Part shown: positions 1-64,000 of the stretch, piece after piece
Layout: each line of letters opens with the position of its first letter
Position numbering within the stretch: the first letter of the stretch is position 1
Origin: Escherichia coli
GTDB lineage: Bacteria > Pseudomonadota > Gammaproteobacteria > Enterobacterales > Enterobacteriaceae
Length of the DNA: 64,000 bases
Direction: 5' to 3' (one strand)
Assembly: GCF_003334335.1 (NCBI RefSeq)
Contig: NZ_QOWQ01000013.1
The notes under the pieces: model-generated
What the model saw: the letters and a program-made list of their open reading frames with translations, nothing else
What the model was told of the DNA's origin: nothing
The model's database searches: none
Program-made: the position numbers and the translations under genes

Positions 1-115
1 ACGCGAGGCATCGTCTTAACGAGGCACCGAGGCGTCGCATTCTTCAGATGGTTCAACCCTTAAGTTAGCGCTTATGGTATTCATCCCCCTACCTCTTCCC
101 ACTAAGAGAATCCTT

Positions 116-520
116 ATGAAATCCGTTTTTACGATTTCCGCCAGCCTGGCGATTAGCCTGATGCTGTGCTGCACGGCGCAGGCAAACGACCATAAACTCC
201 TCGGCGCCATTGCAATGCCGCGTAACGAAACCAACGATCTGGCGCTGAAACTTCCTGTTTGTCGCATTGTGAAACGCATACAACTCTCTGCCGACCATGG
301 CGATTTACAGTTAAGCGGTGCATCGGTTTATTTCAAAGCCGCCCGTAGCGCCAGTCAGAGCCTGAATATTCCTTCAGAAATAAAAGAAGGGCAAACCACT
401 GACTGGATCAACATTAACAGCGATAACGACAATAAACGCTGCGTCTCAAAAATCACCTTTTCGGGTCATACGGTGAACTCATCGGATATGGCCACGCTGA
501 AAATTATCGGCGACGACTAA
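116..520 (+). CDS. yaaI: YaaI (MbiA), DUF2541 secreted protein
   Basis: ORF 74..520 trimmed to internal ATG at 116 giving N-terminus [23 protein letters not shown] (signal-peptide-like); position next to yaaW matches K-12 synteny. Confidence 0.8.
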
Positions 521-545
521 CGCCAGAATATAGAAGCCACAAAAA

Positions 546-1259
546 ATGAATGTTAATTACCTGAATGATTCAGATCTGGATTTTCTTCAGCATTGTAGTG
601 AGGAACAGTTGGCAAATTTCGCCCGATTGCTCACCCATAATGAAAAAGGCAAAACTCGCCTCTCCAGCGTACTGATGCGCAACGAACTGTTTAAATCGAT
701 GGAAGGGCATCCCGAGCAACATCGCCGCAACTGGCAGCTGATTGCCGGAGAATTACAGCATTTTGGTGGCGATAGTATCGCCAACAAACTGCGCGGACAC
801 GGTAAATTGTATCGGGCCATTTTGCTCGATGTTTCAAAGCGATTGAAGCTGAAAGCCGACAAAGAGATGTCTACGTTTGAAATTGAGCAACAGTTACTGG
901 AACAATTTCTGCGTAATACCTGGAAGAAAATGGACGAGGAACATAAGCAGGAGTTTCTGCACGCGGTCGATGCCAGGGTGAATGAGCTGGAAGAGCTGCT
1001 GCCGCTGCTGATGAAAGACAAATTATTGGCAAAAGGTGTGTCGCATTTGCTTTCCAGCCAACTGACCCGCATTTTACGCACCCACGCAGCAATGAGCGTA
1101 CTTGGGCATGGTTTGCTGCGCGGCGCGGGGCTGGGAGGCCCTGTAGGTGCTGCACTAAATGGGGTTAAAGCGGTCAGCGGCAGCGCCTATCGCGTGACGA
1201 TTCCAGCCGTACTGCAAATCGCCTGCCTGCGCCGGATGGTTAGCGCCACTCAGGTCTGA
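546..1259 (+). CDS. yaaW: YaaW, UPF0174 family protein
   Basis: 237-aa ORF; recognised sequence and synteny. Confidence 0.85.
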   Translation: MNVNYLNDSDLDFLQHCSEEQLANFARLLTHNEKGKTRLSSVLMRNELFKSMEGHPEQHRRNWQLIAGELQHFGGDSIANKLRGHGKLYRAILLDVSKRLKLKADKEMSTFEIEQQLLEQFLRNTWKKMDEEHKQEFLHAVDARVNELEELLPLLMKDKLLAKGVSHLLSSQLTRILRTHAAMSVLGHGLLRGAGLGGPVGAALNGVKAVSGSAYRVTIPAVLQIACLRRMVSATQV

Positions 1260-1407
1260 TACCGGAAACCGGGGAAAATTTTCATTTTCCCCTCAAAAGA
1301 TCGTAGACACTGCCCCACTGGCTGATTATTATGCCGCGCCCTGAAAACACTACAGTTATTCAGGGAAATTATTTCACCATTCATTCGATGATGATTTTTG
1401 AGGAATT

Positions 1408-1974
1408 ATGGGCAACACTAAGTTGGCTAATCCGGCACCGCTGGGCCTGATGGGCTTCGGCATGACCACCATTCTGCTTAACCTGCACAACGTGGGTTAT
1501 TTCGCTCTGGACGGTATTATTCTTGCCATGGGCATTTTCTACGGCGGCATCGCGCAAATTTTTGCTGGTCTGCTGGAGTACAAAAAAGGCAACACTTTCG
1601 GTTTAACCGCATTCACCTCTTACGGTTCTTTCTGGCTGACGCTGGTTGCGATTCTGCTGATGCCGAAACTGGGTCTGACCGATGCGCCAAATGCACAGTT
1701 CCTTGGTGTCTACCTGGGTCTGTGGGGCGTATTTACGCTGTTTATGTTCTTCGGCACGCTGAAAGGCGCACGCGTTCTGCAATTCGTTTTCTTTAGCCTG
1801 ACCGTGCTGTTTGCCCTGCTGGCGATCGGTAACATTGCCGGTAACGCCGCAATCATCCACTTTGCCGGCTGGATTGGGCTGATCTGCGGTGCCAGCGCAA
1901 TCTATCTGGCGATGGGTGAAGTACTGAACGAGCAGTTTGGTCGCACCGTTCTGCCGATTGGTGAATCCCACTAA
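1408..1974 (+). CDS. satP: succinate-acetate/proton symporter SatP (GPR1/FUN34/YaaH family)
   Basis: 188-aa highly hydrophobic ORF with YaaH-family sequence; synteny. Confidence 0.9.
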   Translation: MGNTKLANPAPLGLMGFGMTTILLNLHNVGYFALDGIILAMGIFYGGIAQIFAGLLEYKKGNTFGLTAFTSYGSFWLTLVAILLMPKLGLTDAPNAQFLGVYLGLWGVFTLFMFFGTLKGARVLQFVFFSLTVLFALLAIGNIAGNAAIIHFAGWIGLICGASAIYLAMGEVLNEQFGRTVLPIGESH

Positions 1975-1985
1975 TTGTTTTGAGA

Positions 1986-2012
1986 TCCCCCCGCTCGGGG
2001 GGATTTTTTTAT
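1986..2012. terminator. bidirectional rho-independent terminator between convergent satP and mog
   Basis: cccccc-gctc-gggggg hairpin followed by T-run (gggggattttttt). Confidence 0.6.
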
Positions 2013-2596
2013 TCGCTAACGTCGCGTCTTGCACTCTTCGGTCTGAATGCTGCAACCACTTCCGGTGCCGTTTCAACGTATGGCCCTTCCAGCAACTGAA
2101 TGCAGTACGGTACGCTGGCAAAAATACCGTGTACCACAACGTTACCCTCAGCGTCCTTCACACCTTCCAGCGTCTCTTTAATAGACTTCGGCTGACCGGG
2201 TAAGTTAAGGATCAGCGCCTGTTTGCGAATCACGCCCACCTGACGCGAAAGGATCGCAGTTGGTACAAAATGCAGGCTGATCTGGCGCATCTGTTCACCA
2301 AAGCCAGGCATCTCGCGGTCCGCTACTGCCAGCGTCGCATCGGGCGTTACGTCACGACGCGCCGGGCCAGTTCCGCCCGTGGTGAGCACCAGATGGCAAC
2401 TCATTTCATCCACCAGCTCACACAACGTTTGCTCGATGATCGCCTGCTCATCGGGGATTAAGCGGGTTTCCAGTTCAAACGGCGTGGTTAGCGCCGATGT
2501 CAGCCATTCTTCCAGCGCAGGGATGCCTTTATCCTGATAAACGCCGCTGGATGCGCGATCAGAGATGGAAACTAAGCCAATACGTAAAGTATTCAT
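2009..2596 (-). CDS. mog: molybdopterin adenylyltransferase Mog
   Basis: ORF product MNTLRIGLVSISDRASSGVY...; second ATG taken as start (195 aa). Confidence 0.9.
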   Translation of the reverse strand: MNTLRIGLVSISDRASSGVYQDKGIPALEEWLTSALTTPFELETRLIPDEQAIIEQTLCELVDEMSCHLVLTTGGTGPARRDVTPDATLAVADREMPGFGEQMRQISLHFVPTAILSRQVGVIRKQALILNLPGQPKSIKETLEGVKDAEGNVVVHGIFASVPYCIQLLEGPYVETAPEVVAAFRPKSARRDVSE

Positions 2597-2710
2597 CAAG
2601 ATTTTTCCGTTTAAACAGTCTCGTTAAACAGAATGATACACTGCGAAGGGAGTGACAGACAGGCTTCAGAAGAGGTAGCGTGACCGACTTCCCGGTCACG
2701 CTAAGAATGA

Positions 2711-3664
2711 TTACAGCAGATCGCCGATCATTTTTTCCAGTTTTTCCTGGTCAATAGCAAACTTACGGATACCTTCCGCCAGTTTATCTACTGCCATTGG
2801 ATCCTGGTTGTGCTGCCACAGGAACTCGGACTCAGTGATACGCGCCGGACGCGCTTTCACTTCGCCGGTGTAAGACAGTTTACGTTCGATAGCCCCTTCG
2901 CTCTCCGCCAGCTCTTTCAGCAGTGCCGGTGCGATGGTCAGACGGTCGCAGCCTGCCAGTTCCAGAATTTCGCCGATGTTACGGAAGCTTGCGCCCATAA
3001 CCACGGTTTCATAACCGTGCTCTTTGTAGTACTGGTAGATTTCAGATACAGAAACCACGCCCGGATCTTCTGCCGGAGCGTACTCTTTCTTATCGGTATT
3101 CGCTTTGTACCAGTCAAGAATACGGCCAACAAACGGCGAGATCAGGAACACGCCCGCTTCCGCACAAGCACGAGCCTGAGCGAAGGAGAACAGCAGGGTC
3201 AGGTTACAGTTGATGCCTTCTTTTTCCAGCTGTTCTGCAGCACGGATACCCTGCCAGGTAGAAGCCAGTTTGATCAGAATACGATCGTTGCTAATACCAG
3301 CATCGTTGTAGAGTTTGATCAGGCGTTTTGCTTTCGCAATTGACGCTTCGGTGTCATAGGAAAGACGCGCATCAACTTCAGTTGAGATACGGCCCGGAAC
3401 CAGTTTCAGGATTTCCAGACCAATATTTACTGCCAGTTTGTCGGTCGCGTCCACGATCTGCTGCGCGCGATCGTTGCTCTGCTGTTTCGCCCAGGCGACA
3501 GCATCATCAATCAACTTACGGTATTCCGGAATCTGCGCTGCGTTAAGAATGAGAGAAGGGTTGGTTGTGGCATCCTGCGGTTGATACAGCTTCATTGCCG
3601 CGATGTCCCCAGTGTCGGCCACTACGGTGGTGTACTGACGAAGGGAGGTCAATTTGTCCGTCAT
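2711..3664 (-). CDS. talB: transaldolase B
   Basis: ORF 2711..3727 trimmed to [40 protein letters not shown] (317 aa). Confidence 0.95.
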
Positions 3665-3942
3665 GATAGTATTTCTCTTTAAACAGCTTGTTAGGGGGAT
3701 GTAACCGGTCTGCCCTGATGATATCACGACGCAACGTCAGCGCAACCGCCGACAAGACGGTTATCGCCAGGCGAGACTGTTTCGGATTTCTGACACTGCG
3801 TTGATATCGCCCGCCATTTTTATACAAAACCTCATGTATGCTACGCAGAAGTTATCAAGTACCTCGTAGCGTATATACTTCTTAAACAATTGGTAACGTT
3901 TACACAGGAAAGTCATCGCGACCGGCAATAAGAGGGATATGC

Positions 3943-5373
3943 ATGCCAGATTTTTTCTCCTTTATTAACAGCGTCCTTTGGGGATCGGTAATGATTTACC
4001 TGCTCTTCGGCGCAGGTTGTTGGTTCACTTTTCGCACCGGATTTGTGCAGTTTCGCTACATCCGCCAGTTTGGCAAAAGTCTTAAAAATAGCATTCATCC
4101 ACAGCCAGGCGGTTTAACCTCATTTCAGTCATTGTGTACCAGTCTTGCGGCGCGCGTGGGTAGCGGCAACCTGGCCGGCGTTGCGCTGGCTATTACCGCC
4201 GGTGGACCAGGTGCCGTCTTCTGGATGTGGGTTGCCGCGTTTATCGGCATGGCGACCTCGTTTGCCGAATGTTCCCTTGCACAACTTTATAAAGAACGTG
4301 ACGTCAATGGGCAGTTTCGTGGCGGACCGGCATGGTATATGGCGCGCGGGCTGGGGATGCGCTGGATGGGCGTTCTGTTCGCCGTCTTTTTGCTCATCGC
4401 CTACGGCATAATTTTCAGCGGAGTTCAGGCAAACGCTGTTGCCCGAGCCCTGAGTTTTTCTTTTGATTTTCCCCCGCTGGTGACAGGCATTATTCTCGCT
4501 GTCTTTACTCTGCTGGCAATCACTCGCGGTCTTCATGGCGTCGCCCGGCTCATGCAGGGGTTTGTCCCGTTGATGGCGATAATCTGGGTACTGACCAGCC
4601 TGGTGATTTGCGTAATGAATATCGGGCAACTTCCCCACGTCATTTGGTCTATTTTTGAGAGTGCTTTTGGCTGGCAGGAAGCGGCAGGCGGCGCGGCGGG
4701 ATATACCTTAAGCCAGGCGATTACTAACGGTTTTCAGCGCAGTATGTTTTCCAATGAGGCGGGAATGGGTTCGACGCCAAACGCGGCAGCGGCAGCTGCG
4801 TCCTGGCCTCCGCATCCGGCAGCACAAGGGATTGTCCAGATGATTGGCATTTTTATCGACACCCTGGTCATCTGTACGGCAAGCGCCATGCTGATATTAC
4901 TGGCGGGTAACGGCACAACCTACATGCCGCTGGAAGGTATTCAGCTTATCCAGAAGGCGATGCGGGTGCTAATGGGTTCCTGGGGTGCTGAATTTGTTAC
5001 CCTCGTGGTTATTATGTTTGCCTTCAGCTCCATCGTTGCCAACTACATTTATGCCGAAAACAATCTCTTCTTTTTACGCCTGAACAACCCTAAAGCGATC
5101 TGGTGTTTGCGGATCTGCACCTTCGCAACGGTCATCGGTGGCACCTTGCTAAGTCTTCCGCTGATGTGGCAACTGGCAGATATCATAATGGCCTGCATGG
5201 CTATTACCAATTTGACCGCCATTTTACTGCTCTCGCCTGTGGTTCATACCATTGCCAGTGATTATCTACGCCAGCGTAAACTCGGCGTGCGCCCGGTGTT
5301 TGATCCGTTGCGTTATCCGGATATCGGTCGCCAGCTTTCTCGGGACGCGTGGGATGATGTTTCGCAGGAGTAA
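3943..5373 (+). CDS. yaaJ: alanine/glycine:cation symporter family transporter YaaJ
   Basis: 476-aa polytopic membrane ORF; synteny. Confidence 0.9.
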   Translation: MPDFFSFINSVLWGSVMIYLLFGAGCWFTFRTGFVQFRYIRQFGKSLKNSIHPQPGGLTSFQSLCTSLAARVGSGNLAGVALAITAGGPGAVFWMWVAAFIGMATSFAECSLAQLYKERDVNGQFRGGPAWYMARGLGMRWMGVLFAVFLLIAYGIIFSGVQANAVARALSFSFDFPPLVTGIILAVFTLLAITRGLHGVARLMQGFVPLMAIIWVLTSLVICVMNIGQLPHVIWSIFESAFGWQEAAGGAAGYTLSQAITNGFQRSMFSNEAGMGSTPNAAAAAASWPPHPAAQGIVQMIGIFIDTLVICTASAMLILLAGNGTTYMPLEGIQLIQKAMRVLMGSWGAEFVTLVVIMFAFSSIVANYIYAENNLFFLRLNNPKAIWCLRICTFATVIGGTLLSLPLMWQLADIIMACMAITNLTAILLLSPVVHTIASDYLRQRKLGVRPVFDPLRYPDIGRQLSRDAWDDVSQE

Positions 5374-5442
5374 TCACAACTATCGATCAACTCATTCTCT
5401 TTTTTTGCTAAAGTCGGCATAAATTTCCTGCAAGGACTGGAT

Positions 5443-6219
5443 ATGCTGATTCTTATTTCACCTGCGAAAACGCTTGATTACCAAAGCCCGTTGACCACCA
5501 CGCGATATACACTGCCGGAGCTGTTAGACAATTCCCAGCAGTTGATCCATGAAGCGCGGAAACTGACGCCTCCGCAGATTAGCACGCTGATGCGCATCAG
5601 CGACAAACTGGCGGGTATCAACGCCGCTCGCTTTCATGACTGGCAGCCAAATTTCACGCCGGAGAATGCCCGCCAGGCGATTCTGGCGTTTAAAGGTGAT
5701 GTCTACACCGGCTTGCAGGCCGAAACCTTCAGCGAAGACGATTTCGATTTTGCCCAACAGCATTTGCGAATGCTTTCCGGCTTGTATGGCGTACTGCGCC
5801 CGCTCGATTTAATGCAGCCTTATCGTCTGGAAATGGGGATCCGTCTTGAGAATGCCCGAGGGAAAGATCTGTATCAATTCTGGGGAGATATCATCACCAA
5901 CAAGCTGAACGAGGCGCTCGCAGCACAAGGCGATAATGTGGTGATTAATCTGGCGTCAGATGAGTATTTTAAATCGGTGAAGCCGAAGAAATTGAATGCC
6001 GAGATTATCAAGCCGGTGTTCCTCGATGAGAAGAACGGCAAATTTAAGATCATCAGCTTCTACGCTAAGAAAGCACGCGGTCTGATGAGTCGTTTCATTA
6101 TTGAAAATCGGCTGACCAAACCAGAGCAACTGACTGGTTTTAATAGCGAAGGTTACTTCTTTGATGAAGCTTCCTCCAGCCATGGCGAACTGGTGTTTAA
6201 ACGCTACGAGCAGCGTTAA
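5443..6219 (+). CDS. yaaA: peroxide stress protein YaaA (UPF0246)
   Basis: 258-aa [20 protein letters not shown]...; synteny. Confidence 0.9.
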
Positions 6220-6223
6220 GTTT

Positions 6224-6365
6224 GTAGTCAATGTCGGATGCGGCGTGAACACCTTATCCGGCCTACAAAAGCATGCAGATTCAATATATTGCAGAATTCA
6301 CGTAGGCCTGATAAGACGCGCCAGCGTCGCATCAGGCGCTGAATGCCGGACTGTTACCCGGCATT
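6224..6365. repeat. REP/BIME palindromic repeat cluster
   Basis: cggatgcggcgtgaac...cttatccggcctaca and taggcctgataagacgcg...cgcatcaggc REP motifs. Confidence 0.6.
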
Positions 6366-6371
6366 TGTTAT

Positions 6372-6671
6372 TTAGCGGTGATGTTTGCCTGGACCATTAC
6401 CGCCGTGATGATCATGATGAGCTTTCTTATGGTGACGCGGCGGCGGTGGCGGCGGTCCGTGTGGGTGCCAGCGATTGCCTCGCCATTCATAATGTTGTTT
6501 CCACCAGCCGTGGTCGCGCCAGTGACCGCCATCCCAGTAATAACCGCGATTATCACGATCGCCTATCTGTAATTTTACTGACGGGACTAACGTAATTTCC
6601 GCAGCCTGCGCTGCCATGGGAGCGACCAGAACCAGGGAAAGTGCGAGTACGATAGATTGCATCTTTTTCAC
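6372..6671 (-). CDS. yaaX: YaaX (DUF2502), secreted His/Pro-rich protein
   Basis: 99-aa ORF with N-terminal signal peptide and C-terminal [17 protein letters not shown] tract. Confidence 0.85.
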
Positions 6672-6828
6672 AGGTTACTCCTTTTATCATTGCCCGTTAT
6701 GGGTCGATATCCGGAGATTACGCGATGAGAACGGCAGTTGTTATTCTCCGCAATCCTAATCTCTAAGTTACCGCATTTATTGAGAATTTCTCCTTTTTCC
6801 CTGTCGTTTCTCTCCATATTTTCTTCAC

Positions 6829-6862
6829 AAAAAAGCCGGGCTGCATAAAAGCAAACCCGGCC
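6829..6862 (-). terminator. thr operon rho-independent terminator
   Basis: minus-strand hairpin gccggg...cccggc followed by T-run, just downstream of thrC stop. Confidence 0.55.
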
Positions 6863-6884
6863 TGATTGAGATAATGAATAGATG

Positions 6885-8171
6885 TTACTGATGATTCATC
6901 ATCAATTTACGCAACGCAGCAAAATCGGCGGGCAGATTATGCGAAAGCAAGGGTAAATCAGCACGTTCTGCCAGCTCTTTTGGCAGATCCAACGTTTCAC
7001 CGAGAATCGCTTCCACGCTCTCTTTAAATTTCGCCGGATGCGCGGTGCCGAGGAACAAGCCATATTCGCCTGGATTCAACTGGTCACGCAGCGCACGATA
7101 CGCTACGGCAGCGTGCGGCTCCGAAGTGTAGCCCAGTTCTTTTAACTCACGCATTGTCTGTTGCGTGGTTTCATCATCCACGGCTGCATAACCCAGCTCT
7201 TTCAGTTGCCAGATTTTGCGGCGGAACAATTCTTCCACACGCGGCCAGTTGTTCGGCTGGCTCACGTCCATCGCGTTGGATAACGTCGCCTGAGTCGCTT
7301 TGGGTGACCACTGACCGTCGTGCAGGAAACGTGGCACGGTATCGTTCACGTTGGTCGCAGCAATAAAACGTTTCACCGGCAGACCGAGTGACTTCGCCAG
7401 CAGACCCGCCGTCAAATCGCCGAAGTTTCCGCTTGGCACCGAGACAACCAGCTGGTTACGCGCTTCCTGCGGCAGCTGCGCAACAGCTTCAAAGTAGTAG
7501 CAAATCTGCGCCAGCAAACGGCTGATGTTAATCGAGTTAGCTGAGTTTAACCCCAGCGCCACTTTCAGCTCTTCATCATCAAACGCCTGCTTCACCAGCG
7601 CCTGACAGGCATCGAAATCGCCGTCGATGGCAACAGTTTCGATATTGCCGCCCAATGTACAGAACAGTTTTTCTTGCAGTGGACTGATTTTGCCTCGTGG
7701 ATAGAGGATAACCACTTTCACATTCGGTAAACCGTAGAAAGCATGAGCCACTGCCGCTCCGGTATCACCGGAGGTCGCGGTCAGAATGGTCACTGGCTTA
7801 TCGCCCGCAATATGGGTCAGCATTTGTGCCATAAAGCGACCGCCGAAATCTTTAAATGCCAGCGTTGGCCCGTGGAACAATTCCAGACAACCGACATCGC
7901 TTTCAACATTGGCGACCGGAGCCGGGAAGGCAAACGCCGCGCGCACGCGCTCTTCCAGGATTTCCTGCGGGATTTCATCACCAATAAACGCCGAGAGGAT
8001 CTTCGCACTGCGGGTGACAAAATCCAGCTTCAGCATCTCATCAATTTCAGTCAGGCTGAATTCCGGCAGGTCGTGCGGAAAAAACAGCCCCTGATTTTTG
8101 CCCAACCCCTGGGTTACGGCTTGCGCAAAGCTGACCTGCTCATTGTGATCTTTAAGATTGTAGAGTTTCAT
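6885..8171 (-). CDS. thrC: threonine synthase
   Basis: 428-aa [22 protein letters not shown]... Confidence 0.97.
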
Positions 8172-9103
8172 TTAATTTCCAGTACTCGTGCGCCCGCCGT
8201 ATCCAGCCGGCAAATATGAACAAAACCTTCCTGATTTTGCAGGTAGTTCTTACCCAACCAGTCGGCAACGCGCTGGGCGGTATCCGGCTTGTCACACAGA
8301 GCGAACAAGGTCGGGCCGGAGCCGGAGATACCGCTCGCTACCGCGCCGATTTCCGCGACCGCCTGCCGCGCCTGCCGGAAGCCAGGCAGTAACCGTTCAC
8401 GGTAGGGTTCTGCGATAACATCTTTCATCAGCTTCGCGGCAAGCTCAGGCTGACGGGAATAGCAGGCGTGAATGAAGCCTGCCAGATGTCGCCCGTGCGC
8501 AATGCAATCCTGGCGGCGATACTGCGCCGGTAAAATAGCCCGGGCTTCTGCCGTCGAGACTTTAATCCCCGGATACGCCAGCACCCACAGCCACTCATCA
8601 AACCCTGGCACTTGCTGGCTGATGATGTCGTTTTCTTCGATCATCAACTGCATACCACCAAGAAAACACGGTGCCACGTTGTCGTAATGAATGCTGCCGG
8701 AGATTCGTCCTTCCAGCTCGCCCATCAAAGCCAGCAAACGAGTGTCATTAAGCGGCTTGCCACAGTGTTCATTCATCGCCATCAGCGCCGCGACCACCGA
8801 ACAGGCACTGGAGCCTAAGCCCGAACCGATCGGCATATTCTTTTCCAGAGTCATCGCCACTGGAATTTGCTTCCCAAGCTCCTGGCAAAAACGCTCCCAG
8901 CACTGATAAACGATATTTTCCCGTGGTTCTGACGGCAGCTTATCGGCAAAGCGTCCGAGGTTGTTGAGACTGAATGTCTCTGCCGCCTCAACCGTTACTA
9001 CATCTCCGAGCAATGCACCATCAACGGGTGTCACCGCCGCCCCGAGCACATCAAACCCGACGCTCATATTGGCACTGGAAGCCGGGGCATAAACTTTAAC
9101 CAT
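8168..9103 (-). CDS. thrB: homoserine kinase
   Basis: 311-aa [26 protein letters not shown]...; stop overlaps thrC start (ATGA). Confidence 0.97.
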
Positions 9104-9104
9104 G

Positions 9105-11567
9105 TCAGACTCCTAACTTCCATGAGAGGGTACGTAGCAGATCGGCAAAGACACCGGCAGCTGTAACGTCATTGCCCGCACCATATCCGCGCAGCACCAA
9201 CGGCAGCGGCTGATAATAGTGGCTATAAAAGGCCAGGGCGTTTTCGCCATTTTTCACTTTGAACAGCGGATCATTACCATCCACTTCGGCAATCTTCACG
9301 CGGCAGACACCATCTTCATCAATATTGCCAACATAGCGCAAAACTTTTCCTTCATCACGGGCCTTCGCCACGCGCGCGGCAAAGCGATCGTCGAGCTGTG
9401 ACAGATTCGCCATAAAAGCGGCAACATCACCCTCGGCGTTAAACTCTGCGGGCAGCACTGGTTCAATTTCGATATCCGCCAGCTCCAGTTCACGTCCCGT
9501 TTCACGAGCGAGAATCAATAGTTTACGCGCCACATCCATACCAGAAAGATCATCTCGCGGGTCCGGTTCGGTATAACCCATTTCCCGCGCCAGCGTGGTC
9601 GCCTCGGAGAAACTCATGCCTTCGTCTAACTTGCCGAAGATATAAGAAAGCGAACCTGAAAGAATGCCGGAGAACTTCATCAATTCATCACCAGCATTGA
9701 GCAGATTTTGCAGGTTCTCAATAACCGGTAATCCAGCCCCAACGTTGGTGTCATAGAGGAATTTACGCCGCGATTTTTCCGCCGCATAACGCAACTGATG
9801 GTAGTAATCCATCGACGAGGTGTTGGCCTTTTTGTTCGGCGTGACAACGTGGAAACCTTCGCGCAGGAAGTCAGCATATTGATCCGCCACTGCCTGGCTG
9901 GAGGTGCAGTCAACAATGACCGGGTTCAGCAGATGATATTCTTTCACGAGGCGAATTAAGCGCCCGAGATTAAACGGCTCTTTGGCTTGCGCCAGTTCTT
10001 CCTGCCAGTTTTCCAGATTAAGGCCATGCACATTAGTGAGCAGAGCCTTCGAGTTGGCAACGCCGCAGACACGTAAGTCGATATGTTTATTCTTCAACCA
10101 GCTTTGCTGACGCTTCAGTTGCTCCAGCAGCGCACCGCCAACGCCACCGACACCAATCACAAACACTTCGATAACCTGATCGGTATTGAACAGCATCTGA
10201 TGAGTAACGCGCACGCCAGTGGTCGCATCATCGTTATTTACCACGACAGAGATTGAGCGTTCAGAAGATCCCTGAGCAATGGCGACAATGTTGATATTGG
10301 CGCGGGCCAGCGCGGCAAAGAATTTCGCCGAGATCCCACGCAAGGTGCGCATACCATCACCTACCACCGAGATAATGGCCAGCCGTTCCGTCACAGCCAG
10401 CGGCTCCAGTAAGCCTTCTTTCAATTCCAGGTAGAACTCTTCCTGCATTGCCCGTTCAGCTCGCACACAGTCGCTTTGCGGAACACAGAAACTGATACTG
10501 TATTCGGAAGATGATTGCGTAATCAGCACCACGGAAATACGGGCGCGTGACATCGCTGCAAAGACGCGCGCCGCCATGCCGACCATTCCTTTCATCCCCG
10601 GGCCGGAAACGCTGAACATTGCCATGTTATTCAGATTGGAAATGCCCTTGACCGGTAATTCGTCTTCATCACGACTGGCACCAATGAGCGTACCTGGTGC
10701 TTGAGGATTTCCGGTATTTTTAATCAGGCAAGGGATCTGGAACTGGGCGATGGGGGTAATGGTGCGGGGGTGAAGAACTTTAGCGCCGAAGTAGGAAAGC
10801 TCCATCGCTTCCTGGTAGGACATCGACTTCAACAACCTCGCATCGGGCACCTGACGCGGGTCGCAGGTATAGACCCCGTCAACGTCCGTCCAAATCTCGC
10901 AACAATCGGCGCGTAAACAGGCAGCCAGCACCGCCGCGGAGTAGTCGGAACCGTTGCGTCCAAGCACCACCAGTTCGCCTTTTTCATTACCGGCGGTGAA
11001 ACCTGCCATCAGCACCATGTGATCAGCCGGAATGCGACTTGCCGCAATACGGCGGGTGGACTCAGCAATATCGACGGTAGATTCGAGGTAATGCCCCACT
11101 GCCAGTAGTTTTTCGACCGGATCGATAACGGTAACGTTGTGACCGCGCGCTTCTAATACGCCGGCCATAATGGCGATCGACATTTTCTCGCCACGGCAAA
11201 TCAGCGCAGCGTTAATGCTATCCGGGCACTGCCCTAACAAACTAATGCCATGCAGGACATGTTTTATTTGGGCAAATTCCTGGTCGACGAAAGTTTTCAA
11301 TTGCGCCAGCGGGAATCCCGGCTGGGCGGCGGCGAGTCCTGTCAGAAGTTCGGCAAAAATACGTTCGGCATCGCTGATATTGGGTAAAGCATCCTGGCCG
11401 CTAATGGTTTTTTCAATCATCGCCACCAGGTGGTTGGTGATTTTGGCGGGGGCAGAGAGGACGGTGGCCACCTGCCCCTGCCTGGCATTGCTTTCCAGAA
11501 TATCGGCAACCCGCAGAAAACGTTCTGCATTTGCCACTGATGTACCGCCGAACTTCAACACTCGCAT
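9105..11567 (-). CDS. thrA: bifunctional aspartokinase I / homoserine dehydrogenase I
   Basis: ORF 9105..11609 trimmed to [20 protein letters not shown] (820 aa). Confidence 0.97.
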
Positions 11568-11592
11568 GGTTGTTACCTCGTTACCTTTGGTC

Positions 11593-11630
11593 GAAAAAAA
11601 AGCCCGCACTGTCAGGTGCGGGCTTTTTTC
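11593..11630 (-). terminator. thr attenuator (leader terminator)
   Basis: minus-strand AGCCCGCACCTGACAGTGCGGGCT hairpin followed by T8 between thrL and thrA. Confidence 0.85.
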
Positions 11631-11647
11631 TGTGTTTCCTGTACGCG

Positions 11648-11716
<69 letters not shown>

Positions 11717-11739
11717 TGTTGTGTACTCTGTAATTTTTA

Positions 11740-11800
11740 TCTGTCTGTGCGCTATGCCTATATTGGTTAAAGTATTTAGTGACCTAAGTCAATAAAATTT
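11740..11800 (-). promoter_or_regulatory. thr operon promoter region
   Basis: minus-strand TTGACT ... TACTTT-like elements upstream of thrL; position inferred from known thr leader organisation. Confidence 0.4.
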
Positions 11801-11926
11801 TAATTTACTCACGGCAGGTAACCAGTTCAGAAGCTGCTATCAGACACTCTTTTTTTAATCCACACAGAGACATATTGCCCGTTGCAGTCAGAATGAAAAG
11901 CTGAAAAATACTTACTAAGGCGTTTT

Positions 11927-12613
11927 TTATTTGGTGATATTTTTTTCAATATCATGCAGCAAACGGTGCAACATTGCCGTGTCTCGTTGCTCTAAAAGCC
12001 CCAGGCGTTGCTGTAACCAGTCGACCAGTTTTATGTCATCTGCCACTGCCAGAGTCGTCAGCAATGCCATGACTCGTTCGCGTAAAGCTTGCAGCTGATG
12101 TTGGTCTGCCGTTGTGTCACTTTTCGTCGGTTGTTGTATTAATGTTGCTAATTGATAGCAATAGACCATCACTGCCTGCCCCAGATTGAGCGAAGGATAA
12201 TCCGCCACCATCGGCACACCAGTAAGAACGTCAGCCAACGCTAACTCTTCGTTAGTCAGCCCGGAATCTTCGCGACCAAACACCAGCGCGGCATGGCTCA
12301 TCCATGAAGATTTTTCCTCTAACAGCGGCACCAGTTCTACTGGCGTTGCGTAGTAATGATATTTCGCCCGACTGCGCGCAGTGGTGGCGACAGTGAAATC
12401 GACATCGTGTAACGATTCAACCAGTGTCGGGAAAACTTTAATATTATCAATAATATCACCAGATCCATGTGCGACCCAGCGAGTGGCTGGCTCCAGATGT
12501 GCCTGACTATCGACAATCCGCAGTTCGCTAAACCCCATCGTTTTCATTGCCCGCGCCGCTGCCCCAATATTTTCTGCTCTGGCGGGTGCGACCAGAATAA
12601 TCGTTATACGCAT
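11927..12613 (-). CDS. yjtD: SpoU/TrmH-family RNA methyltransferase YjtD (LasT)
   Basis: ORF 11927..12634 trimmed to MRITIILVAPARAENIGAAARAMKTMGF (228 aa). Confidence 0.85.
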   Translation of the reverse strand: MRITIILVAPARAENIGAAARAMKTMGFSELRIVDSQAHLEPATRWVAHGSGDIIDNIKVFPTLVESLHDVDFTVATTARSRAKYHYYATPVELVPLLEEKSSWMSHAALVFGREDSGLTNEELALADVLTGVPMVADYPSLNLGQAVMVYCYQLATLIQQPTKSDTTADQHQLQALRERVMALLTTLAVADDIKLVDWLQQRLGLLEQRDTAMLHRLLHDIEKNITK

Positions 12614-12957
12614 ATTGCCACTCTTCTTGACCAAATGACCGCGAACAGGGTGATCACTGTCAACTTATTACGCGGTGCGAATTTACAAATCCTTAACGTA
12701 AGTCGCAGAAAAAGCCCTTTACTTAGCTTAAAAAAGGCTAAACTATTTCCTGACTGTACTAACGGTTGAATTGTTAAAAAATGCTACATATCCTTCTGTT
12801 TACTTAGGATAATTTTATAAAAAATAAATCTCGACAATTGGATTCACCACGTTTATTAGTTGTATGATGCAACTAGTTGGATTATTAAAATAATGTGACG
12901 AAAGCTAGCATTTAGATACGATGATTTCATCAAACTGTTAACGTGCTACAATTGAAC

Positions 12958-12971
12958 TTGATATATGTCAA
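12958..12971. promoter_or_regulatory. FNR-like half-palindrome in arcA upstream regulatory region
   Basis: TTGATATATGTCAA resembles TTGAT-N4-ATCAA; lies in AT-rich region upstream of arcA. Confidence 0.3.
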
Positions 12972-13012
12972 CGAAGCGTAGTTTTATTGGGTGTCCGGCC
13001 CCTCTTAGCCTG

Positions 13013-13153
13013 TTATGTTGCTGTTAAAATGGTTAGGATGACAGCCGTTTTTGACACTGTCGGGTCCTGAGGGAAAGTACCCACGACCAAGCTAATGATG
13101 TTGTTGACGTTGATGGAAAGTGCATCAAGAACGCAATTACGTACTTTAGTCAT
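13013..13153 (-). CDS. yjjY: small protein YjjY (46 aa)
   Basis: hand-translated minus-strand ORF MTKVRNCVLDALSINVNNIISLVVGTFPQDPTVSKTAVILTILTAT; below ORF-track size cutoff. Confidence 0.6.
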   Translation of the reverse strand: MTKVRNCVLDALSINVNNIISLVVGTFPQDPTVSKTAVILTILTAT

Positions 13154-13248
13154 GTTACGCCGATCATGTTAATTTGCAGCATGCATCAGGCAGGTCAGGG
13201 ACTTTTGTACTTCCTGTTTCGATTTAGTTGGCAATTTAGGTAGCAAAC

Positions 13249-13965
13249 ATGCAGACCCCGCACATTCTTATCGTTGAAGACGAGTTGGTAACACGCAACA
13301 CGTTGAAAAGTATTTTCGAAGCGGAAGGCTATGATGTTTTCGAAGCGACAGATGGCGCGGAAATGCATCAGATCCTCTCTGAATATGACATCAACCTGGT
13401 GATCATGGATATCAATCTGCCGGGTAAGAACGGTCTTCTGTTAGCGCGTGAACTGCGCGAGCAGGCGAATGTTGCGTTGATGTTCCTGACTGGCCGTGAC
13501 AACGAAGTCGATAAAATTCTCGGCCTCGAAATCGGTGCAGATGACTACATCACCAAACCGTTCAACCCGCGTGAACTGACGATTCGTGCACGCAACCTGC
13601 TGTCCCGTACCATGAATCTGGGTACTGTCAGCGAAGAACGTCGTAGCGTTGAAAGCTACAAGTTCAATGGTTGGGAACTGGACATCAACAGCCGTTCGTT
13701 GATCGGCCCTGATGGCGAGCAGTACAAGCTGCCGCGCAGCGAGTTCCGCGCCATGCTTCACTTCTGTGAAAACCCAGGCAAAATTCAGTCTCGTGCTGAA
13801 CTGCTGAAGAAAATGACCGGCCGTGAGCTGAAACCGCACGACCGTACTGTAGACGTGACGATCCGCCGTATTCGTAAACATTTCGAATCTACGCCGGATA
13901 CGCCGGAAATCATCGCCACCATTCACGGTGAAGGTTATCGCTTCTGCGGTGATCTGGAAGATTAA
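13249..13965 (+). CDS. arcA: aerobic respiration control response regulator ArcA
   Basis: 238-aa [33 protein letters not shown]...; OmpR-family receiver plus winged helix. Confidence 0.97.
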
Positions 13966-13982
13966 TCGGCGTTACCACCGTC

Positions 13983-14017
13983 AAAAAAAATGGCGCTTTT
14001 TAGCGCCGTTTTTTTTT
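13983..14017. terminator. bidirectional terminator between arcA and creD
   Basis: A8-ggcgc-ttttta-gcgcc-T9 hairpin flanked by A and T runs. Confidence 0.6.
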
Positions 14018-14022
14018 CAACC

Positions 14023-15375
14023 TTATTTCCAGATACGTAATTCATCGTCCGTTGTAACTTCTTTATTGGCTTTCATTTTCGGCAGTGAAAACGCATACCA
14101 GTCGATATTACGGGTCACAAACATCATTCCGGCCAGCGCCACCACCAGCACACTGGTTCCCAACAACAGCGCGCTATCGGCAGAGTTGAGTAGTCCCCAC
14201 ATCACACCATCCAGCAACAACAGCGCGAGGGTAAACAACATGCTGTTGCGCCAGCCTTTCAATACCGCCTGCAAATAAATACCGTTCATTAACGCCCCAA
14301 TCAGACTGGCGATTATCCATGCCCCGGTAAAACCGGTATGTTCAGAAAGCGCCAGCAAGAGCAAATAAAACATCACTAATGAAAGCCCCACCAGTAAATA
14401 TTGCATTGGGTGTAAACGTTGCGCGGTGAGCGTTTCAAAAACAAAGAACGCCATAAAAGTCAGCGCAATCAGCAGAATAGCGTACTTAGTCGCCCGGTCA
14501 GTTAATTGGTATTGATCGGCTGGCGTCGTCACTGCGACGCTAAACGCGGGGAAGTTTTCCCAGCCGGTATCATTGCCTGAAGCAAAACGCTCACCGAGAT
14601 TATTAGCAAACCAGCTGCTTTGCCATTGCGCCTGAAAACCTGACTCGCTAACTTCCCGTTTGGCTGGCAAAAAATCACCTAAAAAACTGGGATGCGGCCA
14701 GTTGCTGGTTAAGGTCATTTCGCTATTACGCCCGGCAGGCACCACAGAAAGATCGCCGGTACCGCTTAAATTCAGGGCCATATTCAGCTTCAGGTTCTGC
14801 TTCCGCCAGTCCCCTTCGGGTAAAGGGATATGCACGCCCTGCCCGCCTTGCTCTAACCCGGTGCCGGGTTCAATGGTCAGCGCCGTTCCGTTAACTTCAG
14901 GCGCTTTCACCACACCAATACCACGCGCATCCCCGACGCTAATCACAATAAATGGCTTGCCTAAGGTGATATTTGGCGCGTCGAGTTCGCTAAGACGCGA
15001 AACATCGAAATCGGCTTTTAGCGTTAAATCACTGTGCCAGACCTGACCGGTATAAATCCCTATCTTGCGTTCTTCCACGTTCTGATTACCATCAACCATC
15101 AATGACTCAGGTAACCAAAAATGGATAAAACTTCGTTTCCGCTCCACGGTTTTATCGTCTTCCTGCACCGTATAAAGCTCGGTCACAGGAATAGCGATGA
15201 GCGGCCCAACGAGTTTTTGCGGCCCGCTGGTACTTTGCCGAATCGCATCTTCCACATCGCTACGGTAATCGGCACGTTCGACAATCACCTGCCGAATCAG
15301 CATTATCGGAATCAACAACAGCAATACTGCACCAAACAGGGTGGTCATTTTCCAGAACAGGGGGGATTTCAACAT
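14023..15375 (-). CDS. creD: inner membrane protein CreD
   Basis: 450-aa ORF; cre operon synteny. Confidence 0.9.
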   Translation of the reverse strand: MLKSPLFWKMTTLFGAVLLLLIPIMLIRQVIVERADYRSDVEDAIRQSTSGPQKLVGPLIAIPVTELYTVQEDDKTVERKRSFIHFWLPESLMVDGNQNVEERKIGIYTGQVWHSDLTLKADFDVSRLSELDAPNITLGKPFIVISVGDARGIGVVKAPEVNGTALTIEPGTGLEQGGQGVHIPLPEGDWRKQNLKLNMALNLSGTGDLSVVPAGRNSEMTLTSNWPHPSFLGDFLPAKREVSESGFQAQWQSSWFANNLGERFASGNDTGWENFPAFSVAVTTPADQYQLTDRATKYAILLIALTFMAFFVFETLTAQRLHPMQYLLVGLSLVMFYLLLLALSEHTGFTGAWIIASLIGALMNGIYLQAVLKGWRNSMLFTLALLLLDGVMWGLLNSADSALLLGTSVLVVALAGMMFVTRNIDWYAFSLPKMKANKEVTTDDELRIWK

Positions 15376-15432
15376 AGTCTTCTCCTTTGCAATGGCAGCA
15401 GGATACGAAGGCTATGTGGGAAGAATTTGAAG

Positions 15433-16857
15433 CTATGTGAAGTGACGGTGAAGTCGTAGCGAGGCCAGCACGCCACCTTCCTGCACGTTGCGCAGCGTGA
15501 CTTCGCCGTTAAACAAACGGGCGACCTCACTGACGAATGCCAACCCCAGACCGCTGCTTTTTTGCCCATTTGCACGCGGCAAAGAGTAAAAGCGTTCAAA
15601 AATACGTGACAGCGCGTAGTCAGGAATACCACTACCGGTATCCAGCACCTTAAGCGTGACGTGTTCCTGATCCACTTCGGCGCTTAGCGTTATGCAACCG
15701 CTCTCGGGGGTAAAATCGATGGCGTTATCCAGTAAATTCCCCAGCGCCTGCTCCAGTAACGCCGGTTCAGCAGCAACATTAACCTCAGTGGGCATAACAT
15801 GTAGAGTGATGTTTTTTTCTGCCAACTGCACGGTGCGCGCTTCGCTGACGCGGCGAAATAATGCCGCCACATCAACAGCAGTCAGAACGACTTCCTGACG
15901 ATTCTCCAGTCTTGCCTGGCGTAGTAACGTTTCTACCAATGCCTGCATACGCGCATTTTGCGTCAGAATGTTGTCGGTAAAACGAGCCACCACTTCCGGT
16001 GGCGGACCTTCGCGTAAAATTTCCGCCGCGCCACGAATCGCCGCCAGTGGGCTTTTTAGCTCATGGGTTAACGCATAAACATACTGCTCAATATAGTTTT
16101 TCCCTTCCAGCTTCACGCGCATACTTTCCAGCGCCTGCGCAAGCTTACGCAACTCGCTACTGCCGAGTTCAGGAAGAGGAACGGGCTTATTGTCAGTGAC
16201 GGAATCGGCATAGCGAGTGAGCCGGGCAATGGAGCGGTTGATCCACCAAACCATGCCTGCGCCAATCACCAGTGCAATCCCCAGCAAAATGGCGCTGGCC
16301 CATAAAATTCGCCGCTCGCTACGCTTAATGACCGGAGCCATCGCCGCGTTCGGTTTGCCTACGCTCAAAACGCCAATAAGCCGCGAGCCGTCCATAATCG
16401 GCGCGGCAACATACATCACCGAACTTTCGGGATCGGCAGGATTTTGCAACGTGCTGCGCGCACCATACTGACCACGCAACGTTAGCCAGACGTCATTCCA
16501 GCGCGAATAATCCTGTCCAACGGCTTTATTTGCCGAATCGAACAATACTTTGCCCTGCGCATCGGTCATATAGACATGATATTCATTGCGCACTTTGTTA
16601 ATGCCACCAATATTGGCGCGAAACGGGCGATGTTGTAGCTGATTAAACGCCTGCGCCAGTTGCCCATGCGTTGGGTCCCCAGAGAGCAAATCGGGACGCG
16701 CCAGCTCCGCCAGCAACGTTGCGGTGTCGATCAACGTCCCCTCCGTTGCTCTTCGCACGCCCGGTTTAACTTCTTTGACAAAAATAGCCAGTACGAACCA
16801 GGCCGCCACCGCCACCAGTAAAAAATAGCCCAGCAGCAACCGCATGCCGATACGCAT
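15433..16857 (-). CDS. creC: sensor histidine kinase CreC
   Basis: 474-aa ORF with transmembrane N-terminus and HisKA/HATPase features. Confidence 0.95.
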   Translation of the reverse strand: MRIGMRLLLGYFLLVAVAAWFVLAIFVKEVKPGVRRATEGTLIDTATLLAELARPDLLSGDPTHGQLAQAFNQLQHRPFRANIGGINKVRNEYHVYMTDAQGKVLFDSANKAVGQDYSRWNDVWLTLRGQYGARSTLQNPADPESSVMYVAAPIMDGSRLIGVLSVGKPNAAMAPVIKRSERRILWASAILLGIALVIGAGMVWWINRSIARLTRYADSVTDNKPVPLPELGSSELRKLAQALESMRVKLEGKNYIEQYVYALTHELKSPLAAIRGAAEILREGPPPEVVARFTDNILTQNARMQALVETLLRQARLENRQEVVLTAVDVAALFRRVSEARTVQLAEKNITLHVMPTEVNVAAEPALLEQALGNLLDNAIDFTPESGCITLSAEVDQEHVTLKVLDTGSGIPDYALSRIFERFYSLPRANGQKSSGLGLAFVSEVARLFNGEVTLRNVQEGGVLASLRLHRHFT

Positions 16858-17546
16858 TACAGGCCCCTCAGGCTATATCCCATGCCGCGATGAGTATTAA
16901 TCGGTGAAAGATCGGGGTTGATGGCGCGCAGCTTGGCACGCAACGTTTTAATGTGGGTATCAACGGTGCGATCGTAGGTGTCCTGCGCATCTTCCCACAC
17001 GCTATCCATTAGTTGCTGGCGGGACCAGACGCGGCCTGGCGACTTGAGTAACGTCTTCAGCAATAAAAACTCATACCGCGTCAGCGTTAATGGCGTGTCA
17101 AACCAGCTGATCTGCGCCGCGGGTTCATTCAATTCAAAATGACCAATACGGATGACGGGAGACGGCGACGAGAACTTCTTCACCCGACGCAGTAAGGTGC
17201 GCACCCTGGCGCACACTTCGCGGGGTGAAAACGGTTTAGCCACATAGTCGTCAGCGCCAATTTCCAGCCCAAGCAGGCGATCGACCTCTTCACTTCGGGC
17301 CGTCAGGAACAGTACAGGTAACGCCGGATGGAGCGCCAGTAACTGGCGGCATAATTCAAAGCCGCTGATATCAGGCAAACCAACATCGAGAATCATGACG
17401 TCGGGAGCCTGCTGGCGAGCTTTATCCAGCACCGGCAAGCCTCGCTCAAAGACCTCGACGGCAAAACCTTCCTGCTGCAACATGTAGACCAGCGTGTCGG
17501 CTATCCCTTGCTCATCTTCCACTAACCAGACCGTTTCCCGTTGCAT
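16857..17546 (-). CDS. creB: response regulator CreB
   Basis: 229-aa OmpR-family ORF MQRETVWLVEDEQGIADTL... Confidence 0.95.
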   Translation of the reverse strand: MQRETVWLVEDEQGIADTLVYMLQQEGFAVEVFERGLPVLDKARQQAPDVMILDVGLPDISGFELCRQLLALHPALPVLFLTARSEEVDRLLGLEIGADDYVAKPFSPREVCARVRTLLRRVKKFSSPSPVIRIGHFELNEPAAQISWFDTPLTLTRYEFLLLKTLLKSPGRVWSRQQLMDSVWEDAQDTYDRTVDTHIKTLRAKLRAINPDLSPINTHRGMGYSLRGL

Positions 17547-17558
17547 AAATCGCCTCTG

Positions 17559-18032
17559 TTATTGCCGCCACGGCATGACAGGAACCGCGCTAATCGCGTT
17601 TTTCGGCGAACCTTCTACAACTTTGTCGGAGTAAGCCAGATAAGCGAGCGCGTTGCGTTTGGCGTCATAAAAGCGCACGACCTGTAACGACTTAAAGACC
17701 AGGGACGTGCGTTTTTTGAATACTACCTCGCCCTGAGCTTTGCCGTTTTTAATACGATCCGACAGTTCAATCGGCCCGACTTGCTGACAAGAAATAGCCG
17801 CATCGGAGGTATCTTCCGCCAGACCCAATCCCCCTTTAATACCACCTGTTTTCGCCCGGCTCACATAACAGGTGACATTTTTCACATCGGGATCGTCAAA
17901 GGCTTCCACAACAATTTTGTGATCCGGGCCGATCATTTTAAATACGGTGTCGACCGAACCAATCTCTTCTGCATGAGCCAATGGCCCCAGCATTATCAGG
18001 CTTAAAGACAGGATCAAATGCTTGTATTTCAT
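17559..18032 (-). CDS. creA: CreA family periplasmic protein
   Basis: 157-aa ORF with signal peptide; synteny. Confidence 0.9.
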
Positions 18033-18242
18033 ATTGTTACCATTTTTATCTATTACACGAGCAATTAGTTCGTCACGGTAAATAACATATTGATTAAGAA
18101 CAAAATCTCAATACTTTTATTTCCGTCAAGACCTAAAACATACTCTACTAAGAAAAAAACACTGAATGCTAAAACAGCAAAAAATGCTATTATCCAATTA
18201 CCTGATGTCAGGTGCTCGTTGTTGAAAGGATGAGGATATTTT

Positions 18243-19112
18243 ATGGATCAGGCCGGCATTATTCGCGACCTTTTAATCTGGCTGGAAGGTCATCTGGATC
18301 AGCCCCTGTCGCTCGACAATGTAGCGGCGAAAGCAGGTTATTCCAAGTGGCACTTACAGAGAATGTTTAAAGATGTCACTGGCCATGCTATTGGCGCGTA
18401 TATTCGTGCTCGTCGTTTGTCGAAATCGGCGGTCGCACTACGCCTGACTGCGCGTCCGATTCTGGACATCGCGCTGCAATACCGCTTCGACTCTCAACAG
18501 ACATTTACCCGCGCATTCAAGAAGCAGTTTGCCCAGACTCCTGCACTTTACCGCCGTTCTCCTGAATGGAGCGCCTTTGGTATTCGCCCGCCGCTGCGTC
18601 TGGGTGAATTCACTATGCCAGAGCATAAATTTGTCACCCTGGAAGATACGCCGCTGATTGGTGTTACCCAGAGCTACTCCTGTTCGCTGGAGCAAATCTC
18701 TGATTTCCGCCATGAAATGCGTTATCAGTTCTGGCACGATTTTCTCGGCAACGCGCCGACCATTCCGCCAGTGCTCTACGGCCTGAATGAAACGCGTCCG
18801 AGTCAGGATAAAGACGACGAACAAGAAGTATTCTATACCACCGCGTTAGCCCAGGATCAGGCAGATGGCTATGTACTGACGGGGCATCCGGTGATGCTGC
18901 AGGGCGGCGAATATGTGATGTTTACCTATGAAGGTCTGGGAACCGGCGTGCAGGAGTTTATCCTGACGGTATACGGAACGTGCATGCCAATGCTCAATCT
19001 GACGCGCCGTAAAGGTCAGGATATTGAGCGATACTACCCGGCAGAAGATGCCAAAGCGGGAGATCGCCCAATTAATCTGCGCTGTGAACTGCTGATTCCG
19101 ATCCGTCGTTAA
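18243..19112 (+). CDS. rob: AraC/XylS-family transcriptional regulator Rob
   Basis: 289-aa ORF MDQAGIIRDLLIWLEGHLDQPLSLDNVAAKAGYSKWHLQRMFKDVTGH. Confidence 0.95.
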   Translation: MDQAGIIRDLLIWLEGHLDQPLSLDNVAAKAGYSKWHLQRMFKDVTGHAIGAYIRARRLSKSAVALRLTARPILDIALQYRFDSQQTFTRAFKKQFAQTPALYRRSPEWSAFGIRPPLRLGEFTMPEHKFVTLEDTPLIGVTQSYSCSLEQISDFRHEMRYQFWHDFLGNAPTIPPVLYGLNETRPSQDKDDEQEVFYTTALAQDQADGYVLTGHPVMLQGGEYVMFTYEGLGTGVQEFILTVYGTCMPMLNLTRRKGQDIERYYPAEDAKAGDRPINLRCELLIPIRR

Positions 19113-19756
19113 CGCTGCAACTCATCTAATGCAGGGGCGTCCAGATGCGAGATGTCCCCTGCGGTTTCAACAACCCAGCCAGACGCCAGCCACAGGCTTT
19201 CCTGATAATCCACGCGCGAAATAGAACAGTTACGCAGACGTAAGCGGCGCTCTGCCCATGCTGGTAATCCGAGAATCGTACTCACCAGACATCCCAGTGC
19301 AATACCATGGCTCACCAGCAGCGGTCGGCTTCCCTGCGGTAAGTCCCGGCAAGATTCCAGTGCCGCATTGACGCGATCGCTGAGCTCCTGCATTGACTCG
19401 CCTTCAGGAATACGCCCGTCAACGGTGCCATTGACCAGCTGCCGACGCCAGTTCTCTTCTTCTTCGGTCAGAGAATCGATATGTCTTTTTTCCAGCACAC
19501 CCATGTCTAATTCACGCAGGCGAGAATCAAAGATGATGTCACAGCCGCAGGCCTGGGCGATGATTTCCGCCGTACGCCGGGTGCGTCCTAAATCGCTACT
19601 GATAATATGCGTAATGCCAAGCTCTTTGGCACGGGTTGCCACCTGCATCGCCTGTTGCTCACCTTTGGCGGTCAGCGGGCTGTCAGACTGGCCCTGAATA
19701 CGTCGCTCGGCGTTCCACTGCGTTTCACCGTGGCGGACTAGGTATACCTGTAACAT
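19109..19756 (-). CDS. gpmB: phosphoglycerate mutase family protein GpmB
   Basis: 215-aa ORF MLQVYLVRHGETQWNAERRIQGQSDSPL (RHG histidine phosphatase motif). Confidence 0.95.
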   Translation of the reverse strand: MLQVYLVRHGETQWNAERRIQGQSDSPLTAKGEQQAMQVATRAKELGITHIISSDLGRTRRTAEIIAQACGCDIIFDSRLRELDMGVLEKRHIDSLTEEEENWRRQLVNGTVDGRIPEGESMQELSDRVNAALESCRDLPQGSRPLLVSHGIALGCLVSTILGLPAWAERRLRLRNCSISRVDYQESLWLASGWVVETAGDISHLDAPALDELQR

Positions 19757-19795
19757 GCTTTTTTTCCGTATACTGCTGTAACGTTAATTTTCTGA

Positions 19796-20320
<525 letters not shown>

Positions 20321-20324
20321 GCGC

Positions 20325-20465
20325 CTGATGCGACGCTGCCGCGTCTTATCATGCCTACCAAACATATTGAAATTACGGGTATTTGTAGGACGGATAAGGC
20401 GTTCACGCCGCATCCGGCATTCGGTGCACGATGCCTGATGCGCCACGTCTTATCAGGCCAACAAA
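20325..20465. repeat. REP/BIME palindromic repeats
   Basis: gcctgatgcgacgc...cgtcttatcatgcctac and ggataaggcgttcacgccgcatccggca REP motifs. Confidence 0.6.
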
Positions 20466-20466
20466 A

Positions 20467-20808
<342 letters not shown>

Positions 20809-20840
20809 TTAGCGGGGGAAGCAAAATGCCTCCCCCGGTT

Positions 20841-20858
20841 GTACTCGCTAAAGAGTAC
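20841..20858. promoter_or_regulatory. TrpR operator in trpR promoter (autoregulation)
   Basis: palindrome GTACTCGCTAAAGAGTAC about 50 bp upstream of trpR start. Confidence 0.6.
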
Positions 20859-20882
20859 GATAGCATATCATAAACGGGCGGA

Positions 20883-22820
20883 TCAGTAACGACGTCCCCA
20901 TTCCGTGGCGCTCATCAACGTCGGTTTATCCCCCATGAAATAGCGGTAGTAAGCGTCATAAGCCAGCACGTTCTTTACATAACCACGCGTCTCGGAGAAC
21001 GGAATACTCTCGACAAATGCCACTGCGTCGATACGCCCGGCGCTGTTGCCAAGCCAGGTTCGCACCCGCCCTGGTCCGGCGTTATAAGCTGCTGAGGAGA
21101 AAATACGGTTATTGCCAAACTGCTGATAAACATATTGCAGATAACTGGTGCCAATGTTGATATTCGTTTCCGGATCCAGCAATTGCCCAGGGCTGCTATA
21201 ACCAGGAATAGAGAACATCTTCACCGTATGGGTCGCTGTACCAGGCATAATCTGCATCAGGCCGCTGGCCCCTACCGGTGATTTCACTTTCGGATTCCAG
21301 GCGCTCTCCTGACGGGCAATCGCCATCGCATAGCTTTGCGGGATCTCTTTCCCACTGGTGTAACGTTTGAAAAGATCGTTGTAAGCCAGCGGGAATCGCT
21401 CTTCCAGATGATCCCAAAGCTTCCCGGCGATCGTTGCCTGAACGCTAAGATCCCACCATTGGTTATTGAAAGCATACCGAGCCAGTTGAGCCTGCTCTGT
21501 TTTTGACTTGCTCTTCACCAGATTGGCCCACTCGCTACGCGCGGTGTTATCGAGATTCCAGTACATCAACTCGCGCACGCGCGCCATCTCCGGCCCCTGA
21601 GTCAGGGCGCTGTCAACATTCTGCGGCGCTTTATCAATCTTCAGCTCATACTCTTCTCCGATGCGTTGTGCTGCAACCATCGGGTAGAAACCACGCTGTT
21701 GCATGAGTTGATGCAAAATCTCTTTCGCTTCAGCTTCACGTCCGCGTTCCAGCAATAAATCCGCCTGCCAGTAACGCCATTCATCTTTCTCTTTTGCTTC
21801 CATCGGCAGACGCGCCAGCCAGGTATTCAGGCCGCGACGATCGCCGGTGCCAAGTGCCATTCGCACACGGCGTTCAATCAACGACGTGGATTGCGAGCGC
21901 ATAATGGCGTCATCGCGCCATTTCGCCTGCTCGTCGGTGACATCGTTGCCCATCAAACGCCAGGCGACGATATCGCGCAGCTCCTGAATCTGATCTTCAT
22001 TAAGCTGCTGCGCCTGGGCAAGCGACGGGATCATCAGCCGTGCATTTTCAGCATCCTGCCGCGCCACACTGGCAAACGCCACCGCTGCCATTTGACGGGT
22101 AAAATCGGTCGCTCCGGTTGTACGCGCGAAGGTCAGTACCGTATTAGGGTTGTTCGCCAGTGAAATGATTGCCGAGGCGATAGTCTGGTAATCGGCAGGC
22201 ATCTGCCCTGCCAGCACTGTTACCAGGCCAGTGTTACCCGCTTTCATCGCCAGACGGATACGCTCTAAATACGCCAGCGGATCTTGTTTACCTGACGCAC
22301 GCCAGACGCTAAATAACTTGTCACAGGCGTTAGGCTGGCTCTTGCCGGTTAGCCACAGCTCTTTCGCCCCTTGCCAGGCTTCTTCACTCTGCCCGGTGTT
22401 CCATTTCGCATAGTAGTAATTACATTGCGCTTCGGTAGTTCCGGGCTTTTCCGGGCTAAAGGCTAACAAGCCACGCCAGTCTTCACGCCGCGCCAGTTCA
22501 TTGACGAAACGAGATTGCAGCGTGCGAGCGGGAGGAAGCGTGGGGTTAGCGCGAACAAAGTTAGTGACCGTCACCGCCGGTTGATTCATCAGATCATCGG
22601 TGATCTGGCGGTATTCCAGGTAGGGATAAAGCGGATAATCCTTCAGTCCAGGCATCATTTGTTCGACCACATCCATTTGTCGATTATCCCAGGCCTGCTT
22701 GATTTGCGCGTAACGGCTACGCTGCTCATCCAGTGAGTCGGCTCGCGCCACGCTGCTGACCATCAGCAGACAGACACCGGCAGCCAACAGCCGCCAGGTA
22801 ACTTGTTTGGCTTTTTCCAC
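20883..22820 (-). CDS. slt: soluble lytic murein transglycosylase Slt70
   Basis: ORF 20883..22850; K-12-like N-terminus (M)EKAKQVTWRLLAAGVCLL corresponds to a GTG codon here; upstream in-frame ATG at 22850 is an alternative start. Confidence 0.9.
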   Translation of the reverse strand: MEKAKQVTWRLLAAGVCLLMVSSVARADSLDEQRSRYAQIKQAWDNRQMDVVEQMMPGLKDYPLYPYLEYRQITDDLMNQPAVTVTNFVRANPTLPPARTLQSRFVNELARREDWRGLLAFSPEKPGTTEAQCNYYYAKWNTGQSEEAWQGAKELWLTGKSQPNACDKLFSVWRASGKQDPLAYLERIRLAMKAGNTGLVTVLAGQMPADYQTIASAIISLANNPNTVLTFARTTGATDFTRQMAAVAFASVARQDAENARLMIPSLAQAQQLNEDQIQELRDIVAWRLMGNDVTDEQAKWRDDAIMRSQSTSLIERRVRMALGTGDRRGLNTWLARLPMEAKEKDEWRYWQADLLLERGREAEAKEILHQLMQQRGFYPMVAAQRIGEEYELKIDKAPQNVDSALTQGPEMARVRELMYWNLDNTARSEWANLVKSKSKTEQAQLARYAFNNQWWDLSVQATIAGKLWDHLEERFPLAYNDLFKRYTSGKEIPQSYAMAIARQESAWNPKVKSPVGASGLMQIMPGTATHTVKMFSIPGYSSPGQLLDPETNINIGTSYLQYVYQQFGNNRIFSSAAYNAGPGRVRTWLGNSAGRIDAVAFVESIPFSETRGYVKNVLAYDAYYRYFMGDKPTLMSATEWGRRY

Positions 22821-23030
22821 AAGCGCATCCTCTAAGTGTAAATACATCAATGCAGCGTCATGCCGCGTAATAGATTTATGCTAACCAGTCATTGCCGTTT
22901 ACGCCACGTTACGGACACTTTTTTACTTTTACTGCGAAGGTGATCGACCAACTGGGATTAGGCGGGGAAAAAGGCTACACTTCGCCTTTGAAAACTCATC
23001 ATCACGATAAACATAGAGGCGAAGTCCAAC

Positions 23031-24698
23031 GTGGCTCAATTCGTTTATACCATGCATCGTGTCGGCAAAGTTGTTCCGCCGAAACGTCATATTTTGAAAA
23101 ACATCTCTCTGAGTTTCTTCCCTGGGGCAAAAATTGGTGTCCTGGGTCTGAACGGCGCGGGTAAGTCTACCCTGCTGCGCATTATGGCGGGCATTGATAA
23201 AGACATCGAAGGTGAAGCGCGTCCGCAGCCAGACATCAAGATTGGTTACCTGCCGCAGGAACCGCAGCTGAACCCGGAACACACCGTGCGTGAGTCCATT
23301 GAAGAAGCGGTTTCTGAAGTGGTTAACGCCCTGAAACGCCTGGATGAAGTGTATGCGCTGTACGCCGATCCGGATGCCGATTTTGACAAGCTGGCCGCTG
23401 AACAAGGCCGTCTGGAAGAGATCATTCAGGCTCACGACGGTCATAACCTGAACGTACAGCTGGAGCGTGCGGCGGATGCGCTACGTCTGCCGGACTGGGA
23501 CGCGAAAATCGCTAACCTCTCCGGTGGTGAGCGTCGTCGCGTAGCGTTGTGCCGCCTGCTGCTGGAAAAACCAGACATGCTGCTGCTCGACGAACCGACC
23601 AACCACCTGGATGCCGAATCCGTGGCCTGGCTGGAACGCTTCCTGCACGACTTCGAGGGCACCGTGGTGGCGATTACCCACGACCGTTACTTCCTCGATA
23701 ACGTTGCGGGCTGGATCCTCGAACTGGACCGCGGTGAAGGTATTCCGTGGGAAGGTAACTACTCCTCCTGGCTGGAGCAGAAAGATCAGCGCCTGGCGCA
23801 GGAAGCTTCACAAGAAGCGGCGCGTCGTAAGTCGATCGAGAAAGAGCTGGAGTGGGTACGTCAGGGAACTAAAGGCCGTCAGTCGAAAGGTAAAGCACGT
23901 CTGGCACGCTTTGAAGAACTAAACAGCACCGAATATCAGAAACGTAACGAAACCAACGAACTGTTTATTCCACCTGGACCACGTCTGGGCGACAAAGTGC
24001 TGGAAGTCAGCAACCTGAGTAAATCCTATGGCGATCGCCTGCTGATTGATGACCTGAGCTTCTCGATCCCGAAAGGGGCGATCGTCGGGATCATCGGTCC
24101 GAACGGCGCGGGTAAATCGACCCTGTTCCGTATGATCTCCGGTCAGGAACAGCCGGACAGCGGCACCATCACTTTGGGTGAAACGGTGAAACTGGCGTCG
24201 GTTGATCAGTTCCGTGACTCAATGGATAACAGCAAAACCGTTTGGGAAGAAGTTTCCGGCGGGCTGGATATCATGAAGATTGGCAACACCGAGATGCCAA
24301 GCCGCGCTTACGTTGGCCGCTTTAACTTTAAAGGGGTTGATCAGGGTAAACGTGTTGGTGAACTTTCCGGTGGTGAGCGCGGTCGTCTGCATCTGGCGAA
24401 GCTGCTGCAGGTTGGCGGCAACATGCTGCTGCTCGACGAACCAACCAACGACCTGGATATCGAAACCCTGCGCGCGCTGGAAAACGCCCTGCTGGAGTTC
24501 CCGGGCTGCGCGATGGTTATCTCGCACGACCGTTGGTTCCTCGACCGTATCGCCACGCACATTCTGGACTACCAGGATGAAGGTAAAGTTGAGTTCTTCG
24601 AAGGTAACTTTACCGAGTACGAAGAGTACAAAAAACGCACGCTGGGCGCAGACGCGCTGGAGCCGAAGCGTATCAAGTACAAGCGTATTGCGAAGTAA
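23031..24698 (+). CDS. ettA: energy-dependent translational throttle ABC-F protein EttA
   Basis: 555-aa ORF with two ABC ATPase domains (GLNGAGKST, GPNGAGKST Walker A; two LSGGE signatures). Confidence 0.95.
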   Translation: MAQFVYTMHRVGKVVPPKRHILKNISLSFFPGAKIGVLGLNGAGKSTLLRIMAGIDKDIEGEARPQPDIKIGYLPQEPQLNPEHTVRESIEEAVSEVVNALKRLDEVYALYADPDADFDKLAAEQGRLEEIIQAHDGHNLNVQLERAADALRLPDWDAKIANLSGGERRRVALCRLLLEKPDMLLLDEPTNHLDAESVAWLERFLHDFEGTVVAITHDRYFLDNVAGWILELDRGEGIPWEGNYSSWLEQKDQRLAQEASQEAARRKSIEKELEWVRQGTKGRQSKGKARLARFEELNSTEYQKRNETNELFIPPGPRLGDKVLEVSNLSKSYGDRLLIDDLSFSIPKGAIVGIIGPNGAGKSTLFRMISGQEQPDSGTITLGETVKLASVDQFRDSMDNSKTVWEEVSGGLDIMKIGNTEMPSRAYVGRFNFKGVDQGKRVGELSGGERGRLHLAKLLQVGGNMLLLDEPTNDLDIETLRALENALLEFPGCAMVISHDRWFLDRIATHILDYQDEGKVEFFEGNFTEYEEYKKRTLGADALEPKRIKYKRIAK

Positions 24699-24699
24699 T

Positions 24700-24865
24700 G
24701 CGTAAAATGCCGGATGCGGCGCGAACGCCTTATCCGGCCTACAAAACCAGCAATTTCAATACGTTGTAAAACTGTAGGCCTGATAAGACGCGGTAAGCGT
24801 CGCATCAGGCATTGAGCACCGAATGCCGGATACGGCGTGAACGCCTTTTCCGGCCTACAACAGCC
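24700..24865. repeat. REP/BIME palindromic repeats
   Basis: repeated gccggatgcggcg...cttatccggcctaca and taggcctgataagacgcg motifs. Confidence 0.6.
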
Positions 24866-25005
24866 TTAGTATCCGCAATTTCGTAGCGGGTCACCCGTGC
24901 TGATTCTTTTAAACCTTGTTTAATCTCGACAGCCTCTTCCAGAGAGGTTTTCAACTCATCAAAAAAACTCATTTTATACCTCGCCTTTGAGCAGTTTCGT
25001 CACGG

Positions 25006-26238
25006 TTACCTCTGCTCCCCCATCATCTCCCGCACCAGCTCCACGCAGCGCAGGAAACGGCTGTCATAATCGTCCTCTTCAACCCGCACGAATTCGATAT
25101 TGTTCTCTTCCAGCATCTCCACCAGCAAGTTCTGGAACTCTTTGCGATCCACCGAACTGCCGAGGCTGCGTAAACCATCCGCCACCCACGGCGTGTTGTT
25201 CTCCAGCAGGATCACCAGATCGAAACGGTATTCATCAATCAACGCCTGCACGAACGGATGCTCACGCCCTTCGTACTTTTTGCAGAACGCCTGGGTAGTG
25301 ACAAAATCAGTGTCAATAAACGCCACTTTATTGGCGTATTTCACTGCAAAATCAATGTATTGAGCGTGGCCCAGCGCGATTTTATCGTAGTCGGAATACT
25401 GCAATGCGATCTCATCACCGCCGAGGTGTGAAAAGACATAATCGCGACCATATTCCCACGCACTGGTGGTATTGAAGATATTGGCAAGTTTGTTTACCAG
25501 GGTGGATTTACCGCTCGACTCGCCGCCAAGGATCGCCACGGTACGCACAAAGAACGGCTTCACTTCCGTAGGAATATATTCCCAGTAGCGGAACGGGTTT
25601 TCGCGGATCTGCGCACCGCTGATACTCATAAAGGTACGCTTCGGATCGACCAGCACCGTCTCGATCCCCAGATGTTCCATATACTGTGGCGCATCGGCTT
25701 CTTCCGAGGTGTAGATCAGGTCCGGCTGGATCCCCTTTTCAGCCATAAACTTTTTGATGCCGTTGCTCCACACATCCCAGCCGTGCGGATATGGCTCCAT
25801 GCCCTCTTCGTTGAAAGCATGAATGCGAATATTTTTCTGATATTTAAAGGTTTGCAATAACCAGCGCAGACGATCCGGCACCGTGGGCTGCTGCGACATG
25901 GCGCTGTCTTCAAACAACGCGCGGTCGCGGGTATCGTCAAAGCCCATAATGATATGCAGCTCGTCAACCTGGCTACAGGCGCGCTGGATAAGGTAGATAT
26001 GTCCGGTATGCAGCGGGTAGAACTTACCGAATACCACACCGATGGTTTTCTTCTGCCGGGGAAATTCAAGCCCCAAAAAACGGTGCAATGCCTCCAGCTT
26101 TTGTGCGCTGGGGCTTTTAATTTTGGCATTCAGTAACTGGCTTAAATACCCTTTGGTCATACCGCTGGCATCAGCGACCTGCTGTAGCGTGCAGCCCTGT
26201 TGCTTGATGGCAGTTTTCAGGTAATCAAATGACGACAT
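25006..26238 (-). CDS. nadR: trifunctional NAD biosynthesis/regulator protein NadR
   Basis: ORF 25006..26259 trimmed to MSSFDYLKTAIKQQGCTLQQVADASGMTKGYLSQLL (410 aa). Confidence 0.95.
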   Translation of the reverse strand: MSSFDYLKTAIKQQGCTLQQVADASGMTKGYLSQLLNAKIKSPSAQKLEALHRFLGLEFPRQKKTIGVVFGKFYPLHTGHIYLIQRACSQVDELHIIMGFDDTRDRALFEDSAMSQQPTVPDRLRWLLQTFKYQKNIRIHAFNEEGMEPYPHGWDVWSNGIKKFMAEKGIQPDLIYTSEEADAPQYMEHLGIETVLVDPKRTFMSISGAQIRENPFRYWEYIPTEVKPFFVRTVAILGGESSGKSTLVNKLANIFNTTSAWEYGRDYVFSHLGGDEIALQYSDYDKIALGHAQYIDFAVKYANKVAFIDTDFVTTQAFCKKYEGREHPFVQALIDEYRFDLVILLENNTPWVADGLRSLGSSVDRKEFQNLLVEMLEENNIEFVRVEEDDYDSRFLRCVELVREMMGEQR

Positions 26239-26258
26239 ATCTCCCTCCGTATCTCTCA

Positions 26259-27641
26259 TTATAAGTCGTCGAACACGCTAAGCGCGTCGGAGAGTTTTTT
26301 AACGCCAAAAATCTGCATCCCTTCCGGCGCTTTTTTCGGCACATTAGCCGCCGGAACAATCGCCCGGCGAAAACCGTGTTTCGCCGCTTCAGAGATTCGT
26401 TCCTGACCGCTGGGCACCGGGCGGATCTCCCCTGCCAGCCCGACTTCACCAAACACCACCAGATCCTGTGGCAGCGGTCTGTCACGCAGGCTGGAAACCA
26501 TCGCCAGCAGTAACGCTAAGTCGGCACTGGTTTCGGTTACCTTCACGCCACCGACCACGTTCACAAACACATCCTGATCGGCCATTTGCAGACCACCGTG
26601 ACGGTGCAACACAGCCAGCAGGATTGCCAGACGGTTTTGTTCCAGCCCCACTGCCACGCGGCGTGGGTTCGCCATCATCGAGTGATCGACCAGCGCCTGA
26701 ATCTCCACCAGCAGTGGACGCGTTCCTTCCCATACCACCATCACTGAACTACCAGAGGTCACTTCATCGCCACGGCTTAAGAAAATTGCCGAAGGGTTGC
26801 TGACTTCACGCAGACCCTGTTCGGTCATCGCGAATACGCCCAGCTCATTCACCGCGCCGAAGCGGTTTTTATGGCTGCGTAAGGTGCGAAAACGGGAGTC
26901 GGCATCGCCATCCAAAAGCACCGAACAGTCGATACAGTGTTCCAGCACTTTAGGGCCAGCCAGCGAGCCATCTTTGGTTACGTGCCCCACCATGACAATC
27001 GCCACACCGCGCGTTTTGGCGAAGCGCGTCAGATAAGCCGCTGTTTCACGCACCTGCGCCACGCTGCCAGGCGATGATTGTACATCCGCCATATGCATCA
27101 CCTGGATGGAGTCAATTACCATCAGCTTCGGTTGCTCTTCTTCGGCAATCAGGCAGATCTGCTCGATGCTGGTTTCCGACAACATATTGAGATTGTCAGT
27201 CGGCAGGCCAAGGCGATGAGCGCGCATTGCCACCTGTTGCAGCGACTCTTCGCCAGTGACATACAGCGTTTTCATCTGCTGGGCCAGTTTGCACAGCGTT
27301 TGCAGCAACAGCGTGGATTTCCCGGCACCTGGGTTACCGCCAATCAGAATGGCGCTTCCCGGCACCACACCGCCGCCTAGTACGCGGTCGAACTCTTTAA
27401 ATCCGGTGGAAAAACGCGGCAGCTCTTCAAGGCTGATATCGGAAAGTTTCTGGACTTTTGCCACCCCTGCGCTACCGGCATAGCCACTGAGACGCTCGTT
27501 ACGCGCCACCGTTGGCGACGCTGCAAGACGCACCTCGGTGATGGTGTTCCAGGCATGACAGGCGCTGCACTGCCCCTGCCAGCGCGGATAATCGGCCCCG
27601 CATTCATTACAAACAAAGGCGCGTTTTGGAGCTTTTGCCAC
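26259..27641 (-). CDS. radA: DNA repair protein RadA (Sms)
   Basis: ORF 26259..27689; recognised N-terminus (V/M)AKAPKRAFVCNECGADYPRWQGQCSAC starts at a GTG; zinc finger, Walker A GNPGAGKST. Confidence 0.9.
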   Translation of the reverse strand: MAKAPKRAFVCNECGADYPRWQGQCSACHAWNTITEVRLAASPTVARNERLSGYAGSAGVAKVQKLSDISLEELPRFSTGFKEFDRVLGGGVVPGSAILIGGNPGAGKSTLLLQTLCKLAQQMKTLYVTGEESLQQVAMRAHRLGLPTDNLNMLSETSIEQICLIAEEEQPKLMVIDSIQVMHMADVQSSPGSVAQVRETAAYLTRFAKTRGVAIVMVGHVTKDGSLAGPKVLEHCIDCSVLLDGDADSRFRTLRSHKNRFGAVNELGVFAMTEQGLREVSNPSAIFLSRGDEVTSGSSVMVVWEGTRPLLVEIQALVDHSMMANPRRVAVGLEQNRLAILLAVLHRHGGLQMADQDVFVNVVGGVKVTETSADLALLLAMVSSLRDRPLPQDLVVFGEVGLAGEIRPVPSGQERISEAAKHGFRRAIVPAANVPKKAPEGMQIFGVKKLSDALSVFDDL

Positions 27642-27689
27642 GGTGTACCTCGTTAATGCTATGCCGCCCGCAGGATGACGGGCGAGCAA

Positions 27690-28658
27690 TTACTTCTGAT
27701 TCAGGCTGCCAGAGAGGATGCAGAATACCCCCATCAGGTCAGCGTGACGGATGGTGACTTCCGTCTTTTCATTCACTTTTGGCTTGGCATGGTAGGCAAT
27801 CCCCAGCCCTGCCGCTTTGATCATCGGCAGGTCATTGGCTCCATCGCCAATCGCCACGGTCTGCGCCAGCGGGATTTCATACTCCTGCGCGAGGCGCGTC
27901 AGGGTTTTCGCTTTATATTGCGCGTCTACGATGTCGCCGATCACATTGCCGGTAAATTTACCGTCCATGATCTCCAGTTCATTGGCTACCACGGCGGTCA
28001 GGCGCAGCTTGTCGCGCAGGTATTCAGCAAAGAAAGTAAAGCCGCCGGAGGCAATCGCCACTTTCCAGCCCAGCGTTTCCAGCTTGAGCACCAGTTGCGT
28101 TAAGCCTGGCATCAGCGGCAGATTTTCACGCACCTGTTGCAGAATATTGGCGTCAGCGCCTTTCAGCGTCACCACGCGGCTGCGCAGGCTGGCGGTAAAA
28201 TCGAGTTCGCCGCGCATCGCCCGTTCGGTTACTTCCGCCACCATCTCGCCCGTTCCGGCCAGTTTGGCAATTTCATCAATACATTCAATCTGGATGGCGG
28301 TGGAGTCCATATCCATCACCAGCAAACCCGGCGTGCGCAGATGCGGGATTTTCCCCAGCGGCGCGACATCCAGTTGCGCTTCATGGGCCAGGCGCGTAGC
28401 CCGCGCGGTGAGTGAACCTGCCAGACGAATCACCTGATAATCTTCCACGCACCAGGCGGCAACAATCACCATCGCCGCGCCCAGTTTGCTCTGGTATTGG
28501 GTCAGACGTTGTTTATCCAGCCCACGACCATACAGCAGCCAGCCGCTACGACCTGCGTGGTAATCCAGTGGCATCACTTCATCACCACTTAATGAAAGAG
28601 GCAGACCCGGCCATAAAGAGACATCTTCAGGCAGGTCGCACCAGGTAATGTTAGGCAT
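27690..28658 (-). CDS. serB: phosphoserine phosphatase
   Basis: ORF 27690..28796 trimmed to MPNITWCDLPEDVSLWPGLPLSLSGDEV (322 aa); HAD motif DMDST. Confidence 0.95.
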   Translation of the reverse strand: MPNITWCDLPEDVSLWPGLPLSLSGDEVMPLDYHAGRSGWLLYGRGLDKQRLTQYQSKLGAAMVIVAAWCVEDYQVIRLAGSLTARATRLAHEAQLDVAPLGKIPHLRTPGLLVMDMDSTAIQIECIDEIAKLAGTGEMVAEVTERAMRGELDFTASLRSRVVTLKGADANILQQVRENLPLMPGLTQLVLKLETLGWKVAIASGGFTFFAEYLRDKLRLTAVVANELEIMDGKFTGNVIGDIVDAQYKAKTLTRLAQEYEIPLAQTVAIGDGANDLPMIKAAGLGIAYHAKPKVNEKTEVTIRHADLMGVFCILSGSLNQK

Positions 28659-28763
28659 TAAGGCTCCTGTAAAATCGTTCGAAGCAGGGAAAATAACGCA
28701 TGAGGCTACCTTGTATCCATTGCTTCTGGCAACATTAAGTCTCAAATTTTCAAAGGGTGGAAG

Positions 28764-29408
28764 ATGGCTCGCACAAAACTGAAATTCCGGCTGCATCGGG
28801 CAGTGATTGTCCTGTTCTGTCTTGCCTTGTTAGTGGCGCTGATGCAGGGGGCGTCATGGTTTAGTCAAAACCACCAGCGACAGCGTAATCCACAGCTGGA
28901 AGAACTGGCCCGCACCCTGGCGCGTCAGGTGACGCTGAACGTTGCACCGCTGATGCGTACCGACTCACCGGATGAAAAACGCATTCAGGCGATCCTCGAT
29001 CAGTTAACGGATGAAAGCCGTATCCTCGACGCGGGCGTGTATGACGAACAAGGCGATCTTATCGCCCGTTCTGGCGAAAGCGTCGAAGTGCGCGACCGGC
29101 TGGCGCTCGACGGTAAAAAAGCGGGCGGTTATTTTAACCAGCAGATTGTCGAGCCAATTGCGGGGAAAAACGGACCGCTCGGCTATCTACGCCTGACGCT
29201 CGACACTCACACGCTCGCCACCGAAGCCCAACAGGTGGATAACACCACTAACATTTTACGCCTGATGTTGCTGCTCTCACTGGCAATCGGCGTAGTGCTG
29301 ACCCGCACGCTGCTACAGGGTAAACGTACCCGCTGGCAGCAATCGCCCTTCCTGTTAACCGCCAGCAAACCGGTGCCGGAAGAGGAAGAAAGCGAGAAAA
29401 AAGAGTGA
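28764..29408 (+). CDS. ytjB: inner membrane protein YtjB (Smp)
   Basis: 214-aa ORF MARTKLKFRLHRAVIVLFCLALLVALMQG... Confidence 0.9.
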   Translation: MARTKLKFRLHRAVIVLFCLALLVALMQGASWFSQNHQRQRNPQLEELARTLARQVTLNVAPLMRTDSPDEKRIQAILDQLTDESRILDAGVYDEQGDLIARSGESVEVRDRLALDGKKAGGYFNQQIVEPIAGKNGPLGYLRLTLDTHTLATEAQQVDNTTNILRLMLLLSLAIGVVLTRTLLQGKRTRWQQSPFLLTASKPVPEEEESEKKE

Positions 29409-29435
29409 CCCATTACTACAAGAAAGGAAATCGTT

Positions 29436-30452
29436 ATGTCCACATTACGCCTGCTCATCTCTGACTCTTACGACCCGTGGTTTAACCTGGCGGTGGAGGA
29501 GTGTATTTTTCGCCAGATGCCCGCCACGCAGCGCGTTCTGTTTCTCTGGCGCAATGCCGACACGGTAGTGATTGGTCGCGCGCAGAACCCGTGGAAAGAG
29601 TGTAATACCCGGCGGATGGAAGAAGATAACGTCCGCCTGGCGCGGCGCAGTAGCGGTGGCGGCGCGGTGTTCCACGATCTCGGCAATACCTGTTTTACCT
29701 TTATGGCTGGCAAGCCGGAGTACGATAAAACCATCTCCACGTCGATTGTGCTCAATGCGCTGAACGCGCTTGGCGTCAGCGCCGAAGCGTCCGGACGTAA
29801 CGATCTGGTGGTGAAAACCGTCGAAGGCGACCGCAAAGTCTCAGGCTCGGCCTATCGCGAAACCAAAGATCGTGGCTTCCACCACGGCACTTTGCTGCTC
29901 AATGCCGACCTTAGCCGCCTGGCAAACTATCTCAATCCGGATAAAAAGAAACTGGCGGCGAAAGGCATTACGTCGGTACGTTCCCGCGTGACCAACCTCA
30001 CCGAGCTGTTGCCGGGGATCACCCATGAGCAGGTTTGCGAGGCCATAACCGAGGCCTTTTTCGCTCATTATGGCGAGCGTGTAGAAGCGGAAATCATCTC
30101 CCCGGACAAAACGCCAGACTTGCCGAACTTCGCCGAAACCTTTGCCCGCCAGAGTAGCTGGGAATGGAACTTCGGTCAGGCTCCGGCATTCTCGCATCTG
30201 CTGGATGAACGCTTTACCTGGGGCGGCGTGGAACTGCATTTCGACGTTGAAAAAGGCCATATCACCCGCGCCCAGGTGTTTACCGATAGCCTCAACCCCG
30301 CGCCGCTGGAAGCCCTCGCCGGACGACTGCAAGGCTGCCTGTACCGCGCAGATATGCTGCAACAAGAGTGCGAAGCGCTGTTGGTTGACTTCCCGGAACA
30401 GGAAAAAGAGCTACGGGAGTTGTCGACGTGGATAGCGGGGGCGGTGCGGTAA
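29436..30452 (+). CDS. lplA: lipoate-protein ligase A
   Basis: 338-aa [58 protein letters not shown]. Confidence 0.95.
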
Positions 30453-30483
30453 CTCGCTGATTAAAATATCCAAGGAAGGAAAT

Positions 30484-30747
30484 ATGATCGATCTGGAGAA
30501 CCAGGAACGGGAGATTATCAATTTAATGTTCAGCCAGGGTATATCCTGGCTAGCCGCCGTGCGTATCAGGCATAAATTATCGCTTGCTGAAGTAAGTAAA
30601 ATGTTAGGTATCTCGATTAATTCTCTAAAACAGATCGAAAAGACGGAACGGCTTAGCTCAAACATCAAAAGCAAAATGGCAGAAATTTATGGTTGTCCAT
30701 CAGAGTTGCTGATATGCCCTTCCTGGATGACGGCTGAACATAAATGA
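30484..30747 (+). CDS. hypothetical small XRE-family helix-turn-helix protein (87 aa)
   Basis: ORF with HTH-like segment KLSLAEVSKMLGISINSLKQIE; AT-rich; occupies the position where I recall yjjJ in K-12; no recognised named homolog. Confidence 0.45.
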   Translation: MIDLENQEREIINLMFSQGISWLAAVRIRHKLSLAEVSKMLGISINSLKQIEKTERLSSNIKSKMAEIYGCPSELLICPSWMTAEHK

Positions 30748-30845
30748 ATAGATTCGTGAATAGATACTTGAATGGATTTTATTTTCTATCCATATGAAAA
30801 ATAATAGTAAATCTATAAATCAGTTGCTATTGATGAATAGATACT

Positions 30846-30876
30846 AAAAAGCCGGAGCAGTCTCCCACTCCGGCTT
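30846..30876 (-). terminator. deo operon (deoD) rho-independent terminator
   Basis: minus-strand hairpin agccggag...ctccggct followed by TTTTT downstream of deoD stop. Confidence 0.6.
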
Positions 30877-30907
30877 CACACGACAATCGCCTTTCAGCGA
30901 AACACAA

Positions 30908-31627
30908 TTACTCTTTATCGCCCAGCAGAACGGATTCCAGTGCGATTTTGATCATGTCGTTGAAGGTGGTCTGACGCTCAGCGGCAGTGGTCTGCTCGTG
31001 AGTGCGGATGTGGTCAGACACGGTGCAGATGGTCAGGGCTTTCGCGCCAAATTCTGCAGCGACGCCGTAGATACCAGCCGCTTCCATTTCCACGCCGAGG
31101 ATGCCGTATTTTTCCATCACGTCGAACATTTCGCCGTCCGGAGAGTAGAACAGGTCAGCGGAGAACAGGTTACCCACGCGAGCATCAACGCCCAGTGCTT
31201 TAGCCGCGTCTACCGCGTTACGCACCATGTCAAAGTCAGCGATAGCGGCAAAGTCATGGTCTTTAAAACGGATGCGGTTAACTTTGGAATCGGTGCAGGC
31301 ACCCATACCGATAACGACGTCGCGTAGTTTTACGTGCGGCAGAACTGCGCCACAGGAACCCACGCGGATAATTTTCTTCACGCCGAAATCGGTGATCAGT
31401 TCTTTGGTGTAGATGGAGCAGGACGGGATACCCATACCGTGACCCATTACGGAAATTTTGCGGCCTTTGTAAGTACCGGTGAAGCCCAGCATACCGCGAA
31501 CGTTGTTCACTTCACGGGCATCTTCAAGGAAAGTTTCAGCAATATACTTCGCACGCAGCGGGTCGCCTGGCATCAAAACTACGTCAGCGAAATCGCCCAT
31601 TTCTGCATTAATGTGTGGGGTAGCCAT
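30908..31627 (-). CDS. deoD: purine nucleoside phosphorylase DeoD
   Basis: ORF 30908..31684 trimmed to [33 protein letters not shown] (239 aa). Confidence 0.95.
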
Positions 31628-31683
31628 TGTTTTATCCTTTTTGTGACATAACAAAGGCGGAGTCAACGCTCCGCCCAAATCCA

Positions 31684-32928
<1,245 letters not shown>

Positions 32929-32958
32929 TCAAATTTAAATGATCAGATCAGTATACCG

Positions 32959-34281
32959 TTATTCGCTGATACGGCGATAGACAGTTGGTGTGCTTTCCGG
33001 TGCTTTATCGGCAAGTTTAATTGCCGCTTTCACCGCTTTCGCCGCTTCCTGCCAGCTGTTTTCGTCTTTCGCGTGGATAACCGCCAGCGGACGCTGACCG
33101 TCTACCTGGTCGCCCAAACGCGCCATATCAGTAAAGCCGACGCTGTAATCGATGGTGTCAGATGCCTGACGACGACCGCCGCCCATTGCAACCACTGCCA
33201 TCCCCAGCGCGCGGGTATCCATTTCACTGACAAAACCTTCGGTATCAGCATAGACTGCTTTCGTCAGCATCGCTGTCGGCAGATACTTCGCGTAGTTCTC
33301 AACGAAGTCGGTCGGGCCTTTTTGTGCCGCTACCATACGACCAAAGACTTCTGCCGCTTTACCGTTGTCCAGCACCGCCTGCAATTTCGCGCGCGCTTCG
33401 GCGTCATCTTTCGCCAGTTTGCCGGAGATCAGCATCTCCACACACAGCGCCATCGTGACATCAAACAGACGCGGGTTACGATATTCACCCGTCAGGAACT
33501 GCACCGCTTCACGAACTTCAACCGCGTTACCGGCACTGGAGGCCAGCACCTGATTCATATCGGTGAGCAGCGCGGTGGTGCGCACGCCAGCGCCGTTAGC
33601 CACGCCAACAATCGCTTCAGCAAGGGCTTCAGAGAGTTCGTAGGTCGGCATAAATGCACCGCTACCCACTTTCACGTCCATCACCAGCGCATCCAGACCT
33701 TCCGCCAGTTTCTTCGCCAGGATCGAGGCAGTGATCAGCGGGATGGAGTCCACGGTTGCGGTAATATCACGGGTCGCGTAGAAACGTTTATCCGCCGGAG
33801 CCAGTGAGCTGGTCTGACCGATAATCGCCACGCCGACGTCTTTAATAATTTCGCGGAAACGGTTGTCATCCGGGAAAATGTCGAAGCCAGGGATGGATTC
33901 CAGTTTGTCGAGCGTACCGCCAGTATGACCGAGGCCGCGACCGGAGATCATCGGAATATAGCCGCCGCAGGCAGCGACCATCGGCCCCAACATCAGCGAA
34001 GTGACGTCGCCGACGCCACCAGTGGAATGTTTATCAACAATCGGGCCATTCAGATGCAGGCTTTTCCAGTCGAGAACGGTTCCTGAATCTCGCATCGCCA
34101 TGGTCAGCGAGACACGCTCAGGCATTGTCATATCGTGGAAGAAAATGGTCATCGCGAGGGCGGCAATCTGCCCTTCGGAGATAGTGTTGTCGCGAATACC
34201 GTTGATAAAGAAACGAATTTCTTCATCGCTCAGCGCATGACCATCACGTTTTTTACGAATAATTTCTTGTGCGAGAAACAA
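32959..34281 (-). CDS. deoA: thymidine phosphorylase
   Basis: 440-aa [51 protein letters not shown]. Confidence 0.95.
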
Positions 34282-34311
34282 GGTAACCTCCCGTGGAAAA
34301 GAGTATGAGGC

Positions 34312-34398
34312 GGCTTTTGCCGGATGCGTCTACGCCTTATCCGGCCTACGGGTAGATACGTCTCGTAGGCCTGATAAGCGCAGCGCATCAGGCGTAAA
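34312..34398. repeat. REP palindromic repeats between deoC and deoA
   Basis: gccggatgcgtctacgccttatccggcctac and taggcctgataagcgcagcgcatcaggc. Confidence 0.6.
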
Positions 34399-34407
34399 GC
34401 ATCTTAC

Positions 34408-35187
34408 TTAGTAGCTGCTGGCGCTCTTACCGTCGCCGTGGCCCAGCGCTTTCAACAGGCTTGCCAGCAGGCTGGAAGCGCCAAAGCGGTAGTGACGCGC
34501 ATCTGCCCAGTCAGCACCGAACAGTTCATCTGCAATCGCGAGATATTTCTGCGCATCTTCCGCAGTACGCACGCCGCCCGCTGGTTTGAAACCAACGGTT
34601 TTTTCTACGCCCATATCACGGATCACTTCCATCATGATGCGCGCGCTTTCCGGCGTCGCGTTCACAGCCACTTTACCGGTAGAGGTTTTGATGAAGTCCG
34701 CACCCGCTTTGATGGAGATTTCAGACGCTTTACGGATCAGCGCTTCGTCTTTTAGTTCGCCGGTTTCGATGATCACTTTCAGCAGTACATTCGCTGCCGC
34801 GCAAGCCTCTTTACAGGCTTTCACCAGGTCAAAACCAACCTGCTCGTTACCCGCCATCAGCGCGCGGTACGGGAACACCACGTCAACTTCATCGGCACCG
34901 TAGGCGATTGCCGCACGGGTTTCTGCCAGCGCGATTTCGATGTCGTCGTTACCGTGTGGGAAGTTGGTTACCGTAGCAATACGGATTTCCGGGGTGCCCT
35001 GCTCTTTCAGTGTTTTGCGAGCAATCGGGATAAAGCGAGGATAGATACAGATAGCGGCGGTATTGCCGACCGGGGTTTTGGCCTGATGACACAGAGCAAT
35101 TACTTTCTCGTCGGTGTCGTCGTCATTCAGGGTGGTCAGGTCCATTAATTTCAGTGCACGCAGGCTGCTTGCTTTCAGATCAGTCAT
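34408..35187 (-). CDS. deoC: deoxyribose-phosphate aldolase
   Basis: ORF 34408..35211 trimmed to [50 protein letters not shown] (259 aa). Confidence 0.95.
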
Positions 35188-35231
35188 TTCATTCTCCTGG
35201 CTTGTCGCCAATAAAATTCACCTTGCGAGTT

Positions 35232-35247
35232 TGTTAGTATTCTAACA
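35232..35247. promoter_or_regulatory. DeoR operator O2 (deoP2)
   Basis: TGTTAGTATTCTAACA near-palindrome about 45 bp upstream of deoC start; exactly 599 bp from the perfect palindrome at 35831, matching the published O1-O2 spacing. Confidence 0.7.
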
Positions 35248-35444
35248 TCTACTCCGCAACACACTTCGATATACATCACAATTAAGGAAATCTACTTACA
35301 AGTTTGCATCACTGTAATGCGATCTGGTTCAAATAATTCACTTTCAAATGAATGCGTCAGTGGTGGCAAACGCATCAGGATCAAAGTGAACATCACGAAA
35401 CTTCTTACAATGGCGCATCACCTTCGGCATAAAAGGAAAAGAAG

Positions 35445-36995
35445 ATGCCCACTTCTCATGAAAATGCACTGCAACAACGTTGCCAGCAAATTGTCACCAG
35501 CCCAGTGCTTAGCCCGGAGCAGAAGCGCCATTTTCTGGCACTGGAAGCAGAAAACAATCTGCCTTATCCGCAGCTGCCTGCCGAGGCCCGCCGCGCGCTG
35601 GATGAGGGTGTAATCTGCGATATGTTTGAAGGTCATGCGCCGTACAAACCGCGCTATGTCTTACCCGATTACGCCCGTTTTCTGGCGAACGGTTCCGAAT
35701 GGCTGGAGCTGGAAGGCGCGAAAGATCTTGATGACGCACTCTCTCTGCTGACCATTCTTTACCACCACGTACCGTCGGTCACATCGATGCCGGTCTACCT
35801 GGGGCAACTGGATGCGTTGTTGCAACCGTATGTTAGAATTCTAACACAAGACGAGATCGATGTTCGAATAAAACGTTTCTGGCGTTACCTCGACAGAACC
35901 CTGCCAGACGCCTTTATGCACGCCAATATCGGCCCGTCTGATTCGCCCATTACCCGCGCGATCTTACGTGCAGACGCAGAGTTGAAGCAGGTTTCACCGA
36001 ACCTGACCTTTATCTACGATCCTGAAATCACCCCTGATGACCTGCTGCTGGAAGTGGCGAAGAACATCTGTGAATGTAGCAAACCGCACATCGCCAACGG
36101 TCCGGTGCATGATAAAATTTTCACAAAAGGGGGCTACGGGATTGTGAGCTGTTACAACTCACTGCCGCTGGCGGGTGGTGGCAGCACGCTGGTACGCCTT
36201 AACCTGAAAGCCATTGCCGAGCGCAGCGAATCGCTGGATGACTTCTTTACGCGCACTCTACCGCACTACTGCCAGCAGCAGATCGCCATCATCGATGCGC
36301 GGTGTGAATTCCTCTATCAACAATCACACTTCTTTGAGAATAGCTTCCTGGTGAAAGAAGGGCTGATTAACCCTGAACGTTTTGTGCCAATGTTTGGCAT
36401 GTATGGGCTGGCGGAAGCGGTTAACTTGCTGTGTGAGAAAGAAGGGATTGCCGCACGTTACGGTAAAGAAGCCGCCGCAAATGAAGTGGGTTATCGCATC
36501 AGCGCGCAACTGGCGGAGTTTGTCGCCAATACCCCCGTGAAATATGGCTGGCAAAAACGCGCCATGTTACACGCACAGTCGGGGATCAGTTCCGATATCG
36601 GCACCACGCCGGGCGCGCGTTTGCCGTATGGCGATGAGCCAGATCCGATCACCCATCTGCAAACTGTCGCCCCGCATCATGCTTATTATTATTCCGGCAT
36701 CAGCGACATTCTGACCCTCGACGAAACCATCAAACGTAACCCGCAGGCACTGGTACAGCTTTGCCTCGGTGCCTTTAAAGCCGGAATGCGTGAATTTACC
36801 GCCAATGTCAGCGGTAACGATCTGGTTCGCGTTACCGGTTATATGGTGCGTTTGTCGGATTTAGAAAAATATCGCGCCGAAGGTTCACGCACCAACACCA
36901 CCTGGCTGGGCGAAGAAGCCGCACGCAACACTCGTATTCTGGAACGCCAGCCGCGCGTGATAAGCCATGAACAGCAGATGCGCTTTAGTCAGTAA
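35445..36995 (+). CDS. yjjI: glycyl-radical-enzyme-like protein YjjI (DUF3029), substrate unknown
   Basis: 516-aa ORF with C-terminal glycyl radical motif RVTGY; adjacent activase gene. Confidence 0.9.
35831..35846. promoter_or_regulatory. DeoR operator O1 (deoP1)
   Basis: perfect 16-bp palindrome TGTTAGAATTCTAACA; lies inside the annotated yjjI reading frame (encodes ...YVRILTQ...). Confidence 0.7.
36110..36125. promoter_or_regulatory. candidate DeoR distal operator OE
   Basis: TGATAAAATTTTCACA matches DeoR consensus at 12 of 16 positions, 279 bp beyond O1 (published OE is about 278 bp upstream of O1). Confidence 0.4.
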
Positions 36996-37830
36996 GATTA
37001 TCCCCTTCTCCTGCGTTGACGGGCCAGGCAGTCGTCTGGCTCTGTTTTTGCAGGGCTGCAATCTGCGCTGCAAAAACTGTCACAATCCGTGGACGATGGG
37101 ACGCTGCAATGATTGCGGAGAGTGCGTGCCACAGTGTCCGCATCAGGCGTTGCAGATTGTTGACGGCAAAGTGATGTGGAACGCTGTGGTCTGCGAGCAA
37201 TGTGATACCTGCCTGAAGATGTGTCCGCAACATGCCACGCCGATGGCGCAATCCATGAGCGTGGACGAAGTGCTTAGCCATGTCCGCAAAGCAGTGCTGT
37301 TTATCGAAGGGGTAACGGTAAGCGGCGGTGAAGCCACGACCCAGCTGCCGTTTGTGGTGGCGCTGTTTACTGCTATCAAAAACGATCCGCAACTGCACCA
37401 TCTCACCTGTCTGGTGGACAGTAACGGTATGTTGAGCGAAACCGGCTGGGAAAAATTGCTTCCGGTGTGCGACGGCGCAATGCTCGATCTCAAAGCGTGG
37501 GGGAGCGAATGTCATCAGCAATTAACCGGACGCGATAATCAGCAGATTAAGCGCAGCATCTGTTTGCTGGCAGAGCGTGGCAAGCTGGCAGAACTGCGTT
37601 TGCTGGTAATCCCTGGCCAGGTGGATTATTTGCAACACATCGAAGAACTGGCGGCGTTTATCAAGGGACTTGGCGATGTTCCGGTACGCCTGAACGCGTT
37701 TCATGCCCACGGCGTGTATGGCGAGGCGCAAAGCTGGGCGAGCGCCACGCCGGAAGACGTTGAGCCGTTGGCTGATGCATTAAAGGTGCGCGGGGTGAGC
37801 CGGTTGATATTTCCGGCGCTCTATTTGTGA
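36967..37830 (+). CDS. yjjW: glycyl-radical enzyme activating protein YjjW (radical SAM)
   Basis: 287-aa ORF with CNLRCKNC radical-SAM CX3CX2C motif and extra ferredoxin-like Cys clusters ([22 protein letters not shown]); overlaps yjjI 3-prime end by 29 bp. Confidence 0.9.
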
Positions 37831-39128
<1,298 letters not shown>

Positions 39129-39132
<4 letters not shown>

Positions 39133-40238
39133 GCCAGATCCTCATTGTTAAATGTCGGGTCGTTCGCCTGCGGAGCATCGCTCACTTCGGCAACCAGCGT
39201 ATCGTTGGCGACTGGCGCAGGCGGAATAACGATCGATTCCGGCGTCACCACTGGCACCAGATGGCGGGTAAGCGGCGCTTTTTCAGTTAATAGCTTGCCA
39301 ACCGTGGCGAGGAAATATCGCCCGCATAAACGCCCAAGTTTATAGTCTTCACGCAGCGCCGGAATCCGACTGCCAAGCGCGATACTATGTAATGGCTTCG
39401 GTGGATAAATTTCGAATATCCGCAGCTTGCCCGGTGGTTTCTCAATAAATTGCTGGATGTCACGATAGCTGGTTTCATGATGCTGCACCAGATTGACCAG
39501 CGGCTGCAGGCTACTGTCACCCAGCCAGCGTTCCATGCGTTTGAACCACTGCGGCGTGTAGTACATTTGTGACGGCACAGTGCGAATGACGACCAACGTT
39601 TTAGCGCCCTGCCTTGCCGCCTCTTTAACCGGAATCGCATCACTGATCCCGCCATCCAGGTAGTTAATGCCTTCCAGCGACACTCCGCTACGATAAAAGC
39701 CAGGTATCGCACTGGAGGCGCGAATCACATCCAGCCAGTTTTGTTTGGTTGGTAAAAAGTAATTCGGCGCATAGTCATCCTGACGACAGGCGCACATATA
39801 AAACGATTTGCCGCTGTCAAACAACCGCGCGGCGGTATCCATTTGCAACGGCATCTGACTTGCGGTGGCCTCCACCAGCCAGTCGAGATCGATAAGATTT
39901 CCTCCACGCACAAAGCGCAATGGATCGAAAAATTCGCGTTTTGTGGTATAGCGCATGATGACTTTGCGCGCGTAACCGGGCTGATTGCAGATATACGCCG
40001 AGAGGTTCTGCGCCCCGGCAGATGTGCCGAGATAAAGATCGAAAGGATTAAACTGCGCGCGCATAAACTCATCCAGCACGCCAGCCGTGAAAATTCCACG
40101 CTGTCCGCCGCCTTCGCACACCAGAGCTATTCGTCCAGGCTGGAACGGCCTTAGCGACAACGGCGCAATATTACCAAGCGTTACAGGTATTCGCTGCCCC
40201 ACCTCTGCCTTCCTGTTTTTGTTGTGAAAGAATGACAA
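39129..40238 (-). CDS. yjjU: patatin-like phospholipase family protein YjjU
   Basis: ORF with GGGQRG oxyanion motif and GTSAG lipase motif; true start may be a downstream GTG (K-12 product is about 357 aa). Confidence 0.85.
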
Positions 40239-40323
40239 AGTAACGCAATTTATTATTCGCTAAAACCGCAAAAGCCAGTCCGCTGGACTGGCTTTGGATA
40301 AAATTTTCTTAATGGTCTGAAAT

Positions 40324-40485
40324 CTAGGGTCGTTTTCGGCCCATGAACAAACTCACCAGGAACAGAATAATCCCGACGACAAAGACAATTTTAGCTGCGC
40401 CTGCAGCGGTACCGGCCAGACCACCAAACCCAAGTGCGGCGGCGATTAACGCGATAACCAGAAATATGATGCCCCAACGAAACAT
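40324..40485 (-). CDS. ytjA: small membrane protein YtjA (DUF1328)
   Basis: ORF trimmed to [53 protein letters not shown] (53 aa). Confidence 0.7.
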
Positions 40486-40611
40486 AAGCGTCTCCTTTAC
40501 CATAGTTAATGTCACCGCTTGATATGAGCGTGAAAATCACTCAATGCGATATTTTTAGTGTGGTGCACATCGCGCCTCCCGACAAAGTTCGGGAGGACGA
40601 ATTACGACGAA

Positions 40612-41217
40612 TTACTTAGTTTTCAGATCATTTTTAACGCTTTTCACACCATCTACCGCTTTGGCGATACTTTCAGCACGGTCGCTCTGTGCCTGGGAAT
40701 CGACGGTACCGGAGAGCTGAACCACGCCGTCGGTGGTTTCAACTTTCACATGACGGGAAGGGACGATATCGTCCGCCAGCAGTTTGGCTTTGATTTCACT
40801 GGTGGTGGCGGTGTCACCCGCGTAGCCCTTCACCGAGCCTTCTTTAGCGTCGCGAACGTGCAGTTTGTCGCTGACAGAGGTCACCCCTTCAACGCCTTTC
40901 GCCACTTTCACTGCCTCTTCGGCCTGGGCCTGGCTTTCAACGAAACCGCTCAGGGTCACGACTTTTTGATCGGTTTTTACAGAGATATCGGTGCTCTTGA
41001 TGTTGTCATGATCCACCAGGGCCGCCTTCACTTTCGCGGTGATGGCGCTGTCATCCATGAAATTACCGACTTTATTCATAGAGCTATCGACTTTTTGCCC
41101 TGCGCTTTCATTGGTAGTCTGTGCGTTGTTTTCCGCGTAGGCAGAGCCGGTCGCGACGGCAGAGGTCAACATTACAGCCAGCAGAGTTTTCGAAATCTTC
41201 AGTCTTGTCATAGTCAT
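40612..41217 (-). CDS. osmY: osmotically inducible periplasmic protein OsmY (two BON domains)
   Basis: ORF 40612..41295 trimmed to [28 protein letters not shown] (201 aa). Confidence 0.95.
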
Positions 41218-41609
41218 CGATTTATTCCTGTATGTTTGCTCGTAATTTGAGCCTGGCAACACGAGGTTGCATTGCTGAATAGGGAGAGACTTCACCCTCT
41301 ACAGAAGTCAATGGTCGCCATCACAAAAGCGATGGGTGATGAATAACGACCATTACAGCCTCTGAATCAGTTATTAATATCGGTAGAATGACAATCGACG
41401 GCTTTAGATACTGATATCTACGCATTGAACGGTATTTAACGCCGTCAGAAATGTCATTACTTTGTTAAATATAGATCACAATTTTGAAACCGCTCGGGAT
41501 ATCAGCGAAAACATAAGCAAAAGTGAATGTTTTAAGAACATTCCGTAAGCGGCTAATAAGGAAGGGAAATTGACAGGGCGCAGCGGCTACCGCGCCCTGG
41601 AGGCAAGAA

Positions 41610-43199
41610 TTAATGCTCGCGGGTCTGGTGGAACTGAACGTCCGGATAACGTTCCTGCGCCAGGCGCAGGTTGACCATGCTGGTAGCGATGTAAGCGAGG
41701 TTATCGCCGCCATCAAGCGCCAGTTGGCTTTCGTTCTTACGCTTGAACTCTTCGAATTTCTTCGCGTCCGCACATTCTACCCAGCGGGCAGTGGCAACGT
41801 TGACTGATTCATATACTGCTTCAACGTTGTATTCGCTCTTCAGGCGCGATACCACCACATCAAACTGCAGCACACCAACAGCACCAACGATCAAATCGTT
41901 GTTGGAGATCGGACGGAACACCTGCACCGCGCCCTCTTCGGAAAGCTGTACCAGCCCTTTGAGCAGCTGTTTTTGCTTCAGCGGATCTTTCAGGCGGATA
42001 CGACGGAACAGTTCTGGTGCGAAGTTCGGAATACCGGTGAACTTCATCATCTCACCCTGGGTAAAGGTGTCGCCGATCTGAATAGTGCCGTGGTTGTGCA
42101 GGCCGAGGATATCGCCCGGATACGCTTCTTCAACGTGCGAACGGTCGCCCGCCATAAAGGTCAGCGCGTCGGAGATAACCACATCTTTCGCAGTACGCAC
42201 CTGGCGCAGCTTCATGCCTTTTTCATATTTACCGGATACTACGCGCATAAACGCCACGCGGTCGCGGTGTTTCGGGTCCATGTTGGCCTGAATTTTAAAT
42301 ACGAAGCCGGTAAATTTGTCTTCGCTCGCCTCTACGGTACGGGTATCAGTCTGACGCGGCATCGGCGCAGGGGCCCACTCCACCAGGCCATCCAGCATAT
42401 GATCAACGCCGAAGTTACCCAGCGCAGTACCGAAGAATACCGGAGTGATTTCGCCCGCAAGGAACAATTCTTTGTCGAACTCGTTAGACGCGCCTTTCAC
42501 CAGTTCCAGTTCGTCACGTAGCTGCTGTGCCAGATCTTCACCAACCGCAGCGTCGAGATCCGGGTTATTCAGCCCTTTAACAATACGGACTTCCTGAATC
42601 GTGTGGCCTTTACCGCTCTGATAGAGATAGGTTTCGTCTTTATAAAGGTGGTAAACGCCTTTAAACAGCTTGCCGCAGCCAATCGGCCAGGTGATCGGTG
42701 CGCAGCCGATTTTCAGCTCGTTCTCAACTTCATCGAGCAGTTCCATCGGGTCGCGGATATCACGGTCAAGTTTGTTCATAAAGGTGAGGATCGGCGTGTC
42801 GCGCAGACGGGTAACTTCCATCAGCTTACGGGTACGATCTTCAACACCTTTTGCAGCGTCGATAACCATCAGGCAGCAGTCCACCGCCGTCAGGGTACGA
42901 TAGGTATCTTCCGAGAAGTCTTCGTGCCCCGGGGTGTCGAGCAGGTTAACCAGGCAATCGTGATACGGAAACTGCATCACAGACGTAGTAATGGAGATCC
43001 CACGCTGCTTTTCCATCTCCATCCAGTCCGACTTAGCGTGCTGGTTGGAACCACGGCCTTTTACTGTACCGGCGGTCTGAATGGCCTGTCCGAACAGCAG
43101 CACCTTCTCGGTGATGGTAGTCTTACCGGCATCCGGGTGAGAAATAATGGCAAAAGTGCGGCGCTTCGCCACCTCTTGCAAATAAGGAGACAACGTCAT
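41610..43199 (-). CDS. prfC: peptide chain release factor 3
   Basis: ORF trimmed to [28 protein letters not shown] (GTPase G1 motif; 529 aa). Confidence 0.95.
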
Positions 43200-43289
43200 A
43201 ATTCTTTCTTCTTGAGTAAGCGGCATCGCGCCGCGCTTGTTGAAAACGAAAAATTGCGGCTATTTTACCCATCAACGGGGGGGAGGCAA

Positions 43290-43967
43290 TCAGTGTTTAC
43301 ACAGGAGCTGCTCCAGTTCGTGCAACGAAGAAACGGTCCAGGTGGGCGCGATGCCTTCTGGTTGCTCGCGATGGTGCGCATTCAGCCAGCAGGTCGCAAG
43401 CCCGGCGTTGATGCCACCGAGAATATCGGACTCGGCAGTGTCGCCAACCATCAGCACGCGTGAACGGTCAGGATTGCCCGCCTGTTCCAGCGCATAATCG
43501 AAAATTTTCTTATTCGGTTTGGCAACGCCAACTTCTTCGGAAATCACCAGCAAATCGAAGTAATCACGCAGGCCCGTGCGTTCCAGACGCACTTGCTGCA
43601 AGGCGCTAAAGCCGTTGGTGATGATGCCGATTTTGGCGTTGCCACGAATGGCGTTAAGCAGAGAAACCGCGCCCGGCAGCGGCGTGCAGATTTCCGCCAT
43701 CGCATTAATAAAGGCATCGTTAAGCAAGCCTGCTTCAACTTTCAGCCGTTCGGCCCAGCTCTCAAAACGCCCGTGCTGAAGCTGTAATGAAGTGATCGCG
43801 CCGTTTTGATAATCCACCCACAGTGGCTTGTTAACGGCCTGATAGTCCTGAAAATCTTCAGCGGTAAAGGTGACGCTGTAATCAAGAAACATCCGCTGCA
43901 GGCCGGTGAATGAGTCAAAGGTAAACAGCGTTTCATCGGCATCAAAGAAAATCCAGTCCCACTTCAT
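43290..43967 (-). CDS. yjjG: HAD-family pyrimidine 5-prime-nucleotidase YjjG
   Basis: 225-aa [18 protein letters not shown] (HAD DxD motif). Confidence 0.9.
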
Positions 43968-43981
43968 TATTCCACCTTGTC

Positions 43982-44428
43982 TTACATACTGATTGGCAAC
44001 GCCATGATGATGGCGTCTTCGCGACCGTCCGTGGTGGGGTAGTAATTGCGGCGAATCGTCGCCTCGTTAAAGCCTAAACTTTCGTACAGGGCAATGGCGG
44101 CAGCATTTGAGGCACGGACTTCCAGCCATAGTGTCGCCACGCCGCGTTTTTCCAGTTCGTCGATCAGATGTTCCAGCAGCACCCTTCCCAATCCCTGACG
44201 CTGATAGTCAGGATCGACCGCAATATTGAACAATGTAGCTTCATCCAGCACCACTTGCGTAATCGCAAACGCCGCCATTTTGCCGTTTTGCGTTAACTGA
44301 AAGTTGAGATAACGCTCGCCCTGGTTGCTGGCAAAGGTTTTTTCACTCCACGGAAAGGCGTGGGCGCGTTGTTCAATGTGGTAAGCCGCCGGTAAATCAG
44401 TCGTTTCGAGGGAAGAAATCGTGTTCAT
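43982..44428 (-). CDS. rimI: ribosomal protein S18 alanine N-acetyltransferase RimI
   Basis: 148-aa [34 protein letters not shown]. Confidence 0.95.
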
Positions 44429-44810
44429 ATGTGCAAATTTGTTGCCATAACGCGGCGCGTGCCGTTGGGTTTGCCCGTAATTCGGTGAGCGCCGGTGATG
44501 CCACCTGAGCGCCTTCCAGTGATAGCGGTTCGTCAGTACCCAACCGCCAGCTGTTGCAGCGACTGCCTTGCGGCAGCATCGCGATTTTTTCTGGCGTCAG
44601 TTGCAGCACTTGATCGGGGCTGACGGTTAATGCGCGCAGAACATCGCTCACTAAAGGATCGGTCAGGGCGGGAAGATCGTTTGCCACCATCACCAGACGG
44701 ACGTGTGCCGGGATCGCAATGGCAATCTCCCCCTGCAACGCGCCAGGGCGACGCAGCGACCACTGGGTAATGCCCAGTTGCTGTAACTGCCAGTCTCGTC
44801 GGGATGTCAT
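44397..44810 (-). CDS. holD: DNA polymerase III psi subunit
   Basis: 137-aa ORF MTSRRDWQLQQLGITQWSLRRPGALQGEIAIAIP; overlaps rimI start. Confidence 0.95.
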   Translation of the reverse strand: MTSRRDWQLQQLGITQWSLRRPGALQGEIAIAIPAHVRLVMVANDLPALTDPLVSDVLRALTVSPDQVLQLTPEKIAMLPQGSRCNSWRLGTDEPLSLEGAQVASPALTELRANPTARAALWQQICTYEHDFFPRND

Positions 44811-44912
44811 AGCGAATCGCTCCTGTTGTCAGGGGCGCAAATATAGCAAATTCGTCGATACCGCGCCAACATATGGCTATAATCGCCGCCAGTATCAATT
44901 GAGGAGCATTCC

Positions 44913-45944
44913 ATGTCTGCATTTACCCCGGCAAGTGAAGTCTTGCTGCGTCACAGTGATGATTTCGAACAAAGCCGTATTCTGTTTGCCGGAGACTTAC
45001 AGGATGACCTGCCCGCGCGTTTAGATACCGCGGCCAGCCGTGCTCATACCCAGCAATTTCACCACTGGCAGGTGTTAAGCCGCCAGATGGGGGATAACGC
45101 CCGTTTTAGTCTGGTCGCCACGGCGGATGACGTCGCAGATTGCGATACGCTGATTTACTACTGGCCGAAGAACAAACCGGAAGCCCAGTTCCAGTTGATG
45201 AATTTACTTTCTCTGCTGCCGGTGGGCACTGATATTTTTGTCGTTGGCGAGAACCGCAGCGGCGTGCGCAGCGCCGAGCAGATGCTGGCTGATTATGCGC
45301 CGTTGAATAAAGTCGACAGCGCCCGTCGCTGTGGCCTCTATTTTGGTCGTCTGGAAAAACAGCCGGTATTTGATGCCGATAAATTCTGGGGCGAATACAG
45401 CGTCGATGGCCTGACGGTCAAAACGCTGCCTGGCGTGTTTAGCCGCGACGGTCTGGATGTCGGTAGCCAGTTGCTACTCTCGACGTTAACCCCGCACACG
45501 AAAGGTAAAGTGCTGGATGTCGGCTGTGGCGCGGGTGTGCTTTCAGTTGCCTTTGCGCGCCATTCACCGAAAATTCGTCTCACCTTGTGCGATGTCTCTG
45601 CCCCGGCGGTAGAAGCCAGCCGTGCGACGCTTGCGGCCAACGGTGTTGAAGGTGAAGTCTTTGCCAGCAACGTCTTTTCCGAGGTGAAAGGTCGTTTTGA
45701 TATGATCATCTCCAACCCGCCGTTCCACGATGGGATGCAAACCAGCCTGGATGCGGCGCAAACGCTGATTCGCGGCGCGGTGCGTCATCTTAATAGCGGC
45801 GGCGAGCTGCGAATTGTAGCGAACGCCTTCCTGCCTTATCCGGACGTGCTGGATGAGACATTTGGCTTCCACGAAGTGATCGCGCAAACAGGGCGCTTCA
45901 AGGTGTATCGCGCCATTATGACCCGCCAGGCGAAGAAAGGTTAA
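44913..45944 (+). CDS. rsmC: 16S rRNA (guanine1207-N2)-methyltransferase RsmC
   Basis: 343-aa [41 protein letters not shown]; SAM-binding [12 protein letters not shown]. Confidence 0.95.
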
Positions 45945-45959
45945 TTATCTCGCCGAATA

Positions 45960-46135
<176 letters not shown>

Positions 46136-46175
46136 ACATTTTTCCAGCAATTACACCTCCGGCGATAATTAACTA

Positions 46176-46203
46176 TTGACGAAAAGCTGAAAACCACTAG
46201 AAT
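46176..46203 (+). promoter_or_regulatory. tRNA-Leu promoter (sigma70)
   Basis: TTGACG -35 and TAGAAT -10 with 16-bp spacer followed by GC-rich discriminator gcgcctcc, about 40 bp upstream of the tRNA. Confidence 0.6.
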
Positions 46204-46244
46204 GCGCCTCCGTGGTAGCAATTCTTTTTAAGAATTGATGGTAT

Positions 46245-46331
46245 GCGAAGGTGGCGGAATTGGTAGACGCGCTAGCTTCAGGTGTTAGTGTCCTTACGGA
46301 CGTGGGGGTTCAAGTCCCCCCCCTCGCACCA
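46245..46331 (+). tRNA. leuQ: tRNA-Leu (anticodon CAG)
   Basis: 87-nt GCGAAGGTGGCGGAATTGGTAGACGCGCTAGCTTCAGGTG...CCTCGCACCA; long variable arm; genomically encoded CCA; single copy. Confidence 0.95.
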
Positions 46332-46369
46332 ATTATCTTTACTTCCTTTCTTGTTTCTTCCCTGTTTTG

Positions 46370-46606
46370 TCATCCCTGATTCAAATTCATTAGCATCAGC
46401 ATGATGCCAGCACTAAGCGTCAGGCACGATGGTAGCAAAACGTAATGCCGTAACTGTTTGTGATACAGCATCACCGGCGTCAATACTAATCCCATAAGAA
46501 TGACAATCCGCCATTGATCCGGCGATAAATCCGCATACATCAGCCCTGCAATCAGCAATCCTGGCAGCAACACTCCCCAGCCACTGCCCAGCGTACGTTG
46601 CAACAT
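46370..46606 (-). CDS. yjjZ: small membrane protein YjjZ
   Basis: ORF 46370..46717 trimmed to internal Met giving MLQRTLGSGWGVLLPGLLIAGLMYADLSPDQW (78 aa). Confidence 0.7.
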   Translation of the reverse strand: MLQRTLGSGWGVLLPGLLIAGLMYADLSPDQWRIVILMGLVLTPVMLYHKQLRHYVLLPSCLTLSAGIMLMLMNLNQG

Positions 46607-46623
46607 GGTTTCATCTCTTTCAT

Positions 46624-46733
46624 TGATAATGATAACCAATATCATATGATAATTTTTATCATTTGCAAGCCAGAGAAATCCCTTGCTATCGGATAAACCT
46701 ATCGCTAGGATTAGCAATCATTATCATTTAGAT
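46624..46733. promoter_or_regulatory. Fur boxes in the divergent yjjZ-fhuF promoter region
   Basis: TGATAATGATAACCAATATCATATGATAATTTTTATCATT and GATTAGCAATCATTATCATTTAGAT match the GATAATGATAATCATTATC consensus. Confidence 0.55.
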
Positions 46734-46746
46734 TACTATCCCGATT

Positions 46747-47535
46747 ATGGCCTATCGTTCCGCACCGCTCTATGAAGATGTTATCTGGCGAACGCATCTC
46801 CAGCCACAGGATGCTGGGCTTGCACAAGCCGTACGTGCGACGATCGCCAAACATCGTGAACATTTGCTCGAGTTTATCCGCCTGGATGAACCCGCTCCGC
46901 TTAACGCCATGACGCTGGCGCAATGGTCATCACCGAATGCGCTAAGTTCTCTACTCGCGGTCTATTCCGATCATATCTATCGCAACCAACCAACGATGAT
47001 CCGCGAGAACAAACCGCTGATCTCACTATGGGCACAATGGTATATCGGCCTGATGGTGCCACCATTAATGCTGGCGCTACTGACGCAGGAAAAGGCATTA
47101 GATGTGTCGCCGGAACATTTCCACGTTGAGTTTCACGAAACCGGCCGTGCCGCCTGTTTCTGGGTCGATGTGTGTGAAGATAAAAACGCAACACCACATT
47201 CGCCGCAGCAGCGAATGGAAACGTTAATCAGCCAGGCGCTGGTTCCGGTTGTGCAGGCACTAGAAGCGACCGGAGAGATCAACGGCAAACTTATCTGGAG
47301 TAATACCGGTTATTTGATCAACTGGTATCTCACTGAGATGAAGCAACTGCTCGGCGAGGCGACGGTTGAATCGCTGCGCCATGCCCTCTTTTTTGAGAAA
47401 ACGCTCACGAACGGTGAAGATAATCCACTCTGGCGTACCGTGGTACTGCGCGACGGCCTGCTGGTGCGCCGCACTTGCTGCCAGCGTTATCGCTTACCGG
47501 ATGTGCAGCAATGTGGCGATTGTACGCTGAAATGA
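46747..47535 (+). CDS. fhuF: ferric-siderophore reductase FhuF (2Fe-2S)
   Basis: 262-aa ORF ending in C-C-x10-C-x2-C cluster motif (RRTCCQRYRLPDVQQCGDC). Confidence 0.95.
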   Translation: MAYRSAPLYEDVIWRTHLQPQDAGLAQAVRATIAKHREHLLEFIRLDEPAPLNAMTLAQWSSPNALSSLLAVYSDHIYRNQPTMIRENKPLISLWAQWYIGLMVPPLMLALLTQEKALDVSPEHFHVEFHETGRAACFWVDVCEDKNATPHSPQQRMETLISQALVPVVQALEATGEINGKLIWSNTGYLINWYLTEMKQLLGEATVESLRHALFFEKTLTNGEDNPLWRTVVLRDGLLVRRTCCQRYRLPDVQQCGDCTLK

Positions 47536-47572
47536 AAGCACTGCCGGGGAAGTAAACCCGGCATAATGCGGA

Positions 47573-48250
47573 TTAATAGGGATGCAACACATTACTTGCT
47601 TCGCAATGCCGCATACATAACAGAATATCTGCGGCCTCCAACAACCCTGCATCAGAACTGACGCCCAGTTTCGACATCACATTAAATTTATGTGCACGGA
47701 TCGTTTTGATATTGCGTTTAAGCTGCTCGGCAATTTGTGTCATTGAGTAGCCACGCGACATAAAGCGCAATATTTCTCTCTCCGTCGGGCTTAACGTCCG
47801 GCTTTGGTTAATGTACCACTGATTGTTCAGTCGGTCGGTCGCCTGACGTACACCATTTAATGACAAAAAGAGTTCCTGATGAAAAATCTCCAGCGTTGAC
47901 GCTTTACTTAATACACCGTCCAGCGGTGATGGCGACAATGAACCAATCAGCCGAGCTTCAATATCATCATCCGCAATAACTAAACGCCGGGTACGCGGAA
48001 ACTTAATCGCCAGTTCAGTCAGGCAAGATAATCCCTCTCTGCGCTCACTTCTCATGGCAGAAAAAGAAAAAATAACCGCCGCAAATGAGATCCGCGACAT
48101 GGCATCCTGAAATGACTCCTGACTGGTATAGGTATGGAGCTTATAAGGGTTACCCGCAAACTTTCTGAATAAACTCTCAATACCGATACTGCTCATGACG
48201 CATTTTTCTATGAGTGCGACATTTCTCTTCTTAATTCGGCTGTGTTCCAT
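47573..48250 (-). CDS. bglJ: LuxR-family transcriptional regulator BglJ
   Basis: 225-aa ORF with C-terminal LuxR HTH ([25 protein letters not shown]). Confidence 0.9.
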
Positions 48251-48933
48251 TCTGCGGCATCTCCATAAACAGAAGGCAAGTTAAGTTCTCTTGCACCCTG
48301 CGCGCTATTTATCCATGCATACATTTCAGCGTTGCTGTGAATTGCCAGTCGACGCATCGCACTGTTTTTTTGGGCGCTGATAGTTTTATTACTTTTCTTA
48401 AGCAACGAAGCTATCTGGTTGATGCCCCATCCTTTACCTAATAGCCGCAGTACCTTGCGCTCTGAAAGAGTGAGAATGACGGAGCGATAGCTAAAATCAT
48501 GAGTTTCAGTCATTGCCGGAGAGGTCAGCATGGCGCTGATACGCTCTGCGTGCGTATTGCCGGAACGTACGGTCTTGACCAGATTCTCAATGGGTTCAAC
48601 ATCAGACAATAACGTCGCCGTAGGGCACATGAGCAATTCTACTGCCTGGGAATACCAGGAGCGTGACACCATGAAAACCCAGTGAATTTCCCGATATTGT
48701 GAAATTAAAGAATAATAATGCTCACAAACAGAACGTGGATCTTCACTTTCACCGGCTAAATCAGCAATGACTAATCCGGAACGACGTAATTGTAATAAGG
48801 TAAGGTCCTCCGCAGAGGCGCTGGATATTATTTCATATTCAGGGAAGTGAGTCCTCATGACCTCTTTTAACCCTGCTTGCATAACAGGTATTTTACTGAT
48901 AACAATTCCATTTTTGCAGCATCCTGGCAACAT
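48208..48933 (-). CDS. yjjQ: LuxR-family transcriptional regulator YjjQ
   Basis: 241-aa ORF with LuxR HTH ([23 protein letters not shown]); overlaps bglJ start. Confidence 0.9.
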
Positions 48934-49551
48934 ATTTCCTCCACATCCACTGTCTAAAAATCATGATGGTTTATTCAGGATATTCATTCCTTAAATGTTT
49001 CCAGCAAATTAATAGATTAAGCGAATAAATTATCCTTAGCATTCACTTTCATATCAGCATACTCCTGCTGCACAACAACTCCACTGCATGTGTCAGAAGG
49101 TTAGCATCAAATGATAACCTGGTGAAATAGCCTGGAGACATTTAAAATATCTACATTAAGTTGTTAGGAATACTTAATGAAAAACAGAAATCACATTCAT
49201 TTAATTTATAATTAAATGATATCCCTTCCCGCAGAATGAAAAATCACACAACCAATATTTATTCAATGAAATCTGATGGTTTTAACTTGTTAACATTAAA
49301 AAACGTGCCCGGTTATCTATAATCCTGATTCGTAAAGGCCAAACAATAAATTCATTATAGTGATAATATTCATGTGATAGTTTGTTTGCGGCGAGAGATA
49401 ATTCGCTTTTTATCACCGAGCTTGTCCCGATAACCAGGATTAATCAGCGCAATTTTGATCTTAACCTACCGCAAAACAACCGTGCTTCATGATACAAATG
49501 GATTCTCATTATCTGAACAATACGCAGCACGTCTATGACAAAGGGCGAGTT

Positions 49552-50786
<1,235 letters not shown>

Positions 50787-50892
50787 AATTGCCTCGCTTA
50801 AGCACACGGATGAGAGACAGCCTCCTCTCCTCCGTGTGTTACTATAAAAGTTATCTCCCTTCTCGTTCATCGTTCCATATTTGAGAAACAGT

Positions 50893-51432
50893 ATGTCTTC
50901 CAGAGTTTTGACCCCGGACGTCGTTGGTATTGACGCCCTGGTACACGATCACCAAACCGTTCTGGCAAAAGCTGAAGGCGGTGTGGTTGCCGTATTTGCT
51001 AACAATGCCCCGGCGTTTTATGCCGTCACGCCTGCACGCCTGGCTGAACTGCTGGCGCTGGAAGAAAAGCTGGCGCGTCCGGGAAGCGATGTCGCTCTGG
51101 ACGATCAACTCTATCAGGAACCGCAAGCCGCTCCCGTTGCTGTACCCATGGGGAAATTCGCCATGTATCCGGACTGGCAACCCGATGCCGACTTTATCCG
51201 CCTGGCGGCGCTATGGGGCGTGGCACTAAGAGAGCCGGTGACCACCGAAGAACTGGCCTCATTCATTGCCTACTGGCAGGCGGAAGGTAAAGTCTTTCAC
51301 CATGTACAGTGGCAACAAAAACTGGCGCGCAGCCTGCAAATCGGTCGTGCCAGCAACGGCGGACTGCCGAAACGAGATGTGAATACGGTCAGCGAACCTG
51401 ACAGCCAAATTCCACCAGGATTCAGAGGGTAA
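50893..51432 (+). CDS. dnaT: primosomal protein DnaT
   Basis: ORF trimmed to [35 protein letters not shown] (179 aa). Confidence 0.9.
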
Positions 51433-51434
51433 CG

Positions 51435-52172
51435 ATGAAAAACGTTGGCGACCTGATGCAACGCCTGCAAAAAATGATGCCTGCCCATATCAAACCTGCT
51501 TTCAAAACGGGTGAAGAACTACTGGCCTGGCAGAAAGAACAAGGGGCGATCCGCTCCGCCGCTCTCGAACGTGAAAATCGGGCGATGAAAATGCAGCGCA
51601 CCTTTAACCGCTCCGGTATTCGTCCACTGCATCAGAACTGCTCCTTTGAGAACTATCGCGTTGAGTGTGAAGGGCAAATGAATGCGTTAAGCAAAGCGCG
51701 CCAGTATGTCGAAGAGTTTGACGGCAACATCGCCAGCTTCATCTTTTCTGGTAAGCCAGGAACCGGTAAAAACCATCTGGCGGCAGCAATCTGCAACGAG
51801 CTGCTGCTACGCGGTAAATCCGTATTGATCATCACCGTGGCCGATATTATGTCGGCGATGAAAGATACCTTCAGGAATAGCGGTACCAGCGAAGAACAAC
51901 TGCTTAACGATCTGAGCAACGTTGATCTGCTGGTGATCGATGAGATCGGCGTGCAGACCGAATCGAAATACGAAAAAGTGATCATCAACCAGATCGTCGA
52001 TCGCCGCTCTTCTTCCAAACGCCCAACCGGGATGCTGACCAACAGTAATATGGAAGAGATGACCAAGTTGCTGGGCGAACGCGTGATGGACCGTATGCGC
52101 CTGGGTAACAGTTTGTGGGTGATCTTCAACTGGGATAGCTACCGTAGCCGGGTAACGGGTAAAGAGTATTAA
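51435..52172 (+). CDS. dnaC: DNA replication helicase loader DnaC
   Basis: 245-aa ORF with Walker A GKPGTGKNHLAAA. Confidence 0.95.
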   Translation: MKNVGDLMQRLQKMMPAHIKPAFKTGEELLAWQKEQGAIRSAALERENRAMKMQRTFNRSGIRPLHQNCSFENYRVECEGQMNALSKARQYVEEFDGNIASFIFSGKPGTGKNHLAAAICNELLLRGKSVLIITVADIMSAMKDTFRNSGTSEEQLLNDLSNVDLLVIDEIGVQTESKYEKVIINQIVDRRSSSKRPTGMLTNSNMEEMTKLLGERVMDRMRLGNSLWVIFNWDSYRSRVTGKEY

Positions 52173-52217
52173 TCCCCGTTTCTGGCGGTATACTGCGACA
52201 CAATTCCACCTTGAGTA

Positions 52218-52715
52218 ATGATGATGAAAACTGTTAAACATCTTCTGTGCTGTGCCATTGCCGCCAGCGCATTAATTTCCACCGGGGTGCATGCTGCGTC
52301 CTGGAAAGATGCGCTCTCCAGCGCCGCCAGCGAACTTGGCAACCAAAACAGCACGACACAGGAAGGCGGTTGGTCGCTCGCGTCATTAACTAACTTGCTT
52401 AGCAGCGGGAACCAGGCCTTAAGCGCAGATAACATGAACAATGCCGCAGGCATTCTGCAATACTGCGCGAAGCAAAAGCTGGCGTCGGTAACCGATGCCG
52501 AAAACATCAAGAATCAGGTGCTGGAAAAGCTGGGCCTGAACAGTGAAGAGCAAAAAGAGGACACCAACTATCTGGACGGCATTCAGGGTTTGCTGAAAAC
52601 CAAAGATGGTCAGCAACTCAATCTGGATAACATCGGAACGACTCCGCTGGCAGAAAAGGTGAAAACCAAAGCCTGCGATCTGGTGTTAAAGCAGGGGCTG
52701 AACTTCATTTCCTGA
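52218..52715 (+). CDS. yjjA: YjjA (DUF2501) secreted protein
   Basis: 165-aa ORF with signal peptide MMKTVKHLLCCAIAASALISTGVHA. Confidence 0.8.
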   Translation: MMMKTVKHLLCCAIAASALISTGVHAASWKDALSSAASELGNQNSTTQEGGWSLASLTNLLSSGNQALSADNMNNAAGILQYCAKQKLASVTDAENIKNQVLEKLGLNSEEQKEDTNYLDGIQGLLKTKDGQQLNLDNIGTTPLAEKVKTKACDLVLKQGLNFIS

Positions 52716-52968
52716 ACCGTTAAACGCCGCGTTTTAGCTGTTACCCGGCTGACGCGGCTCTCTCCTGCCCTTTTCCCTGCTCGTGGACGGTTTTACCCCT
52801 GTTACACGGGAAGCGACCGCGATCAAAAAAGTCTGTTTATAAACTAATTCCTAACAACATCGCATTTTTTTGACACTAGAATTGCAGCAATATAGCGACG
52901 CCATTACATTGTGCTTCTCAAAAAGCTTAAACGTTGGCTAAACGGCCCGGTTTAGTGAGGATCGCCCG

Positions 52969-55260
52969 TTGTCAGAACTACTCTCTTTCGCCCTTTTTCT
53001 CGCCTCTGTGCTGATTTACGCATGGAAAGCGGGACGTAACACCTGGTGGTTTGCAGCCACATTAACGGTGCTGGGGCTATTTGTCGTTTTAAATATCACC
53101 CTGTTTGCCAGCGACTATTTTACTGGCGATGGTATTAACGACGCGGTTCTCTATACCTTAACCAACAGCCTGACCGGTGCTGGCGTCAGCAAATACATCC
53201 TGCCGGGTATCGGCATTGTGCTGGGGCTGACGGCGGTGTTCGGTGCGCTGGGCTGGATCCTGCGCCGTCGTCGTCATCATCCGCACCATTTTGGTTACAG
53301 CCTGCTGGCACTCTTACTGGCGCTGGGTTCAGTGGATGCCAGCCCGGCATTTCGTCAGATAACGGAACTGGTGAAATCCCAGTCACGCGACGGCGACCCG
53401 GACTTTGCGGCTTATTATAAAGAGCCGTCGAAAACTATCACTGACCCGAAACTCAACCTGGTTTATATCTACGGCGAAAGTCTCGAGCGAACCTATTTTG
53501 ATAACGAAGCTTTCCCGGATCTCACGCCTGAACTGGGCGCGTTGAAAAATGAAGGCCTAGATTTCAGCCACACGCAGCAGCTGCCAGGAACGGATTACAC
53601 GATTGCGGGCATGGTGGCTTCTCAGTGCGGCATACCGCTGTTTGCCCCCTTTGAAGGCAACGCCTCCGCTTCTGTTTCCAGCTTCTTCCCGCAGAACATC
53701 TGTCTGGGCGATATCCTGAAAAACTCGGGTTATCAGAACTATTTCGTGCAGGGCGCGAATCTGCGTTTTGCCGGTAAAGATGTGTTCCTGAAGTCGCATG
53801 GCTTCGACCACTTATACGGCTCAGAAGAGCTGAAAAGCGTGGTCGCCGACCCGCACTATCGCAACGACTGGGGATTCTACGACGATACCGTTCTCGATGA
53901 AGCGTGGAAAAAGTTTGAAGAGCTTTCCCGCTCAGGTCAGCGATTCTCACTGTTTACCCTGACAGTCGATACCCATCACCCGGATGGTTTTATCTCGCGC
54001 ACCTGTAACCGCAAAAAATATGATTTTGACGGTAAGCCGAATCAGTCATTCAGCGCGGTAAGTTGCAGCCAGGAGAACATCGCGACGTTTATCAACAAAA
54101 TCAAAGCGTCACCGTGGTTTAAAGATACTGTCATCGTCGTCTCTTCTGACCATTTAGCGATGAACAACACGGCGTGGAAATACCTCAATAAGCAGGATCG
54201 CAATAACCTGTTTTTTGTCATCCGTGGCGACAAGCCGCAGCAAGAGACGCTGGCAGTGAAGCGTAATACGATGGATAACGGCGCGACGGTGCTGGACATT
54301 CTCGGTGGCGATAACTATCTCGGACTTGGTCGTAGCAGTTTATCCGGGCAGTCAATGTCGGAAATCTTCCTCAATATCAAAGAGAAAACATTGGCGTGGA
54401 AGCCGGATATCATCCGCCTGTGGAAATTCCCTAAAGAGATGAAAGAGTTCACCATCGACCAGCAGAAAAACATGATTGCCTTCTCGGGTAGCCATTTCCG
54501 TTTGCCGCTGCTGTTGCGGGTTTCAGACAAACGCGTGGAACCGCTGCCGGAAAGCGAATACTCAGCACCGCTGCGTTTCCAGCTGGCCGATTTCGCTCCA
54601 CGCGACAATTTCGTCTGGGTTGACCGTTGCTATAAGATGGCACAACTCTGGGCTCCGGAACTGGCACTTTCCACCGACTGGTGTGTCTCGCAGGGGCAGC
54701 TTGGCGGTCAGCAAATTGTCCAGCATGTTGATAAAACAATGTGGAAGGGCAAAACGGCATTTAAAGATACGGTCATCGACATGGCGCGTTACAAAGGCAA
54801 TGTCGATACGCTGAAGATTGTTGATAACGATATTCGCTACAAAGCCGACAGTTTCATCTTTAACGTCGCCGGTGCGCCAGAAGAGGTGAAACAGTTTAGC
54901 GGGATTTCCCGTCCGGAGTCGTGGGGCCGCTGGTCCAACGCGCAGCTGGGCGATGAAGTAAAAATCGAGTACAAGCATCCGCTGCCGAAGAAATTTGACC
55001 TGGTGATTACCGCCAAAGCATACGGCAATAACGCCAGCCGTCCTATTCCGGTACGCGTAGGCAATGAAGAACAAACTCTTGTGCTGGGCAATGAAGTGAC
55101 CACCACCACACTGCATTTCGATAACCCAACCGATGCCGACACACTGGTAATTGTGCCGCCGGAACCTGTCTCAACCAACGAAGGGAATATCCTCGGACAC
55201 TCGCCGCGTAAGCTCGGGATCGGCATGGTGGAAATTAAAGTTGTGGAACGTGAAGGGTAA
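52969..55260 (+). CDS. opgB: phosphoglycerol transferase I (OPG biosynthesis)
   Basis: 763-aa ORF with N-terminal TM segments and sulfatase-like domain; apparent TTG start. Confidence 0.95.
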
Positions 55261-55272
55261 TTCCTGACTGAT

Positions 55273-55301
55273 GTGTAGGTCGCATAAGGTGCGACCTACA
55301 C
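55273..55301. terminator. palindromic hairpin downstream of opgB (REP-like / terminator)
   Basis: gtaggtcgca-taagg-tgcgacctac 10-bp stem. Confidence 0.5.
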
Positions 55302-55399
55302 ACCTTCTCCGGCCTACAAAACATCATTGAGAAACAGAAAAAAAACAGCGCCCAACACTTCCCCGGACGCTGCATGGCAACTTTAATAATCTCGCCTTA

Positions 55400-56422
55400 T
55401 CAGAAAGTAATTACACCCTTAATCAACTCACGATTGTTAATCACATCGCGCTCGTAGGTTTCTGCCAGCGTGGCGAACGGATAGCGATGGGTTAACATCA
55501 TGTCAGCAGTGATTTTTCCTTCCGCCATCAGTCGACCGACTTTAGCAAAATCTTCCGGCGTGGCGTTGCGGCTGCCCATCATCGTCGTTTCTTTTTTATG
55601 GAATTCCGGATCGGAGAACTGCAACTCACCTTTAAACAGGCCGACAAATACCACCGTGCCGCCGTGACGAATCAGATTTACGGTGTTATTCATCGCATGT
55701 TGATTACCTGTCGCGTCGATCACTTTCTGCGCCAGCGAACCACCAAACTGCGCCCGCAGCTGCGCGTCAAAATCTTCGGCTGACGGGTCCAGCACGGGCA
55801 ACTCCAGACGCGTTGCCACATGTTCTCGGCGTGCCGGACTGGTATCCGCCACCACCACCTGTGCGCCATCAGCTTTAGCGATTGCCGCCGCGCCCAGACC
55901 GATTGGCCCCGCCCCGACCACCAGCACCTGCTCGCCGGGAGCAATGGCTGCACGACGCACCGCATGTGCGCTAATAGCGAAAGGTTCAATCAATGCTGCC
56001 GCCTGCGGGTCAATACCGTCTGCGGGCAAAATGTTCGCCACCGGCACGCTCAAATACTCACTAAAACCACCATCCTGATGCACACCAATAACTGAAATTT
56101 TTTCACAGCAATTGGTACGCCCGCTTTTACACGCCGGACATTGCTGACAGGCAACATAAGGGATCACAGCAACTTGCTGACCATTTTTAAGATCAGCAAT
56201 ATTTTTACCCAGCCCAACAATCTCCCCACATATTTCATGGCCTAAAACCCGTGGATAACTAAAAAATGGTTGATTTCCACCCCAGGCATGAATATCGGTA
56301 CCGCAAATCCCGACAGACTTAATTTTTATTAATGCTTCATTGTCACCCGGAATAGGTATCTCGCGTTGTTTCCAGACTAATTCTTTCGGCTGCTGGCAAA
56401 TTAAAACATTCATTGTAGACAT
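55400..56422 (-). CDS. lgoD: L-galactonate 5-dehydrogenase (Zn-dependent MDR family)
   Basis: ORF 55400..56437 trimmed to MSTMNVLICQQPKELVWKQREIPIPG (340 aa); GHE and GAGPIG motifs. Confidence 0.9.
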   Translation of the reverse strand: MSTMNVLICQQPKELVWKQREIPIPGDNEALIKIKSVGICGTDIHAWGGNQPFFSYPRVLGHEICGEIVGLGKNIADLKNGQQVAVIPYVACQQCPACKSGRTNCCEKISVIGVHQDGGFSEYLSVPVANILPADGIDPQAAALIEPFAISAHAVRRAAIAPGEQVLVVGAGPIGLGAAAIAKADGAQVVVADTSPARREHVATRLELPVLDPSAEDFDAQLRAQFGGSLAQKVIDATGNQHAMNNTVNLIRHGGTVVFVGLFKGELQFSDPEFHKKETTMMGSRNATPEDFAKVGRLMAEGKITADMMLTHRYPFATLAETYERDVINNRELIKGVITF

Positions 56423-56560
56423 GATTCGGCTCTCCATTTTTTGTTGCCTTAGATATCAATGAAAATGAAAAATGGCAGCGGAACGGAAAATCTGTTTTGT
56501 GAAAACACACGCATAAAAATGTTTTAAATCGGGTTTTAATGGACTCACAAGGAGGAAAAT

Positions 56561-57475
56561 ATGAGTCGCTCACAAAATTTACGCCACAATGTGATTAACC
56601 AGGTCATTGATGATATGGCGCGGGGTCATATCCCTTCCCCACTTCCATCGCAAAGTGCGCTGGCGGAAATGTACAACATCAGCCGCACTACAGTGCGTCA
56701 TATTCTCAGCCACTTACGCGAATGCGGCGTCTTAACGCAGGTTGGAAACGACTATGTTATTGCGCGTAAACCTGACCATGATGACGGTTTCGCCTGTACT
56801 ACCGCTTCAATGAGTGAACAAAACAAAGTGTTTGAGCAGGCTTTTTTCACGATGATAAACCAGCGTCAGTTACGCCCTGGGGAAACTTTTTCTGAACTGC
56901 AACTGGCGCGGGCCGCGGGTGTCAGCCCGGTGGTTGTAAGAGAATATCTTTTAAAATTCGGCCGTTATAATCTTATTCAAAGCGAAAAGCGCGGCCAGTG
57001 GAGCATGAAGCAATTCGATCAATCCTACGCCGAGCAGCTGTTTGAGCTACGCGAAATGCTCGAAACACATTCACTTCAGCACTTTCTCAACCTGCCTGAT
57101 CATGATCCCCGCTGGCTGCAGGCGAAAACCATGCTCGAACGTCATCGGCTACTGCGTGACAACATCGGCAATAGCTTTCGCATGTTCTCGCAACTTGACA
57201 GAGATTTTCACTCCTTACTGCTTTCAGCTGCCGACAATATCTTTTTTGATCAATCGCTTGAGATCATCTCAGTCATCTTTCATTTTCACTATCAATGGGA
57301 CGAAAGCGATCTTAAACAGCGCAATATCATTGCCGTCGATGAGCATATGACCATTCTCAGCGCTCTGATTTGCCGCAGTGACCTTGATGCCACCCTTGCG
57401 CTCCGTAACCATTTGAATTCAGCTAAACAATCAATGATTCGATCCATTAATGAGAACACGCGTTATGCTCATTAA
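56561..57475 (+). CDS. lgoR: GntR-family regulator LgoR
   Basis: 304-aa ORF with N-terminal GntR HTH. Confidence 0.9.
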   Translation: MSRSQNLRHNVINQVIDDMARGHIPSPLPSQSALAEMYNISRTTVRHILSHLRECGVLTQVGNDYVIARKPDHDDGFACTTASMSEQNKVFEQAFFTMINQRQLRPGETFSELQLARAAGVSPVVVREYLLKFGRYNLIQSEKRGQWSMKQFDQSYAEQLFELREMLETHSLQHFLNLPDHDPRWLQAKTMLERHRLLRDNIGNSFRMFSQLDRDFHSLLLSAADNIFFDQSLEIISVIFHFHYQWDESDLKQRNIIAVDEHMTILSALICRSDLDATLALRNHLNSAKQSMIRSINENTRYAH

Positions 57476-57689
57476 GTACGGATTAAAAACAGCAAACTAT
57501 TAGCGGGTGCACGGTTTTATCAAAAGATAAATACCGGGAAATTCCCGCTTACCTATGCTCACAATCAGTCGACTAAAAATGTTTTTGTGAGCGGTAGTAA
57601 AGTCCTAAAACTTTAACCTGCCGTTAATGTCAACCTTGCGTAATGCACAATTACGTAAACAATTAAAATTATAAATACAGGAGTCCGGC

Positions 57690-59051
57690 GTGGAAAAAGA
57701 AAATATCACCCTCGATCCGCGTTCTTCATTTACTCCATCTTCGTCGGCAGATATTCCCGTGCCACCAGATGGATTAGTTCAACGCAGTACCCGAATTAAA
57801 CGCATTCAAACCACCGCCATGTTGTTATTATTTTTTGCGGCGGTAATCAATTATCTCGACCGCAGTTCGCTGTCGGTAGCAAATTTAACGATTCGTGAAG
57901 AATTGGGATTAAGTGCCACCGAAATCGGCGCTTTGCTCTCCGTGTTTTCACTCGCTTACGGGATTGCGCAACTTCCTTGCGGCCCACTATTGGATCGTAA
58001 AGGCCCGCGCCTGATGCTGGGACTCGGGATGTTCTTCTGGTCACTGTTCCAGGCAATGTCTGGCATGGTGCACAGCTTTACGCAGTTCGTGTTGGTGCGT
58101 ATCGGTATGGGGATTGGTGAAGCGCCGATGAACCCATGCGGTGTAAAAGTCATTAACGACTGGTTCAACATCAAAGAGCGCGGACGCCCGATGGGCTTCT
58201 TCAACGCAGCTTCTACCATTGGCGTTGCCGTAAGCCCACCGATTCTGGCGGCGATGATGCTGGTGATGGGCTGGCGTGGGATGTTTATTACCATTGGTGT
58301 GCTGGGGATTTTTCTCGCCATTGGCTGGTATATGCTCTATCGCAACCGCGAGCACGTAGAACTGACTGCCGTTGAACAAGCTTACCTCAATGCTGGTAGC
58401 GTGAATGCCCGCCGAGATCCGCTCAGTTTTGCCGAATGGCGCAGCCTGTTCCGTAACCGCACAATGTGGGGAATGATGCTCGGATTCAGTGGCATCAACT
58501 ACACTGCGTGGCTGTATCTGGCCTGGCTTCCTGGTTACCTGCAAACAGCCTATAACCTGGATTTAAAAAGCACAGGGTTGATGGCGGCTATCCCTTTCCT
58601 GTTTGGGGCTGCCGGGATGCTGGTCAACGGTTACGTTACTGACTGGCTGGTCAAAGGGGGAATGGCTCCGATTAAAAGCCGTAAGATCTGCATTATTGCC
58701 GGGATGTTCTGTTCTGCCGCCTTTACGCTGGTCGTACCGCAAGCGACAACATCCATGACGGCGGTTCTGCTGATTGGCATGGCACTGTTCTGTATTCACT
58801 TTGCCGGAACATCCTGCTGGGGCTTGATCCACGTCGCAGTTGCTTCTCGCATGACTGCGTCGGTGGGCAGTATCCAGAACTTTGCCAGCTTCATCTGCGC
58901 CTCTTTCGCGCCGATCATTACTGGTTTTATTGTTGATACCACCCATTCATTCCGTCTGGCACTAATCATCTGCGGTTGCGTCACTGCGGCGGGTGCACTG
59001 GCGTACATCTTCCTGGTTCGTCAGCCGATCAACGACCCACGGAAAGATTAA
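57690..59051 (+). CDS. lgoT: L-galactonate:proton symporter (MFS)
   Basis: 453-aa 12-TM MFS ORF. Confidence 0.9.
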   Translation: MEKENITLDPRSSFTPSSSADIPVPPDGLVQRSTRIKRIQTTAMLLLFFAAVINYLDRSSLSVANLTIREELGLSATEIGALLSVFSLAYGIAQLPCGPLLDRKGPRLMLGLGMFFWSLFQAMSGMVHSFTQFVLVRIGMGIGEAPMNPCGVKVINDWFNIKERGRPMGFFNAASTIGVAVSPPILAAMMLVMGWRGMFITIGVLGIFLAIGWYMLYRNREHVELTAVEQAYLNAGSVNARRDPLSFAEWRSLFRNRTMWGMMLGFSGINYTAWLYLAWLPGYLQTAYNLDLKSTGLMAAIPFLFGAAGMLVNGYVTDWLVKGGMAPIKSRKICIIAGMFCSAAFTLVVPQATTSMTAVLLIGMALFCIHFAGTSCWGLIHVAVASRMTASVGSIQNFASFICASFAPIITGFIVDTTHSFRLALIICGCVTAAGALAYIFLVRQPINDPRKD

Positions 59052-59057
59052 TCTCCC

Positions 59058-59090
59058 TATGCCCGATAACATTTTGCTTATCGGGCATTT
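59058..59090 (+). terminator. lgoT rho-independent terminator
   Basis: gcccgataa-cattttgc-ttatcgggc hairpin followed by attttt. Confidence 0.55.
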
Positions 59091-59099
59091 TTATGGCGA

Positions 59100-60764
59100 T
59101 TAAAACGTTTCCCAGTTCTCCCCGCTATCTGCCACGGCCATTTTACGCGGCGCAGCTGGCGTCACGGTTTTTACCACAGCCGATGTTTCACGCTGCTGTT
59201 GCTGCTGTTGCTGAATCCGGAACACTGCCACAGCTTCGGTCAGGCGACTGGCCTGCTCTTCCAGCGCGGCGGCGGCAGCGGCAGATTCTTCCACCAGCGC
59301 AGCGTTCTGTTGGGTTACTCTGTCCATCTCAGCGACCGCTAAGCCAACCTGATCGATACCACGGCTCTGCTCATCAGAAGCCGAAGCAATTTCGCCCATA
59401 ATGTCCGTCACGCGGGTCACGGCACTGACAATCTCCGCCATTGTTTCCCCTGCGCTTTCGACCAGCGTAGAGCCAACATCTACTTTCCCCACCGAGTCTT
59501 CAATCAGGCTTTTAATTTCACGAGCCGCCTGAGCGCTGCGCTGGGCCAGATTACGCACTTCACCCGCGACCACCGCAAAACCGCGCCCTTGCTCACCCGC
59601 GCGCGCTGCTTCAACCGCCGCGTTCAAAGCGAGAATATTGGTCTGGAAGGCAATGCCGTCAATTACGCTGATAATATCGGCGATTTTCTGCGAACTGGTG
59701 GAGATATCGCGCATGGTCTGCACCACGTTATCCACCACTTTGCCGCCGCGTTGCGCCGTTTCAGAAGCACTTAACGCCAGGTGGCTGGCCTGGCGCGCAT
59801 TTTCGGCGTTCTGCTTCACCGTTGCGGTCAGTTGCTCCATGCTGGCTGCCGTCTCTTCCAGCGAAGCGGCCTGTTGCTCGGTGCGCGAAGAGAGATCGTT
59901 ATTGCCGGTAGCGATTTCGCTGGCACCGCTATAGATGGCATTGGCCCCGTTGCGCACATCACCGACGGTACGCATCAGCTCTCCCTGCATATGGCGCAAA
60001 CTCTCAGCCAGTTGCCCCATCTCATTAGAGCCATCCACCTCAATCGGTTTCACCAGATCGCCGCCTGCAATATGACGAATGCTGTCAATCAGGCGATTCA
60101 TTGGCGCTACCAACGAGGCTTTAATACCGAACCAGACGGCGAAGATGACCGCCAGTACGACGATCATCACGCCCACCAGAATCCACATCGCCTGGCTGTA
60201 GGAGGCATTATTATCGCTGACGGCGATATCATAGAGCCGATCGTTTTGCTCCATGTAAGCCACATACTGCTTCTCGAAACCGTCCTGATATCCCTGGGTC
60301 GGCTGATCAAAGAACTCGTTGATTTTGCCTGCACCTAACAGTTGGATCAGCTCCGCCAGCGCATTGTGATAAATATCGTAATTACGTTTGATCTCTGCCG
60401 CTGCGGCGGTGCTCTGACGCGGGTCACGCGGCAACGCTTCGTAATCCGCCCAGTTTTTTTCCGCCTGTTTCAGCGAAATACTGGCACTCTGCATCAGCTC
60501 AGCAACGGTTGAACCGCTACCAATATTATTCTGATCCATCATGTAGCGGATACCCGCGCGGTTGAGGGTGTTACGCGTCTGCAACAACGCGACCCAGCTG
60601 CCATTCAGCGTGGATTGCTGCTGGCGAATGGTTTGTAAAACAGTGAAATTTTCTTTGTCATTCTTTAAGGCATTAAAGAACAGACCGCCTGATGTCAGTT
60701 GTAAAAGGCCAAAAACGGCCAAAACCAGCAGTAAGCTGGTCACGATCTTGATACGTTTTAACAT
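59100..60764 (-). CDS. tsr: methyl-accepting chemotaxis protein I (serine receptor) Tsr
   Basis: ORF trimmed to [21 protein letters not shown]...; C-terminus NWETF; 7-Gln run [13 protein letters not shown]. Confidence 0.95.
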
Positions 60765-60795
60765 GGTTTCTCTTTCCACTAGACAGATACACTGG

Positions 60796-60822
60796 TTGTC
60801 GGCCTGGTGGTGGAAAACTTTA
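60796..60822 (-). promoter_or_regulatory. sigma-28 (FliA) promoter of tsr
   Basis: minus-strand TAAAGTTT-N11-GCCGACAA matching the TAAAGTTT-N11-GCCGATAA consensus, about 30 bp upstream of tsr start. Confidence 0.55.
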
Positions 60823-60903
60823 TGCTGTGGAAAAGCGTCGGCACTGCTTTTGTTGCAGCAAACTTGCGTTTTTTGTGAGGGTCACACTCTATAGCGGCAG
60901 TTT

Positions 60904-61809
60904 ATGGTACAAAGTATCAATCTTCTTCGAACCAGTGATACTCCTATGGCTTATAGCATCGATATCATCTCCTGCATTACCGAACGGTTTATGGCGTTAA
61001 CAGCCACTGAAAAGCGTATCGCACAATTTATTCTTGATGACGTCTCTGCCGCAGTAGAGTTGCCAATTGCTGAGCTGGCACGGTTAACGCAAACCAGTCA
61101 GGCGTCGGTGACGCGTTTTGCCCGTGCACTGGGGTGCAAAGATGTCCGCGAGTTGAAAGTCAAACTGGCGCAGTCACTGGCTGTCGGGCAGCGGTTTATT
61201 CTCGATGTACCGGATCTTGACGGTGTTCAGGGGATCTACGAAGCGATTATTAGCGTGCTGGAGACGCATCGTCGTTCGCTGGATATGAATGCCATCAGCC
61301 AGGCTGTAAGCTGGTTAAGTCAGGCGCGGCAAATTCTTGCGTTAGGAACTGGCGGCGGTTCCACTATCTGTTCACAGGAGATTCAGTACCGTTTATTCCG
61401 TCTGGGGCTACCGGTGGTCAGTCAGAATGATGCCCTGATGATGAGAATGATGTGCTCGGCAGTCATGCCGCAGGATGTGGTGATTGTGCTTTCGCTGGGC
61501 GGTTATACACCGGAAATCATCGAAAGTGCGGCAATCGCCCGTCAGTATGGCGCGCGTGTTATTGCCATTACGCCAGCACAAACACCGCTGGCGGAACAGG
61601 TGGATCTGGTATTGCCGTTACTGGTTCAGGAAAGTGATTACATCTTTAAGCCCACCCCTTCCCGCTACGCGATGTTAGCCATGGTCGATGTACTGGCAAC
61701 AGAACTGGCAATGGCAAATAAAGCGCAGGCGAAAGATCGCCTGCGGCGGATAAAACTCGTGTTAGACAGCCACCGTGGGGGCGCTAACCGCCAGCCACTT
61801 GGCGATTAG
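60904..61809 (+). CDS. RpiR/MurR-family transcriptional regulator (HTH plus SIS domain)
   Basis: 301-aa ORF with N-terminal HTH (LTATEKRIAQFILDD...IAELARLTQTSQASVTRFARALG) and SIS-like core; true start may be an internal Met. Confidence 0.8.
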   Translation: MVQSINLLRTSDTPMAYSIDIISCITERFMALTATEKRIAQFILDDVSAAVELPIAELARLTQTSQASVTRFARALGCKDVRELKVKLAQSLAVGQRFILDVPDLDGVQGIYEAIISVLETHRRSLDMNAISQAVSWLSQARQILALGTGGGSTICSQEIQYRLFRLGLPVVSQNDALMMRMMCSAVMPQDVVIVLSLGGYTPEIIESAAIARQYGARVIAITPAQTPLAEQVDLVLPLLVQESDYIFKPTPSRYAMLAMVDVLATELAMANKAQAKDRLRRIKLVLDSHRGGANRQPLGD

Positions 61810-61818
61810 CATTGTCGG

Positions 61819-63288
61819 TTATGCTTCTTCAGGTTTGGTGATCACGACACTCTGGTTTTCACGCTCATTGGTGATAATAGCCAAAGCTTCTTCCCGGCTG
61901 ACCTGACTTGCTGGCGTTACCAACGTCACCAGTACGCCAGCGACCAGGCTGCCCAGCACTGACGGAATACACGGGTTACCCCAGTAAGCCAGCCAGTCGG
62001 CATTCATCAGCACCACAATTGACATCACCATACCGCTCACTAACGCCGCCAGCGCGCCCTGCCAGTTAAAGCGTAGCCAGAAGCGACCGAGAATCGAGCA
62101 GATAAACAGCCCGGACATCAGCATCGAAATCATTTTGGTAATGTAGCTGATGATGTCATTAGAGGTCAGAGCAAAGACCAGCGCCAGGCCAATAACAAAG
62201 GTCAACATCCAGCGTGAGTAAGTAATGGCCTTGTCCTCCGGCGGCATTCTGCCGGTAATCATGGTGTAGACGTCGCGCATCATAATCGCCACCGCCGCGA
62301 TGGCATCGGAGCTGGCAGAAGACATGGTGGCTGAAAGCCCGGCAATCAGCACCACCAGCCCAAGAATGGCAGGTAAGAAACTGGTCGCGAACAAGAAGGC
62401 GTAGTTGCTGTTTTCCAGATTTGGGTTCATGGTGAACGCCGCCATGCCGATAATGGCAGGCAAAATCGAGAAGAACAGATATAACACCCCAGTAATAACA
62501 AACGAACGGCGTACAGAGGGAACATCTTTACCCGAGTAAATACGCTGGCGATAAGACGGTGTGGCCAGTACGCCGACACCAATAACCAGCGCCAGCGAAA
62601 GCGCAGGTAGAACGCCCATTTTATCAATCGCAAACAGGCTCATCGCTTTTGGGTCCATCGCCTGTTCAATCGCACTCCAGCCGCCAACGTGAACAACGGC
62701 GAGAATAGCCATCAATATAAAGCCAAAGAACAGAATTAAGGCCTGAATGGTGTCTGTCCACACTACCGCCGAATAACCGCCGATAATAACGTAAATCGCA
62801 AAAGCTAAGGCGATAATTAATTTTGCTACAGTAAGATCAATACCTGTTGCCCAGGCAAGATACATACTGCCACCTAATATATGCGCCCCCAGCCAGCCAA
62901 TAGAGGCAATAAATATCATCAGGCCGACAATATTTTTAATTAAATGACTCCCGCCAGTATAATAAGATATTTCTTCACTCATGGTCATAAAACGTAATTT
63001 ACGTACCGGTGCAAACAGCCACGCCACCAGTAATATACCTACGGCCCCACCGACGCCATAAAGCATTCCGGCCCAGCCATTGCTGTAGCCAAAGCCCACG
63101 GCGCCCATACTGGAACCCGTGCCAACCATCGTGGCAACGGTTGAGCCCAGCGTCAGAAACAGCGGCAACGAACGCCCGCCCAGCAGAAAATCTTCTCCGC
63201 TTTTCTGATTACGAGACACAAACCAACCAAGCCAAATCATGGCGATGGCATAAATAATAAAGCCGACTAAAAAGATATGACTGTTCAT
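61819..63288 (-). CDS. sodium:solute symporter (SSS) family transporter
   Basis: 489-aa polytopic membrane ORF with SSS-like architecture; substrate unknown. Confidence 0.8.
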   Translation of the reverse strand: MNSHIFLVGFIIYAIAMIWLGWFVSRNQKSGEDFLLGGRSLPLFLTLGSTVATMVGTGSSMGAVGFGYSNGWAGMLYGVGGAVGILLVAWLFAPVRKLRFMTMSEEISYYTGGSHLIKNIVGLMIFIASIGWLGAHILGGSMYLAWATGIDLTVAKLIIALAFAIYVIIGGYSAVVWTDTIQALILFFGFILMAILAVVHVGGWSAIEQAMDPKAMSLFAIDKMGVLPALSLALVIGVGVLATPSYRQRIYSGKDVPSVRRSFVITGVLYLFFSILPAIIGMAAFTMNPNLENSNYAFLFATSFLPAILGLVVLIAGLSATMSSASSDAIAAVAIMMRDVYTMITGRMPPEDKAITYSRWMLTFVIGLALVFALTSNDIISYITKMISMLMSGLFICSILGRFWLRFNWQGALAALVSGMVMSIVVLMNADWLAYWGNPCIPSVLGSLVAGVLVTLVTPASQVSREEALAIITNERENQSVVITKPEEA

Positions 63289-63390
63289 AATTCACATCCT
63301 GCCAGTAGAGAGAGAATAAAGTAAGAGTTCCCGGAGTGCTGAATGTATTCAGCACTCAATTGCGGTCTATTTTTTTAATTCTTAAATTTA

Positions 63391-63786
63391 TTAGCGGGTC
63401 GCGTTATAACAGGTCACATCGACTTCAACTTTACAATCGACAACCAGATCAGCTACACAACAAATACGTGCAGGCGGATTCTCGCCAAAAAATTCTCTGA
63501 ATACTTTATTAAATGACTGGAAATAGCGGGCGTCGGTCAGGATCACTTTCACGTGAACCACATCCGCCAGGCTATAACCGGCTTCAGTCATGATGTCGAC
63601 ACAGTTTTGGATCGCCAGTCGTGACTGTTCAACGATACCGCCTTCTACCACTTCACCGTTTTTCATGGGGGTTTGCCCGGAGACGTACAGCCAGCCGCCC
63701 GCCTCAACCGCCCTGGCAAACGGCAAATGCTGCCCGCCAGTGCCTGTTCCACCTTCCGTACCGTAACGTTTAATACTCATATTCAC
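63391..63786 (-). CDS. RidA/YjgF-family reactive-intermediate deaminase
   Basis: 131-aa ORF with typical RidA/L-PSP fold sequence. Confidence 0.85.
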   Translation of the reverse strand: MNMSIKRYGTEGGTGTGGQHLPFARAVEAGGWLYVSGQTPMKNGEVVEGGIVEQSRLAIQNCVDIMTEAGYSLADVVHVKVILTDARYFQSFNKVFREFFGENPPARICCVADLVVDCKVEVDVTCYNATR

Positions 63787-63789
63787 TCC

Positions 63790-64000
63790 TTAATGTGAGG
63801 TCTGGCGGCGCAGGAAGCGTCCCGCACGGCCTGTAATGTGTTTATCGCGACCATAGCTCATAACGCCGTTCACCATCACCGCCTCAATGCCATCTGCCGG
63901 GCGTTTGGGATCAGAAAAGCTGGCAACATCACGAATGGTTTGTGGATCGAACAACACCAGGTCCGCAAAATAGCCGACTTTCACCAGCCCACGCTGAGGC
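63790..64000 (-). CDS. amidohydrolase (D-aminoacylase-like), C-terminal fragment; gene continues beyond window
   Basis: C-terminal 64 aa ...ADLVLFDPQTIRDVASFSDPKRPADGIEAVMVNGVMSYGRDKHITGRAGRFLRR resembles N-acyl-D-amino-acid deacylase C-termini. Confidence 0.6.
   Translation of the reverse strand, partial: PQRGLVKVGYFADLVLFDPQTIRDVASFSDPKRPADGIEAVMVNGVMSYGRDKHITGRAGRFLRRQTSH

Follow-up and report, generated by a model that had tools for sequence, protein, structure and literature searches.

The question raised by this locus is whether the proline- and histidine-rich end of the small protein YaaX is encoded by a repeat that varies in length among strains, and what such a C-terminus may do for the cell. 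The window, that is, the whole stretch of 64,000 nucleotides of Escherichia coli DNA that was analyzed, carries the end of the thr operon in reversed orientation, with thrC at 6885..8171 (-), then yaaX, and then the convergent yaaA (5443..6219, +) and yaaJ (3943..5373, +). The open-reading-frame listing places yaaX at 6372..6671 (-) with a product of 99 aa, and its position between thrC and the convergent yaaA is the orthologous one, the thrC-yaaX-yaaA-yaaJ synteny being common to E. coli, E. fergusonii, Kluyvera and Enterobacter according to the window ORFs, RefSeq annotation and the loci compared. Pfam DUF2502 (PF10697) matches the product with E=8.5e-14 and 52 bits over residues 25-97 (model positions 1-89 of 90), and a yaaX or DUF2502 annotation accompanies the match in 5,425 of the 5,426 RefSeq complete E. 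coli genomes, which bears out the name given to the gene in an earlier, sequence-only reading of this stretch. Only one contig labeled Salmonella enterica (L012, GCA_050507695.1) has the thrC-yaaX-yaaA locus (protein P0041); typical Salmonella are not known to carry yaaX, so the label or the lineage of that assembly is questionable. The features to which the argument refers are the following.

6372..6671, minus strand: yaaX coding sequence, 99 codons plus a TAA stop (6372-6374), with a GTG start (6669-6671) (ORF list, translation, Pfam, RefSeq).
6678..6683, minus strand: Shine-Dalgarno sequence AAGGAG, 6 nt ahead of the GTG (sequence reading; AAGGAGT is kept in five genera).
6603..6671, minus strand: Sec-type signal peptide, residues 1-23, with predicted cleavage between AQA and AE (sequence features, conserved AxA, invariant A23/E25).
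6456..6602, minus strand: DUF2502 core, rich in Trp, Arg and Asp, residues 24-72 (columns of 57 homologues, pLDDT).
6438..6455, minus strand: hexaproline tract, residues 73-78 (sequence, Tandem Repeats Finder, allele survey).
6375..6437, minus strand: C-terminal tail, His-rich, cationic and predicted to be disordered, residues 79-99 (translation, composition, AlphaFold2).
6340..6367, no strand assigned: GC-rich hairpin of 10 bp, 4 nt past the yaaX stop (T-run on the + strand; present in both E. coli tail haplotypes).
6738..6806, minus strand: conserved upstream block of about 70 nt (...GCAGGGAAAAAGGAGAAATTCTCAATAAATGCGGTAACTTAGAGATTAGGATTGCGGAGAATAACAAC) (alignment of five loci).

Inspection of the YaaX N-terminus by eye showed a hydrophobic core behind a K-K n-region, followed by the putative cleavage site between AQA and AE; P18, A23 and E25 are invariant across the 57 aligned homologues, and residues 3-20 form a low-confidence helix in the AlphaFold2 model. 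YaaX fits a small Sec-type exported DUF2502 protein, with export predicted from this signal peptide, and its earlier description as secreted or periplasmic is consistent both with the signal peptide and with the term "putative periplasmic protein" used in the literature (PMC2731931). The window protein has every invariant or near-invariant column of the 57-sequence alignment (core motif IGDRD-x2-G-x-YWDG-x2-WRD-x2-WW-x2-HY-x-WR-x-NRW), the core is invariant in eight E. coli alleles except at four variable positions (21, 55, 70, 71), and AlphaFold2, run on the same alignment, gives a pLDDT of 86-93 over residues 31-70, so that the Trp/Arg/Asp-rich core of about 49 residues is confidently predicted to fold. 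Every membership feature that was tested was found, and YaaX is a bona fide DUF2502 member. We regard this anatomy, together with the allele status of the window tract described below, as practically certain.

The six prolines of the window protein are encoded by CCGCCGCCACCGCCGCCG at 6438-6455 (-), read as CCG CCG CCA CCG CCG CCG, whereas the species-typical tract, CCG CCG CCA CCG CCG, has one CCG fewer. The DNA quoted in the sequence-only reading, ccgccgccaccgccgccg, is the reverse complement of 6438-6455, and the tail peptide quoted there is exact, being reproduced by in-frame translation of 6372-6482 (-), where it spans 6375-6458; the interval given for it, 6372-6480, does contain the peptide, but its upper coordinate is out of frame by 1-2 nt, in a frame that holds stops. 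Tandem Repeats Finder describes the tract as a minimal array, either of period 3 with 6.3 copies or of period 9 with 2 copies (scores 31-36), and its GC content is 0.89, compared with 0.54 for the yaaX coding sequence and 0.52 for the window. CCG is the preferred proline codon of E. coli, and the "GC-rich repeat" is therefore a by-product of encoding polyproline. The proline run and the His tail both exceed chance: about 0.01 runs of six prolines are expected per E. coli proteome, and the probability of at least 10 His in 31 residues, the number found in the last 31 of YaaX, is about 1e-9, both figures resting on proteome-like residue frequencies. In the six-frame translation of the window PPPPPP occurs in a single other place, 38844-38861 (+), within an ORF of 101 aa that lies antisense to one of 259 aa (38353..39132, -), and this second run looks like an off-frame artefact with no gene behind it. 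The densest His stretch of the same translation lies elsewhere, at 11655-11759 (-), just upstream of a thrA-sized ORF; we take it to be an out-of-frame reading of the run of Thr/Ile codons in the thr leader (thrL), and not a His-rich protein.

Comparison among strains showed that the six-codon tract (P6) is a rare allele. With the window yaaX coding sequence as query, a 300-nt match was obtained in exactly 28 of 5,426 complete E. coli genomes (~0.5%), the other full-length matches listed being 297 nt long, and the five-codon tract is present in ~99.5% of complete genomes. A 461-nt region of the window around yaaX was matched at 100% identity by strain ET201 alone, with almost every other genome 3 nt shorter, and in the DNA alignment the P6 and P5 alleles differ by a clean 3-nt CCG indel within the tract: (CCG)2CCA(CCG)3 in the window and in strains 95-3322 and GF4-3, and (CCG)2CCA(CCG)2 in D7 and O157. 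Two tract types dominate in E. coli, PPPPP at ~71% and PPPSP at ~26-28%, the latter encoded by CCG CCG CCA TCG CCG in SCU-176 and in B2-like strains. In a sample of 60 evenly spaced E. coli genomes, all 44 full-length rows carried ungapped five-codon alleles; ~71% of the sample had uninterrupted PPPPP on a K-12-type tail and ~26% were of B2 type, and only one of the 60 rows had a mismatch count that would allow PPPSP to be joined to a K-12-type tail. No P7 or P8 was found in complete E. coli genomes, where a synthetic P8 query ranked the 28 P6 genomes first (141/147 nt) and five-codon alleles after them, and a synthetic P2 query found no tract shorter than five codons in these genomes, a survey in which shorter or longer alleles may be missed when they lie on divergent haplotypes.

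Judged from mismatch counts, all 28 P6 genomes carry a linked Asn91 codon (GGN instead of GGH) and, because of this linkage, P6 among the complete genomes is read as a single, stably inherited haplotype. Rarer alleles were encountered in a larger protein collection that includes draft assemblies, namely P2 (P0140), P4 (P0122, P0123) and P8 (P0154, P0212), together with point-interrupted tracts (PSPPP, PLPPP, PPSPP). In this wider collection P6 is linked to GGN in some entries and to GGH in others, and P8 likewise has two backgrounds, a pattern pointing to repeated slippage. E. fergusonii is likewise polymorphic, with (CCG)3CCA (P4, 298 contigs) beside (CCG)4CCA (P5). The annotated tract-length changes are all in frame, that is, multiples of 3. 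The extra CCG of P6 is what would be expected when replication slips in a CCG microsatellite that is short and interrupted, and the P6 of the window is a rare, stably inherited and otherwise ordinary allele of a known gene.

It is possible to go further and regard the CCG repeat as a contingency locus, in which frequent slippage would generate functional diversity or on/off switching of YaaX. The existence of P2 to P8 alleles, the occurrence of P6 and P8 on two haplotypes each, the P4/P5 polymorphism of E. fergusonii and the many database entries of the YaaX family that are frameshifted at or near the tract speak for such a role. The allele survey, however, largely refutes it, and we consider it highly improbable, as there are only 2+2 or 2+3 CCG units, split by CCA, deviation from five codons is seen in just 28 of 5,426 complete genomes, all of one haplotype, and neither this survey nor the 44 ungapped five-codon rows of the sample shows a repeat number that is hypervariable among close strains. 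The unit of change is 3 nt and the annotated variants keep the frame, so that no length change that would switch the frame on or off was seen, and the frameshifted entries, most of which stem from draft or metagenome assemblies, are the result of sequencing errors and no evidence of switching. The yaaX CCG tract is a weak in-frame microsatellite, neither hypervariable nor phase-variable. The sequence-only reading had called the repetitive DNA prone to length variation and had proposed to compare tract length across strains; that the tract is not invariant was borne out, by P2, P4, P5, P6 and P8 and by the P4/P5 pair of E. fergusonii, but the variation is rare and always in frame.

The frameshifted family "proteins" (P0009-P0023, P0216-P0221 and many of P0222-P0297) show hydrophobic pseudo-tails, and several of them act as cluster representatives of the YaaX family. 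The pseudo-tails produced by such sequencing errors are long because DNA rich in CAY/GAY can hold no stop codon in its +1 frame. The alternative-frame ORF at 6368..6556 (-) and the antisense ORF at 6378..6572 (+) were dismissed as compositional artefacts, the +1 frame being open since CAY/GAY gives no stops, and a programmed frameshift at CCG-CCG was not supported.

Downstream of the tract, E. coli has two tail haplotypes. The K-12 type, RHHKKA(P/H)HDHHGG(H/N)GPGKHHR, was found in 4,030 genomes, and ~1,395 genomes (~26%; B2-like, including Nissle and ST131) encode a diverged tail, RHNKHNDHRGDHRPGPDKHHR. The B2-like genomes match only nucleotides 1-232 of the window yaaX coding sequence, so the divergence starts exactly at the proline tract; up to that point B2-type yaaX is 97-98% identical, and beyond it the tail and the spacer are sharply diverged (6372-6440 (-) compared with L001/L005). 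SCU-176 joins the tract SNPs of the B2-like strains to a K-12-type tail, and the pattern suggests an old recombination boundary at the proline tract. As the B2-type motif NDHRGDH..PGPD also occurs in E. marmotae, E. fergusonii and other genera, the Asp-poor and strongly cationic tail of K-12 and of the window looks derived. Further in-frame tail indels were observed in P0142, in Shigella dysenteriae P0204, in P0206 and in Kluyvera proteins of 110, 102 and 96 aa.

The tails of 95 cluster representatives are 23-49 residues long, and when pooled they contain H 29%, D 19%, R 15%, P 11% and G 10% (83% together), with hydrophobic residues almost excluded, a His fraction of 0.14-0.45 (median 0.31) and an extreme C-terminus that is usually KHH or HHR. 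Net charge ranges across the family from strongly cationic to acidic. A high His content is kept throughout the family in spite of changing sequence, and this argues that the histidines matter. From 86-93 in the core, the AlphaFold2 pLDDT of YaaX drops over the final three blocks of 10 residues to 65, 48 and then 47, and the tail is probably disordered, in agreement with the "flexible" tether that had been suggested earlier and with the 83% of H, D, R, P and G.

The family itself is narrow, because a core-only HMMER scan of 1.84 billion representatives yielded just 82 clusters. In DUF2502 members the IGDRD..YWDG..WRD..WW repeat occurs once or twice and precedes a His-rich, Pro-rich or CPPGQAKKGRC-type tail; His-rich tails recur among distant one- and two-repeat relatives of YaaX, and paralogue-like proteins of the YpeC type also finish in GHGHGHH-type tails. 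Proline runs of at least four, by contrast, are confined to Escherichia and Kluyvera (95 cluster representatives plus the protein collection), and the run is dispensable for the core function of the family, being absent in 75 of the 95 representatives. Structure and fold searches found no solved structure or fold relative for DUF2502 or YaaX, and the NCBIfam, Pfam and structure/fold searches found no homology of YaaX to a characterized metal-binding family; NCBIfam matches to Phr, FomA and Spy were sub-threshold, driven by the signal peptide and meaningless.

Previous studies place yaaX in the envelope stress response. In K-12 it belongs to the RcsB regulon (PMC2731931, PMC3599342); colicin M raises its expression 4.12 log2-fold beside other Rcs genes (PMC3599342), treatment with a LolCDE inhibitor raises it 8- to 12-fold (PMC5105897), and its Serratia homologue was among the candidate Rcs-regulated promoters for reporter plasmids, picked for similarity to yaaX (PMC8470065). 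The paralogous gene, ypeC, is controlled by MarA/SoxS (PMC5684230). The block at 6738-6806 (-) is almost invariant in the E. coli, E. fergusonii, Kluyvera, Enterobacter and P0041 loci, and the spacer flanking it is not; it probably serves as a promoter or as the binding site of a regulator, as would be in keeping with the published Rcs control. Near yaaX no match to the RcsAB box TAAGAATATTCCTA was found at up to three mismatches, and the window-wide count was that expected by chance. Sites for RcsB alone are more degenerate than the RcsAB box.

The proline tract also carries the hallmark of a translational pause. Ribosomes classically stall on five or six prolines in a row. Reports of Ude and of Doerfel in 2013 are said to have established PPP motifs as EF-P-dependent stall sites, for which at least three consecutive prolines are taken as the sequence hallmark, and YaaX has PPPPPP at residues 73-78. 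A review that cites Chadani et al. 2016 mentions a proline-related pause in yaaX, recorded by nascent-chain profiling and also by Ribo-seq (PMC13410324). Our literature search found no EF-P data for YaaX. The sequence-only reading had missed the stall motif with its reported pause, the rarity of P6 itself, the RcsB regulon and the absence of the run from most genera.

The RNA and the spacer around the end of yaaX were considered as well. The hairpin at 6340-6367 is a terminator-like site for the convergent yaaA because its T-run lies on the + strand. An mRNA structure over 6330-6490 (-), in which the CCG tract would pair with a downstream GGCGG, was rejected, as its z-score was -1.06 and 34 of 200 shuffles folded as well. 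The yaaA-yaaX spacer (6220-6371) contains REP/BIME-type palindromes, with inverted repeats at 6253-6266/6302-6315 and 6306-6319/6324-6337, and an Rfam scan of 6100-6950 placed there the REP-derived ES036, just above threshold, and naRNA4, below it; the same scan found nothing in the tract except a chance snoRNA hit (E=0.12). B2-type strains lack the REP palindromes, and yaaA there ends 40 nt past yaaX, compared with ~152 nt in the window, and in strain 95-3322 an IS1397 is inserted in the REP region between yaaA and yaaX.

Considering these findings together, our best explanation combines a slippage allele, a proline run that acts as pause and spacer, and a tail that binds metal or protons, and we give this combination as a whole slightly less than an even chance. 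The proline run would be a stiff polyproline-II spacer and may also be an EF-P-dependent ribosome pause site, as knowledge of the PPP motif and the reported pause would imply, and the His-rich tail would, during envelope stress, present to the periplasm a flexible site that binds divalent metals (Zn, Ni or Cu) or protons with low affinity. That the YaaX tail binds metal or protons is a tentative proposal, to be taken as more doubtful than probable; it is favored by the constancy of His content in the family (median 31%), against which sequence, length and net charge drift. The protein has dense His clusters in a flexible segment, with 10 His in the last 31 residues and low pLDDT. Published links to metals are tenuous: in cusS mutants selected with silver, yaaX varies in expression along with zraP and cus genes (PMC10920338), and a role in iron for yaaX/yaaA was a matter of speculation (PMC7093028). 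Against metal or proton binding, the rapid divergence of the tail, with two E. coli haplotypes, many in-frame indels and a swing in charge, also fits relaxed constraint.

Relaxed constraint is the basis of an alternative that we judge somewhat unlikely, in which the tail is a compositionally biased "filler" that has no specific ligand and drifts, being harmless or serving as a hydrophilic aid to the solubility or export of the core. The wide differences in tail sequence and length between genera (23-49 residues), the two deeply diverged E. coli haplotypes whose split begins at the proline tract, the frequent in-frame deletions and duplications (P0142, P0204, P0206, Kluyvera 110, 102 and 96 aa) and the relatives that carry a CPPGQAKKGRC motif or a Pro-rich tail at the end instead would all follow from such drift, but composition is kept better than pure drift would be expected to keep it: the His fraction is high (median 0.31, minimum 0.14) in 95 of 95 representatives, hydrophobic residues are almost excluded, the KHH/HHR extreme C-terminus recurs and the YpeC-type proteins share GHGHGHH-type tail ends. 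A different emphasis would make the proline tract chiefly a translational throttle, with EF-P activity setting YaaX output, length alleles tuning it and the His tail being incidental. The pause seen by nascent-chain profiling and Ribo-seq (PMC13410324), the standing of PPP as an established EF-P-dependent stall motif and the natural alleles that differ in run length and interruption (PPPSP, PSPPP, PLPPP) agree with this; the run is nevertheless missing in most genera that have a YaaX-type protein and its near-fixation at five codons within E. coli means that little tuning is under way, so we hold the throttle to be unlikely. Returning to metal or proton binding, a broader extension of it would take DUF2502 (YaaX under Rcs, YpeC under MarA/SoxS) as an unrecognized class of stress-induced periplasmic metal/proton buffers whose function lies in the His-rich disordered tail, and whose output or geometry in Escherichia would be tuned by an EF-P-dependent polyproline spacer (P2 to P8, PPPSP); this we regard as decidedly unlikely.

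Neither the yaaX gene and its DUF2502 family nor the proline pause is new, and the additions made here are minor: a P6 allele at ~0.5%, two tail haplotypes that split at the tract, family-wide His-richness and a proline run confined to Escherichia and Kluyvera. They matter little beyond annotation, YaaX being one of many small envelope-stress proteins of E. coli. The conserved His-rich disordered tail leads nonetheless to a concrete and cheap hypothesis, periplasmic metal or proton binding under Rcs stress, and the natural series P2, P4, P5, PPPSP, P6 and P8 is a ready set for relating polyproline length to EF-P-dependent synthesis of a secreted protein. For databases, the tract and the CAY/GAY-rich tail generate frameshifted "proteins" that pollute the cluster representatives of the family.

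When compared with known systems, the window protein stands closest to DUF2502 itself, as it shares with YaaX and YpeC the Pfam match, the signal peptide, the core, the synteny and the His-rich tail, and it differs from the usual YaaX in having six prolines instead of five and Asn91 in place of His91. Its resemblance to EF-P-dependent stall motifs (PPP/PPG) lies in the sequence hallmark, six prolines being four overlapping PPP placed 21 codons ahead of the stop, and in the pause given in the review (PMC13410324). Like the phase-variable repeats of the Neisseria/Haemophilus type, yaaX has a coding trinucleotide repeat with some copy-number alleles; unlike simple-sequence contingency loci, the repeat is far too short, interrupted and ~99.5% fixed, and it has no on/off switching. 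Histidine-rich metal tails and periplasmic metal "sponges" include the tails of SlyD and HypB, the His loop of ZnuA, ZraP and SilE/PcoE. YaaX likewise has a short, disordered, His-dense segment on a small stress-induced protein that is predicted to be periplasmic, but it lacks the Met-rich motifs of SilE/PcoE and has no sequence or fold homology to any of these proteins, so that the likeness is one of resemblance and not of membership.

Follow-up and report, generated by a model that had tools for sequence, protein, structure and literature searches.

The window, by which we mean the whole 64,000-nucleotide stretch of Escherichia coli DNA that was analyzed, belongs to the core chromosome and is collinear with the annotated genomes of strains ET201 and GF4-3. 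Its gene order runs from yaaI through thrCBA-thrL, arcA, and the cre, deo, and prfC genes to tsr, with the thr operon on the minus strand. The operon's leader and attenuator, thrL, is found at 11593..11712, where the sequence matches the Rfam family Thr_leader (RF00506) with 121 bits. Next comes thrA (9105..11567), the first gene of the operon, which encodes the 820-amino-acid aspartate kinase/homoserine dehydrogenase I, followed by thrB (9103..8168) for a homoserine kinase of 311 amino acids and thrC (8171..6885) for threonine synthase (428 amino acids). All three enzymes are full length, and with the leader on the same strand they make up a thrLABC operon in which, by the position of thrL, the three genes form a single transcription unit under attenuation. 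In the mechanical list of open reading frames, thrA was drawn as an 834-amino-acid gene that begins with a GTG at 11609 (9105..11609, minus strand) and runs into the leader region. We rejected that start as an artifact of the ORF caller; the real one is the ATG at 11567 (MRVLKF..., 820 amino acids), as annotated in related genomes.

The product of thrB is a homoserine kinase of the GHMP family. Pfam domains PF00288 (GHMP_kinases_N) and PF08544 (GHMP_kinases_C) had been precomputed on an identical protein, and the closest solved homologue, the homoserine kinase of PDB entry 4rpf (E = 2e-165), aligns over residues 1-308. In that structure, a single residue follows the aligned leucine (Leu308).

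What distinguishes this copy of the operon is the junction between thrB and thrC. In gene orientation, thrB ends with ...GCA CGA GTA CTG GAA ATT AAA TGA, and the thrC frame at the same place reads TAA ATG AAA CTC TAC.... The thrB stop codon (TGA, 8170..8168) has its TG in common with the thrC start codon (ATG, 8171..8169), which makes an ATGA overlap at 8171..8168 on the minus strand; read directly, the plus strand is TCAT at 8168..8171. The two genes form an overlapping stop/start pair of the NTGA class, with a spacing of -4. The site of the change, located by alignment and frame analysis at 8172..8179 (minus strand), reads GGAAATTA where ordinary E. coli has GGAAAACTA. There, the new thrB codons ATT AAA specify Ile-Lys. 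The TAA that had served as the stop (8174..8172) is kept right before the ATG, in the thrC frame only and out of the thrB frame. A reading made by a model from the sequence only had reported a ThrB that ends in ...ARVLEIK with a TGA overlapping the thrC ATG, and direct reading of the frames bears this out.

The sequence-only reading had also stated that ThrB of K-12 ends in ...ARVLEN with a TAA abutting the thrC ATG, and had proposed a small indel or substitution as the difference. It was right about K-12: in BW25113, thrB (2801..3733, 310 amino acids) ends in ...ARVLEN with a TAA, and thrC begins at 3734 with no spacer. The alignment to reference junctions that it had recommended took in the window, K-12, EDL933, 21B8, ET734, GF4-3, and ET201. 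Four ordinary genomes (K-12, EDL933, 21B8, and ET734) have CTGGAAAACTAAATG, whereas the window, GF4-3, and ET201 have CTGGAAATTAAATG, so that among the aligned genomes the shorter junction was confined to these three. Passing from the first form to the second takes a net loss of 1 nucleotide plus a C/T change, equivalent to replacing 'AC' with 'T'. The difference turned out to be an indel plus a substitution.

The window otherwise resembles K-12 in its operon and gene order, in the start codon and N terminus of thrC, and in a weak Shine-Dalgarno-like GGA near the end of thrB. The two also have the same thrA/thrB junction, TGACATG. Through E309, ThrB is the same except for E274D, and together with the replacement of the C-terminal N310 by IK this is all that separates the two proteins (308/309 identity); ThrA and ThrC have one substitution each, which in ThrC is T237A. 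The junctions themselves differ in that the one in the window is one base shorter, with a TGA overlapping the ATG (-4) instead of a TAA abutting it (0). Moreover, K-12 has thrB and thrC in one reading frame, parted only by the TAA, whereas the window has each gene in a frame of its own. In ordinary E. coli, readthrough of the lone TAA would yield a ThrB-ThrC fusion; with the window allele, readthrough of the new TGA would reach another stop after only 17 additional residues.

Because the junction difference is a plain sequence fact and not a statistical signal, a test against chance does not apply, and its rarity is what counts. An exact 61-nucleotide query centered on the junction recovered the identical sequence from 2 of 5,426 complete E. 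coli genomes (~0.04%), namely GF4-3, which came from a guinea fowl in the Gambia, and ET201, which came from a frog in China. In both, RefSeq annotates a 4-nucleotide thrB/thrC overlap and an intact 311-amino-acid homoserine kinase, WP_087895265.1, to which ThrB of the window is identical. The window is 99.5% identical to ET201 and about 98.3% identical to GF4-3; since it matches neither exactly, it is a third independent source of the junction. The exact 311-amino-acid ThrB was found on 32 contigs (NCBI, ENA, Logan, and UniRef) and is indexed in 66 blocks of an assembly collection. At least seven distinct assemblies with the identical junction were read, and in all seven distinct places, one of which is a metagenome scaffold, thrB occupies 3001..3936 and thrC 3933..5219. 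Over the 5.4-kb thr region, the draft assemblies GCA_958319345.1 and GCA_043522535.1 match the window at every position (100% identity). The sequence-only reading had held that its observation would fall if reference genomes had the same junction. This came true only for two rare genomes and not for the ordinary references, and because the matches are so restricted, the variant is best regarded as real and uncommon.

Whether the junction was true strain variation or an error had been left undecided. If it were an artifact of sequencing or assembly, one would suspect a homopolymer miscall in the A-run (GGAAAAC) that made the last codons of thrB look frameshifted, and the change is indeed located at an A4 run, a typical site of indel errors, in an allele that is very rare among complete genomes. 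But the C-to-T change in the allele means that more than a homopolymer deletion took place, and none of the complete genomes contains GGAAACTAAATG, the sequence that deletion alone would have left. Furthermore, the identical junction comes from at least seven independent assemblies that span different projects, hosts, and continents, and the carriers, which have a linked flanking haplotype structure in common, include both the metagenome scaffold and a short-read-corrected hybrid assembly. GF4-3, for example, was assembled with Unicycler from Illumina and Nanopore reads (PMC8115903). The protein is full length and its coding sequence is intact in RefSeq, which is not the picture of a sequencing error or a pseudogene, and we consider an artifact extremely improbable. 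Recurrence of the junction and of the 311-amino-acid ThrB in independent assemblies, which differ in host, country, and sequencing technology, favors real variation. In our judgment, the thr operon of the window very probably carries a rare but real E. coli allele, one that represents ordinary and likely near-neutral strain variation. The support for this conclusion comes from recurrence across assemblies rather than from the raw reads of the window.

The origin of the allele can be considered in light of forms that lie one step away from it. Neither the C-to-T change alone (GGAAAATTAAATG) nor the loss of A alone (GGAAACTAAATG) had an exact match among the 5,426 complete E. coli genomes. Given that the two changes are within 2 nucleotides of each other and are surrounded by pentamer quasi-repeats (GAAAT TAAAT GAAAC), a single complex mutation, possibly templated by the TAAAT/GAAAC quasi-repeats, is plausible. 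Alternatively, two independent mutations may have taken place and the intermediate been lost, with a synonymous change from AAC to AAT followed by the loss of A, or the reverse order by way of ...LETK. Either intermediate would encode a viable protein, and point mutation and homopolymer slippage are both common processes. Still, the failure to recover either intermediate weighs against this route, and changes in such proximity are more economically explained as one complex event, so that we hold the two-step origin to be possible but the less likely course. It bears on the origin of the allele only, not on its nature, and it is compatible with a genuine, rare variant of the operon.

The sequence around the junction has something to say about how the allele spread. 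Apart from the junction, thrB of the carriers is an ordinary E. coli haplotype: the best noncarrier thrB is 99.7% identical, and the differences consist of the gap, the C/T change, and one SNP. Across the 5.4-kb thr region, between 0 and 48 SNPs separate each carrier from the window. The upper end of this range belongs to GF4-3, whose divergence from the window amounts to 1.65% over 49 kb. Most of its 48 SNPs fall in thrA, and there is 1 SNP in the 1,289 nucleotides that cover thrB and the first ~230 nucleotides of thrC. The nearly identical ~1.3-kb thrB block in diverged carriers is suggestive of one origin, which would have been followed by descent and by homologous recombination into diverged backgrounds. 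We also asked, by a strict outlier test, whether the block in GF4-3 marks a recombination tract at thrB. The block contains an 868-nucleotide run identical to the window that ranks in the top three by length in 50 kb, but it did not stand out as unique, there being other equally long runs free of differences between these two genomes.

Two observations concern thrA in the same genomes. At codon 728 (9384..9386, minus strand), which falls in the homoserine dehydrogenase part of ThrA, the window and ET201 have Arg, and K-12 and GF4-3 have Leu (L728R). We rejected the substitution as a rare, lineage-specific change, since the corresponding 61-nucleotide segment had exact matches in 285 of the 5,426 complete genomes (O26, O103, and others), and also as a change linked to the junction variant, since the allele is common and the carrier GF4-3 lacks it. 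In KUNK20-1, a carrier represented by an ENA metagenome scaffold (L011, 537..2999), thrA was called as two genes of 83 and 731 amino acids, which suggests a frameshift, a nonsense change, or an assembly error. Within the 5.4-kb region, only 2 SNPs, at positions 663 and 683 of that region, distinguish this carrier from the window.

Overlaps of the NTGA type (-4) are the commonest overlap motif in prokaryotes, according to the review by Brown and Wade (2025; PMC12548453), and have been associated with termination-reinitiation coupling (PMC12548453, citing Huber et al. 2019 and 2023). In that review, coupling is described as most efficient at spacings of -4 to +3, and we adopted this range for judging geometry. 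With its spacing of -4 and a Shine-Dalgarno element inside the upstream reading frame, the thrB/thrC pair has the geometry of a coupled pair, although spacings of -4, 0, and +3 are all inside the published range. Like other NTGA pairs, it consists of co-directional genes of one operon that overlap by ATGA, and the second codon of the downstream gene begins with A (AAA, Lys), a requirement of the motif. It departs from them in that the overlap is a recent, rare polymorphism and not a conserved design, and in that coupling between thrB and thrC is putative. The sequence-only reading had called the junction a translational-coupling arrangement; by geometry alone this label is reasonable, and the ordinary TAAATG junction is compatible with coupling to the same degree.

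The elements that would guide a ribosome to thrC differ little between the two alleles. The sole recognizable Shine-Dalgarno element is a weak UGGAA at 8177..8181 (minus strand), a prediction only, which is situated within the 3' end of thrB. Pairing with the 3' end of 16S rRNA is predicted at -3.3 kcal/mol in both alleles, and the distance from the element to the AUG is 5 nucleotides in the window versus 6 nucleotides in the common allele. Predicted unpaired probabilities are 0.68 for the variant versus 0.75 for the common allele in the Shine-Dalgarno region, and 0.64 versus 0.75 at the AUG, so that any change in local structure and accessibility is expected to be slight.

The title of a 1989 paper by Little et al. 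(J Bacteriol 171:3518) shows that translational coupling operates in the thr operon, and the coupling reportedly concerns thrA-thrB rather than thrB-thrC. The system is the same operon, and its thrA/thrB junction is unchanged in the window. The review (PMC12548453) cites Little et al. 1989 as its reference 60 for coupling in the E. coli thr operon, and thrA or thrB is not discussed in its text. None of the papers that we searched establishes translational coupling of thrB and thrC.

Comparison with other bacteria indicates that the junction has been mobile. In species-representative genomes, we located thrC by its conserved start and then sorted 111 representatives of the Enterobacterales by their thrB stop. 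In 101 of them the spacing is +3 (...LG TAA NNN ATG). Spacings of +2 (two genomes), +7 (one), and +24 (three Rahnella) account for some of the rest, and a spacing of 0 was seen in four: E. coli and E. albertii (...LEN TAA ATG) along with Citrobacter gillenii and Citrobacter sp. Res13-Sevr-PEB04-36 (...LGK TAA ATG). The two Citrobacter genomes have GGGAAAATAAATG as opposed to GGGATAANNNATG, the form typical of the genus, in which the spacing is +3. Their stop shifted independently, and the thrB/thrC junction is evidently labile in evolution. The start motif of thrC is conserved, with ATG AAA at the beginning of the gene in all of the Enterobacterales genomes examined. The tail of ThrB after the conserved Leu308 varies naturally in both length and composition: most genera have G, Escherichia has EN, the two Citrobacter have GK, a Plautia symbiont has E, and the window has EIK. 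An overlapping thrB/thrC junction was found in none of the 111 species representatives, an absence that could mean that overlap is mildly disfavored here.

The consensus junction of the Enterobacterales shares with the window a very short distance from stop to start and an SD-like GGA or GGGA motif formed from the last thrB codons. It differs in its 3-nucleotide spacer and in a ThrB that ends in G directly after the conserved leucine. Relative to this +3 state, the Escherichia junction (0) and the window allele (-4) are successive departures. The junction has moved more than once in evolution, and the allele in the window is a further small step in a drift across the Enterobacterales from +3 through 0 to -4.

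These comparisons can be put together into a sequence of events. The end of thrB went from GAA AAC TAA to GAA ATT AAA TGA with the net loss of a single base, whether 'AC' became 'T' in one complex event or the loss of A was joined by a C-to-T change. The resulting frameshift is confined to the last two codons of thrB; the thrB frame skips the old TAA and ends 4 nucleotides later at a TGA already present inside the thrC start. This latent stop is available because thrC begins with ATG AAA. The cost is one residue replaced and one added at a terminus that is variable anyway, as ...LEN (310 amino acids) became ...LEIK (311 amino acids), and the coding sequence and start codon of thrC are left untouched. 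The SD-like GGA lies 1 nucleotide nearer to the thrC AUG. In all three geometries (+3, 0, and -4), a ribosome that finishes thrB should still stop atop the thrC start site, and therefore any termination-reinitiation coupling should persist. We infer that coupling, where present, would continue and that the allele is most likely near-neutral. The replacement of UAA by the weaker UGA, the altered Shine-Dalgarno spacing, and the slightly lower predicted accessibility could have a modest effect on the ratio of ThrB to ThrC.

It could be argued that the allele is not neutral and that the ATGA overlap, the closer Shine-Dalgarno element, and the UGA stop were selected because they alter the translation of thrC relative to thrB. 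Under such a scenario, tighter termination-reinitiation would tune the ratio of homoserine kinase to threonine synthase. One study lends weight to this idea: Tian and Salis, as reported in the review, found coupling to be far higher at -4 than at any other spacing (PMC12548453). In addition, the allele persists in diverged genomes, into which it was apparently moved by recombination, and there are the small predicted differences in local structure. On the other hand, most of the controlled studies summarized in the same review saw no effect of spacing within -4 to +3 (PMC12548453), the energy of Shine-Dalgarno pairing is unchanged, and thrB-thrC coupling is itself not established in the literature that we found. 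The allele shows no sign of spread, given its frequency among complete genomes, and no other Enterobacterales representative has an overlap at this place. On balance, an adaptive regulatory allele seems unlikely. We are at least as doubtful of a stronger view, namely that the locus is a natural experiment in the fine architecture of operons, in which an overlapping, coupled gene pair was born within a species, with tighter ThrB-ThrC coupling or an altered ratio; we would give it very little credence. If it were true, the ancestral TAAATG and the derived ATGA states would both be segregating in E. coli.

Taken as a probably near-neutral variant, the allele is of limited significance. It already stands in RefSeq and GenBank with a correct annotation, and it is a rare polymorphism of the commonest overlap class in a thoroughly characterized operon rather than a new kind of feature. 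Beyond annotation its importance is small: one terminal residue is changed, and one geometry compatible with coupling is swapped for another. For curation, the 311-amino-acid ThrB is confirmed as a real variant, not a frameshift error. The locus is also a tidy illustration of how an ATGA overlap can be born: the TGA in the ATGAAA of thrC absorbs a -1 frameshift anywhere in the final thrB codons.

Several repeats and runs were noted elsewhere in the window. The T-run that follows the hairpin of the thr attenuator (~11600, minus strand; GTGCGGGC-T(n)-CGACC) is 8 T long in the window and 9 T long in K-12 BW25113. Its length is again 8 T in all eight junction carriers in which the motif matched; the carrier L009 had no motif match. 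A single tRNA-Leu(CAG) gene lies at 46245..46331 on the plus strand, between rsmC and yjjZ. At this locus, ET201 has an IS621 transposase and three tandem tRNA-Leu genes, and GF4-3 has one tRNA-Leu gene; the difference could reflect either a copy-number polymorphism or the collapse of a tandem array in a short-read assembly. Finally, five REP-type elements of ~101 nucleotides are arranged in tandem at 37869..38353, in the interval between yjjW and yjjV, where they match the Rfam family naRNA4 (RF02564). Single naRNA4 copies occur at 24777..24855, near nadS and ettA, and at 46023..46105, adjoining the tRNA-Leu gene, and self-similar blocks of the REP type are also visible in the comparison of the window with ET201.

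Follow-up and report, generated by a model that had tools for sequence, protein, structure and literature searches.

In enteric bacteria, the switch between aerobic and anaerobic growth has two master regulators; ArcA is one, and its own level is physiologically relevant. At most native FNR-activated promoters, the FNR site lies at -41.5 (class II). The control of the arcA level has been studied at its own locus since 1994. According to a review (PMC5748706) that summarizes the work of Compan and Touati 1994, five sigma-70 promoters are found in the 530-bp non-coding region upstream of arcA, and Fnr, from a single box at -284, activates one of them while repressing another. Fnr-dependent anaerobic activation of arcA is also ascribed to Compan and Touati in such secondary accounts. 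Citing the same authors, the Reg-Seq supplement places a transcription start site (TSS), presented as 'one of many', at K-12 position 4640508. The FNR box, the multiple promoters and a connection of yjjY phenotypes with arcA have all been published before. Our additions are modest and come from sequence comparison: the small ORF yjjY lacks a coding signature, the FNR box and the core promoter keep a fixed phasing, and the arcA leader may be structured.

The DNA analysed here is a stretch of 64,000 nucleotides (the window) that belongs to Escherichia coli. K-12 coordinates were converted as U00096.3 position = 4640306 + (13249 - w), w being the window position; for U00096.2 the base is 4638329. 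The RefSeq gene order is yjtD, yjjY, arcA and creD, and the locus was laid out as follows:

11593-11712, minus strand: thr leader, followed by thrA (Rfam RF00506).
11927-12613, minus strand: yjtD, whose coding region ends at 12613.
12614-13248, no strand assigned: yjtD-arcA intergenic region, the arcA regulatory region (635 bp, AT-rich; from the ORFs and the annotation).
13249-13965, plus strand: arcA (ORF).
14023-15375, minus strand: creD, convergent with arcA.

The intergenic region was 100% identical over its 635 bp to that of strain E2865 and was present, at 98-100% identity, in 5424 of the 5426 complete E. coli genomes. An earlier note, made from the sequence alone, had described about 600 bp of AT-rich DNA preceding arcA. 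This description holds, with a GC content of 38.6% for 12614-13248 (31% for 12700-12957) against 51.9% for the whole 64-kb window, and only 0.95% of 609-bp windows were equally AT-rich (lowest 1%); the start coordinate that the note had given, 12640, was arbitrary. The thr operon leader upstream of thrA is a full-length RF00506 match (121 bits), which indicates that the window spans the conventional K-12 map origin in reverse orientation. On the other side, the gap between arcA and creD (13966-14022) carries a GC-rich hairpin between A-runs and T-runs (aaaaaaaatggcgctttttagcgccgttttttttt) that resembles a bidirectional intrinsic terminator; weak Rfam matches in this gap (PrrB/RsmZ and Histone3) were below threshold. 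The arcA upstream region is also a target of insertion sequences (around 12916 and at 12998): in strain IAL7255 it is interrupted near 12916, beside an integrase-core gene, and an IS186 insertion from a laboratory evolution experiment falls between the FNR box and the core promoter, at position 12998.

The earlier note had placed an FNR-like motif at the 3′ side of yjjY. The motif is there, 42 bp past the yjjY stop codon:

12958-12971, no strand assigned: FNR box TTGATATATGTCAA, with its centre 284.5 bp upstream of the ATG of arcA and 82.5 bp upstream of the TSS (13047).

This sequence fits the 14-bp inverted repeat TTGAT-N4-ATCAA at 9 of 10 positions. The window contained five matches with one mismatch, with 2.65 expected, and at least five were found in 11 of 100 shuffles. 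The motif match alone is not beyond chance, and the reality of the site rests on its conservation and on published ChIP data. Myers 2013 reported an FNR ChIP-seq/ChIP-chip peak at 4638594-4638600 (window 12978-12984) and a predicted site TTGACATATATCAA at 4638607 (window 12971), which is the TTGATATATGTCAA motif read on the other strand, with a score of 14.83 bits. The published peak sits on the motif. Reg-Seq (2020) described an activator footprint from -99 to -63 (window 12948-12984) that was confined to low oxygen; by mass spectrometry, FNR was identified on the arcA promoter DNA. The same study located a CpxR footprint from -64 to -56 (window 12983-12991), and an IHF ChIP peak (window 12726-13123) overlaps the FNR box. 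The published data establish that FNR binds at 12958-12971 in vivo, while its effect is condition-dependent and disputed: Myers 2013 found no FNR effect on arcA in glucose minimal medium and, contrary to this, Reg-Seq 2020 reported FNR-dependent activation of an arcA promoter from the 12958-12971 site.

In order to compare the region among bacteria, arcA upstream sequences were collected by three routes: a search with the ArcA protein (Citrobacter, Photorhabdus, Vibrio, Haemophilus and Shewanella), look-ups of exact YjjY variants and a DNA-pattern scan of metagenomes. Around eight true arcA loci were present among the matches listed by the protein search, the rest being mostly unrelated response regulators. 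The enterobacterial set comprised 73 distinct sequences, 47 of them at least 89% identical to E. coli over 383 nt and 26 at 53-72%. The FNR box was found in loci reached through the ArcA protein, namely in Citrobacter, in Photorhabdus as TTGATGTACGTCAA and in Vibrio as a perfect TTGATATAAATCAA. Earlier comparative genomics had predicted Fnr control of arcA in Yersinia and the Vibrionaceae. As a side observation, the arcA upstream region of Haemophilus haemolyticus (positions 1660-2000 of locus L004) has TTGTTTTTTATCAA at -268, which is a weaker match to the FNR site, as well as a TGTTACAACAATGTTA repeat whose distance is not the same. Conserved sites upstream of arcA had not been found in the Pasteurellaceae by a comparative study of 2007.

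Besides the FNR box, the comparison outlined the following promoter elements:

12944-12952, plus strand: extended -10 TGcTACAAT of an inferred upstream arcA promoter, with a predicted start around 12959, under the FNR box.
12972-13010, plus strand: spacer between the FNR box and the core promoter, 39 nt, fixed in length, with 12995-13008 hypervariable.
13011-13026, plus strand: direct repeat TGTTA-N6-TGTTA, at -36 to -21 relative to the TSS at 13047, holding the yjjY stop codon.
13034-13039, plus strand: -10 hexamer TAGGAT of the reported FNR-activated TSS at 13047 (K-12 4640508; Reg-Seq supplement).

The extended -10, the FNR box, the TGTTA repeat and TAGGAT were conserved across the Enterobacterales. 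Since the extended -10 and the FNR half-sites were part of the pattern by which most of the comparative sequences had been retrieved, the conservation of those bases is circular within the set, but all four elements were also present in sequences found independently of the search pattern. TGcTACAAT was conserved in Citrobacter, Siccibacter and Photorhabdus and appeared as TGtTACATT in Vibrio, and TAGGAT, which lies seven bases before the TSS at 13047, was nearly invariant in the 73 sequences. A generic sigma-70 scan returned no plus-strand promoter match at all. The note had read the region as one with multiple arcA promoters under anaerobic control. This reading is supported by published work, as far as the secondary sources relate it: five promoters and an Fnr box at -284 had been described, the latter agreeing with the measured centre at 284.5 bp, and the TSS given in the Reg-Seq supplement falls inside the interval, at 13047.

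In 74 of 77 sequences, exactly 39 nt separated the FNR box from the TGTTA repeat; in Vibrio (L008) the distance was 29 nt, shorter by one helical turn. Despite this fixed length, positions 12995-13008 of the spacer formed the most variable stretch of the whole region. The fixed gap, together with its shortening by one turn in Vibrio, is an argument for FNR acting on the downstream promoter from a constant helical face. FNR centred 82.5 bp upstream of the TSS at 13047 would activate in the manner of a class I activator. To our knowledge, no native FNR promoter has its site at -82.5, a position that is unusual for FNR. We also considered a class II promoter, with the site at -41.5 and a start around 13006, and rejected it because the expected -10 (12993-12998) coincides with the most variable stretch. 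On the upstream side, FNR bound at 12958-12971 would cover positions +1 to +13 of the predicted TGcTACAAT promoter and could thereby block it, and this promoter would fit the one reported to be repressed by FNR. Blocking and activation from one box would match the dual role described for the single Fnr box. We infer this pairing of promoters with FNR effects from secondary sources and from our reading of the -10 elements.

Alternatively, the FNR box might be bound without controlling arcA, either serving the divergent yjtD/lasT or being a silent site. In line with this, Reg-Seq mentions that the evidence for the site was graded as low in EcoCyc, and the IHF peak overlaps it. We consider this alternative highly improbable, given that 345 bp separate the box from the start codon of yjtD and that its distance to the arcA core promoter is kept exactly (39 nt, 29 nt in Vibrio). 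Moreover, the Reg-Seq reporter of an arcA promoter responded to mutations in the box at low oxygen only, a pull-down on this DNA recovered FNR, and Fnr-dependent anaerobic activation is attributed to Compan and Touati in the secondary accounts. We retain the control of arcA by the FNR box as the preferred reading. The conservation of the box as far as Vibrio and its fixed helical phase provide sequence-based support for FNR acting on arcA, which bears on the disagreement between the genome-scale studies.

A published site of ArcA itself also falls within the interval of the earlier note:

12657-12699, minus strand: ArcA-P site made up of three direct repeats and attributed to yjtD (4638879-4638921 in Tables S1 and S4 of Park 2013).

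The ArcA ChIP-seq peak centres of Park 2013, 4638845/52, correspond to window 12726-12733, near this distal site, which differs from K-12 by one SNP (window AAGGATTTG, K-12 AAGAATTTG). Closer to arcA, the repeat TGTTATGTTGCTGTTA at 13011-13026 was the only match to TGTTA-N6-TGTTA in the 64 kb, with 0.11 expected, and was conserved across the Enterobacterales and in Vibrio. The ArcA ChIP peak lists of Park 2013 contain none at 13011-13026. Being similar to an ArcA box, the repeat could mediate ArcA autoregulation at the core promoter, although it may owe its conservation to its place in the promoter and not to ArcA.

The small ORF that the earlier note had seen embedded in this region, on the minus strand and with 46 codons, is the yjjY annotated by RefSeq:

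13013-13153, minus strand: yjjY ORF, 46 codons, antisense to the arcA core promoter and leader (RefSeq annotation).

As the note had stated, the ORF overlaps the arcA leader on the opposite strand, where it spans -34 to +107 relative to the TSS at 13047. Its stop codon lies inside the first TGTTA, and the C-terminal residues ILTILTAT are encoded by the reverse complement of the -35 to -10 region. The translation, MTKVRNCVLDALSINVNNIISLVVGTFPQDPTVSKTAVILTILTAT, matched the NCBIfam model NF052365 'YjjY' with 96.5 bits (cut-off 70, E = 7.8e-28). The existence of this curated equivalog model and the RefSeq annotation would favour yjjY being a genuine gene for a small, possibly membrane, protein, conserved across the Enterobacteriaceae for its function. 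The hydrophobic sequence, the high signal of the yjjY probe in arrays and the homologues with 83-100% identity in Klebsiella, Enterobacter, Salmonella, Raoultella and Siccibacter speak in the same direction. However, the substitution pattern did not resemble that of a coding sequence. The variable columns were distributed as 9:9:6 over codon positions 1:2:3, with no excess of change at third positions, and only 8 of 27 substitutions (30%) were synonymous, against a random expectation of 26% (binomial p = 0.66). In contrast, 338 of 378 substitutions (89%) were synonymous in arcA. The frame was intact in 37 of the 47 close lineages, a proportion comparable to that of arbitrary control ORFs of the same stretch, taken from both strands, four of which survived in 34-45 of 47 lineages and the fifth in 5. 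A frameshift rewrote the C-terminal half in 10 of the 47 close lineages, and GTG replaced ATG in nine. Among the 26 distant sequences, most had lost the start codon or carried stop codons, while the DNA blocks persisted.

No Shine-Dalgarno sequence was evident before the yjjY ATG, and the sigma-70 scan found no minus-strand promoter upstream of yjjY, its sole match on this strand being one that would start inside the ORF. Neither detection nor translation of the YjjY protein has been reported in the searchable literature, including small-protein surveys. In addition, two papers attributed the phenotypes of yjjY deletion or insertion to altered arcA expression, and the knockouts would indeed be expected to act by changing arcA expression. 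Taken together, a protein-coding origin of the conservation is very unlikely. The ORF looks like a by-product of regulatory DNA rather than a selected protein gene, and we conclude that it is conserved because the regulatory DNA is conserved. The lack of a protein-selection signature in yjjY and its NCBIfam family matters for the interpretation of the recurrent 'yjjY' matches in knockout and transposon screens.

Transcription through yjjY could nevertheless have a role of its own. The dsRNA cluster S-383, obtained by p19 capture, spans window 12787-13208 and includes all of yjjY; according to the p19-capture paper, it was also present in an independent dsRNA pulldown. A cis-antisense RNA through yjjY might pair with the arcA leader, and cleavage by RNase III might tune ArcA, this being the main reason for the conservation. 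The candidate helices described below fit either strand equally (7 G-U against 5 A-C cells), which is uninformative as to the folding strand and leaves room for an antisense RNA. On the other hand, pervasive antisense transcription yields many clusters with no known function, and no minus-strand promoter was identified upstream of yjjY. Furthermore, any sequence pairs with its own complement, so pairing alone needs no conservation. Antisense pairing is unlikely as the main reason, although it could add to the preferred explanation, in which yjjY persists along with the regulatory DNA of arcA.

The conservation extends from the core promoter to the arcA start codon:

13047-13248, plus strand: arcA 5′ leader, 202 nt, strongly conserved, with the Shine-Dalgarno sequence AGGTAG at 13238-13243.
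13110-13128, plus strand: candidate hairpin TTGATG-N7-CATCAA (RNAalifold), with G-C changed to A-U in six sequences.
13141-13151 with 13200-13210, plus strand: candidate long-range helix GTAC...AGTC/GACT...GTAC (RNAalifold and pair counts).
13095-13172, plus strand: upstream ORF of 25 codons, antisense to yjjY, intact in 45 of 47 lineages.

Variability was counted in the 43 close sequences with a complete arcA. Variable columns amounted to 40 of 202 in the leader (13047-13248), 48 of 240 in 13009-13248 and 24 of 141 in yjjY, as compared with 209 of 238 arcA third positions. Variation in the approximately 240 bp ahead of the gene is therefore about four times rarer than at the third codon positions of arcA. 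Similarly, arcA third positions diverged from E. coli by 24-42% in pairwise comparisons, the leader by 0-8% and yjjY by 0-5%. This low variability and divergence indicate a constraint on the leader close to that on the first and second codon positions of arcA.

We then looked for RNA structures behind this constraint. RNAalifold was run on 25 diverse sequences. In the long-range helix, which encloses a stretch variable in length and sequence, six of eight pairs were changed on both sides and 91-97% of cells were paired, compared with 28-57% in slid controls. When all 14 candidate pairs were considered, 94.9% of cells were paired (28-57% when slid), seven pairs were changed on both sides and none of 500 shuffles reached the observed values, it being noted that the structure comes from the same alignment as the covariation counts and that the independent events are few. 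The 13110-13128 hairpin was broken in Siccibacter. Single-sequence folds of either strand were no more stable than shuffled ones (MFE z = -0.13 and -0.63), and no Rfam family matched within 12614-13248, even at E up to 1. Weak Rfam matches to MicC, PrrB/RsmZ and the Leu leader were discarded as chance hits on terminators outside the intergenic region. A GGA in a hairpin loop had suggested CsrA binding there, an idea that we discarded since distant relatives do not keep the GGA. Overall, the covariation gives moderate support for a conserved helix in the leader.

Regarding translation within the leader, a RIBOSS preprint described that in Salmonella a small ORF opposite yjjY, upstream of arcA, is translated. 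A second upstream ORF of 25 codons (13166-13243, plus strand) stops 5 nt short of the arcA ATG, and its stop codon falls within the Shine-Dalgarno sequence AGGTAG. Codon-position bias was absent in both 25-codon ORFs (13095-13172 and 13166-13243). One tentative reading is that the leader of about 200 nt, including its yjjY part, constitutes a deeply conserved structured RNA element for post-transcriptional control of ArcA, made up of the long-range helix enclosing a variable hairpin, the upstream hairpin and possibly a translated uORF at 13095-13172. We regard this as possible, with the odds against it; no such function of the arcA leader has been described in the searchable literature. If it were true, yjjY should leave the protein catalogue.

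Altogether, these results confirm the observation of the earlier note, which had read the region correctly, and support its interpretation. With high confidence, we consider this stretch an arcA control region with an FNR box of probable dual role, in which yjjY is a by-product ORF. Positions 12614-13248 are the regulatory region and long 5′ leader of arcA, the gene of a global redox response regulator. Transcription starts at several sites, spread over about 530 bp according to the published work, and the 202-nt leader, under strong constraint at the nucleotide level, may fold into a conserved helix.

Several known systems resemble this locus. The direct repeat at 13011-13026 shares with the ArcA-P boxes of Park et al. 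2013 (e.g. those of lldP and kefG) the core and the 11-bp centre-to-centre spacing, whereas it overlaps a -35 region and has no reported ChIP peak. As in the fully overlapped small ORFs of dsRNA surveys, yjjY is fully overlapped by a transcript from the opposite strand, with dsRNA captured by p19; unlike those genes, it lacks protein-level selection, and the likeness may lie in the transcription pattern only. Regarding FNR, the arcA box shares with class I-type FNR promoters a 14-bp TTGAT-N4-ATCAA palindrome occupied in vivo and a distance to the core promoter that shifts by a whole helical turn (from 39 to 29 nt), and it overlaps the predicted upstream start, as in promoters that FNR represses over the start site. 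It differs from typical FNR-activated promoters in its position at -82.5 and in that its regulation went unseen in one genome-scale study. The closest system is the arcA promoter region of K-12 itself, the subject of Compan and Touati 1994 and of the FNR-arcA entries in EcoCyc and RegulonDB, from which this non-K-12 strain differs by a few SNPs and in nothing substantive: the locus is the same, with the TSS at 4640508 corresponding to window 13047, the box at -284 and several promoters within about 530 bp.

Follow-up and report, generated by a model that had tools for sequence, protein, structure and literature searches.

We found that the slot between lplA and deoD, which in Escherichia coli K-12 holds the kinase-toxin gene hipH (yjjJ), is occupied by an unrelated gene for an 87-amino-acid helix-turn-helix (HTH) protein in a 64,000-nt stretch of an E. 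coli genome (assembly GCF_003334335.1, contig NZ_QOWQ01000013.1; hereafter the window, whose positions serve as coordinates throughout), while four 9-bp boxes found upstream of K-12 hipH are still in place. The account we favour, with a probability of roughly 0.6, is that hipH was swapped for a shortened antitoxin-type HTH gene that is now dispensable, and that the boxes are the relic of a HipH operator. The locus would then illustrate cleanly, in nature, the exchange of a chromosomal toxin gene for an orphan antitoxin-type DNA-binding gene that goes on to erode.

The gene order in this part of the window is serB (−), ytjB (+), lplA (+), spacer, deoD (−), deoB and deoA. Between lplA (lipoate-protein ligase A; 29436–30452, + strand) and deoD (purine nucleoside phosphorylase; 30908–31627, − strand, stop codon 30908–30910) lies a spacer of 455 bp (30453–30907) with a GC content of 38.9%, against 57.7% for lplA and 53% for deoD, as expected from the sequence-only reading, which had described 455 AT-rich bp between the two stop codons. 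The spacer contains a single sensible ORF (30484–30747), no other ORF and no room for a further gene, and Rfam returned no known RNA in 30300–31000. At its deoD end is the intrinsic terminator of deoD (30846–30878, − strand), a 13-bp G+C-rich hairpin followed by a U-tract (−28 kcal/mol, z −3.5).

K-12 yjjJ/hipH is a 1332-bp gene on the deoD strand, opposite to lplA; it begins 166 bp from deoD and runs up to lplA, the two stop codons being adjacent. The sequence-only reading had placed a K-12 gene of about 1.3 kb at this site and proposed that it had been replaced, and both points were borne out. When the window was aligned with K-12, homology broke off at base three of the lplA stop, a codon that reads TAG where hipH is present and TAA in the HTH haplotype, and returned exactly at the hipH ATG, which persists as a relic start codon on the − strand (30739–30741, CAT on the + strand). 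Between these two points, a haplotype-specific segment of 286 bp (30453–30738, + strand, 41.6% GC) occupies the place of the 1.33-kb hipH coding sequence, and it showed no similarity to hipH DNA or HipH protein in blastn and tblastn searches of both strands. A haplotype block reaching into lplA was rejected, since the stop codon was the sole position fixed between haplotypes. A further haplotype-specific stretch of 56 nt (30778–30833, − strand) separates the proximal from the distal boxes, in the place of the hipH promoter in other genera; it matches the K-12 stretch in length, with 43% identity (31% by chance), and its type is completely linked to the coding-sequence type in E. coli. The K-12 locus encodes a monocistronic HipA-family kinase toxin with an N-terminal HTH (PMC8262856). 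The window resembles it in the deoD–lplA slot, in the position convergent with lplA, in the deoD terminator, in the position of the start codon and in the presence of four ATCTATTCA boxes at identical offsets. It differs in lacking the 1332-bp kinase gene, with no remnant beyond the ATG, in carrying an unrelated 286 bp with an opposite-strand 87-aa gene, and in the unrelated sequence of the 56 nt between the boxes.

The HTH allele is the common state in E. coli. The full junction with the ORF was present in 4058 of 5426 complete E. coli genomes (94–100% identity), and hipH in 1348 of the 5426, always as a single copy; 401 of the 1348 hipH genomes were at least 99% identical to K-12, and the window was 100% identical at the locus to E. 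coli strain 214-4. Thus, it is K-12 that holds the minority state, and what had looked like an oddity relative to K-12 is the allele of about three quarters of strains. As a common accessory allele that RefSeq already annotates, it is unsurprising by itself. K-12 is unrepresentative here, however, with hipH in about a quarter of complete E. coli genomes, and this bears on claims that HipH has a role in E. coli persistence or biofilm generally.

Common though it is, the HTH junction is derived. hipH lies between deoD and lplA in Citrobacter, Salmonella, Cedecea and one further genus (L025) and between deoD and ytjB in Erwinia, while in Pantoea it adjoins ytjB downstream of a gene other than deoD. 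This synteny across Enterobacterales genera, from Erwinia to Salmonella, implies that hipH is ancestral in the slot and that the HTH allele arose later. An ancestral HTH allele had been a candidate on the strength of a syntenic ortholog in another genus (L009, discussed below), and was overturned by the hipH synteny in five further genera. The possibility, raised by the sequence-only reading against itself, that a comparison across E. coli would reveal this junction as the common ancestral state was therefore half right: the junction is common, but not ancestral. A third haplotype was seen in E. coli WB61 (NZ_CP020025.1; L037, 3001–3192), in which hipH is reduced to its first ~150–190 nt by a deletion that reaches the lplA 3′ end, the remnant being annotated as a partial 'transcriptional regulator'. 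This truncated gene shows an independent loss of hipH through simple deletion.

We found no mobile-element trace within the spacer, contrary to the suggestion that it might be the remnant of a mobile module. Genes for an integrase or transposase are absent, as are terminal repeats, and the repeats that are there are the boxes and one marginal 13-nt inverted repeat. The arms of this repeat (30523–30535 and 30732–30744) are complementary at 12 of 13 positions; one arm, TTAATGTTCAGCC, lies inside ORF codons 13–17, and its partner is the junction with the relic hipH ATG, exactly at the replacement boundary. About 0.1 such repeats are expected in the region by chance; it could be a scar of the rearrangement.

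The ORF (30484–30747, + strand; WP_000566141.1) is intact in the window and encodes an 87-aa XRE/Cro-C1-type HTH protein on the lplA strand, as originally described, and its RefSeq annotation is 'helix-turn-helix domain-containing protein'. Its ATG follows the lplA stop by 31 nt and has a strong Shine-Dalgarno sequence (AAGGAAGGA, 30473–30481, + strand). The interval between lplA and the ORF showed nothing resembling a terminator, from which we infer that the two are co-transcribed. The profile search proposed with the sequence-only reading was positive for both families named, HTH_3 (Pfam; i-E 6.4 × 10−6, residues 23–75) and HTH_19; HTH_25 and HTH_31 also matched, as did PADLOC HTH_VI (2.4 × 10−6), and the protein reached none of the curated family thresholds. 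An AlphaFold2 model (mean pLDDT 89) has predicted helices at residues 22–29, 34–41, 45–54 (the predicted recognition helix), 59–69 and 73–76, plus an extra N-terminal helix (residues 4–18). As modelled, the protein has the five-helix bundle and the helix 2–turn–helix 3 arrangement of the XRE/Cro-C1 HTH superfamily. Foldseek matched it with probability 1.0 to small XRE repressors, namely CylR2, the N-terminal domains of P22 c2 and SinR, and restriction-modification controller C proteins (rmsd 1.5–2.1 Å over 53–60 residues), and CylR2 was also the best PDB sequence match (E 0.005). Unlike these repressors, the 87-aa protein has the extra N-terminal helix.

The family to which this protein belongs is narrow. 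A HMMER search of 1.84 billion representative proteins returned Escherichia and a single 44%-identical 87-aa protein, encoded between lplA and deoD in a different genus (L009), and a scan of species-representative genomes added only two further loci, both in Escherichia. In the L009 genus LplA is 90% identical, and the lplA DNA is ~80% identical to E. coli, Citrobacter and Salmonella alike. Comparison of the ORF with the L009 ortholog gave a dN of 0.51 and a dS of about 2.2 (dN/dS about 0.23), and identities of 61, 68 and 38% at the three codon positions, which is a coding pattern; about 0.2–0.3% of shuffles stayed open over the ORF length. Within Escherichia there were 24 non-synonymous or stop variants and 16 synonymous ones, with non-synonymous variants below neutral expectation (P = 0.004–0.05), and pairwise dN/dS was 0.2–0.7 for the ORF against 0.03–0.07 for lplA and deoD.

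Disrupted alleles were frequent. The ORF was annotated as a pseudogene in 4 of 13 evenly sampled genomes, and an allele-specific search found a stop at Q50 (CAG to TAG at codon 50, in the recognition helix) in 1691 genomes versus 2036 with CAG, which is 42% of the HTH haplotype (1691/4058). Other lesions comprised a frameshift, a deletion of the HTH core in one genome and 3′ duplications in another. Given the Q50 stop, frameshift and internal-deletion alleles, the protein may be functionless in E. coli. By these patterns of substitution the ORF is a real gene, apparently long maintained by purifying selection and now apparently dispensable in much of E. coli. The ORF, including its Q50 stop allele, also occurs on a few 'plasmid' records of 0.4–4.9 Mb, which are probably mislabelled chromosomal replicons.

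Relatives of the 87-aa protein outside the locus point to toxin–antitoxin (TA) modules. In tblastn searches of phage and plasmid records, relatives were 30–37% identical over ORF residues 3–77, and full-length relatives were found only in Pasteurella phage Pmp14, Enterobacteria phage PPyecE_EH1910 and Leclercia plasmid pZ96-1_2. All three are HTH proteins of 118–124 aa encoded directly after a RelE/ParE-type toxin gene, that is, in toxin-first TA order, and the Leclercia toxin matches Pfam ParE_toxin at 6 × 10−8. Aligned with these relatives, the 87-aa ORF covers their C-terminal, DNA-binding half and lacks the 45–55 residues at their N-termini. It shares with such XRE antitoxins of RelE/ParE modules (HigBA-like order) the motifs (I/V)S(W/L)LAA(V/W)R, IEK and AE(I/L)Y(G/N)C and the XRE fold. 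It differs in the missing N-terminal part of ~45 aa, in having lplA rather than a toxin gene upstream, the lplA stop being 31 nt away, and in a C-terminal extension, the last ten residues being read into the box region up to the TGA of box 1. Homology to a toxin-first antitoxin is accordingly confined to the DNA-binding half, with neither a full-length antitoxin nor an adjacent toxin gene. The best reading of these alignments is that the ORF is an orphan, shortened antitoxin-type HTH gene. The earlier idea of a TA remnant survives in modified form: the ORF resembles the HTH half of an antitoxin and the boxes appear to be the remnant of the hipH toxin locus, but no toxin gene adjoins the ORF.

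Three other candidates for the origin of the ORF and its surroundings were rejected. HipB identity failed for want of either a family match or a kinase neighbour: PRK09726 (NCBIfam) gave no match at E up to 1, HipB chains were absent from the PDB sequence matches at E up to 1, and the neighbours are lplA and deoD, with no co-oriented HipA-family kinase gene. Derivation of the ORF as an inverted copy of the N-terminal HTH of hipH was dismissed after BLASTP, blastn and tblastn showed no similarity; from its sequence the HipH HTH appears to be winged-helix-like, as opposed to the XRE-type ORF product. Box-like operators were looked for in the related TA modules and none were found, their promoters carrying unrelated CTTATAT/ATATAAG-type palindromes.

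The boxes themselves are the second feature of the locus. Read on the + strand, TGAATAGAT occurs exactly at 30745, 30757 and 30834, the three positions given by the sequence-only reading, which missed a fourth copy with one mismatch (TGAATGGAT) at 30769. The copy at 30745 overlaps the TGA stop of the ORF and is followed by TTC, not TAC. Over the whole window, matches to the 9-mer with at most one mismatch numbered 12, against 11 expected by chance; a cluster of four within 98 bp, three of them exact and three in 12-bp register, is not a product of chance. On the other strand, in the hipH direction, the repeats read ATCTATTCA. The array consists of box 1 (30745–30753, its + strand TGA being the stop of the 87-aa ORF), box 2 (30757–30765), box 3 (30769–30777; the variant ATCCATTCA, which is also found in Salmonella and is polymorphic among E. 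coli strains) and a distal box (30834–30842) 65 bp upstream of box 3, all on the − strand. K-12 has three perfect tandem boxes and a distal one at offsets identical to those of the window, which keeps 35 of the 36 box nucleotides and the exact spacing of the intact array.

The same 3 + 1 layout is common to K-12 and seven hipH-bearing genera, with offsets conserved at about −36, −24, −12 and −101. The tandem boxes, spaced at 12 bp, end 2–4 nt before the hipH ATG (20 nt in Pantoea), and the distal box lies ~65 bp further upstream (78 bp in Pantoea). Each box is ATCTATTCA or a one-mismatch variant of it, the first proximal box being weaker in two genera, while the sequence between the boxes is unrelated across the hipH-bearing genera. 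In Pantoea the boxes keep this layout though deoD is not a neighbour, so they belong to hipH and are not ordinary deoD terminator context, an explanation that the sequence-only reading had listed as fatal to its own. We did not find this array, which extends from Erwinia to Escherichia, in the literature searched.

In most genera the 2–4 nt between the tandem boxes and the hipH ATG leave no room for a Shine-Dalgarno sequence, Pantoea alone having a 20-nt leader with GGGTGG before hipH, and hipH translation may be intrinsically poor or unusual. A consensus promoter scan found no convincing hipH promoter in the window, K-12 or Salmonella. The one match was in L025, a promoter-like TTGACA-18-TAAATT placed after the distal box and ahead of the proximal ones, which would put the transcription start within the tandem boxes or immediately upstream of them. 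In that genus HipH is 69% identical, and an extra 163-aa ORF with no Pfam match (L025, 1832–2323) lies between deoD and the hipH boxes.

As a pattern of sequence conservation, the array is a classic phylogenetic footprint of a putative operator. The N-terminal HTH of HipH 'may bind DNA' (PMC8262856); it is required for toxicity and nucleoid localisation, and it is at the promoter region that c-di-GMP controls hipH (both PMC11452175). No HipH operator is defined in either paper, and literature searches by motif string, protein accession and guessed locus tags returned nothing relevant. Judged purely by co-conservation with hipH, the boxes are most likely the HipH autoregulatory operator, although their binder could be another conserved factor. 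A comparable arrangement is known from hipBA, whose autoregulation involves four operators bound by HipB (summarised in PMC8262856). The likeness lies in four short repeated sites over ~100 bp of a Hip-kinase promoter and in an HTH encoded by the locus; the candidate operator here, however, is made of direct 9-bp repeats, not TATCC-N8-GGATA palindromes, and the HTH of HipH is fused to the kinase. The array is thereby a testable candidate both for the target of the HipH HTH and for the c-di-GMP response of the promoter.

Where hipH is absent, the boxes vary much like their surroundings. Across 20 sequences of the hipH-less haplotype (E. coli, E. marmotae and other Escherichia), 6 of 36 box columns were variable versus 12 of 52 in a neighbouring stretch, and three lineages had lost one box by a 12-bp deletion. 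All four boxes are perfect in alleles with the Q50 stop and in one whose HTH core is deleted, whereas several lineages with an intact ORF have boxes that are mutated or deleted. This independence of box integrity from ORF integrity speaks for a relic rather than for binding sites of the ORF's own product. In the L009 genus, the stop codon of the ortholog overlaps a degenerate box 1 and all other boxes are lost; the former hipH promoter region there (L009, 1125–1330) holds a terminator together with three REP-like palindromic elements, one of them GCCGGATAGCGGCTAACGCCTTATCCGGC.

The swap of hipH for an HTH gene, with relic boxes, can be set out as follows. All of hipH from its second codon through its stop has been replaced by 286 bp with the oppositely oriented 87-aa gene, leaving behind the hipH ATG, the four boxes and their spacing, with the ORF now terminating in the TGA of box 1. 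The N-terminal HTH of HipH would repress its own promoter through the boxes, which in the window would be a slowly decaying relic. The source of the 87-aa protein would be a toxin-first RelE/ParE–XRE module, of whose antitoxin it would retain the DNA-binding half; it would be left without its toxin partner and presumably be expressed from a transcript shared with ytjB and lplA. It would act as a small, probably dimeric DNA-binding repressor, of which the boxes are probably not the target. Purifying selection would have acted on the ORF over genus-level time and then given way to dispensability, as the many null alleles in E. coli suggest.

Several other explanations were weighed against this one. 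The ORF might be a non-functional, decaying fragment of an inserted antitoxin gene that is open in the window by chance, as the Q50 stop in 42% of the haplotype, the frameshift, deletion and duplication alleles, the dN/dS of up to 0.7 within Escherichia and the confinement of the family to one locus would allow. We consider this unlikely, because another genus has an open 87-codon ortholog with a dN/dS of about 0.23 and coding-pattern divergence, few shuffles (about 0.2–0.3%) stay open, synonymous variants are in excess within Escherichia, and the strong Shine-Dalgarno sequence is conserved. It is quite improbable, too, that the binder of the boxes is not HipH but another conserved host factor, for example one conveying c-di-GMP control, with the boxes functional in both haplotypes. 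Such a factor would fit the contrast in E. coli between boxes that hardly differ from one haplotype to the other and an intervening 56 nt of unrelated sequence, and c-di-GMP control at the hipH promoter region for which no binder has been identified (PMC11452175). Against it, boxes of the hipH-less haplotype are without detectable constraint and lose units by deletion, the other ORF-bearing genus has REP-like elements in place of the box region, and in Pantoea the boxes follow hipH rather than the neighbouring genes.

The sequence-only reading had offered, as one possibility, an orphan regulator with its own repeated binding sites. The 87-aa protein would then use the TGAATAGAT array as its operator and might silence an orphaned hipH promoter running antisense to the ORF and lplA. 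The repeats do adjoin the 87-aa gene, their 35 of 36 nucleotides are far above neutral expectation since the ORF lineages split, and no other hipH copy or HTH paralogue is at hand to account for their preservation. We nevertheless think this very improbable. The boxes predate the ORF: seven genera conserve them ahead of hipH, and K-12, where the ORF is missing, has the better-preserved copies; Q50 stop and HTH-core-deletion alleles coexist with four perfect boxes, and intact ORFs with damaged ones; the promoters of the antitoxin-type relatives carry CTTATAT/ATATAAG palindromes, unlike the boxes; and the ortholog in the other genus keeps a single degenerate box.

One observation sits awkwardly with a simple relic. 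Synonymous divergence is saturated across the split between the Escherichia and L009 lineages of the ORF, which have a common junction, yet 35 of 36 box nucleotides are intact in the window. If a single replacement had preceded the split, neutral boxes in Escherichia should have been erased, but they are near-perfect. A trans-acting explanation found no footing, as these genomes yielded neither another copy of hipH nor a separately encoded paralogue of its HTH. Refreshment of the boxes by recombination was rejected, the window-type intergenic region being absent from all hipH alleles in the 5426 genomes. Recombination may instead carry the HTH cassette from genus to genus, the lplA end and the functionally frozen boxes serving as arms, in which case the boxes of recipients were under hipH selection until recently. 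Alternatively, the boxes may still be in use by something. A combined account would make the boxes the target of the HipH N-terminal HTH, taken over in hipH-less strains by the 87-aa protein or another factor, and the cassette a spreading replacement allele. If that were true, the boxes could serve, for example, to shut an orphaned hipH promoter pointing antisense into the ORF and lplA, and their reuse, or spread by homologous recombination, would account for near-perfect boxes despite the genus-deep ORF split; we regard this combination as very doubtful.

Sequence variation was also seen on either side of the spacer. The last 50 nt of lplA (30401–30452) carry 5–8 strain differences, compared with 0–3 in most other 50-nt intervals; the variants of the lplA 3′ end include STWIAGAVR and SAWMAGAVR, and the differences are not fixed between haplotypes. 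The deoD–deoB spacer occurs in two lengths among E. coli strains, 79 versus 56 nt (31628–31683 in the window; L002 versus L013).

Follow-up and report, generated by a model that had tools for sequence, protein, structure and literature searches.

Can a single stretch of DNA be held both as protein code and as the operator of a neighboring, divergently transcribed operon? The question is raised by the deoC-yjjI region of Escherichia coli, contained in the stretch of 64,000 nucleotides analyzed here (the window). A preliminary description, made from the letters alone, had assigned three palindromic sites in this region to a DeoR operator triad and placed two of them inside yjjI. The gene layout is that of an annotated, identical E. 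coli record: the deoCABD operon is on the minus strand (deoD-deoB-deoA-deoC) while yjjI and yjjW are on the plus strand. The first gene of the operon, deoC (34408-35187, minus), was identified from this record and by tblastn (100% identity). Gene yjjI (35445-36995, plus) codes for a 516-residue glycyl radical enzyme of the YjjI family with an NrdD-like fold, and it is the host of deoP1/O1 and of OE. Gene yjjW (36967-37830, plus) codes for the activase of YjjI. A query of 1.2 kb around the triad found matches with at least 95% identity in 5424 of the 5426 complete E. coli genomes. The three sites are very probably the DeoR operators of E. coli deoCABD, with O1/deoP1 and OE in dual use inside the translated, divergent yjjI gene.

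The operator triad and the deo promoters

The operator form tested was the 16-bp palindrome TGTTAGAA.TTCTAACA, which we take to be the DeoR consensus, or a near match to it. O1, O2 and OE all have this form. Operator O2 (35232-35247, TGTTAGTATTCTAACA; TGTTAGAATACTAACA on the deo, or minus, strand) has one mismatch to the palindrome and is found 45 bp upstream of the deoC ATG, inside the 257-bp deoC-yjjI intergenic region. Operator O1 (35831-35846, TGTTAGAATTCTAACA), within yjjI, is a perfect palindrome with no mismatch, and OE (36110-36125, TGATAAAATTTTCACA), also within yjjI, has four mismatches, being a 12/16 match to O1. O2 and O1 are thus spaced by 599 bp (35831-35232) and O1 and OE by 279 bp (36110-35831). 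The sequences and spacings of the preliminary description are exact at these coordinates. The exact 279-bp figure is presumably the value found in the deo papers of the 1980s.

The window has two sites with at most three mismatches against 0.19 expected, a number reached in one of 100 shuffles. Raising the limit to four mismatches gives four sites in the whole 64 kb, three of which form the O2/O1/OE triad. Since there are only four such sites, the probability that chance places one with four mismatches exactly 279 bp from O1 is ~6e-5. Identification of the triad as O2, O1 and OE of deo, already proposed in the preliminary description, agrees with its place upstream of deoCABD, with the published 599-bp spacing and with the published layout. 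A distance of 599 bp separates the deo promoters deoP1 and deoP2, which DeoR locks by looping (PMC3334521). DeoR binds the single operators O1 and O2, ~600 bp apart and one per tandem promoter, and OE is found ~300 bp further upstream of them (PMC8053113). Loops between all DeoR sites were seen by electron microscopy, O1-O2 looping was measured in vivo (PMC8053113), and cooperative repression by means of DNA loops is described in the same work, citing Dandanell 1987 and Amouyal 1989. The K-12 RefSeq record carries no annotated operator or promoter features in the region, and speaks neither for nor against the overlap.

O1 and O2 each contain an extended -10 motif, TGnTAGAAT, on the minus strand. 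The -10 hexamer of deoP2 (35239-35244, minus) is within O2 and that of deoP1 (35838-35843, minus) within O1. Motif geometry would set the start of deoP1 at ~35831 and the start of deoP2 at ~35232, both on the minus strand. A consensus promoter scan detected neither of the two promoters because both are of the extended -10 type with a poor -35. Its sole return was a plus-strand match over OE (36091-36118) that is considered non-functional. The CRP-1 site of deoP2 (35265-35280, TTCGATATACATCACA, which is TGTGATGTATATCGAA on the deo strand) was identified by motif scan, is conserved in the intergenic alignment and has its center ~40.5 bp from the putative deoP2 start at ~35232. The same 16-mer, TGTGATGTATATCGAA, is a CRP ChIP-seq site reported between yjjI and deoC (PMC4287617). 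The CRP-2 site (35318-35333, TGCGATCTGGTTCAAA) scores 8/10 in the motif scan and forms a conserved alignment block. Its naming, and the location of the CytR target region between CRP-1 and CRP-2, we take to be established knowledge on deoP2. A further conserved block is found upstream of the deoP1 -10 (35856-35882, minus), over yjjI codons 138-146. Its sequence, ATCGATGTTCGAATAAAACGTTTCTGG, includes the palindrome AAACGTTT, and its probable role is that of a -35/upstream element for deoP1 or of a binding site for another protein.

In the mechanism that would follow the published one, the -10 of each promoter is overlapped by an operator, that of deoP2 by O2 and that of deoP1, 599 bp upstream, by O1; OE is positioned another 279 bp upstream. 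Multimeric DeoR would bind the three operators, loop out the DNA between them and repress both promoters cooperatively.

Selection on the DNA shared by operators and protein code

O1 and OE both fall in the open reading frame 35445-36995, in agreement with the preliminary description. O1 takes in the third base of Tyr129 together with yjjI codons 130-134 (V R I L T); in OE, codons 223-227 (D K I F T) follow the third base of His222. The two operators share the same codon phase because 279 bp correspond to 93 codons. The peptide YVRILTQ, attributed earlier to O1, is correct for the third base of the tyrosine codon and codons 130-134, while Gln135 is outside of the 16-mer.

One scan of species-representative genomes yielded 80 yjjI loci, ranging from Escherichia to Proteus. 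In all those with a recovered upstream flank, deoC is the divergent neighbor of yjjI, except in the four Proteus species; in Proteus mirabilis its place is taken by ytjB and serB. The deoC-yjjI gap measures 215-272 bp in Enterobacteriaceae; in Hafnia and Edwardsiella it is wider, ~460-474 bp. A site resembling O1, with at most two mismatches, is found at nucleotide offset 386 of yjjI in 76/76 non-Proteus loci and in none of the Proteus loci. The same 76 loci all carry OE as well, at an invariable 279 bp from O1, while the O1-O2 distance varies between 567 and 675 bp. The deoC-yjjI interval of every linked locus searched has an O2-like site, in 15 sequence variants with one to five mismatches. 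The intragenic operators O1 and OE are better conserved than the intergenic O2. At their operator positions the four Proteus orthologues encode YVG[E/N/S]LT and DAVFG, and nearly every third position varies. Two distant orthologues (57% and 51% identity) adjoin a gene for a yjjW-like activase, without deoC, and have eight to nine mismatches to the operators at the O1 and OE positions. All six unlinked controls (four Proteus and two distant orthologues) are thus without operators, showing either eight to nine mismatches or no site, while deoC adjacency and the intragenic operators were kept together in 76/76 linked species examined.

Nucleotide changes were counted by Fitch parsimony on a neighbor-joining tree of 75 species with yjjI next to deoC. 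The mean is 106 changes per 16-nt window of yjjI. The lowest windows are OE (6 changes, the most conserved of the gene), 35869-35884 (9 changes), the overlap with the yjjW start (17 changes) and O1 (19 changes, of which 14 are at one position, the second base of codon 131). Third positions average 76.7 changes per five-codon window over the gene, against three for O1 and four for OE. The double constraint advanced in the preliminary description is borne out by this count at synonymous sites, as O1 and OE are the lowest of 512 five-codon windows, matched only by windows shifted by one codon. Expected numbers of third-position changes were normalized by the average rate of each amino acid elsewhere in yjjI. 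The ratio of observed to expected changes is 0.036 for O1 (codons 130-134; 3 vs 82.7) and 0.057 for OE (codons 223-227; 4 vs 69.7). It is 1.09 for the deoP1 spacer (codons 135-137), which evolves neutrally, and 0.29 for the block upstream of the -10 (codons 138-146). Values as low as those of O1 or OE did not occur in 200,000 Monte-Carlo draws. Synonymous sites elsewhere in the gene are near saturation (pS ~0.6 between E. coli and Citrobacter or Salmonella). The left edge of the constraint is the first base of the 16-mer at both operators, and on the right side it fades within one to two codons. Judged from these substitution patterns, DNA-level selection at O1 and OE exceeds the needs of the overlapping protein code, and does so only where deoC adjoins. 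In species other than E. coli the sites would presumably be bound by DeoR as well.

The nature of the factor that keeps OE deserves separate consideration. OE agrees with the DeoR palindrome at only 12 of 16 positions, it is overlapped by the plus-strand promoter-like match at 36091-36118, and it matches the CRP core at 8/10 with an exact TCACA half. A CRP ChIP peak was also reported inside yjjI, though it was assigned to 35769-35784. OE might then be kept mainly for a role other than DeoR binding, such as that of a CRP-like site or of part of a promoter (reading TGTGAAAAT on the deo strand and TGATAAAAT on that of yjjI), which we regard as improbable. Published genetics and electron microscopy show DeoR-dependent loops with OE (PMC8053113). 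The -35 part of the promoter-like match is not conserved at synonymous sites, and the strict 279-bp register with O1 fits OE as a partner operator. Note that the weak match to the palindrome, the extended -10-like TGTGAAAAT on the deo strand and the 8/10 CRP core imply that a part of the conservation could serve another protein.

Strong conservation by itself names no cause, and what froze these codons could in principle be selection acting on mRNA structure, codon usage or the protein rather than on DeoR binding to DNA. This possibility has no specific support and is very improbable in view of the codons themselves. Among 77 sequences from linked species (the window included), the O1 codons are GTT in 75, AGA in 55 (AAA in 16, GGA in four), ATT in 77, CTA in 75 and ACA in 77. 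At OE they are GAT in 77, AAA in 66 (AAT in nine), ATT in 76, TTC in 77 and ACA in 77. Flanking codons, such as those of Pro128, Asp136, Gly219 and Gly229, use all synonyms. The operator codons are frozen across Enterobacteriaceae, Hafnia and Edwardsiella, including AGA, the least fixed of them, and CTA. AGA and CTA are among the rarest codons of E. coli, the opposite of what translational selection prefers. The sole common variation is G/A at operator position 6, which is also variable in O2, and the protein shows Arg, Lys or Gly there. Five of the seven AGA, CTA, CGA and ATA codons of E. coli yjjI are in the deoP1 region (AGA131, CTA133, CGA141, ATA142 and AGA151). ACA accounts for three of its 26 Thr codons, and two of these three close O1 and OE.

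Selection on the protein is opposed by the position of the operator residues, which belong to those stretches of the family alignment where variation is highest and indels are frequent. It is opposed also by the orthologues found away from deoC, which lack the sites, with the four Proteus sequences varying freely there. Finally, the constraint sets in at the first palindrome base of either operator and fades soon past the right end. Codon bias and protein constraint as causes of the conservation are rejected on account of the rare codons, the variable stretches and the unlinked controls. A scan of 35000-36400 against Rfam at E <= 1 returned no RNA family, and the structured-RNA explanation was therefore dropped.

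In the YjjI family alignment both operators are located in variable stretches next to indels, which is why the protein tolerates them. The O1 stretch follows a conserved P-[YF]-V motif and the OE stretch precedes a conserved YG[IV][AV]SCYN motif. As no sequence relative of YjjI was found in the PDB, a predicted model was used (AlphaFold, mean pLDDT 91.6, pTM 0.91). In this model codons 130-134 form a five-residue loop between helices 122-129 and 135-152, while helix 219-226 ends, and the next loop starts, within codons 223-227. The closest fold to the predicted one is that of the class III ribonucleotide reductase NrdD. The ancestral O1 peptide appears to be YVGxLT, as in Proteus and in the orthologue with 57% identity. 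Hafnia and Edwardsiella encode the Gly as GGA, at the cost of one to two operator mismatches, while Enterobacteriaceae have AGA or AAA. At O1 and OE the protein sequence appears to follow the operator, and not the reverse, a direction suggested by the outgroups. In the DNA that they share, operator function dominates over the protein code, and the yjjI reading frame fixes the O1-OE distance at exactly 93 codons.

Translation of yjjI and its own promoter

The dual use of O1 depends on the position at which yjjI translation starts. The curated NCBIfam model TIGR04040 (497 positions) is matched over its full length by YjjI residues 11-504. In an exhaustive search, full-length homologues down to ~35% identity gave matches that begin within ~10-25 residues of both N-termini. 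A 19-sequence alignment displays invariant residues before codon 129 (E62, R70, Y71, P74, G83, L102, Y106, G120 and D123). The dN/dS of codons 11-128, computed for the pairs of E. coli with Citrobacter, Salmonella, Enterobacter or Kosakonia, is 0.04-0.08, indistinguishable from that of codons 136-221 and 228-505. By homology and codon evolution, yjjI is truly translated across O1 and OE.

The alternative mentioned in the preliminary description, a yjjI start downstream of deoP1, is refuted by the TIGR04040 alignment from residue 11, the N-terminal homology and the dN/dS values. That the annotated start is wrong and translation begins past deoP1/O1, leaving O1 intergenic and without dual use, can be practically discarded: databases do hold shorter YjjI entries of 402 or 391 residues, the former fitting a start at Met115, but such a start would still precede O1 (codon 129), the family model aligns from residue 11, 18 homologues (to ~33% identity) can be aligned from the N-terminus on and share nine residues, all invariant, ahead of codon 129, the dN/dS of codons 11-128 (~0.04) equals that of the rest of yjjI, and OE, at codon 222, would be inside the reading frame in any case.

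The putative promoter of yjjI is composed of an FNR-like site (35371-35384, plus, CGCATCAGGATCAA, 7/10 of the FNR motif) and a -10 TACAAT (35406-35411, plus), with a predicted start at ~35419. GGATCAAAG and TTACAATG are the sole conserved blocks in the part of the intergenic alignment that carries this promoter. We infer that a class II FNR-dependent promoter drives yjjI, in agreement with reports of an FNR ChIP peak and of yjjI activation by FNR (PMC3688515).

Relation to known systems and possible coupling of deo and yjjI

The region studied is the E. coli deoCABD regulatory region, with identity of organism, sequences, 599- and 279-bp spacings and place upstream of deoC. Its elements are the same, and what is added is their mapping on the yjjI frame and the comparative evidence of double constraint. 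The work on deoP1/O1, deoP2/O2, OE and DeoR looping is reportedly that of Valentin-Hansen, Dandanell, Hammer, Amouyal and co-workers between 1982 and 1989. The operators are thus the original, experimentally defined DeoR sites, already known since the 1980s, and no new elements are described. That O1 and OE are located inside yjjI can be read from any annotated E. coli genome and is, for this reason, not a discovery of new elements either. Within the literature covered, no paper pairs yjjI with DeoR, and a full-text search returned no match to the operator sequences and no paper on intragenic DeoR sites of deoCABD. The new part is the evolutionary measurement of the double constraint, a modest contribution.

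Auxiliary operators in coding sequence are known from lac O2 inside lacZ and gal OI inside galE. The likeness to deo is that a secondary operator of a looping repressor is found within a translated reading frame, its DNA being both code and binding site. These lac and gal operators occur downstream of the promoter, in the very operon they regulate and within its first gene. Deo differs from them in that a whole promoter and two operators are located in a different, divergent gene with its own FNR-dependent regulation. Internal operators are also described inside the galS and deoR genes (PMC3334521).

As deoP1 sits inside the divergently transcribed yjjI, its transcript is antisense to yjjI. 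Transcripts starting at ~35831 would run antisense through ~413 nt of the yjjI 5' region and would cross the FNR-dependent yjjI promoter before reaching deoP2 and deoC. The ~413-nt overlap between the deoP1 transcript and the yjjI mRNA follows from the putative starts of the two (~35831 and ~35419, respectively). In this predicted geometry the deoP1-yjjI pair would resemble the overlapping divergent units, with antisense transcriptional interference, of bacteria.

It is conceivable, though rather unlikely, that the overlap is not simply tolerated by chance but couples the two units in their regulation: DeoR on O1 and OE, and its loops, would repress or block transcription of yjjI-yjjW. Both the FNR-dependent promoter of yjjI and the initial 680 nt of the gene would then be within the O2-O1-OE loops. 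Induced deoP1 would be antisense to yjjI, and anaerobic transcription of yjjI would occlude deoP1. If true, such coupling would tie the uncharacterized YjjI to the supply of deoxynucleosides, and the enzyme might have a role in the anaerobic metabolism of nucleosides or nucleotides.

Long-range repression by DNA looping has one of its founding examples in the deo operators, and the yjjI segments that carry O1 and OE provide a clean, quantified natural case of one DNA stretch used as protein code and operator. The operator wins: it fixes rare codons, limits the amino acids allowed and occupies loops of the protein. In return, the reading frame fixes the O1-OE distance at exactly 279 bp, whereas the intergenic O1-O2 distance has drifted over a range of 567-675 bp. 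A caution arises for experimental work, as synonymous recoding, codon optimization or deletion of yjjI would disturb deo regulation. Phenotypes of yjjI knock-outs may be confounded for this reason. The orphan NrdD-like glycyl radical enzyme encoded by yjjI may be co-regulated with nucleoside catabolism, an idea that is testable.

Spacing and promoter-like features of the DeoR operators

The two DeoR operators situated inside yjjI (35445-36995, plus strand), O1 (35831-35846) and OE (36110-36125), are 279 bp apart in the window and in all 76 yjjI loci adjoining deoC that were compared in other species, because the 93 codons between them carry neither insertion nor deletion. In the same comparison the O1-O2 distance varies between 567 and 675 bp, and of the three operators it is O2 (35232-35247) that varies most. 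The best O2-like site of Hafnia and Edwardsiella is found ~184-218 bp upstream of deoC. Like O1 and O2, OE is similar to extended -10 elements, and this holds for both its plus-strand sequence, TGATAAAAT, and its minus-strand sequence, TGTGAAAAT. A promoter scan gave a plus-strand match over OE (36091-36118) whose -35 part is not conserved.

The region around O1

A third valley in synonymous variation of yjjI spans codons 138-146 (35856-35882; observed/expected third-codon-position changes of 0.29, from parsimony counts on a tree of 75 deoC-linked species), in contrast to the spacer codons 135-137, which evolve neutrally. This block is positioned directly upstream of the deoP1 -10 element and features the perfect palindrome AAACGTTT together with the rare codons CGA and ATA. 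It may serve deoP1 as a -35/UP element or be the binding site of another protein, the latter because its core resembles LacI-family sites.

A published CRP ChIP-seq peak inside yjjI of ETEC was assigned to CGTACCGTCGGTCACA (35769-35784), which lies in the transcribed deoP1 leader, 47 bp from O1. Since DeoR operators match the CRP core TGTGA-N6-TCACA at 8 of 10 positions, this peak might actually stem from O1.

Putative promoter of yjjI

In the part of the intergenic region that is close to yjjI, conservation is confined to two blocks, GGATCAAAG and TTACAATG. The former is half of the FNR-like site CGCATCAGGATCAA, which has a 7/10 match to the FNR motif. The geometry of these elements (35371-35411) is consistent with a putative class II FNR promoter whose start would lie near 35419, in line with an FNR ChIP peak that has been published for the region upstream of yjjI (PMC3688515).

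The yjjI 3' end and the YjjI protein

The yjjI 3' end (codons 505-516, 36958-36995) and the beginning of yjjW (36967) share 29 nt. Synonymous change is lowered at codons 508-516 (observed/expected 0.23), as expected from the overlap of two reading frames.

YjjI is 391-402 residues long in some public annotations (entries P0111-P0113), and the 402-residue length would be compatible with translation from Met115. A public entry of 574 residues (P0004) combines Pfam domains of YjjI and of DeoC; it is probably an artefact of gene calling or assembly spanning the two divergent genes. The sequence search with YjjI gave no PDB relative. YjjI is a predicted NrdD-like orphan enzyme, whose gene adjoins the deoxynucleoside catabolism operon and has regulatory DNA in common with it.

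Follow-up and report, generated by a model that had tools for sequence, protein, structure and literature searches.

The window analysed here is a 64,000-nucleotide stretch of Escherichia coli DNA, and the genes of interest lie in its yjjI-yjjW-yjjV region (K-12 tags b4380 and b4379). Two intact, overlapping reading frames are found next to, and divergent from, genes of the deo operon:

35445-36995, plus strand: yjjI, intact ORF of 516 aa, YjjI-family glycyl-radical enzyme
36967-37830, plus strand: yjjW, intact ORF of 287 aa, YjjW-family radical-SAM activase
36967-36995, plus strand: 29 bp shared by the 3' end of yjjI and the 5' end of yjjW
34408-35187/35211, minus strand: deoC, divergent neighbour upstream of yjjI
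32959-34281, minus strand: deoA, divergent neighbour upstream of yjjI

A check of the reading frames reproduced the complete pair, its positions and the 29-bp overlap given in a preliminary description of the stretch. YjjI scored 787 bits against the NCBIfam model TIGR04040 (curated cut-off 498), which it covers end to end over residues 11-504, and matched Pfam PF11230 ('Glycyl radical enzyme YjjI-like') with an E-value of 2.8e-220. YjjW scored 397 bits against TIGR04041 (cut-off 250), its runner-up NCBIfam models were all glycyl-radical activases (HypD, PFLE/PFLC, sulfopropanediol dehydratase, CutC, HPAD and BssD), and Pfam identified Radical_SAM and Fer4 (4Fe-4S) dicluster domains. Both genes are annotated and intact in 5423 of the 5426 complete E. 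coli genomes; on the basis of this occurrence and of the family HMM scores they are not chance ORFs. The pair itself is not new, being already catalogued in Pfam, NCBIfam and RefSeq, the last under the names 'YjjI family glycine radical enzyme' and 'YjjW family glycine radical enzyme activase'. TIGR04040 and TIGR04041 are both graded 'hypothetical equivalogs', that is, recognised families without an assigned function.

The family is sparsely but widely distributed. Searched exhaustively, 1.84 billion cluster representatives yielded just 541 matches, about 25 of them full length. Hosts that are named or inferable include, within the Gammaproteobacteria, the Enterobacterales, Gilliamella, Vibrionaceae and Ferrimonas and, elsewhere, Actinomycetota, Oligoflexia, a Bacteroidota contig and an archaeon; Firmicutes hosts were inferred from the presence of Spo0A on the same contigs, and one contig probably uses an alternative genetic code. 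We collected 80 genome loci by scanning with a 13-sequence alignment, nearly all of those kept being gammaproteobacterial, and 99 metagenome loci of distant homologues that share 35-50% identity with E. coli YjjI or with the query by which they were found; 92 of these loci contain a recognisable YjjI ORF. The activase gene lies directly 3' of yjjI at every one of the 80 genome loci and at 81 of these 92 metagenome loci. Translational coupling of the two genes, proposed from their overlap, can only be inferred, because the overlap, though kept in Enterobacterales and Gilliamella, gives way to a gap in Vibrionaceae.

The catalytic features of both proteins were located as follows:

36828-36842, plus strand: glycyl-radical motif R462-V-T-G465-Y466 of YjjI, with R462 and G465 invariant (50/50), aligned with PFL RVSGY (G734)
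36147-36158, plus strand: Cys loop S235-C236-Y237-N238 of YjjI, with S235, C236 and N238 invariant (50/50), aligned with PFL C418-C419
37057-37080, plus strand: radical-SAM motif CNLRCKNC of YjjW (CX3CX2C, residues 31-38; C31, C35 and C38)
37105-37224, plus strand: ferredoxin-like insert of YjjW with two CX2CX2CX3C motifs (C47-C57 and C76-C86), which would bind two auxiliary [4Fe-4S] clusters

Conservation was assessed across 50 diverse YjjI-family sequences with identities down to about 33%. The glycine of the RVTGY motif, on which the assignment to the glycyl-radical enzymes had been hung, survives careful alignment as the invariant G465. The full set of invariant residues comprises S235, C236, N238, R251, E305, D123, D150, H159, H376, Q378, R392, R462 and G465, while Y237 is found in 48 of the 50 homologues. 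C236 is the sole invariant cysteine of the family (C58 is present in 40/50, or 80%), and the only cysteine within the last 180 residues, C440, is not conserved. By its invariance and its position on the finger loop, C236 is probably the thiyl-radical cysteine. Several invariant arginines (R70, R251 and R392, of which R251 is the counterpart of PFL R435) hint at an anionic, possibly phosphorylated substrate. In YjjW, which scores above the cut-off for its family, the CX3CX2C motif and both ferredoxin-like cysteine clusters were present as initially described; activases of some distant lineages are shorter (238-251 aa) and have no ferredoxin insert. YjjI displays sequence, fold and gene-context features of the glycyl-radical superfamily, namely a C-terminal RVxG[FWY] motif, a finger-loop cysteine, a ten-stranded alpha/beta barrel (predicted) and a nearby radical-SAM activase. 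The family HMMs, the predicted fold and the invariant glycine and cysteine together uphold the identification of the pair as a glycyl-radical enzyme with its dedicated activase.

The preliminary description had further held that YjjI is otherwise unlike known glycyl-radical enzymes, an impression in keeping with a search of every PDB chain with the single sequence, which gave no relevant match. This does not hold at the level of the family. A profile built from 25 diverse YjjI homologues reaches PFL (E 3.5e-4), YbiW, a class III ribonucleotide reductase (RNR), HPAD and BSS. The PFL alignment places YjjI YGVVSCYN on PFL YAIACCVS, such that C236 corresponds to C419 and S235 to C418, pairs R251 with the substrate-binding R435, and sets LVRVTGY on TIRVSGY. 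An AlphaFold2 model made with the 25-homologue alignment (pLDDT 91.6, pTM 0.91) depicts YjjI as a complete but stripped-down glycyl-radical barrel which would be marginally nearest to the class III RNR NrdD, and which is the smallest full-barrel enzyme in this comparison. Alignment with E. coli NrdD using hhalign (407 columns, E 5e-5) agrees with this proximity.

Each of the established mechanistic subclasses nevertheless differs from YjjI. NrdD proteins are larger (605-712 aa compared with 516 aa) and possess an ATP-cone and a C-terminal Cys4 zinc site, both of which YjjI lacks (no ATP-cone domain was found by Pfam). The second catalytic cysteine of NrdD (C175 in E. coli, C79 in T4) has no equivalent in YjjI, where hhalign places R70/Y71 with moderate confidence only. 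The NRDD model PF13597 matches YjjI with an E-value of just 0.6 over residues 248-360, there is no NrdD model among the NCBIfam matches, and the activase NrdG (154 aa) does not have the two-cluster ferredoxin insert carried by YjjW. The 1,2-eliminases (CutC, the glycerol and propanediol dehydratases, HypD, IslA and YbiW/PflD) are 760-870 aa long and carry a Cys-x-Glu motif on the Cys loop, in which the glutamate is the general base, whereas YjjI has Cys-Tyr-Asn at this position; pairwise sequence similarity between YjjI and these enzymes is undetectable, and profile E-values are merely 1e-3. PFL requires the adjacent cysteines C418-C419 in place of which YjjI has an invariant S235-C236, PflB is a protein of 759 aa, and PflA is without the ferredoxin insert of YjjW. 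Judged by these comparisons, YjjI fits no mechanistic subclass (PFL, NrdD or eliminase) as currently defined. The presence of a single conserved cysteine and the lack of a reductant site suggest redox-neutral radical chemistry. Beyond this the reaction type is a guess, since the eliminase hallmark is absent, although the invariant E305, D150 or H159 might stand in for the eliminase glutamate.

We aligned the deoC-yjjI intergenic regions of ten genera and found conserved blocks that probably constitute the yjjI promoter:

35371-35411, plus strand: predicted yjjI promoter, composed of an FNR-type site and a -10 hexamer
35371-35384, plus strand: FNR-type site CGCATCAGGATCAA, in which the right half GGATCAA (35378-35384) is invariant
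35406-35411, plus strand: yjjI -10 hexamer TACAAT, TACAnT being invariant in the 10 genera

The centre of the FNR-type site would lie approximately 40-42 nt from the predicted transcription start, which is the geometry of a class II FNR promoter. This is consistent with published ChIP data, in which an FNR peak precedes the yjjI ATG by about 93 bp and yjjI is classed as a direct target of FNR activation (PMC3688515). Expression of yjjI also rises 4.3-fold anaerobically in Yersinia intermedia (PMC3792023). A published co-expression bicluster places yjjI together with narG and genes of nitrogen metabolism (nitrate/nitrite respiration), with which it has FNR- and NarL-like motifs in common (PMC3228777), and it was grouped with nrf genes in a study of the HU regulon (PMC2634741). 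The bicluster study says nothing about nucleosides, and we saw no convincing heptamers in the yjjI promoter that would suggest a role for NarL or NsrR.

The intergenic region and yjjI itself also carry control elements of the deo operon. The operator names O1, O2 and OE and the spacings between them are those of the deo literature, and the assignment of OE depends on that spacing:

35232-35247, unstranded: DeoR operator O2 (deoP2), TGTTAGTATTCTAACA, one mismatch to the palindrome, in the shared intergenic region
35831-35846, unstranded: DeoR operator O1 and deoP1 -10 region, a perfect palindrome 599 bp from O2, at yjjI codons V130-T134
36110-36125, unstranded: candidate DeoR operator OE within yjjI, TGATAAAATTTTCACA, four mismatches, exactly 279 bp from O1
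35266-35281 and ~35319-35332: deoP2 CRP sites, the first being a CRP ChIP-seq site (PMC4287617) and the second assigned by spacing

Two further matches in a scan for FNR boxes (TTGAT-N4-ATCAA) were set aside for this reason: a match with two mismatches at 35266-35279 is the deoP2 CRP site known from ChIP (PMC4287617), and a match with three mismatches at 35319-35332 is spaced from the first as the second deoP2 CRP site would be. The half-site and -10 element of yjjI came to light only in the alignment of several genera. At all 52 deo-adjacent loci deoP1, O1 and OE fall inside the yjjI ORF, with O1 always at +386 of yjjI, whereas O1 is present at no locus without deo. Given its position within yjjI, deoP1 drives transcription antisense to the gene, across the gene's 5' end and promoter. 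With deo regulatory DNA embedded in its coding sequence, yjjI cannot easily separate from deo, so that the enteric adjacency is partly forced and, being locked by this overlap, is on its own weak evidence of a shared function.

The head-to-head arrangement with deo had been read as a hint of an anaerobic role related to nucleosides or sugars. As an argument from adjacency this loses force for the reason just given, but the nucleoside link itself found independent support elsewhere. In Gilliamella (Orbales) the pair comes last in a cluster of genes that all run in one direction, in the order deoB-deoD-nucleoside permease (NupG-type)-add-cpdB-cdd-pdp-(ushA, in some)-yjjI-yjjW. In Providencia heimbachae nupC is directly upstream and ends 33 bp before yjjI, and in Edwardsiella nupC adjoins yjjW. 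The 92 metagenome loci with a recognisable YjjI ORF collapse to 34 lineages at 70% identity, of which 28 are informative (at least three neighbour genes). Nucleoside-type neighbours occur in 13 of these 28 distant lineages, where about one would be expected by chance on a rough estimate. Counted by lineage, they comprise a BMP-family (PF02608) ABC transporter (12), Rih ribonucleoside hydrolase (4), ribokinase (4), DeoD (3), Cdd (2) and Add (1). At one locus (L141) the enzyme pair sits inside the transporter operon, in the order binding protein-YjjI-activase-ATPase-permease-permease, and at another (L137) the order is CRP/FNR-type regulator-YjjI-activase-Rih-ribokinase-Rih-binding protein-ATPase-permease. 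Across phyla, these neighbourhoods make the nucleoside link of YjjI considerably stronger than the hint given by deo adjacency.

In approximately half of the lineages the neighbourhood lacks nucleoside genes; among these are Vibrionaceae, Proteus, an actinobacterium, an archaeon and a Bacteroidota lineage. The neighbours in Vibrionaceae are a LysR regulator and a LysE-type exporter, and a homologue with 57% identity has only a LysR regulator close by. Rfam scans of 21 distant loci revealed no riboswitch or other ligand-specific element upstream of yjjI; a purine riboswitch at one of them (L148) belongs to what is likely an xpt-pbuX-type unit about 7 kb away. NCBIfam gave no matches to the small ORFs neighbouring the pair at a further locus (L152). 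Not all binding proteins of the BMP family are specific for nucleosides, and the closest model in NCBIfam is that of a 'putative B6' transporter, matched below its cut-off.

The statement that the pair has no known substrate held in full-text literature searches, which returned no biochemical or substrate assignment for YjjI-YjjW in a body of text with most subscription journals outside its coverage. The explanation that we consider probable is that yjjI-yjjW forms a two-gene glycyl-radical system expressed under anaerobic conditions. YjjW, which has a SAM-binding [4Fe-4S] site and two auxiliary ones, would use SAM to take a hydrogen atom from G465 of YjjI. The radical so formed on the glycine would be handed on to C236 in the finger loop opposite, and the C236 thiyl radical would in turn take a hydrogen atom from a substrate held within the minimal 10-stranded barrel. 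The substrate, imported by nucleoside transporters, would most likely be a nucleoside or else a pentose, free or phosphorylated, that derives from one, and the chemistry would most likely be a redox-neutral radical rearrangement or a 1,2-elimination (C-O or C-N cleavage beside a hydroxylated carbon), with NrdD-type reduction and PFL-type C-C cleavage both disfavoured. A nucleoside-derived substrate is, in our assessment, likely rather than established, and the link to nucleosides fits equally well with action on the intact nucleoside, on the sugar or sugar phosphate, or on the base, the data not saying which.

In a different view of the chemistry, YjjI would be a miniature class III-type reductase that converts the C2' position of a ribonucleoside, ribonucleotide or ribose phosphate to the deoxy form and so serves as an anaerobic electron sink, the deoxy product then being cleaved by DeoA/DeoD, DeoB and DeoC to acetaldehyde and glyceraldehyde-3-phosphate. 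We regard such a reductase as quite improbable. It may also be that the nucleoside neighbourhood is incidental, and that YjjI functions in anaerobic respiration, in metabolism linked to nitrogen oxides or on a small molecule of another kind. Its co-expression with narG and nitrogen genes under common FNR- and NarL-like motifs (PMC3228777) and its clustering with nrf (PMC2634741) would be expected in that case, regulatory entanglement accounts for the enteric deo adjacency, and the Vibrionaceae loci and the 57%-identity homologue manage without nucleoside genes. We nonetheless think this unlikely, as the nar/nrf co-expression follows simply from common FNR control, and as an incidental association fits poorly with the excess of nucleoside-type neighbours among the informative distant lineages, mutually 35-50% identical (13 of 28 as against roughly one), and with the Gilliamella and Providencia arrangements.

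If the embedded deo elements were the only reason for which enterics have kept the gene, YjjI might even be a catalytically inert or regulatory remnant. The presence of deoP1, O1 and OE within the ORF at all of the deo-adjacent loci accords with this, as does the fact that no yjjI phenotype is reported in the literature searched. It is however very hard to reconcile with an ORF and activase that remain intact in virtually every E. coli genome (5423/5426), with conservation across phyla, to at least 95%, of the catalytic glycine, the catalytic cysteine and about 55 other positions, with the persistence of the pair where deo genes are not adjacent, and with the activation of yjjI by FNR (PMC3688515), and we give it almost no weight.

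Within the preferred explanation, that of an active system working on a nucleoside-derived substrate, a bolder reading can be offered tentatively and with rather more doubt than conviction: YjjI may be the founder of a new functional class within the glycyl-radical enzymes, in which a minimal, single-cysteine, RNR-like barrel performs novel radical chemistry directly on a nucleoside, or its pentose phosphate, that the cell has imported. It might, for example, abstract the 3'-hydrogen as RNR does and then eliminate a 2'-substituent or the base, for instance from modified nucleosides refractory to hydrolases and phosphorylases.

The chemically difficult, oxygen-free reactions of glycyl-radical enzymes shape gut metabolism, examples being the formation of trimethylamine, H2S and skatole. 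Of the E. coli members, PflB, TdcE and NrdD were assigned their reactions long ago. YbiW and PflD followed recently, their assigned reaction being C-O cleavage of 1,5-anhydroglucitol-6-phosphate and 1,5-anhydromannitol-6-phosphate (PMC12441222), which shows that glycyl-radical enzymes of this organism can open sugar-phosphate rings. Judged from the literature searched, YjjI appears to be the remaining orphan. Its gene is a core, FNR-activated one in a model organism. To what was catalogued, the present analysis adds a fold placed beside the class III RNR, the lack of fit to any mechanistic subclass, a putative class II FNR promoter, the caveat of deo regulatory DNA embedded in yjjI, and a cross-phylum association with nucleoside genes. 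This last link, to nucleoside transporters and nucleoside-cleaving enzymes, narrows the possible substrates of YjjI to a short and testable list, and the protein, being so small, can help to define the minimal glycyl-radical scaffold and to trace how that scaffold is related in evolution to ribonucleotide reductase. Were the new-class reading true, no orphan would remain among the glycyl-radical enzymes of E. coli, and nucleoside catabolism in gut and sediment microbes would gain an oxygen-independent branch.

The DNA that controls the deo operon extends well into the coding sequence of yjjI, the gene for the glycyl-radical enzyme, which is transcribed divergently from deoC. The DeoR operators, with names and spacing following the deo literature, lie as follows.

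35232-35247, DeoR operator O2
35831-35846, DeoR operator O1, a perfect palindrome within the yjjI coding sequence, encoding V-R-I-L-T of YjjI
36110-36125, candidate DeoR operator OE, also within the yjjI coding sequence

Each of the 52 deo-adjacent loci has O1 at the same position, +386. The deoP1 promoter is likewise situated within yjjI, and transcripts from deoP1 must therefore cross the yjjI 5' end and promoter in the antisense direction. In the mechanical ORF list, deoC begins with a TTG codon at 35211; K-12 deoC, which is 780 nt long, indicates by comparison that the true start is the ATG at 35187, giving an intergenic region of 257 bp rather than 233 bp.

Downstream of the activase gene yjjW, the gap before yjjV is filled by a repeat array.

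37833-38358, a 101-bp unit present in five tandem copies

Every copy matches Rfam RF02564 (naRNA4/CssrE; 64–79 bits), a REP-derived nucleoid-associated RNA. The gap is shorter in K-12 than in the window (420 bp versus 522 bp).

Among the metagenome-derived loci of distant YjjI homologues, two lineages carry a pair of YjjI paralogues close together.

L176, YjjI-activase-YjjI
L179, YjjI-activase-x-YjjI-activase

These pairs suggest local duplication, possibly with diversification of substrate range. At L088 (contig of GCA_024449855.1), translation of the called YjjI gene with table 11 does not give the recorded protein. The G+C content of this short contig, 30%, points to a genetic code of the Mollicutes type, and YjjI has no adjacent activase gene there. 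In several other lineages (L083, L095, L152, L105, L148, L171 and others) the activase is just 238–251 aa long and, unlike E. coli YjjW, lacks the ferredoxin-like two-cluster insert, so the auxiliary clusters are not a fixed feature of the YjjI-activase system.

A CRP/FNR-family regulator gene adjoins YjjI in four distant lineages (L127, L137, L156 and L176-type loci), in parallel with FNR control in E. coli. Enzyme genes also border YjjI.

L093 3806-5341, sulfatase-family gene directly upstream of YjjI (arylsulfatase/choline-sulfatase-like; 200 bits, below cut-off)
L152 4472-5731, M20-family amidohydrolase/deacylase gene flanking YjjI
L161 10066-11244, M20-family amidohydrolase/deacylase gene flanking YjjI

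The L093 cluster additionally contains Rih, ADP-ribosylglycohydrolase-like and ribokinase-like genes and DeoD. L152 and L161 represent unrelated lineages. Because M20-family enzymes take part in base catabolism, where they cleave N-carbamoyl and N-acyl compounds by hydrolysis, their genes beside YjjI could hint at the involvement of a nucleobase-derived product.

Follow-up and report, generated by a model that had tools for sequence, protein, structure and literature searches.

CUG is the most used leucine codon in Escherichia coli. K-12 carries four genes for tRNA-Leu1 (PMC2190699). In the MG1655 RefSeq record, three tandem genes occur between rsmC and yjjZ/fhuF, arranged from the promoter outward as leuQ (b4370), leuP (b4369) and leuV (b4368) and separated by 28 and 34 nt, respectively; this is the arrangement that the initial annotation of the locus described here had given for K-12. 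For the K-12 operon, 'unstructured Rho-dependent terminators' have been described downstream of leuV, its tRNAs are separated and 5'-matured by RNase P without a need for RNase E, and the 3' terminator sequence is removed by PNPase and RNase II (PMC2190699). In Salmonella, one study includes leuV-leuP-leuQ among the tRNA operons profiled downstream under NusG depletion or Rho mutation (PMC6797219). The whole cluster is deletable, as a K-12 delta-leuVPQ strain is viable (Raval et al. 2023, eLife, PMC9981150). In general, strains that lose tRNA redundancy grow more slowly in rich media but show no effect or a benefit in poor media, and the remaining copies compensate little (PMC9981150).

The 64-kb stretch of E. 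coli DNA analysed here (the window) contains an orthologue of the leuQPV operon in a reduced allele form. When the whole window was scanned with ARAGORN, one tRNA gene was found, a tRNA-Leu(CAG). The features of the locus are as follows.

44913-45944, plus strand: rsmC, gene for the 16S rRNA m2G1207 methyltransferase, upstream flank; a 343-aa ORF, the orthologous position being annotated as rsmC in K-12 and throughout the E. coli loci compared.
45946-46135, no strand assigned: REP/BIME-type repeats between rsmC and the promoter, with matches to Rfam naRNA4 (REP-derived).
46176-46211, plus strand: leuQPV-type promoter and G+C-rich discriminator GCGCCTCC, from the promoter scan and conservation.
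46212-46244, plus strand: 5' leader of about 35 nt, the same as the K-12 leuQ leader, which RNase P removes in K-12, and invariant in the alignment.
46245-46331, plus strand: tRNA-Leu(CAG), sole copy, 87 nt, identified by ARAGORN and by Rfam RF00005 (48.5 bits).
46332-46369, plus strand: 3' trailer, as the K-12 leuV trailer, and predicted Rho entry region, from composition, folding and conservation with K-12 and O157.
46370-46609, minus strand: yjjZ, gene for a DUF1435 protein, convergent; from the ORF list, with yjjZ annotated at the orthologous position in all E. coli loci compared.
46747-47535, plus strand: fhuF, gene for a ferric-siderophore reductase, downstream flank; a 262-aa ORF with orthologous annotation, which completes the conserved synteny.

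The tRNA gene is identical, letter for letter, to K-12 leuQ and leuV and encodes a type II tRNA with a long variable arm; its anticodon lies at 46279-46281, and it shares with leuQ and leuV a C at tRNA position 48 (46292), while leuP has T. The strong, near-consensus promoter core (46176-46203) consists of the -35 element TTGACG, a 16-nt spacer and the -10 element TAGAAT, matching the sigma-70-type consensus at 10 of 12 positions in the promoter scan, and its sequence is the same in the window, K-12, O157:H7 and strain TR01 in the alignment. The Rfam naRNA4 matches within the repeats upstream cover 46023-46105 (73 bits) and 45955-45994. On the other side, the tRNA 3' end is separated from the yjjZ stop codon by 38 nt; the listed ORF at 46370-46717 includes the annotated 78-aa YjjZ, which starts with MLQRTLG. 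These data bear out the initial annotation, which had placed one 87-nt tRNA-Leu(CAG) between rsmC and yjjZ, with REP repeats on the rsmC side, one promoter and about 40 bp to the yjjZ stop. The range it gave, 46141-46369, does span promoter, leader, tRNA and trailer, and the tRNA gene proper is confined to 46245-46331.

The tRNA type, the position between rsmC and yjjZ-fhuF and the promoter motif are those of leuQPV, and the three tandem tRNAs with short unique spacers are represented by one gene. The leuQ leader, this one tRNA and the leuV trailer are contiguous, with no internal spacer, which is the structure of a one-copy allele. In a four-way alignment, the window is the same as K-12 from about 60 nt before the promoter to the end of the leuQ leader, and near-identity resumes from the tRNA body into the leuV trailer. 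The sole structural difference between them is a clean gap of 236 bp, equal to 87 + 28 + 87 + 34, so that two tRNAs are absent along with the two spacers; this one-copy structure is also that of O157:H7 strain 611 in the alignment. Thus, the window shares with K-12 its position, promoter, leader, tRNA sequence and a trailer of the same kind, with no intrinsic terminator in either, whereas it has one gene instead of three and lacks the 28-nt and 34-nt spacers and the leuP variant. Its primary transcript would be 236 nt shorter than that of K-12.

The repeat units of leuQPV are 87 bp long and recur every 115-121 bp. Short tandem direct repeats are well known to undergo deletion, whether through unequal crossing-over or through replication slippage, and a loss of 236 bp is what either recombination or slippage between the 87-bp repeats would be expected to leave. 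Because the repeats are identical, the deletion junction lies anywhere within the 87 nt. We therefore regard it as highly probable that the window carries a real, natural one-copy allele of leuQPV, made by a 236-bp direct-repeat deletion from an ancestral set of three copies. The ancestral layout in Enterobacterales is promoter, leuQ, 28 nt, leuP, 34 nt, leuV and a Rho-dependent trailer, from which the two tRNAs and both spacers would have been lost via homologous recombination or replication slippage between identical 87-bp repeats. The remaining gene retains the leuQ promoter and leader together with the leuV trailer, would presumably be transcribed, 5'-processed by RNase P and Rho-terminated as in K-12, and would yield one tRNA per transcript in place of three. 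The same collapse has occurred many times over in E. coli.

The frequency of the allele was determined in 5426 complete E. coli genomes from RefSeq. A 207-nt query, comprising 60 nt on the leader side, the tRNA and 60 nt on the trailer side, was used with a threshold of E<=1e-85, a value that is reachable by a contiguous one-copy locus only, because a 147-nt partial match gives about 1e-70. The one-copy allele was found in 425 of the 5426 genomes (7.8%), at a single place in each. Queries for the two inter-tRNA junctions were covered in 4999 genomes each, a number that apparently takes in all multi-copy genomes, and the segment spacer1-tRNA-spacer2, which corresponds to about three or more copies, is covered in 4963 (91%). 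Two-copy genomes therefore number about 36 of 5426, a figure obtained by subtraction that depends on the joining of BLAST pieces. The census accounts for 5424 genomes, with 2 unplaced, and rests on BLAST coverage and E-value criteria with separate BLAST pieces joined into one place.

When 60 genomes were drawn evenly from the 425 with one copy, 42 were O157:H7 or O157:H7-like (approximately 70%), including EDL933. The carriers comprise about 300 O157:H7 assemblies and about 120 other complete E. coli genomes, and for 307 of the 425 the identity to the 207-nt query is 99% or higher. The annotation itself places just one tRNA-Leu in the rsmC-yjjZ interval of EDL933, of strain 611 and of twelve non-O157 strains, the annotated non-O157 loci including those of U90, WB61, AR202.2, AVS0973, GF4, TUM9803, 3908, AVS0223, IPCEC48, BCE049 and ST648. 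In the Ec-050 and 2020S05-013 strain series, independent assemblies are concordant on one copy. The initial annotation had implied that a single copy is unusual and had set comparison with other strains beforehand as the test on which this might fail; it is here that it gave way, as EDL933, of the major reference lineage O157:H7, has a single copy, as do 425 of 5426 genomes overall. The one-copy locus is a known, common and recurrent polymorphism, an ordinary deletion variant.

The O157:H7 allele (EDL933, 611 and about 300 more) resembles that of the window in its leader, one tRNA and trailer, with 99.5% identity over the 207 nt, whereas it resides on another flank haplotype, with a REP region about 111 nt shorter and with SNPs both ahead of the promoter and within the trailer. 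Since the O157:H7 flanks differ from those of the window at more than 38 of 2236 sites, the window does not belong to the O157:H7 lineage. Two-copy alleles, as in O157:H7 strain TR01 and FDAARGOS_1302, occupy the same locus and have lost one repeat unit between direct repeats; unlike the window, they still have, next to leuQ, the 28-nt spacer and another tRNA, and they are rare (about 36 of 5426). TR01 is labelled O157:H7, and its RsmC is unlike that of EDL933. Its locus has two copies and is the best match to the window locus (98.7%); it is without the typical O157:H7 one-copy haplotype.

These genomes also bear on the possibility that the source strain has three (or two) copies and that its 87-bp repeats were merged by the assembler. 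Near-identical tandem repeats are a classic site of collapse, and the only one-copy representative outside E. coli, Escherichia whittamii, comes from a low-coverage short-read contig ('cov_8.77'), so that some one-copy calls could be artefacts. However, the repeats measure just 87 bp, with unique spacers of 28 and 34 nt between them, so that 150-nt reads or k-mers above 87 span them, and a broken contig would be the more likely outcome of a collapse, whereas the window is seamless over 64 kb. Moreover, the identical architecture is present in 425 complete genomes, in about 300 independent O157:H7 assemblies and in replicate assemblies of the same strains. With the same architecture in 425 complete genomes, the allele certainly exists in nature, and an assembly artefact in the window is very improbable. 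One-copy leuQPV should not automatically be taken for an assembly error.

The ancestral state was assessed by a scan of one genome per bacterial species with the motif TTGACG-N16-17-TAGAATGCGCCTCC, followed by ARAGORN on the 900 nt downstream; loci were scored when a tRNA-Leu(CAG) came after the motif and no less than 520 nt of sequence was present (n = 74). The promoter motif TTGACG-N16-TAGAAT followed by GCGCCTCC lies ahead of the tRNA-Leu(CAG) cluster in 87 loci of Enterobacterales species representatives. Three copies were found in 66 of the 74 scored loci, including those of E. albertii, Salmonella enterica subsp. arizonae, Citrobacter, Enterobacter, Klebsiella, Raoultella, Pantoea, Erwinia and Dickeya; the count for E. 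albertii is that of ARAGORN, a regex count having given two owing to a SNP in one copy. Two copies were found in seven loci (five Xenorhabdus, Erwinia persicina and one Pluralibacter MAG) and one copy in a single locus, that of Escherichia whittamii. As 66 of 74 representatives have three copies behind a common promoter, three copies are the ancestral state of the order and a single copy is a derived one.

The reverse polarity, in which one copy would be ancestral and the three copies of K-12 a derived amplification, has nothing in its favour beyond its formal possibility. Against it stand the 66 three-copy representatives with homologous spacing and the same promoter, E. albertii and Salmonella among them, the 91% of E. 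coli genomes with three copies, and the position of one-copy genomes at the tips of the flank tree described below, beside three-copy genomes. One copy as the ancestral state is ruled out by the outgroup survey and can be given practically no credence. The mechanism put forward in the initial annotation, a collapse from three copies to one through recombination between direct repeats, is upheld by the leuQ leader, the leuV trailer, the clean 236-bp gap and the ancestral three copies.

All five Xenorhabdus representatives with enough sequence have two tRNA-Leu(CAG) genes with longer spacers of 45-74 nt, and this two-copy arrangement looks like a genus-level reduced state. E. whittamii Sa2BVA5 (NZ_JACSQI010000001.1) has a single tRNA-Leu(CAG) and is colinear with window positions 38894-50533 in a single alignment with 92% identity, a value that places E. 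whittamii in a species other than that of the window. Its single copy could have arisen by yet another independent loss or could stem from the assembly, the contig title giving a coverage of about 9x. The identity between the window and E. albertii is about 92-94%.

Recurrence was examined with a flank tree built from rsmC and the trailer-yjjZ-fhuF region (2236 aligned columns) of the window, outgroups and 22 E. coli genomes, 13 with one copy and 9 with three. One-copy and three-copy genomes are intermixed throughout the tree. There are no differing sites in the 2236-nt flanks between AVS0973 (one copy) and AH65 (three copies), and none among the one-copy strains AVS0223 and IPCEC48 and the three-copy strain AR_0086; two sites distinguish AR202.2, with one copy, from CUVET16-819, with three. 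The flanking proteins of these sets bear the same RefSeq accessions. The presence of both states on identical flank haplotypes indicates that the deletion happened repeatedly. Because the spacers, once lost, cannot be regenerated except via an imported three-copy allele, the sample implies about 11 separate one-copy clades, on unrelated haplotypes. In the O157:H7 lineage the one-copy allele is fixed. The locus is a handy natural case of recurrent deletion between short tandem repeats.

The window flanks differ from those of every sampled genome at no fewer than 38 of 2236 sites, and their nearest neighbours include both one-copy and three-copy genomes; judged from these flanks, the deletion in the window may be an independent event, or it may go back to an older ancestor. 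Among the 5426 complete E. coli genomes, the best identity is 98.4% for window positions 30000-50000 and 99.5% for positions 1-20000. From these values the window chromosome looks mosaic, with the deo-osmY-prfC-rsmC-fhuF block apparently a poorly represented haplotype. IS1 ends were sought within the 64-kb window and none was found.

The mosaic structure, with its unequal best matches in the two regions, would also suit an import of the one-copy state by homologous recombination from a carrier strain in place of a deletion in this lineage. The 207 nt round the tRNA are 100% identical to those of U90, while the rsmC and yjjZ-fhuF blocks show 97.7 and 98.0% identity to U90, respectively. This identity says little, because the 207-nt segment, with its promoter and tRNA, is mostly invariant, and import is not needed where the deletion recurs de novo on identical haplotypes. 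Import is therefore rather unlikely; it is in any case a variant of the deletion reading rather than a true alternative, since the allele is real either way.

Under the deletion reading, the remaining gene keeps the 3' end of the operon. No terminator-like hairpin was found when sought after the tRNA on the plus strand. The trailer (46332-46369, 38 nt) is pyrimidine-rich (T23 C9 G3 A3), and in the fold of 46332-46431 the first 39 nt, i.e. the entire trailer, are unpaired. It is common to K-12, O157:H7 and the two-copy strain TR01 in the alignment. A hairpin-free, pyrimidine-rich trailer conserved with K-12 constitutes the sequence side of a predicted Rho termination. The initial annotation was right that no hairpin follows the tRNA; the missing terminator was rejected as a feature of the collapsed allele, as the same trailer follows K-12 leuV. 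For the same reason, any antisense read-through into yjjZ would be common to all alleles. As yjjZ ends 38 nt past the tRNA, transcripts could plausibly run antisense into the 3' end of yjjZ to some extent before being stopped by Rho. With promoter, leader and trailer intact, the remaining gene should be expressed and matured like K-12 leuQPV.

The change in dosage suggested at the outset is real as a gene count, one versus three at this locus. In O157:H7 RIMD 0509939, a one-copy strain, tRNA-end queries match only two chromosomal places, and such place counts suggest that one-copy strains would have two tRNA-Leu1 genes in total and no compensating copy. The K-12 delta-leuVPQ strain is similar in that the tRNA-Leu(CAG) gene dosage is cut at this locus, and it gives the expected direction of the phenotype; in contrast to the natural allele, which keeps one gene with its promoter, it has lost all three genes and is left with leuT only. 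By analogy with this strain, the supply of the CUG decoder is likely to be lowered, yet tolerated. The natural series of three-, two- and one-copy alleles is usable for studying the effects of tRNA gene dosage on CUG decoder supply. The discovery value of the window itself is small, as the allele is already present in public reference genomes, EDL933 included.

It is possible, though doubtful in our judgement, that the recurrent collapse to one copy is adaptive and not neutral noise. The pattern that points in this direction consists of about 11 separate flank haplotypes in a small sample, fixation in O157:H7 and the E. whittamii representative, and it would fit the benefit of tRNA redundancy loss in poor media (PMC9981150). 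If so, slow-growing or nutrient-poor lineages would have been selected to shed surplus tRNA-Leu(CAG) genes, and the locus would be a simple, irreversible dosage switch.

Several records at this locus show further peculiarities. In two three-copy strains, the middle tRNA-Leu is annotated with a length other than 87 nt, namely 88 nt in G5 (3141-3228) and 86 nt in CUVET16-819 (3141-3226); our guess is a change in the C8 run of the T-arm/acceptor region, either a sequencing error or a real, probably damaging, variant. The older of the Nissle 1917 records (NZ_CP007799.1, 5425439-5427278) has a fragment of an IS630-family transposase where rsmC is expected and a truncated fhuF pseudogene, and only two tRNA-Leu are annotated there though the BLAST match spans 240 nt; these oddities may reflect a rearrangement, or assembly or annotation problems. 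The REP region of the window contains a unit of about 56 nt that is repeated (45958-46013 and 46069-46124). The length of this region varies by strain, that of the window being 33 nt longer than that of K-12 and O157:H7 strain 611 being without about 111 nt.
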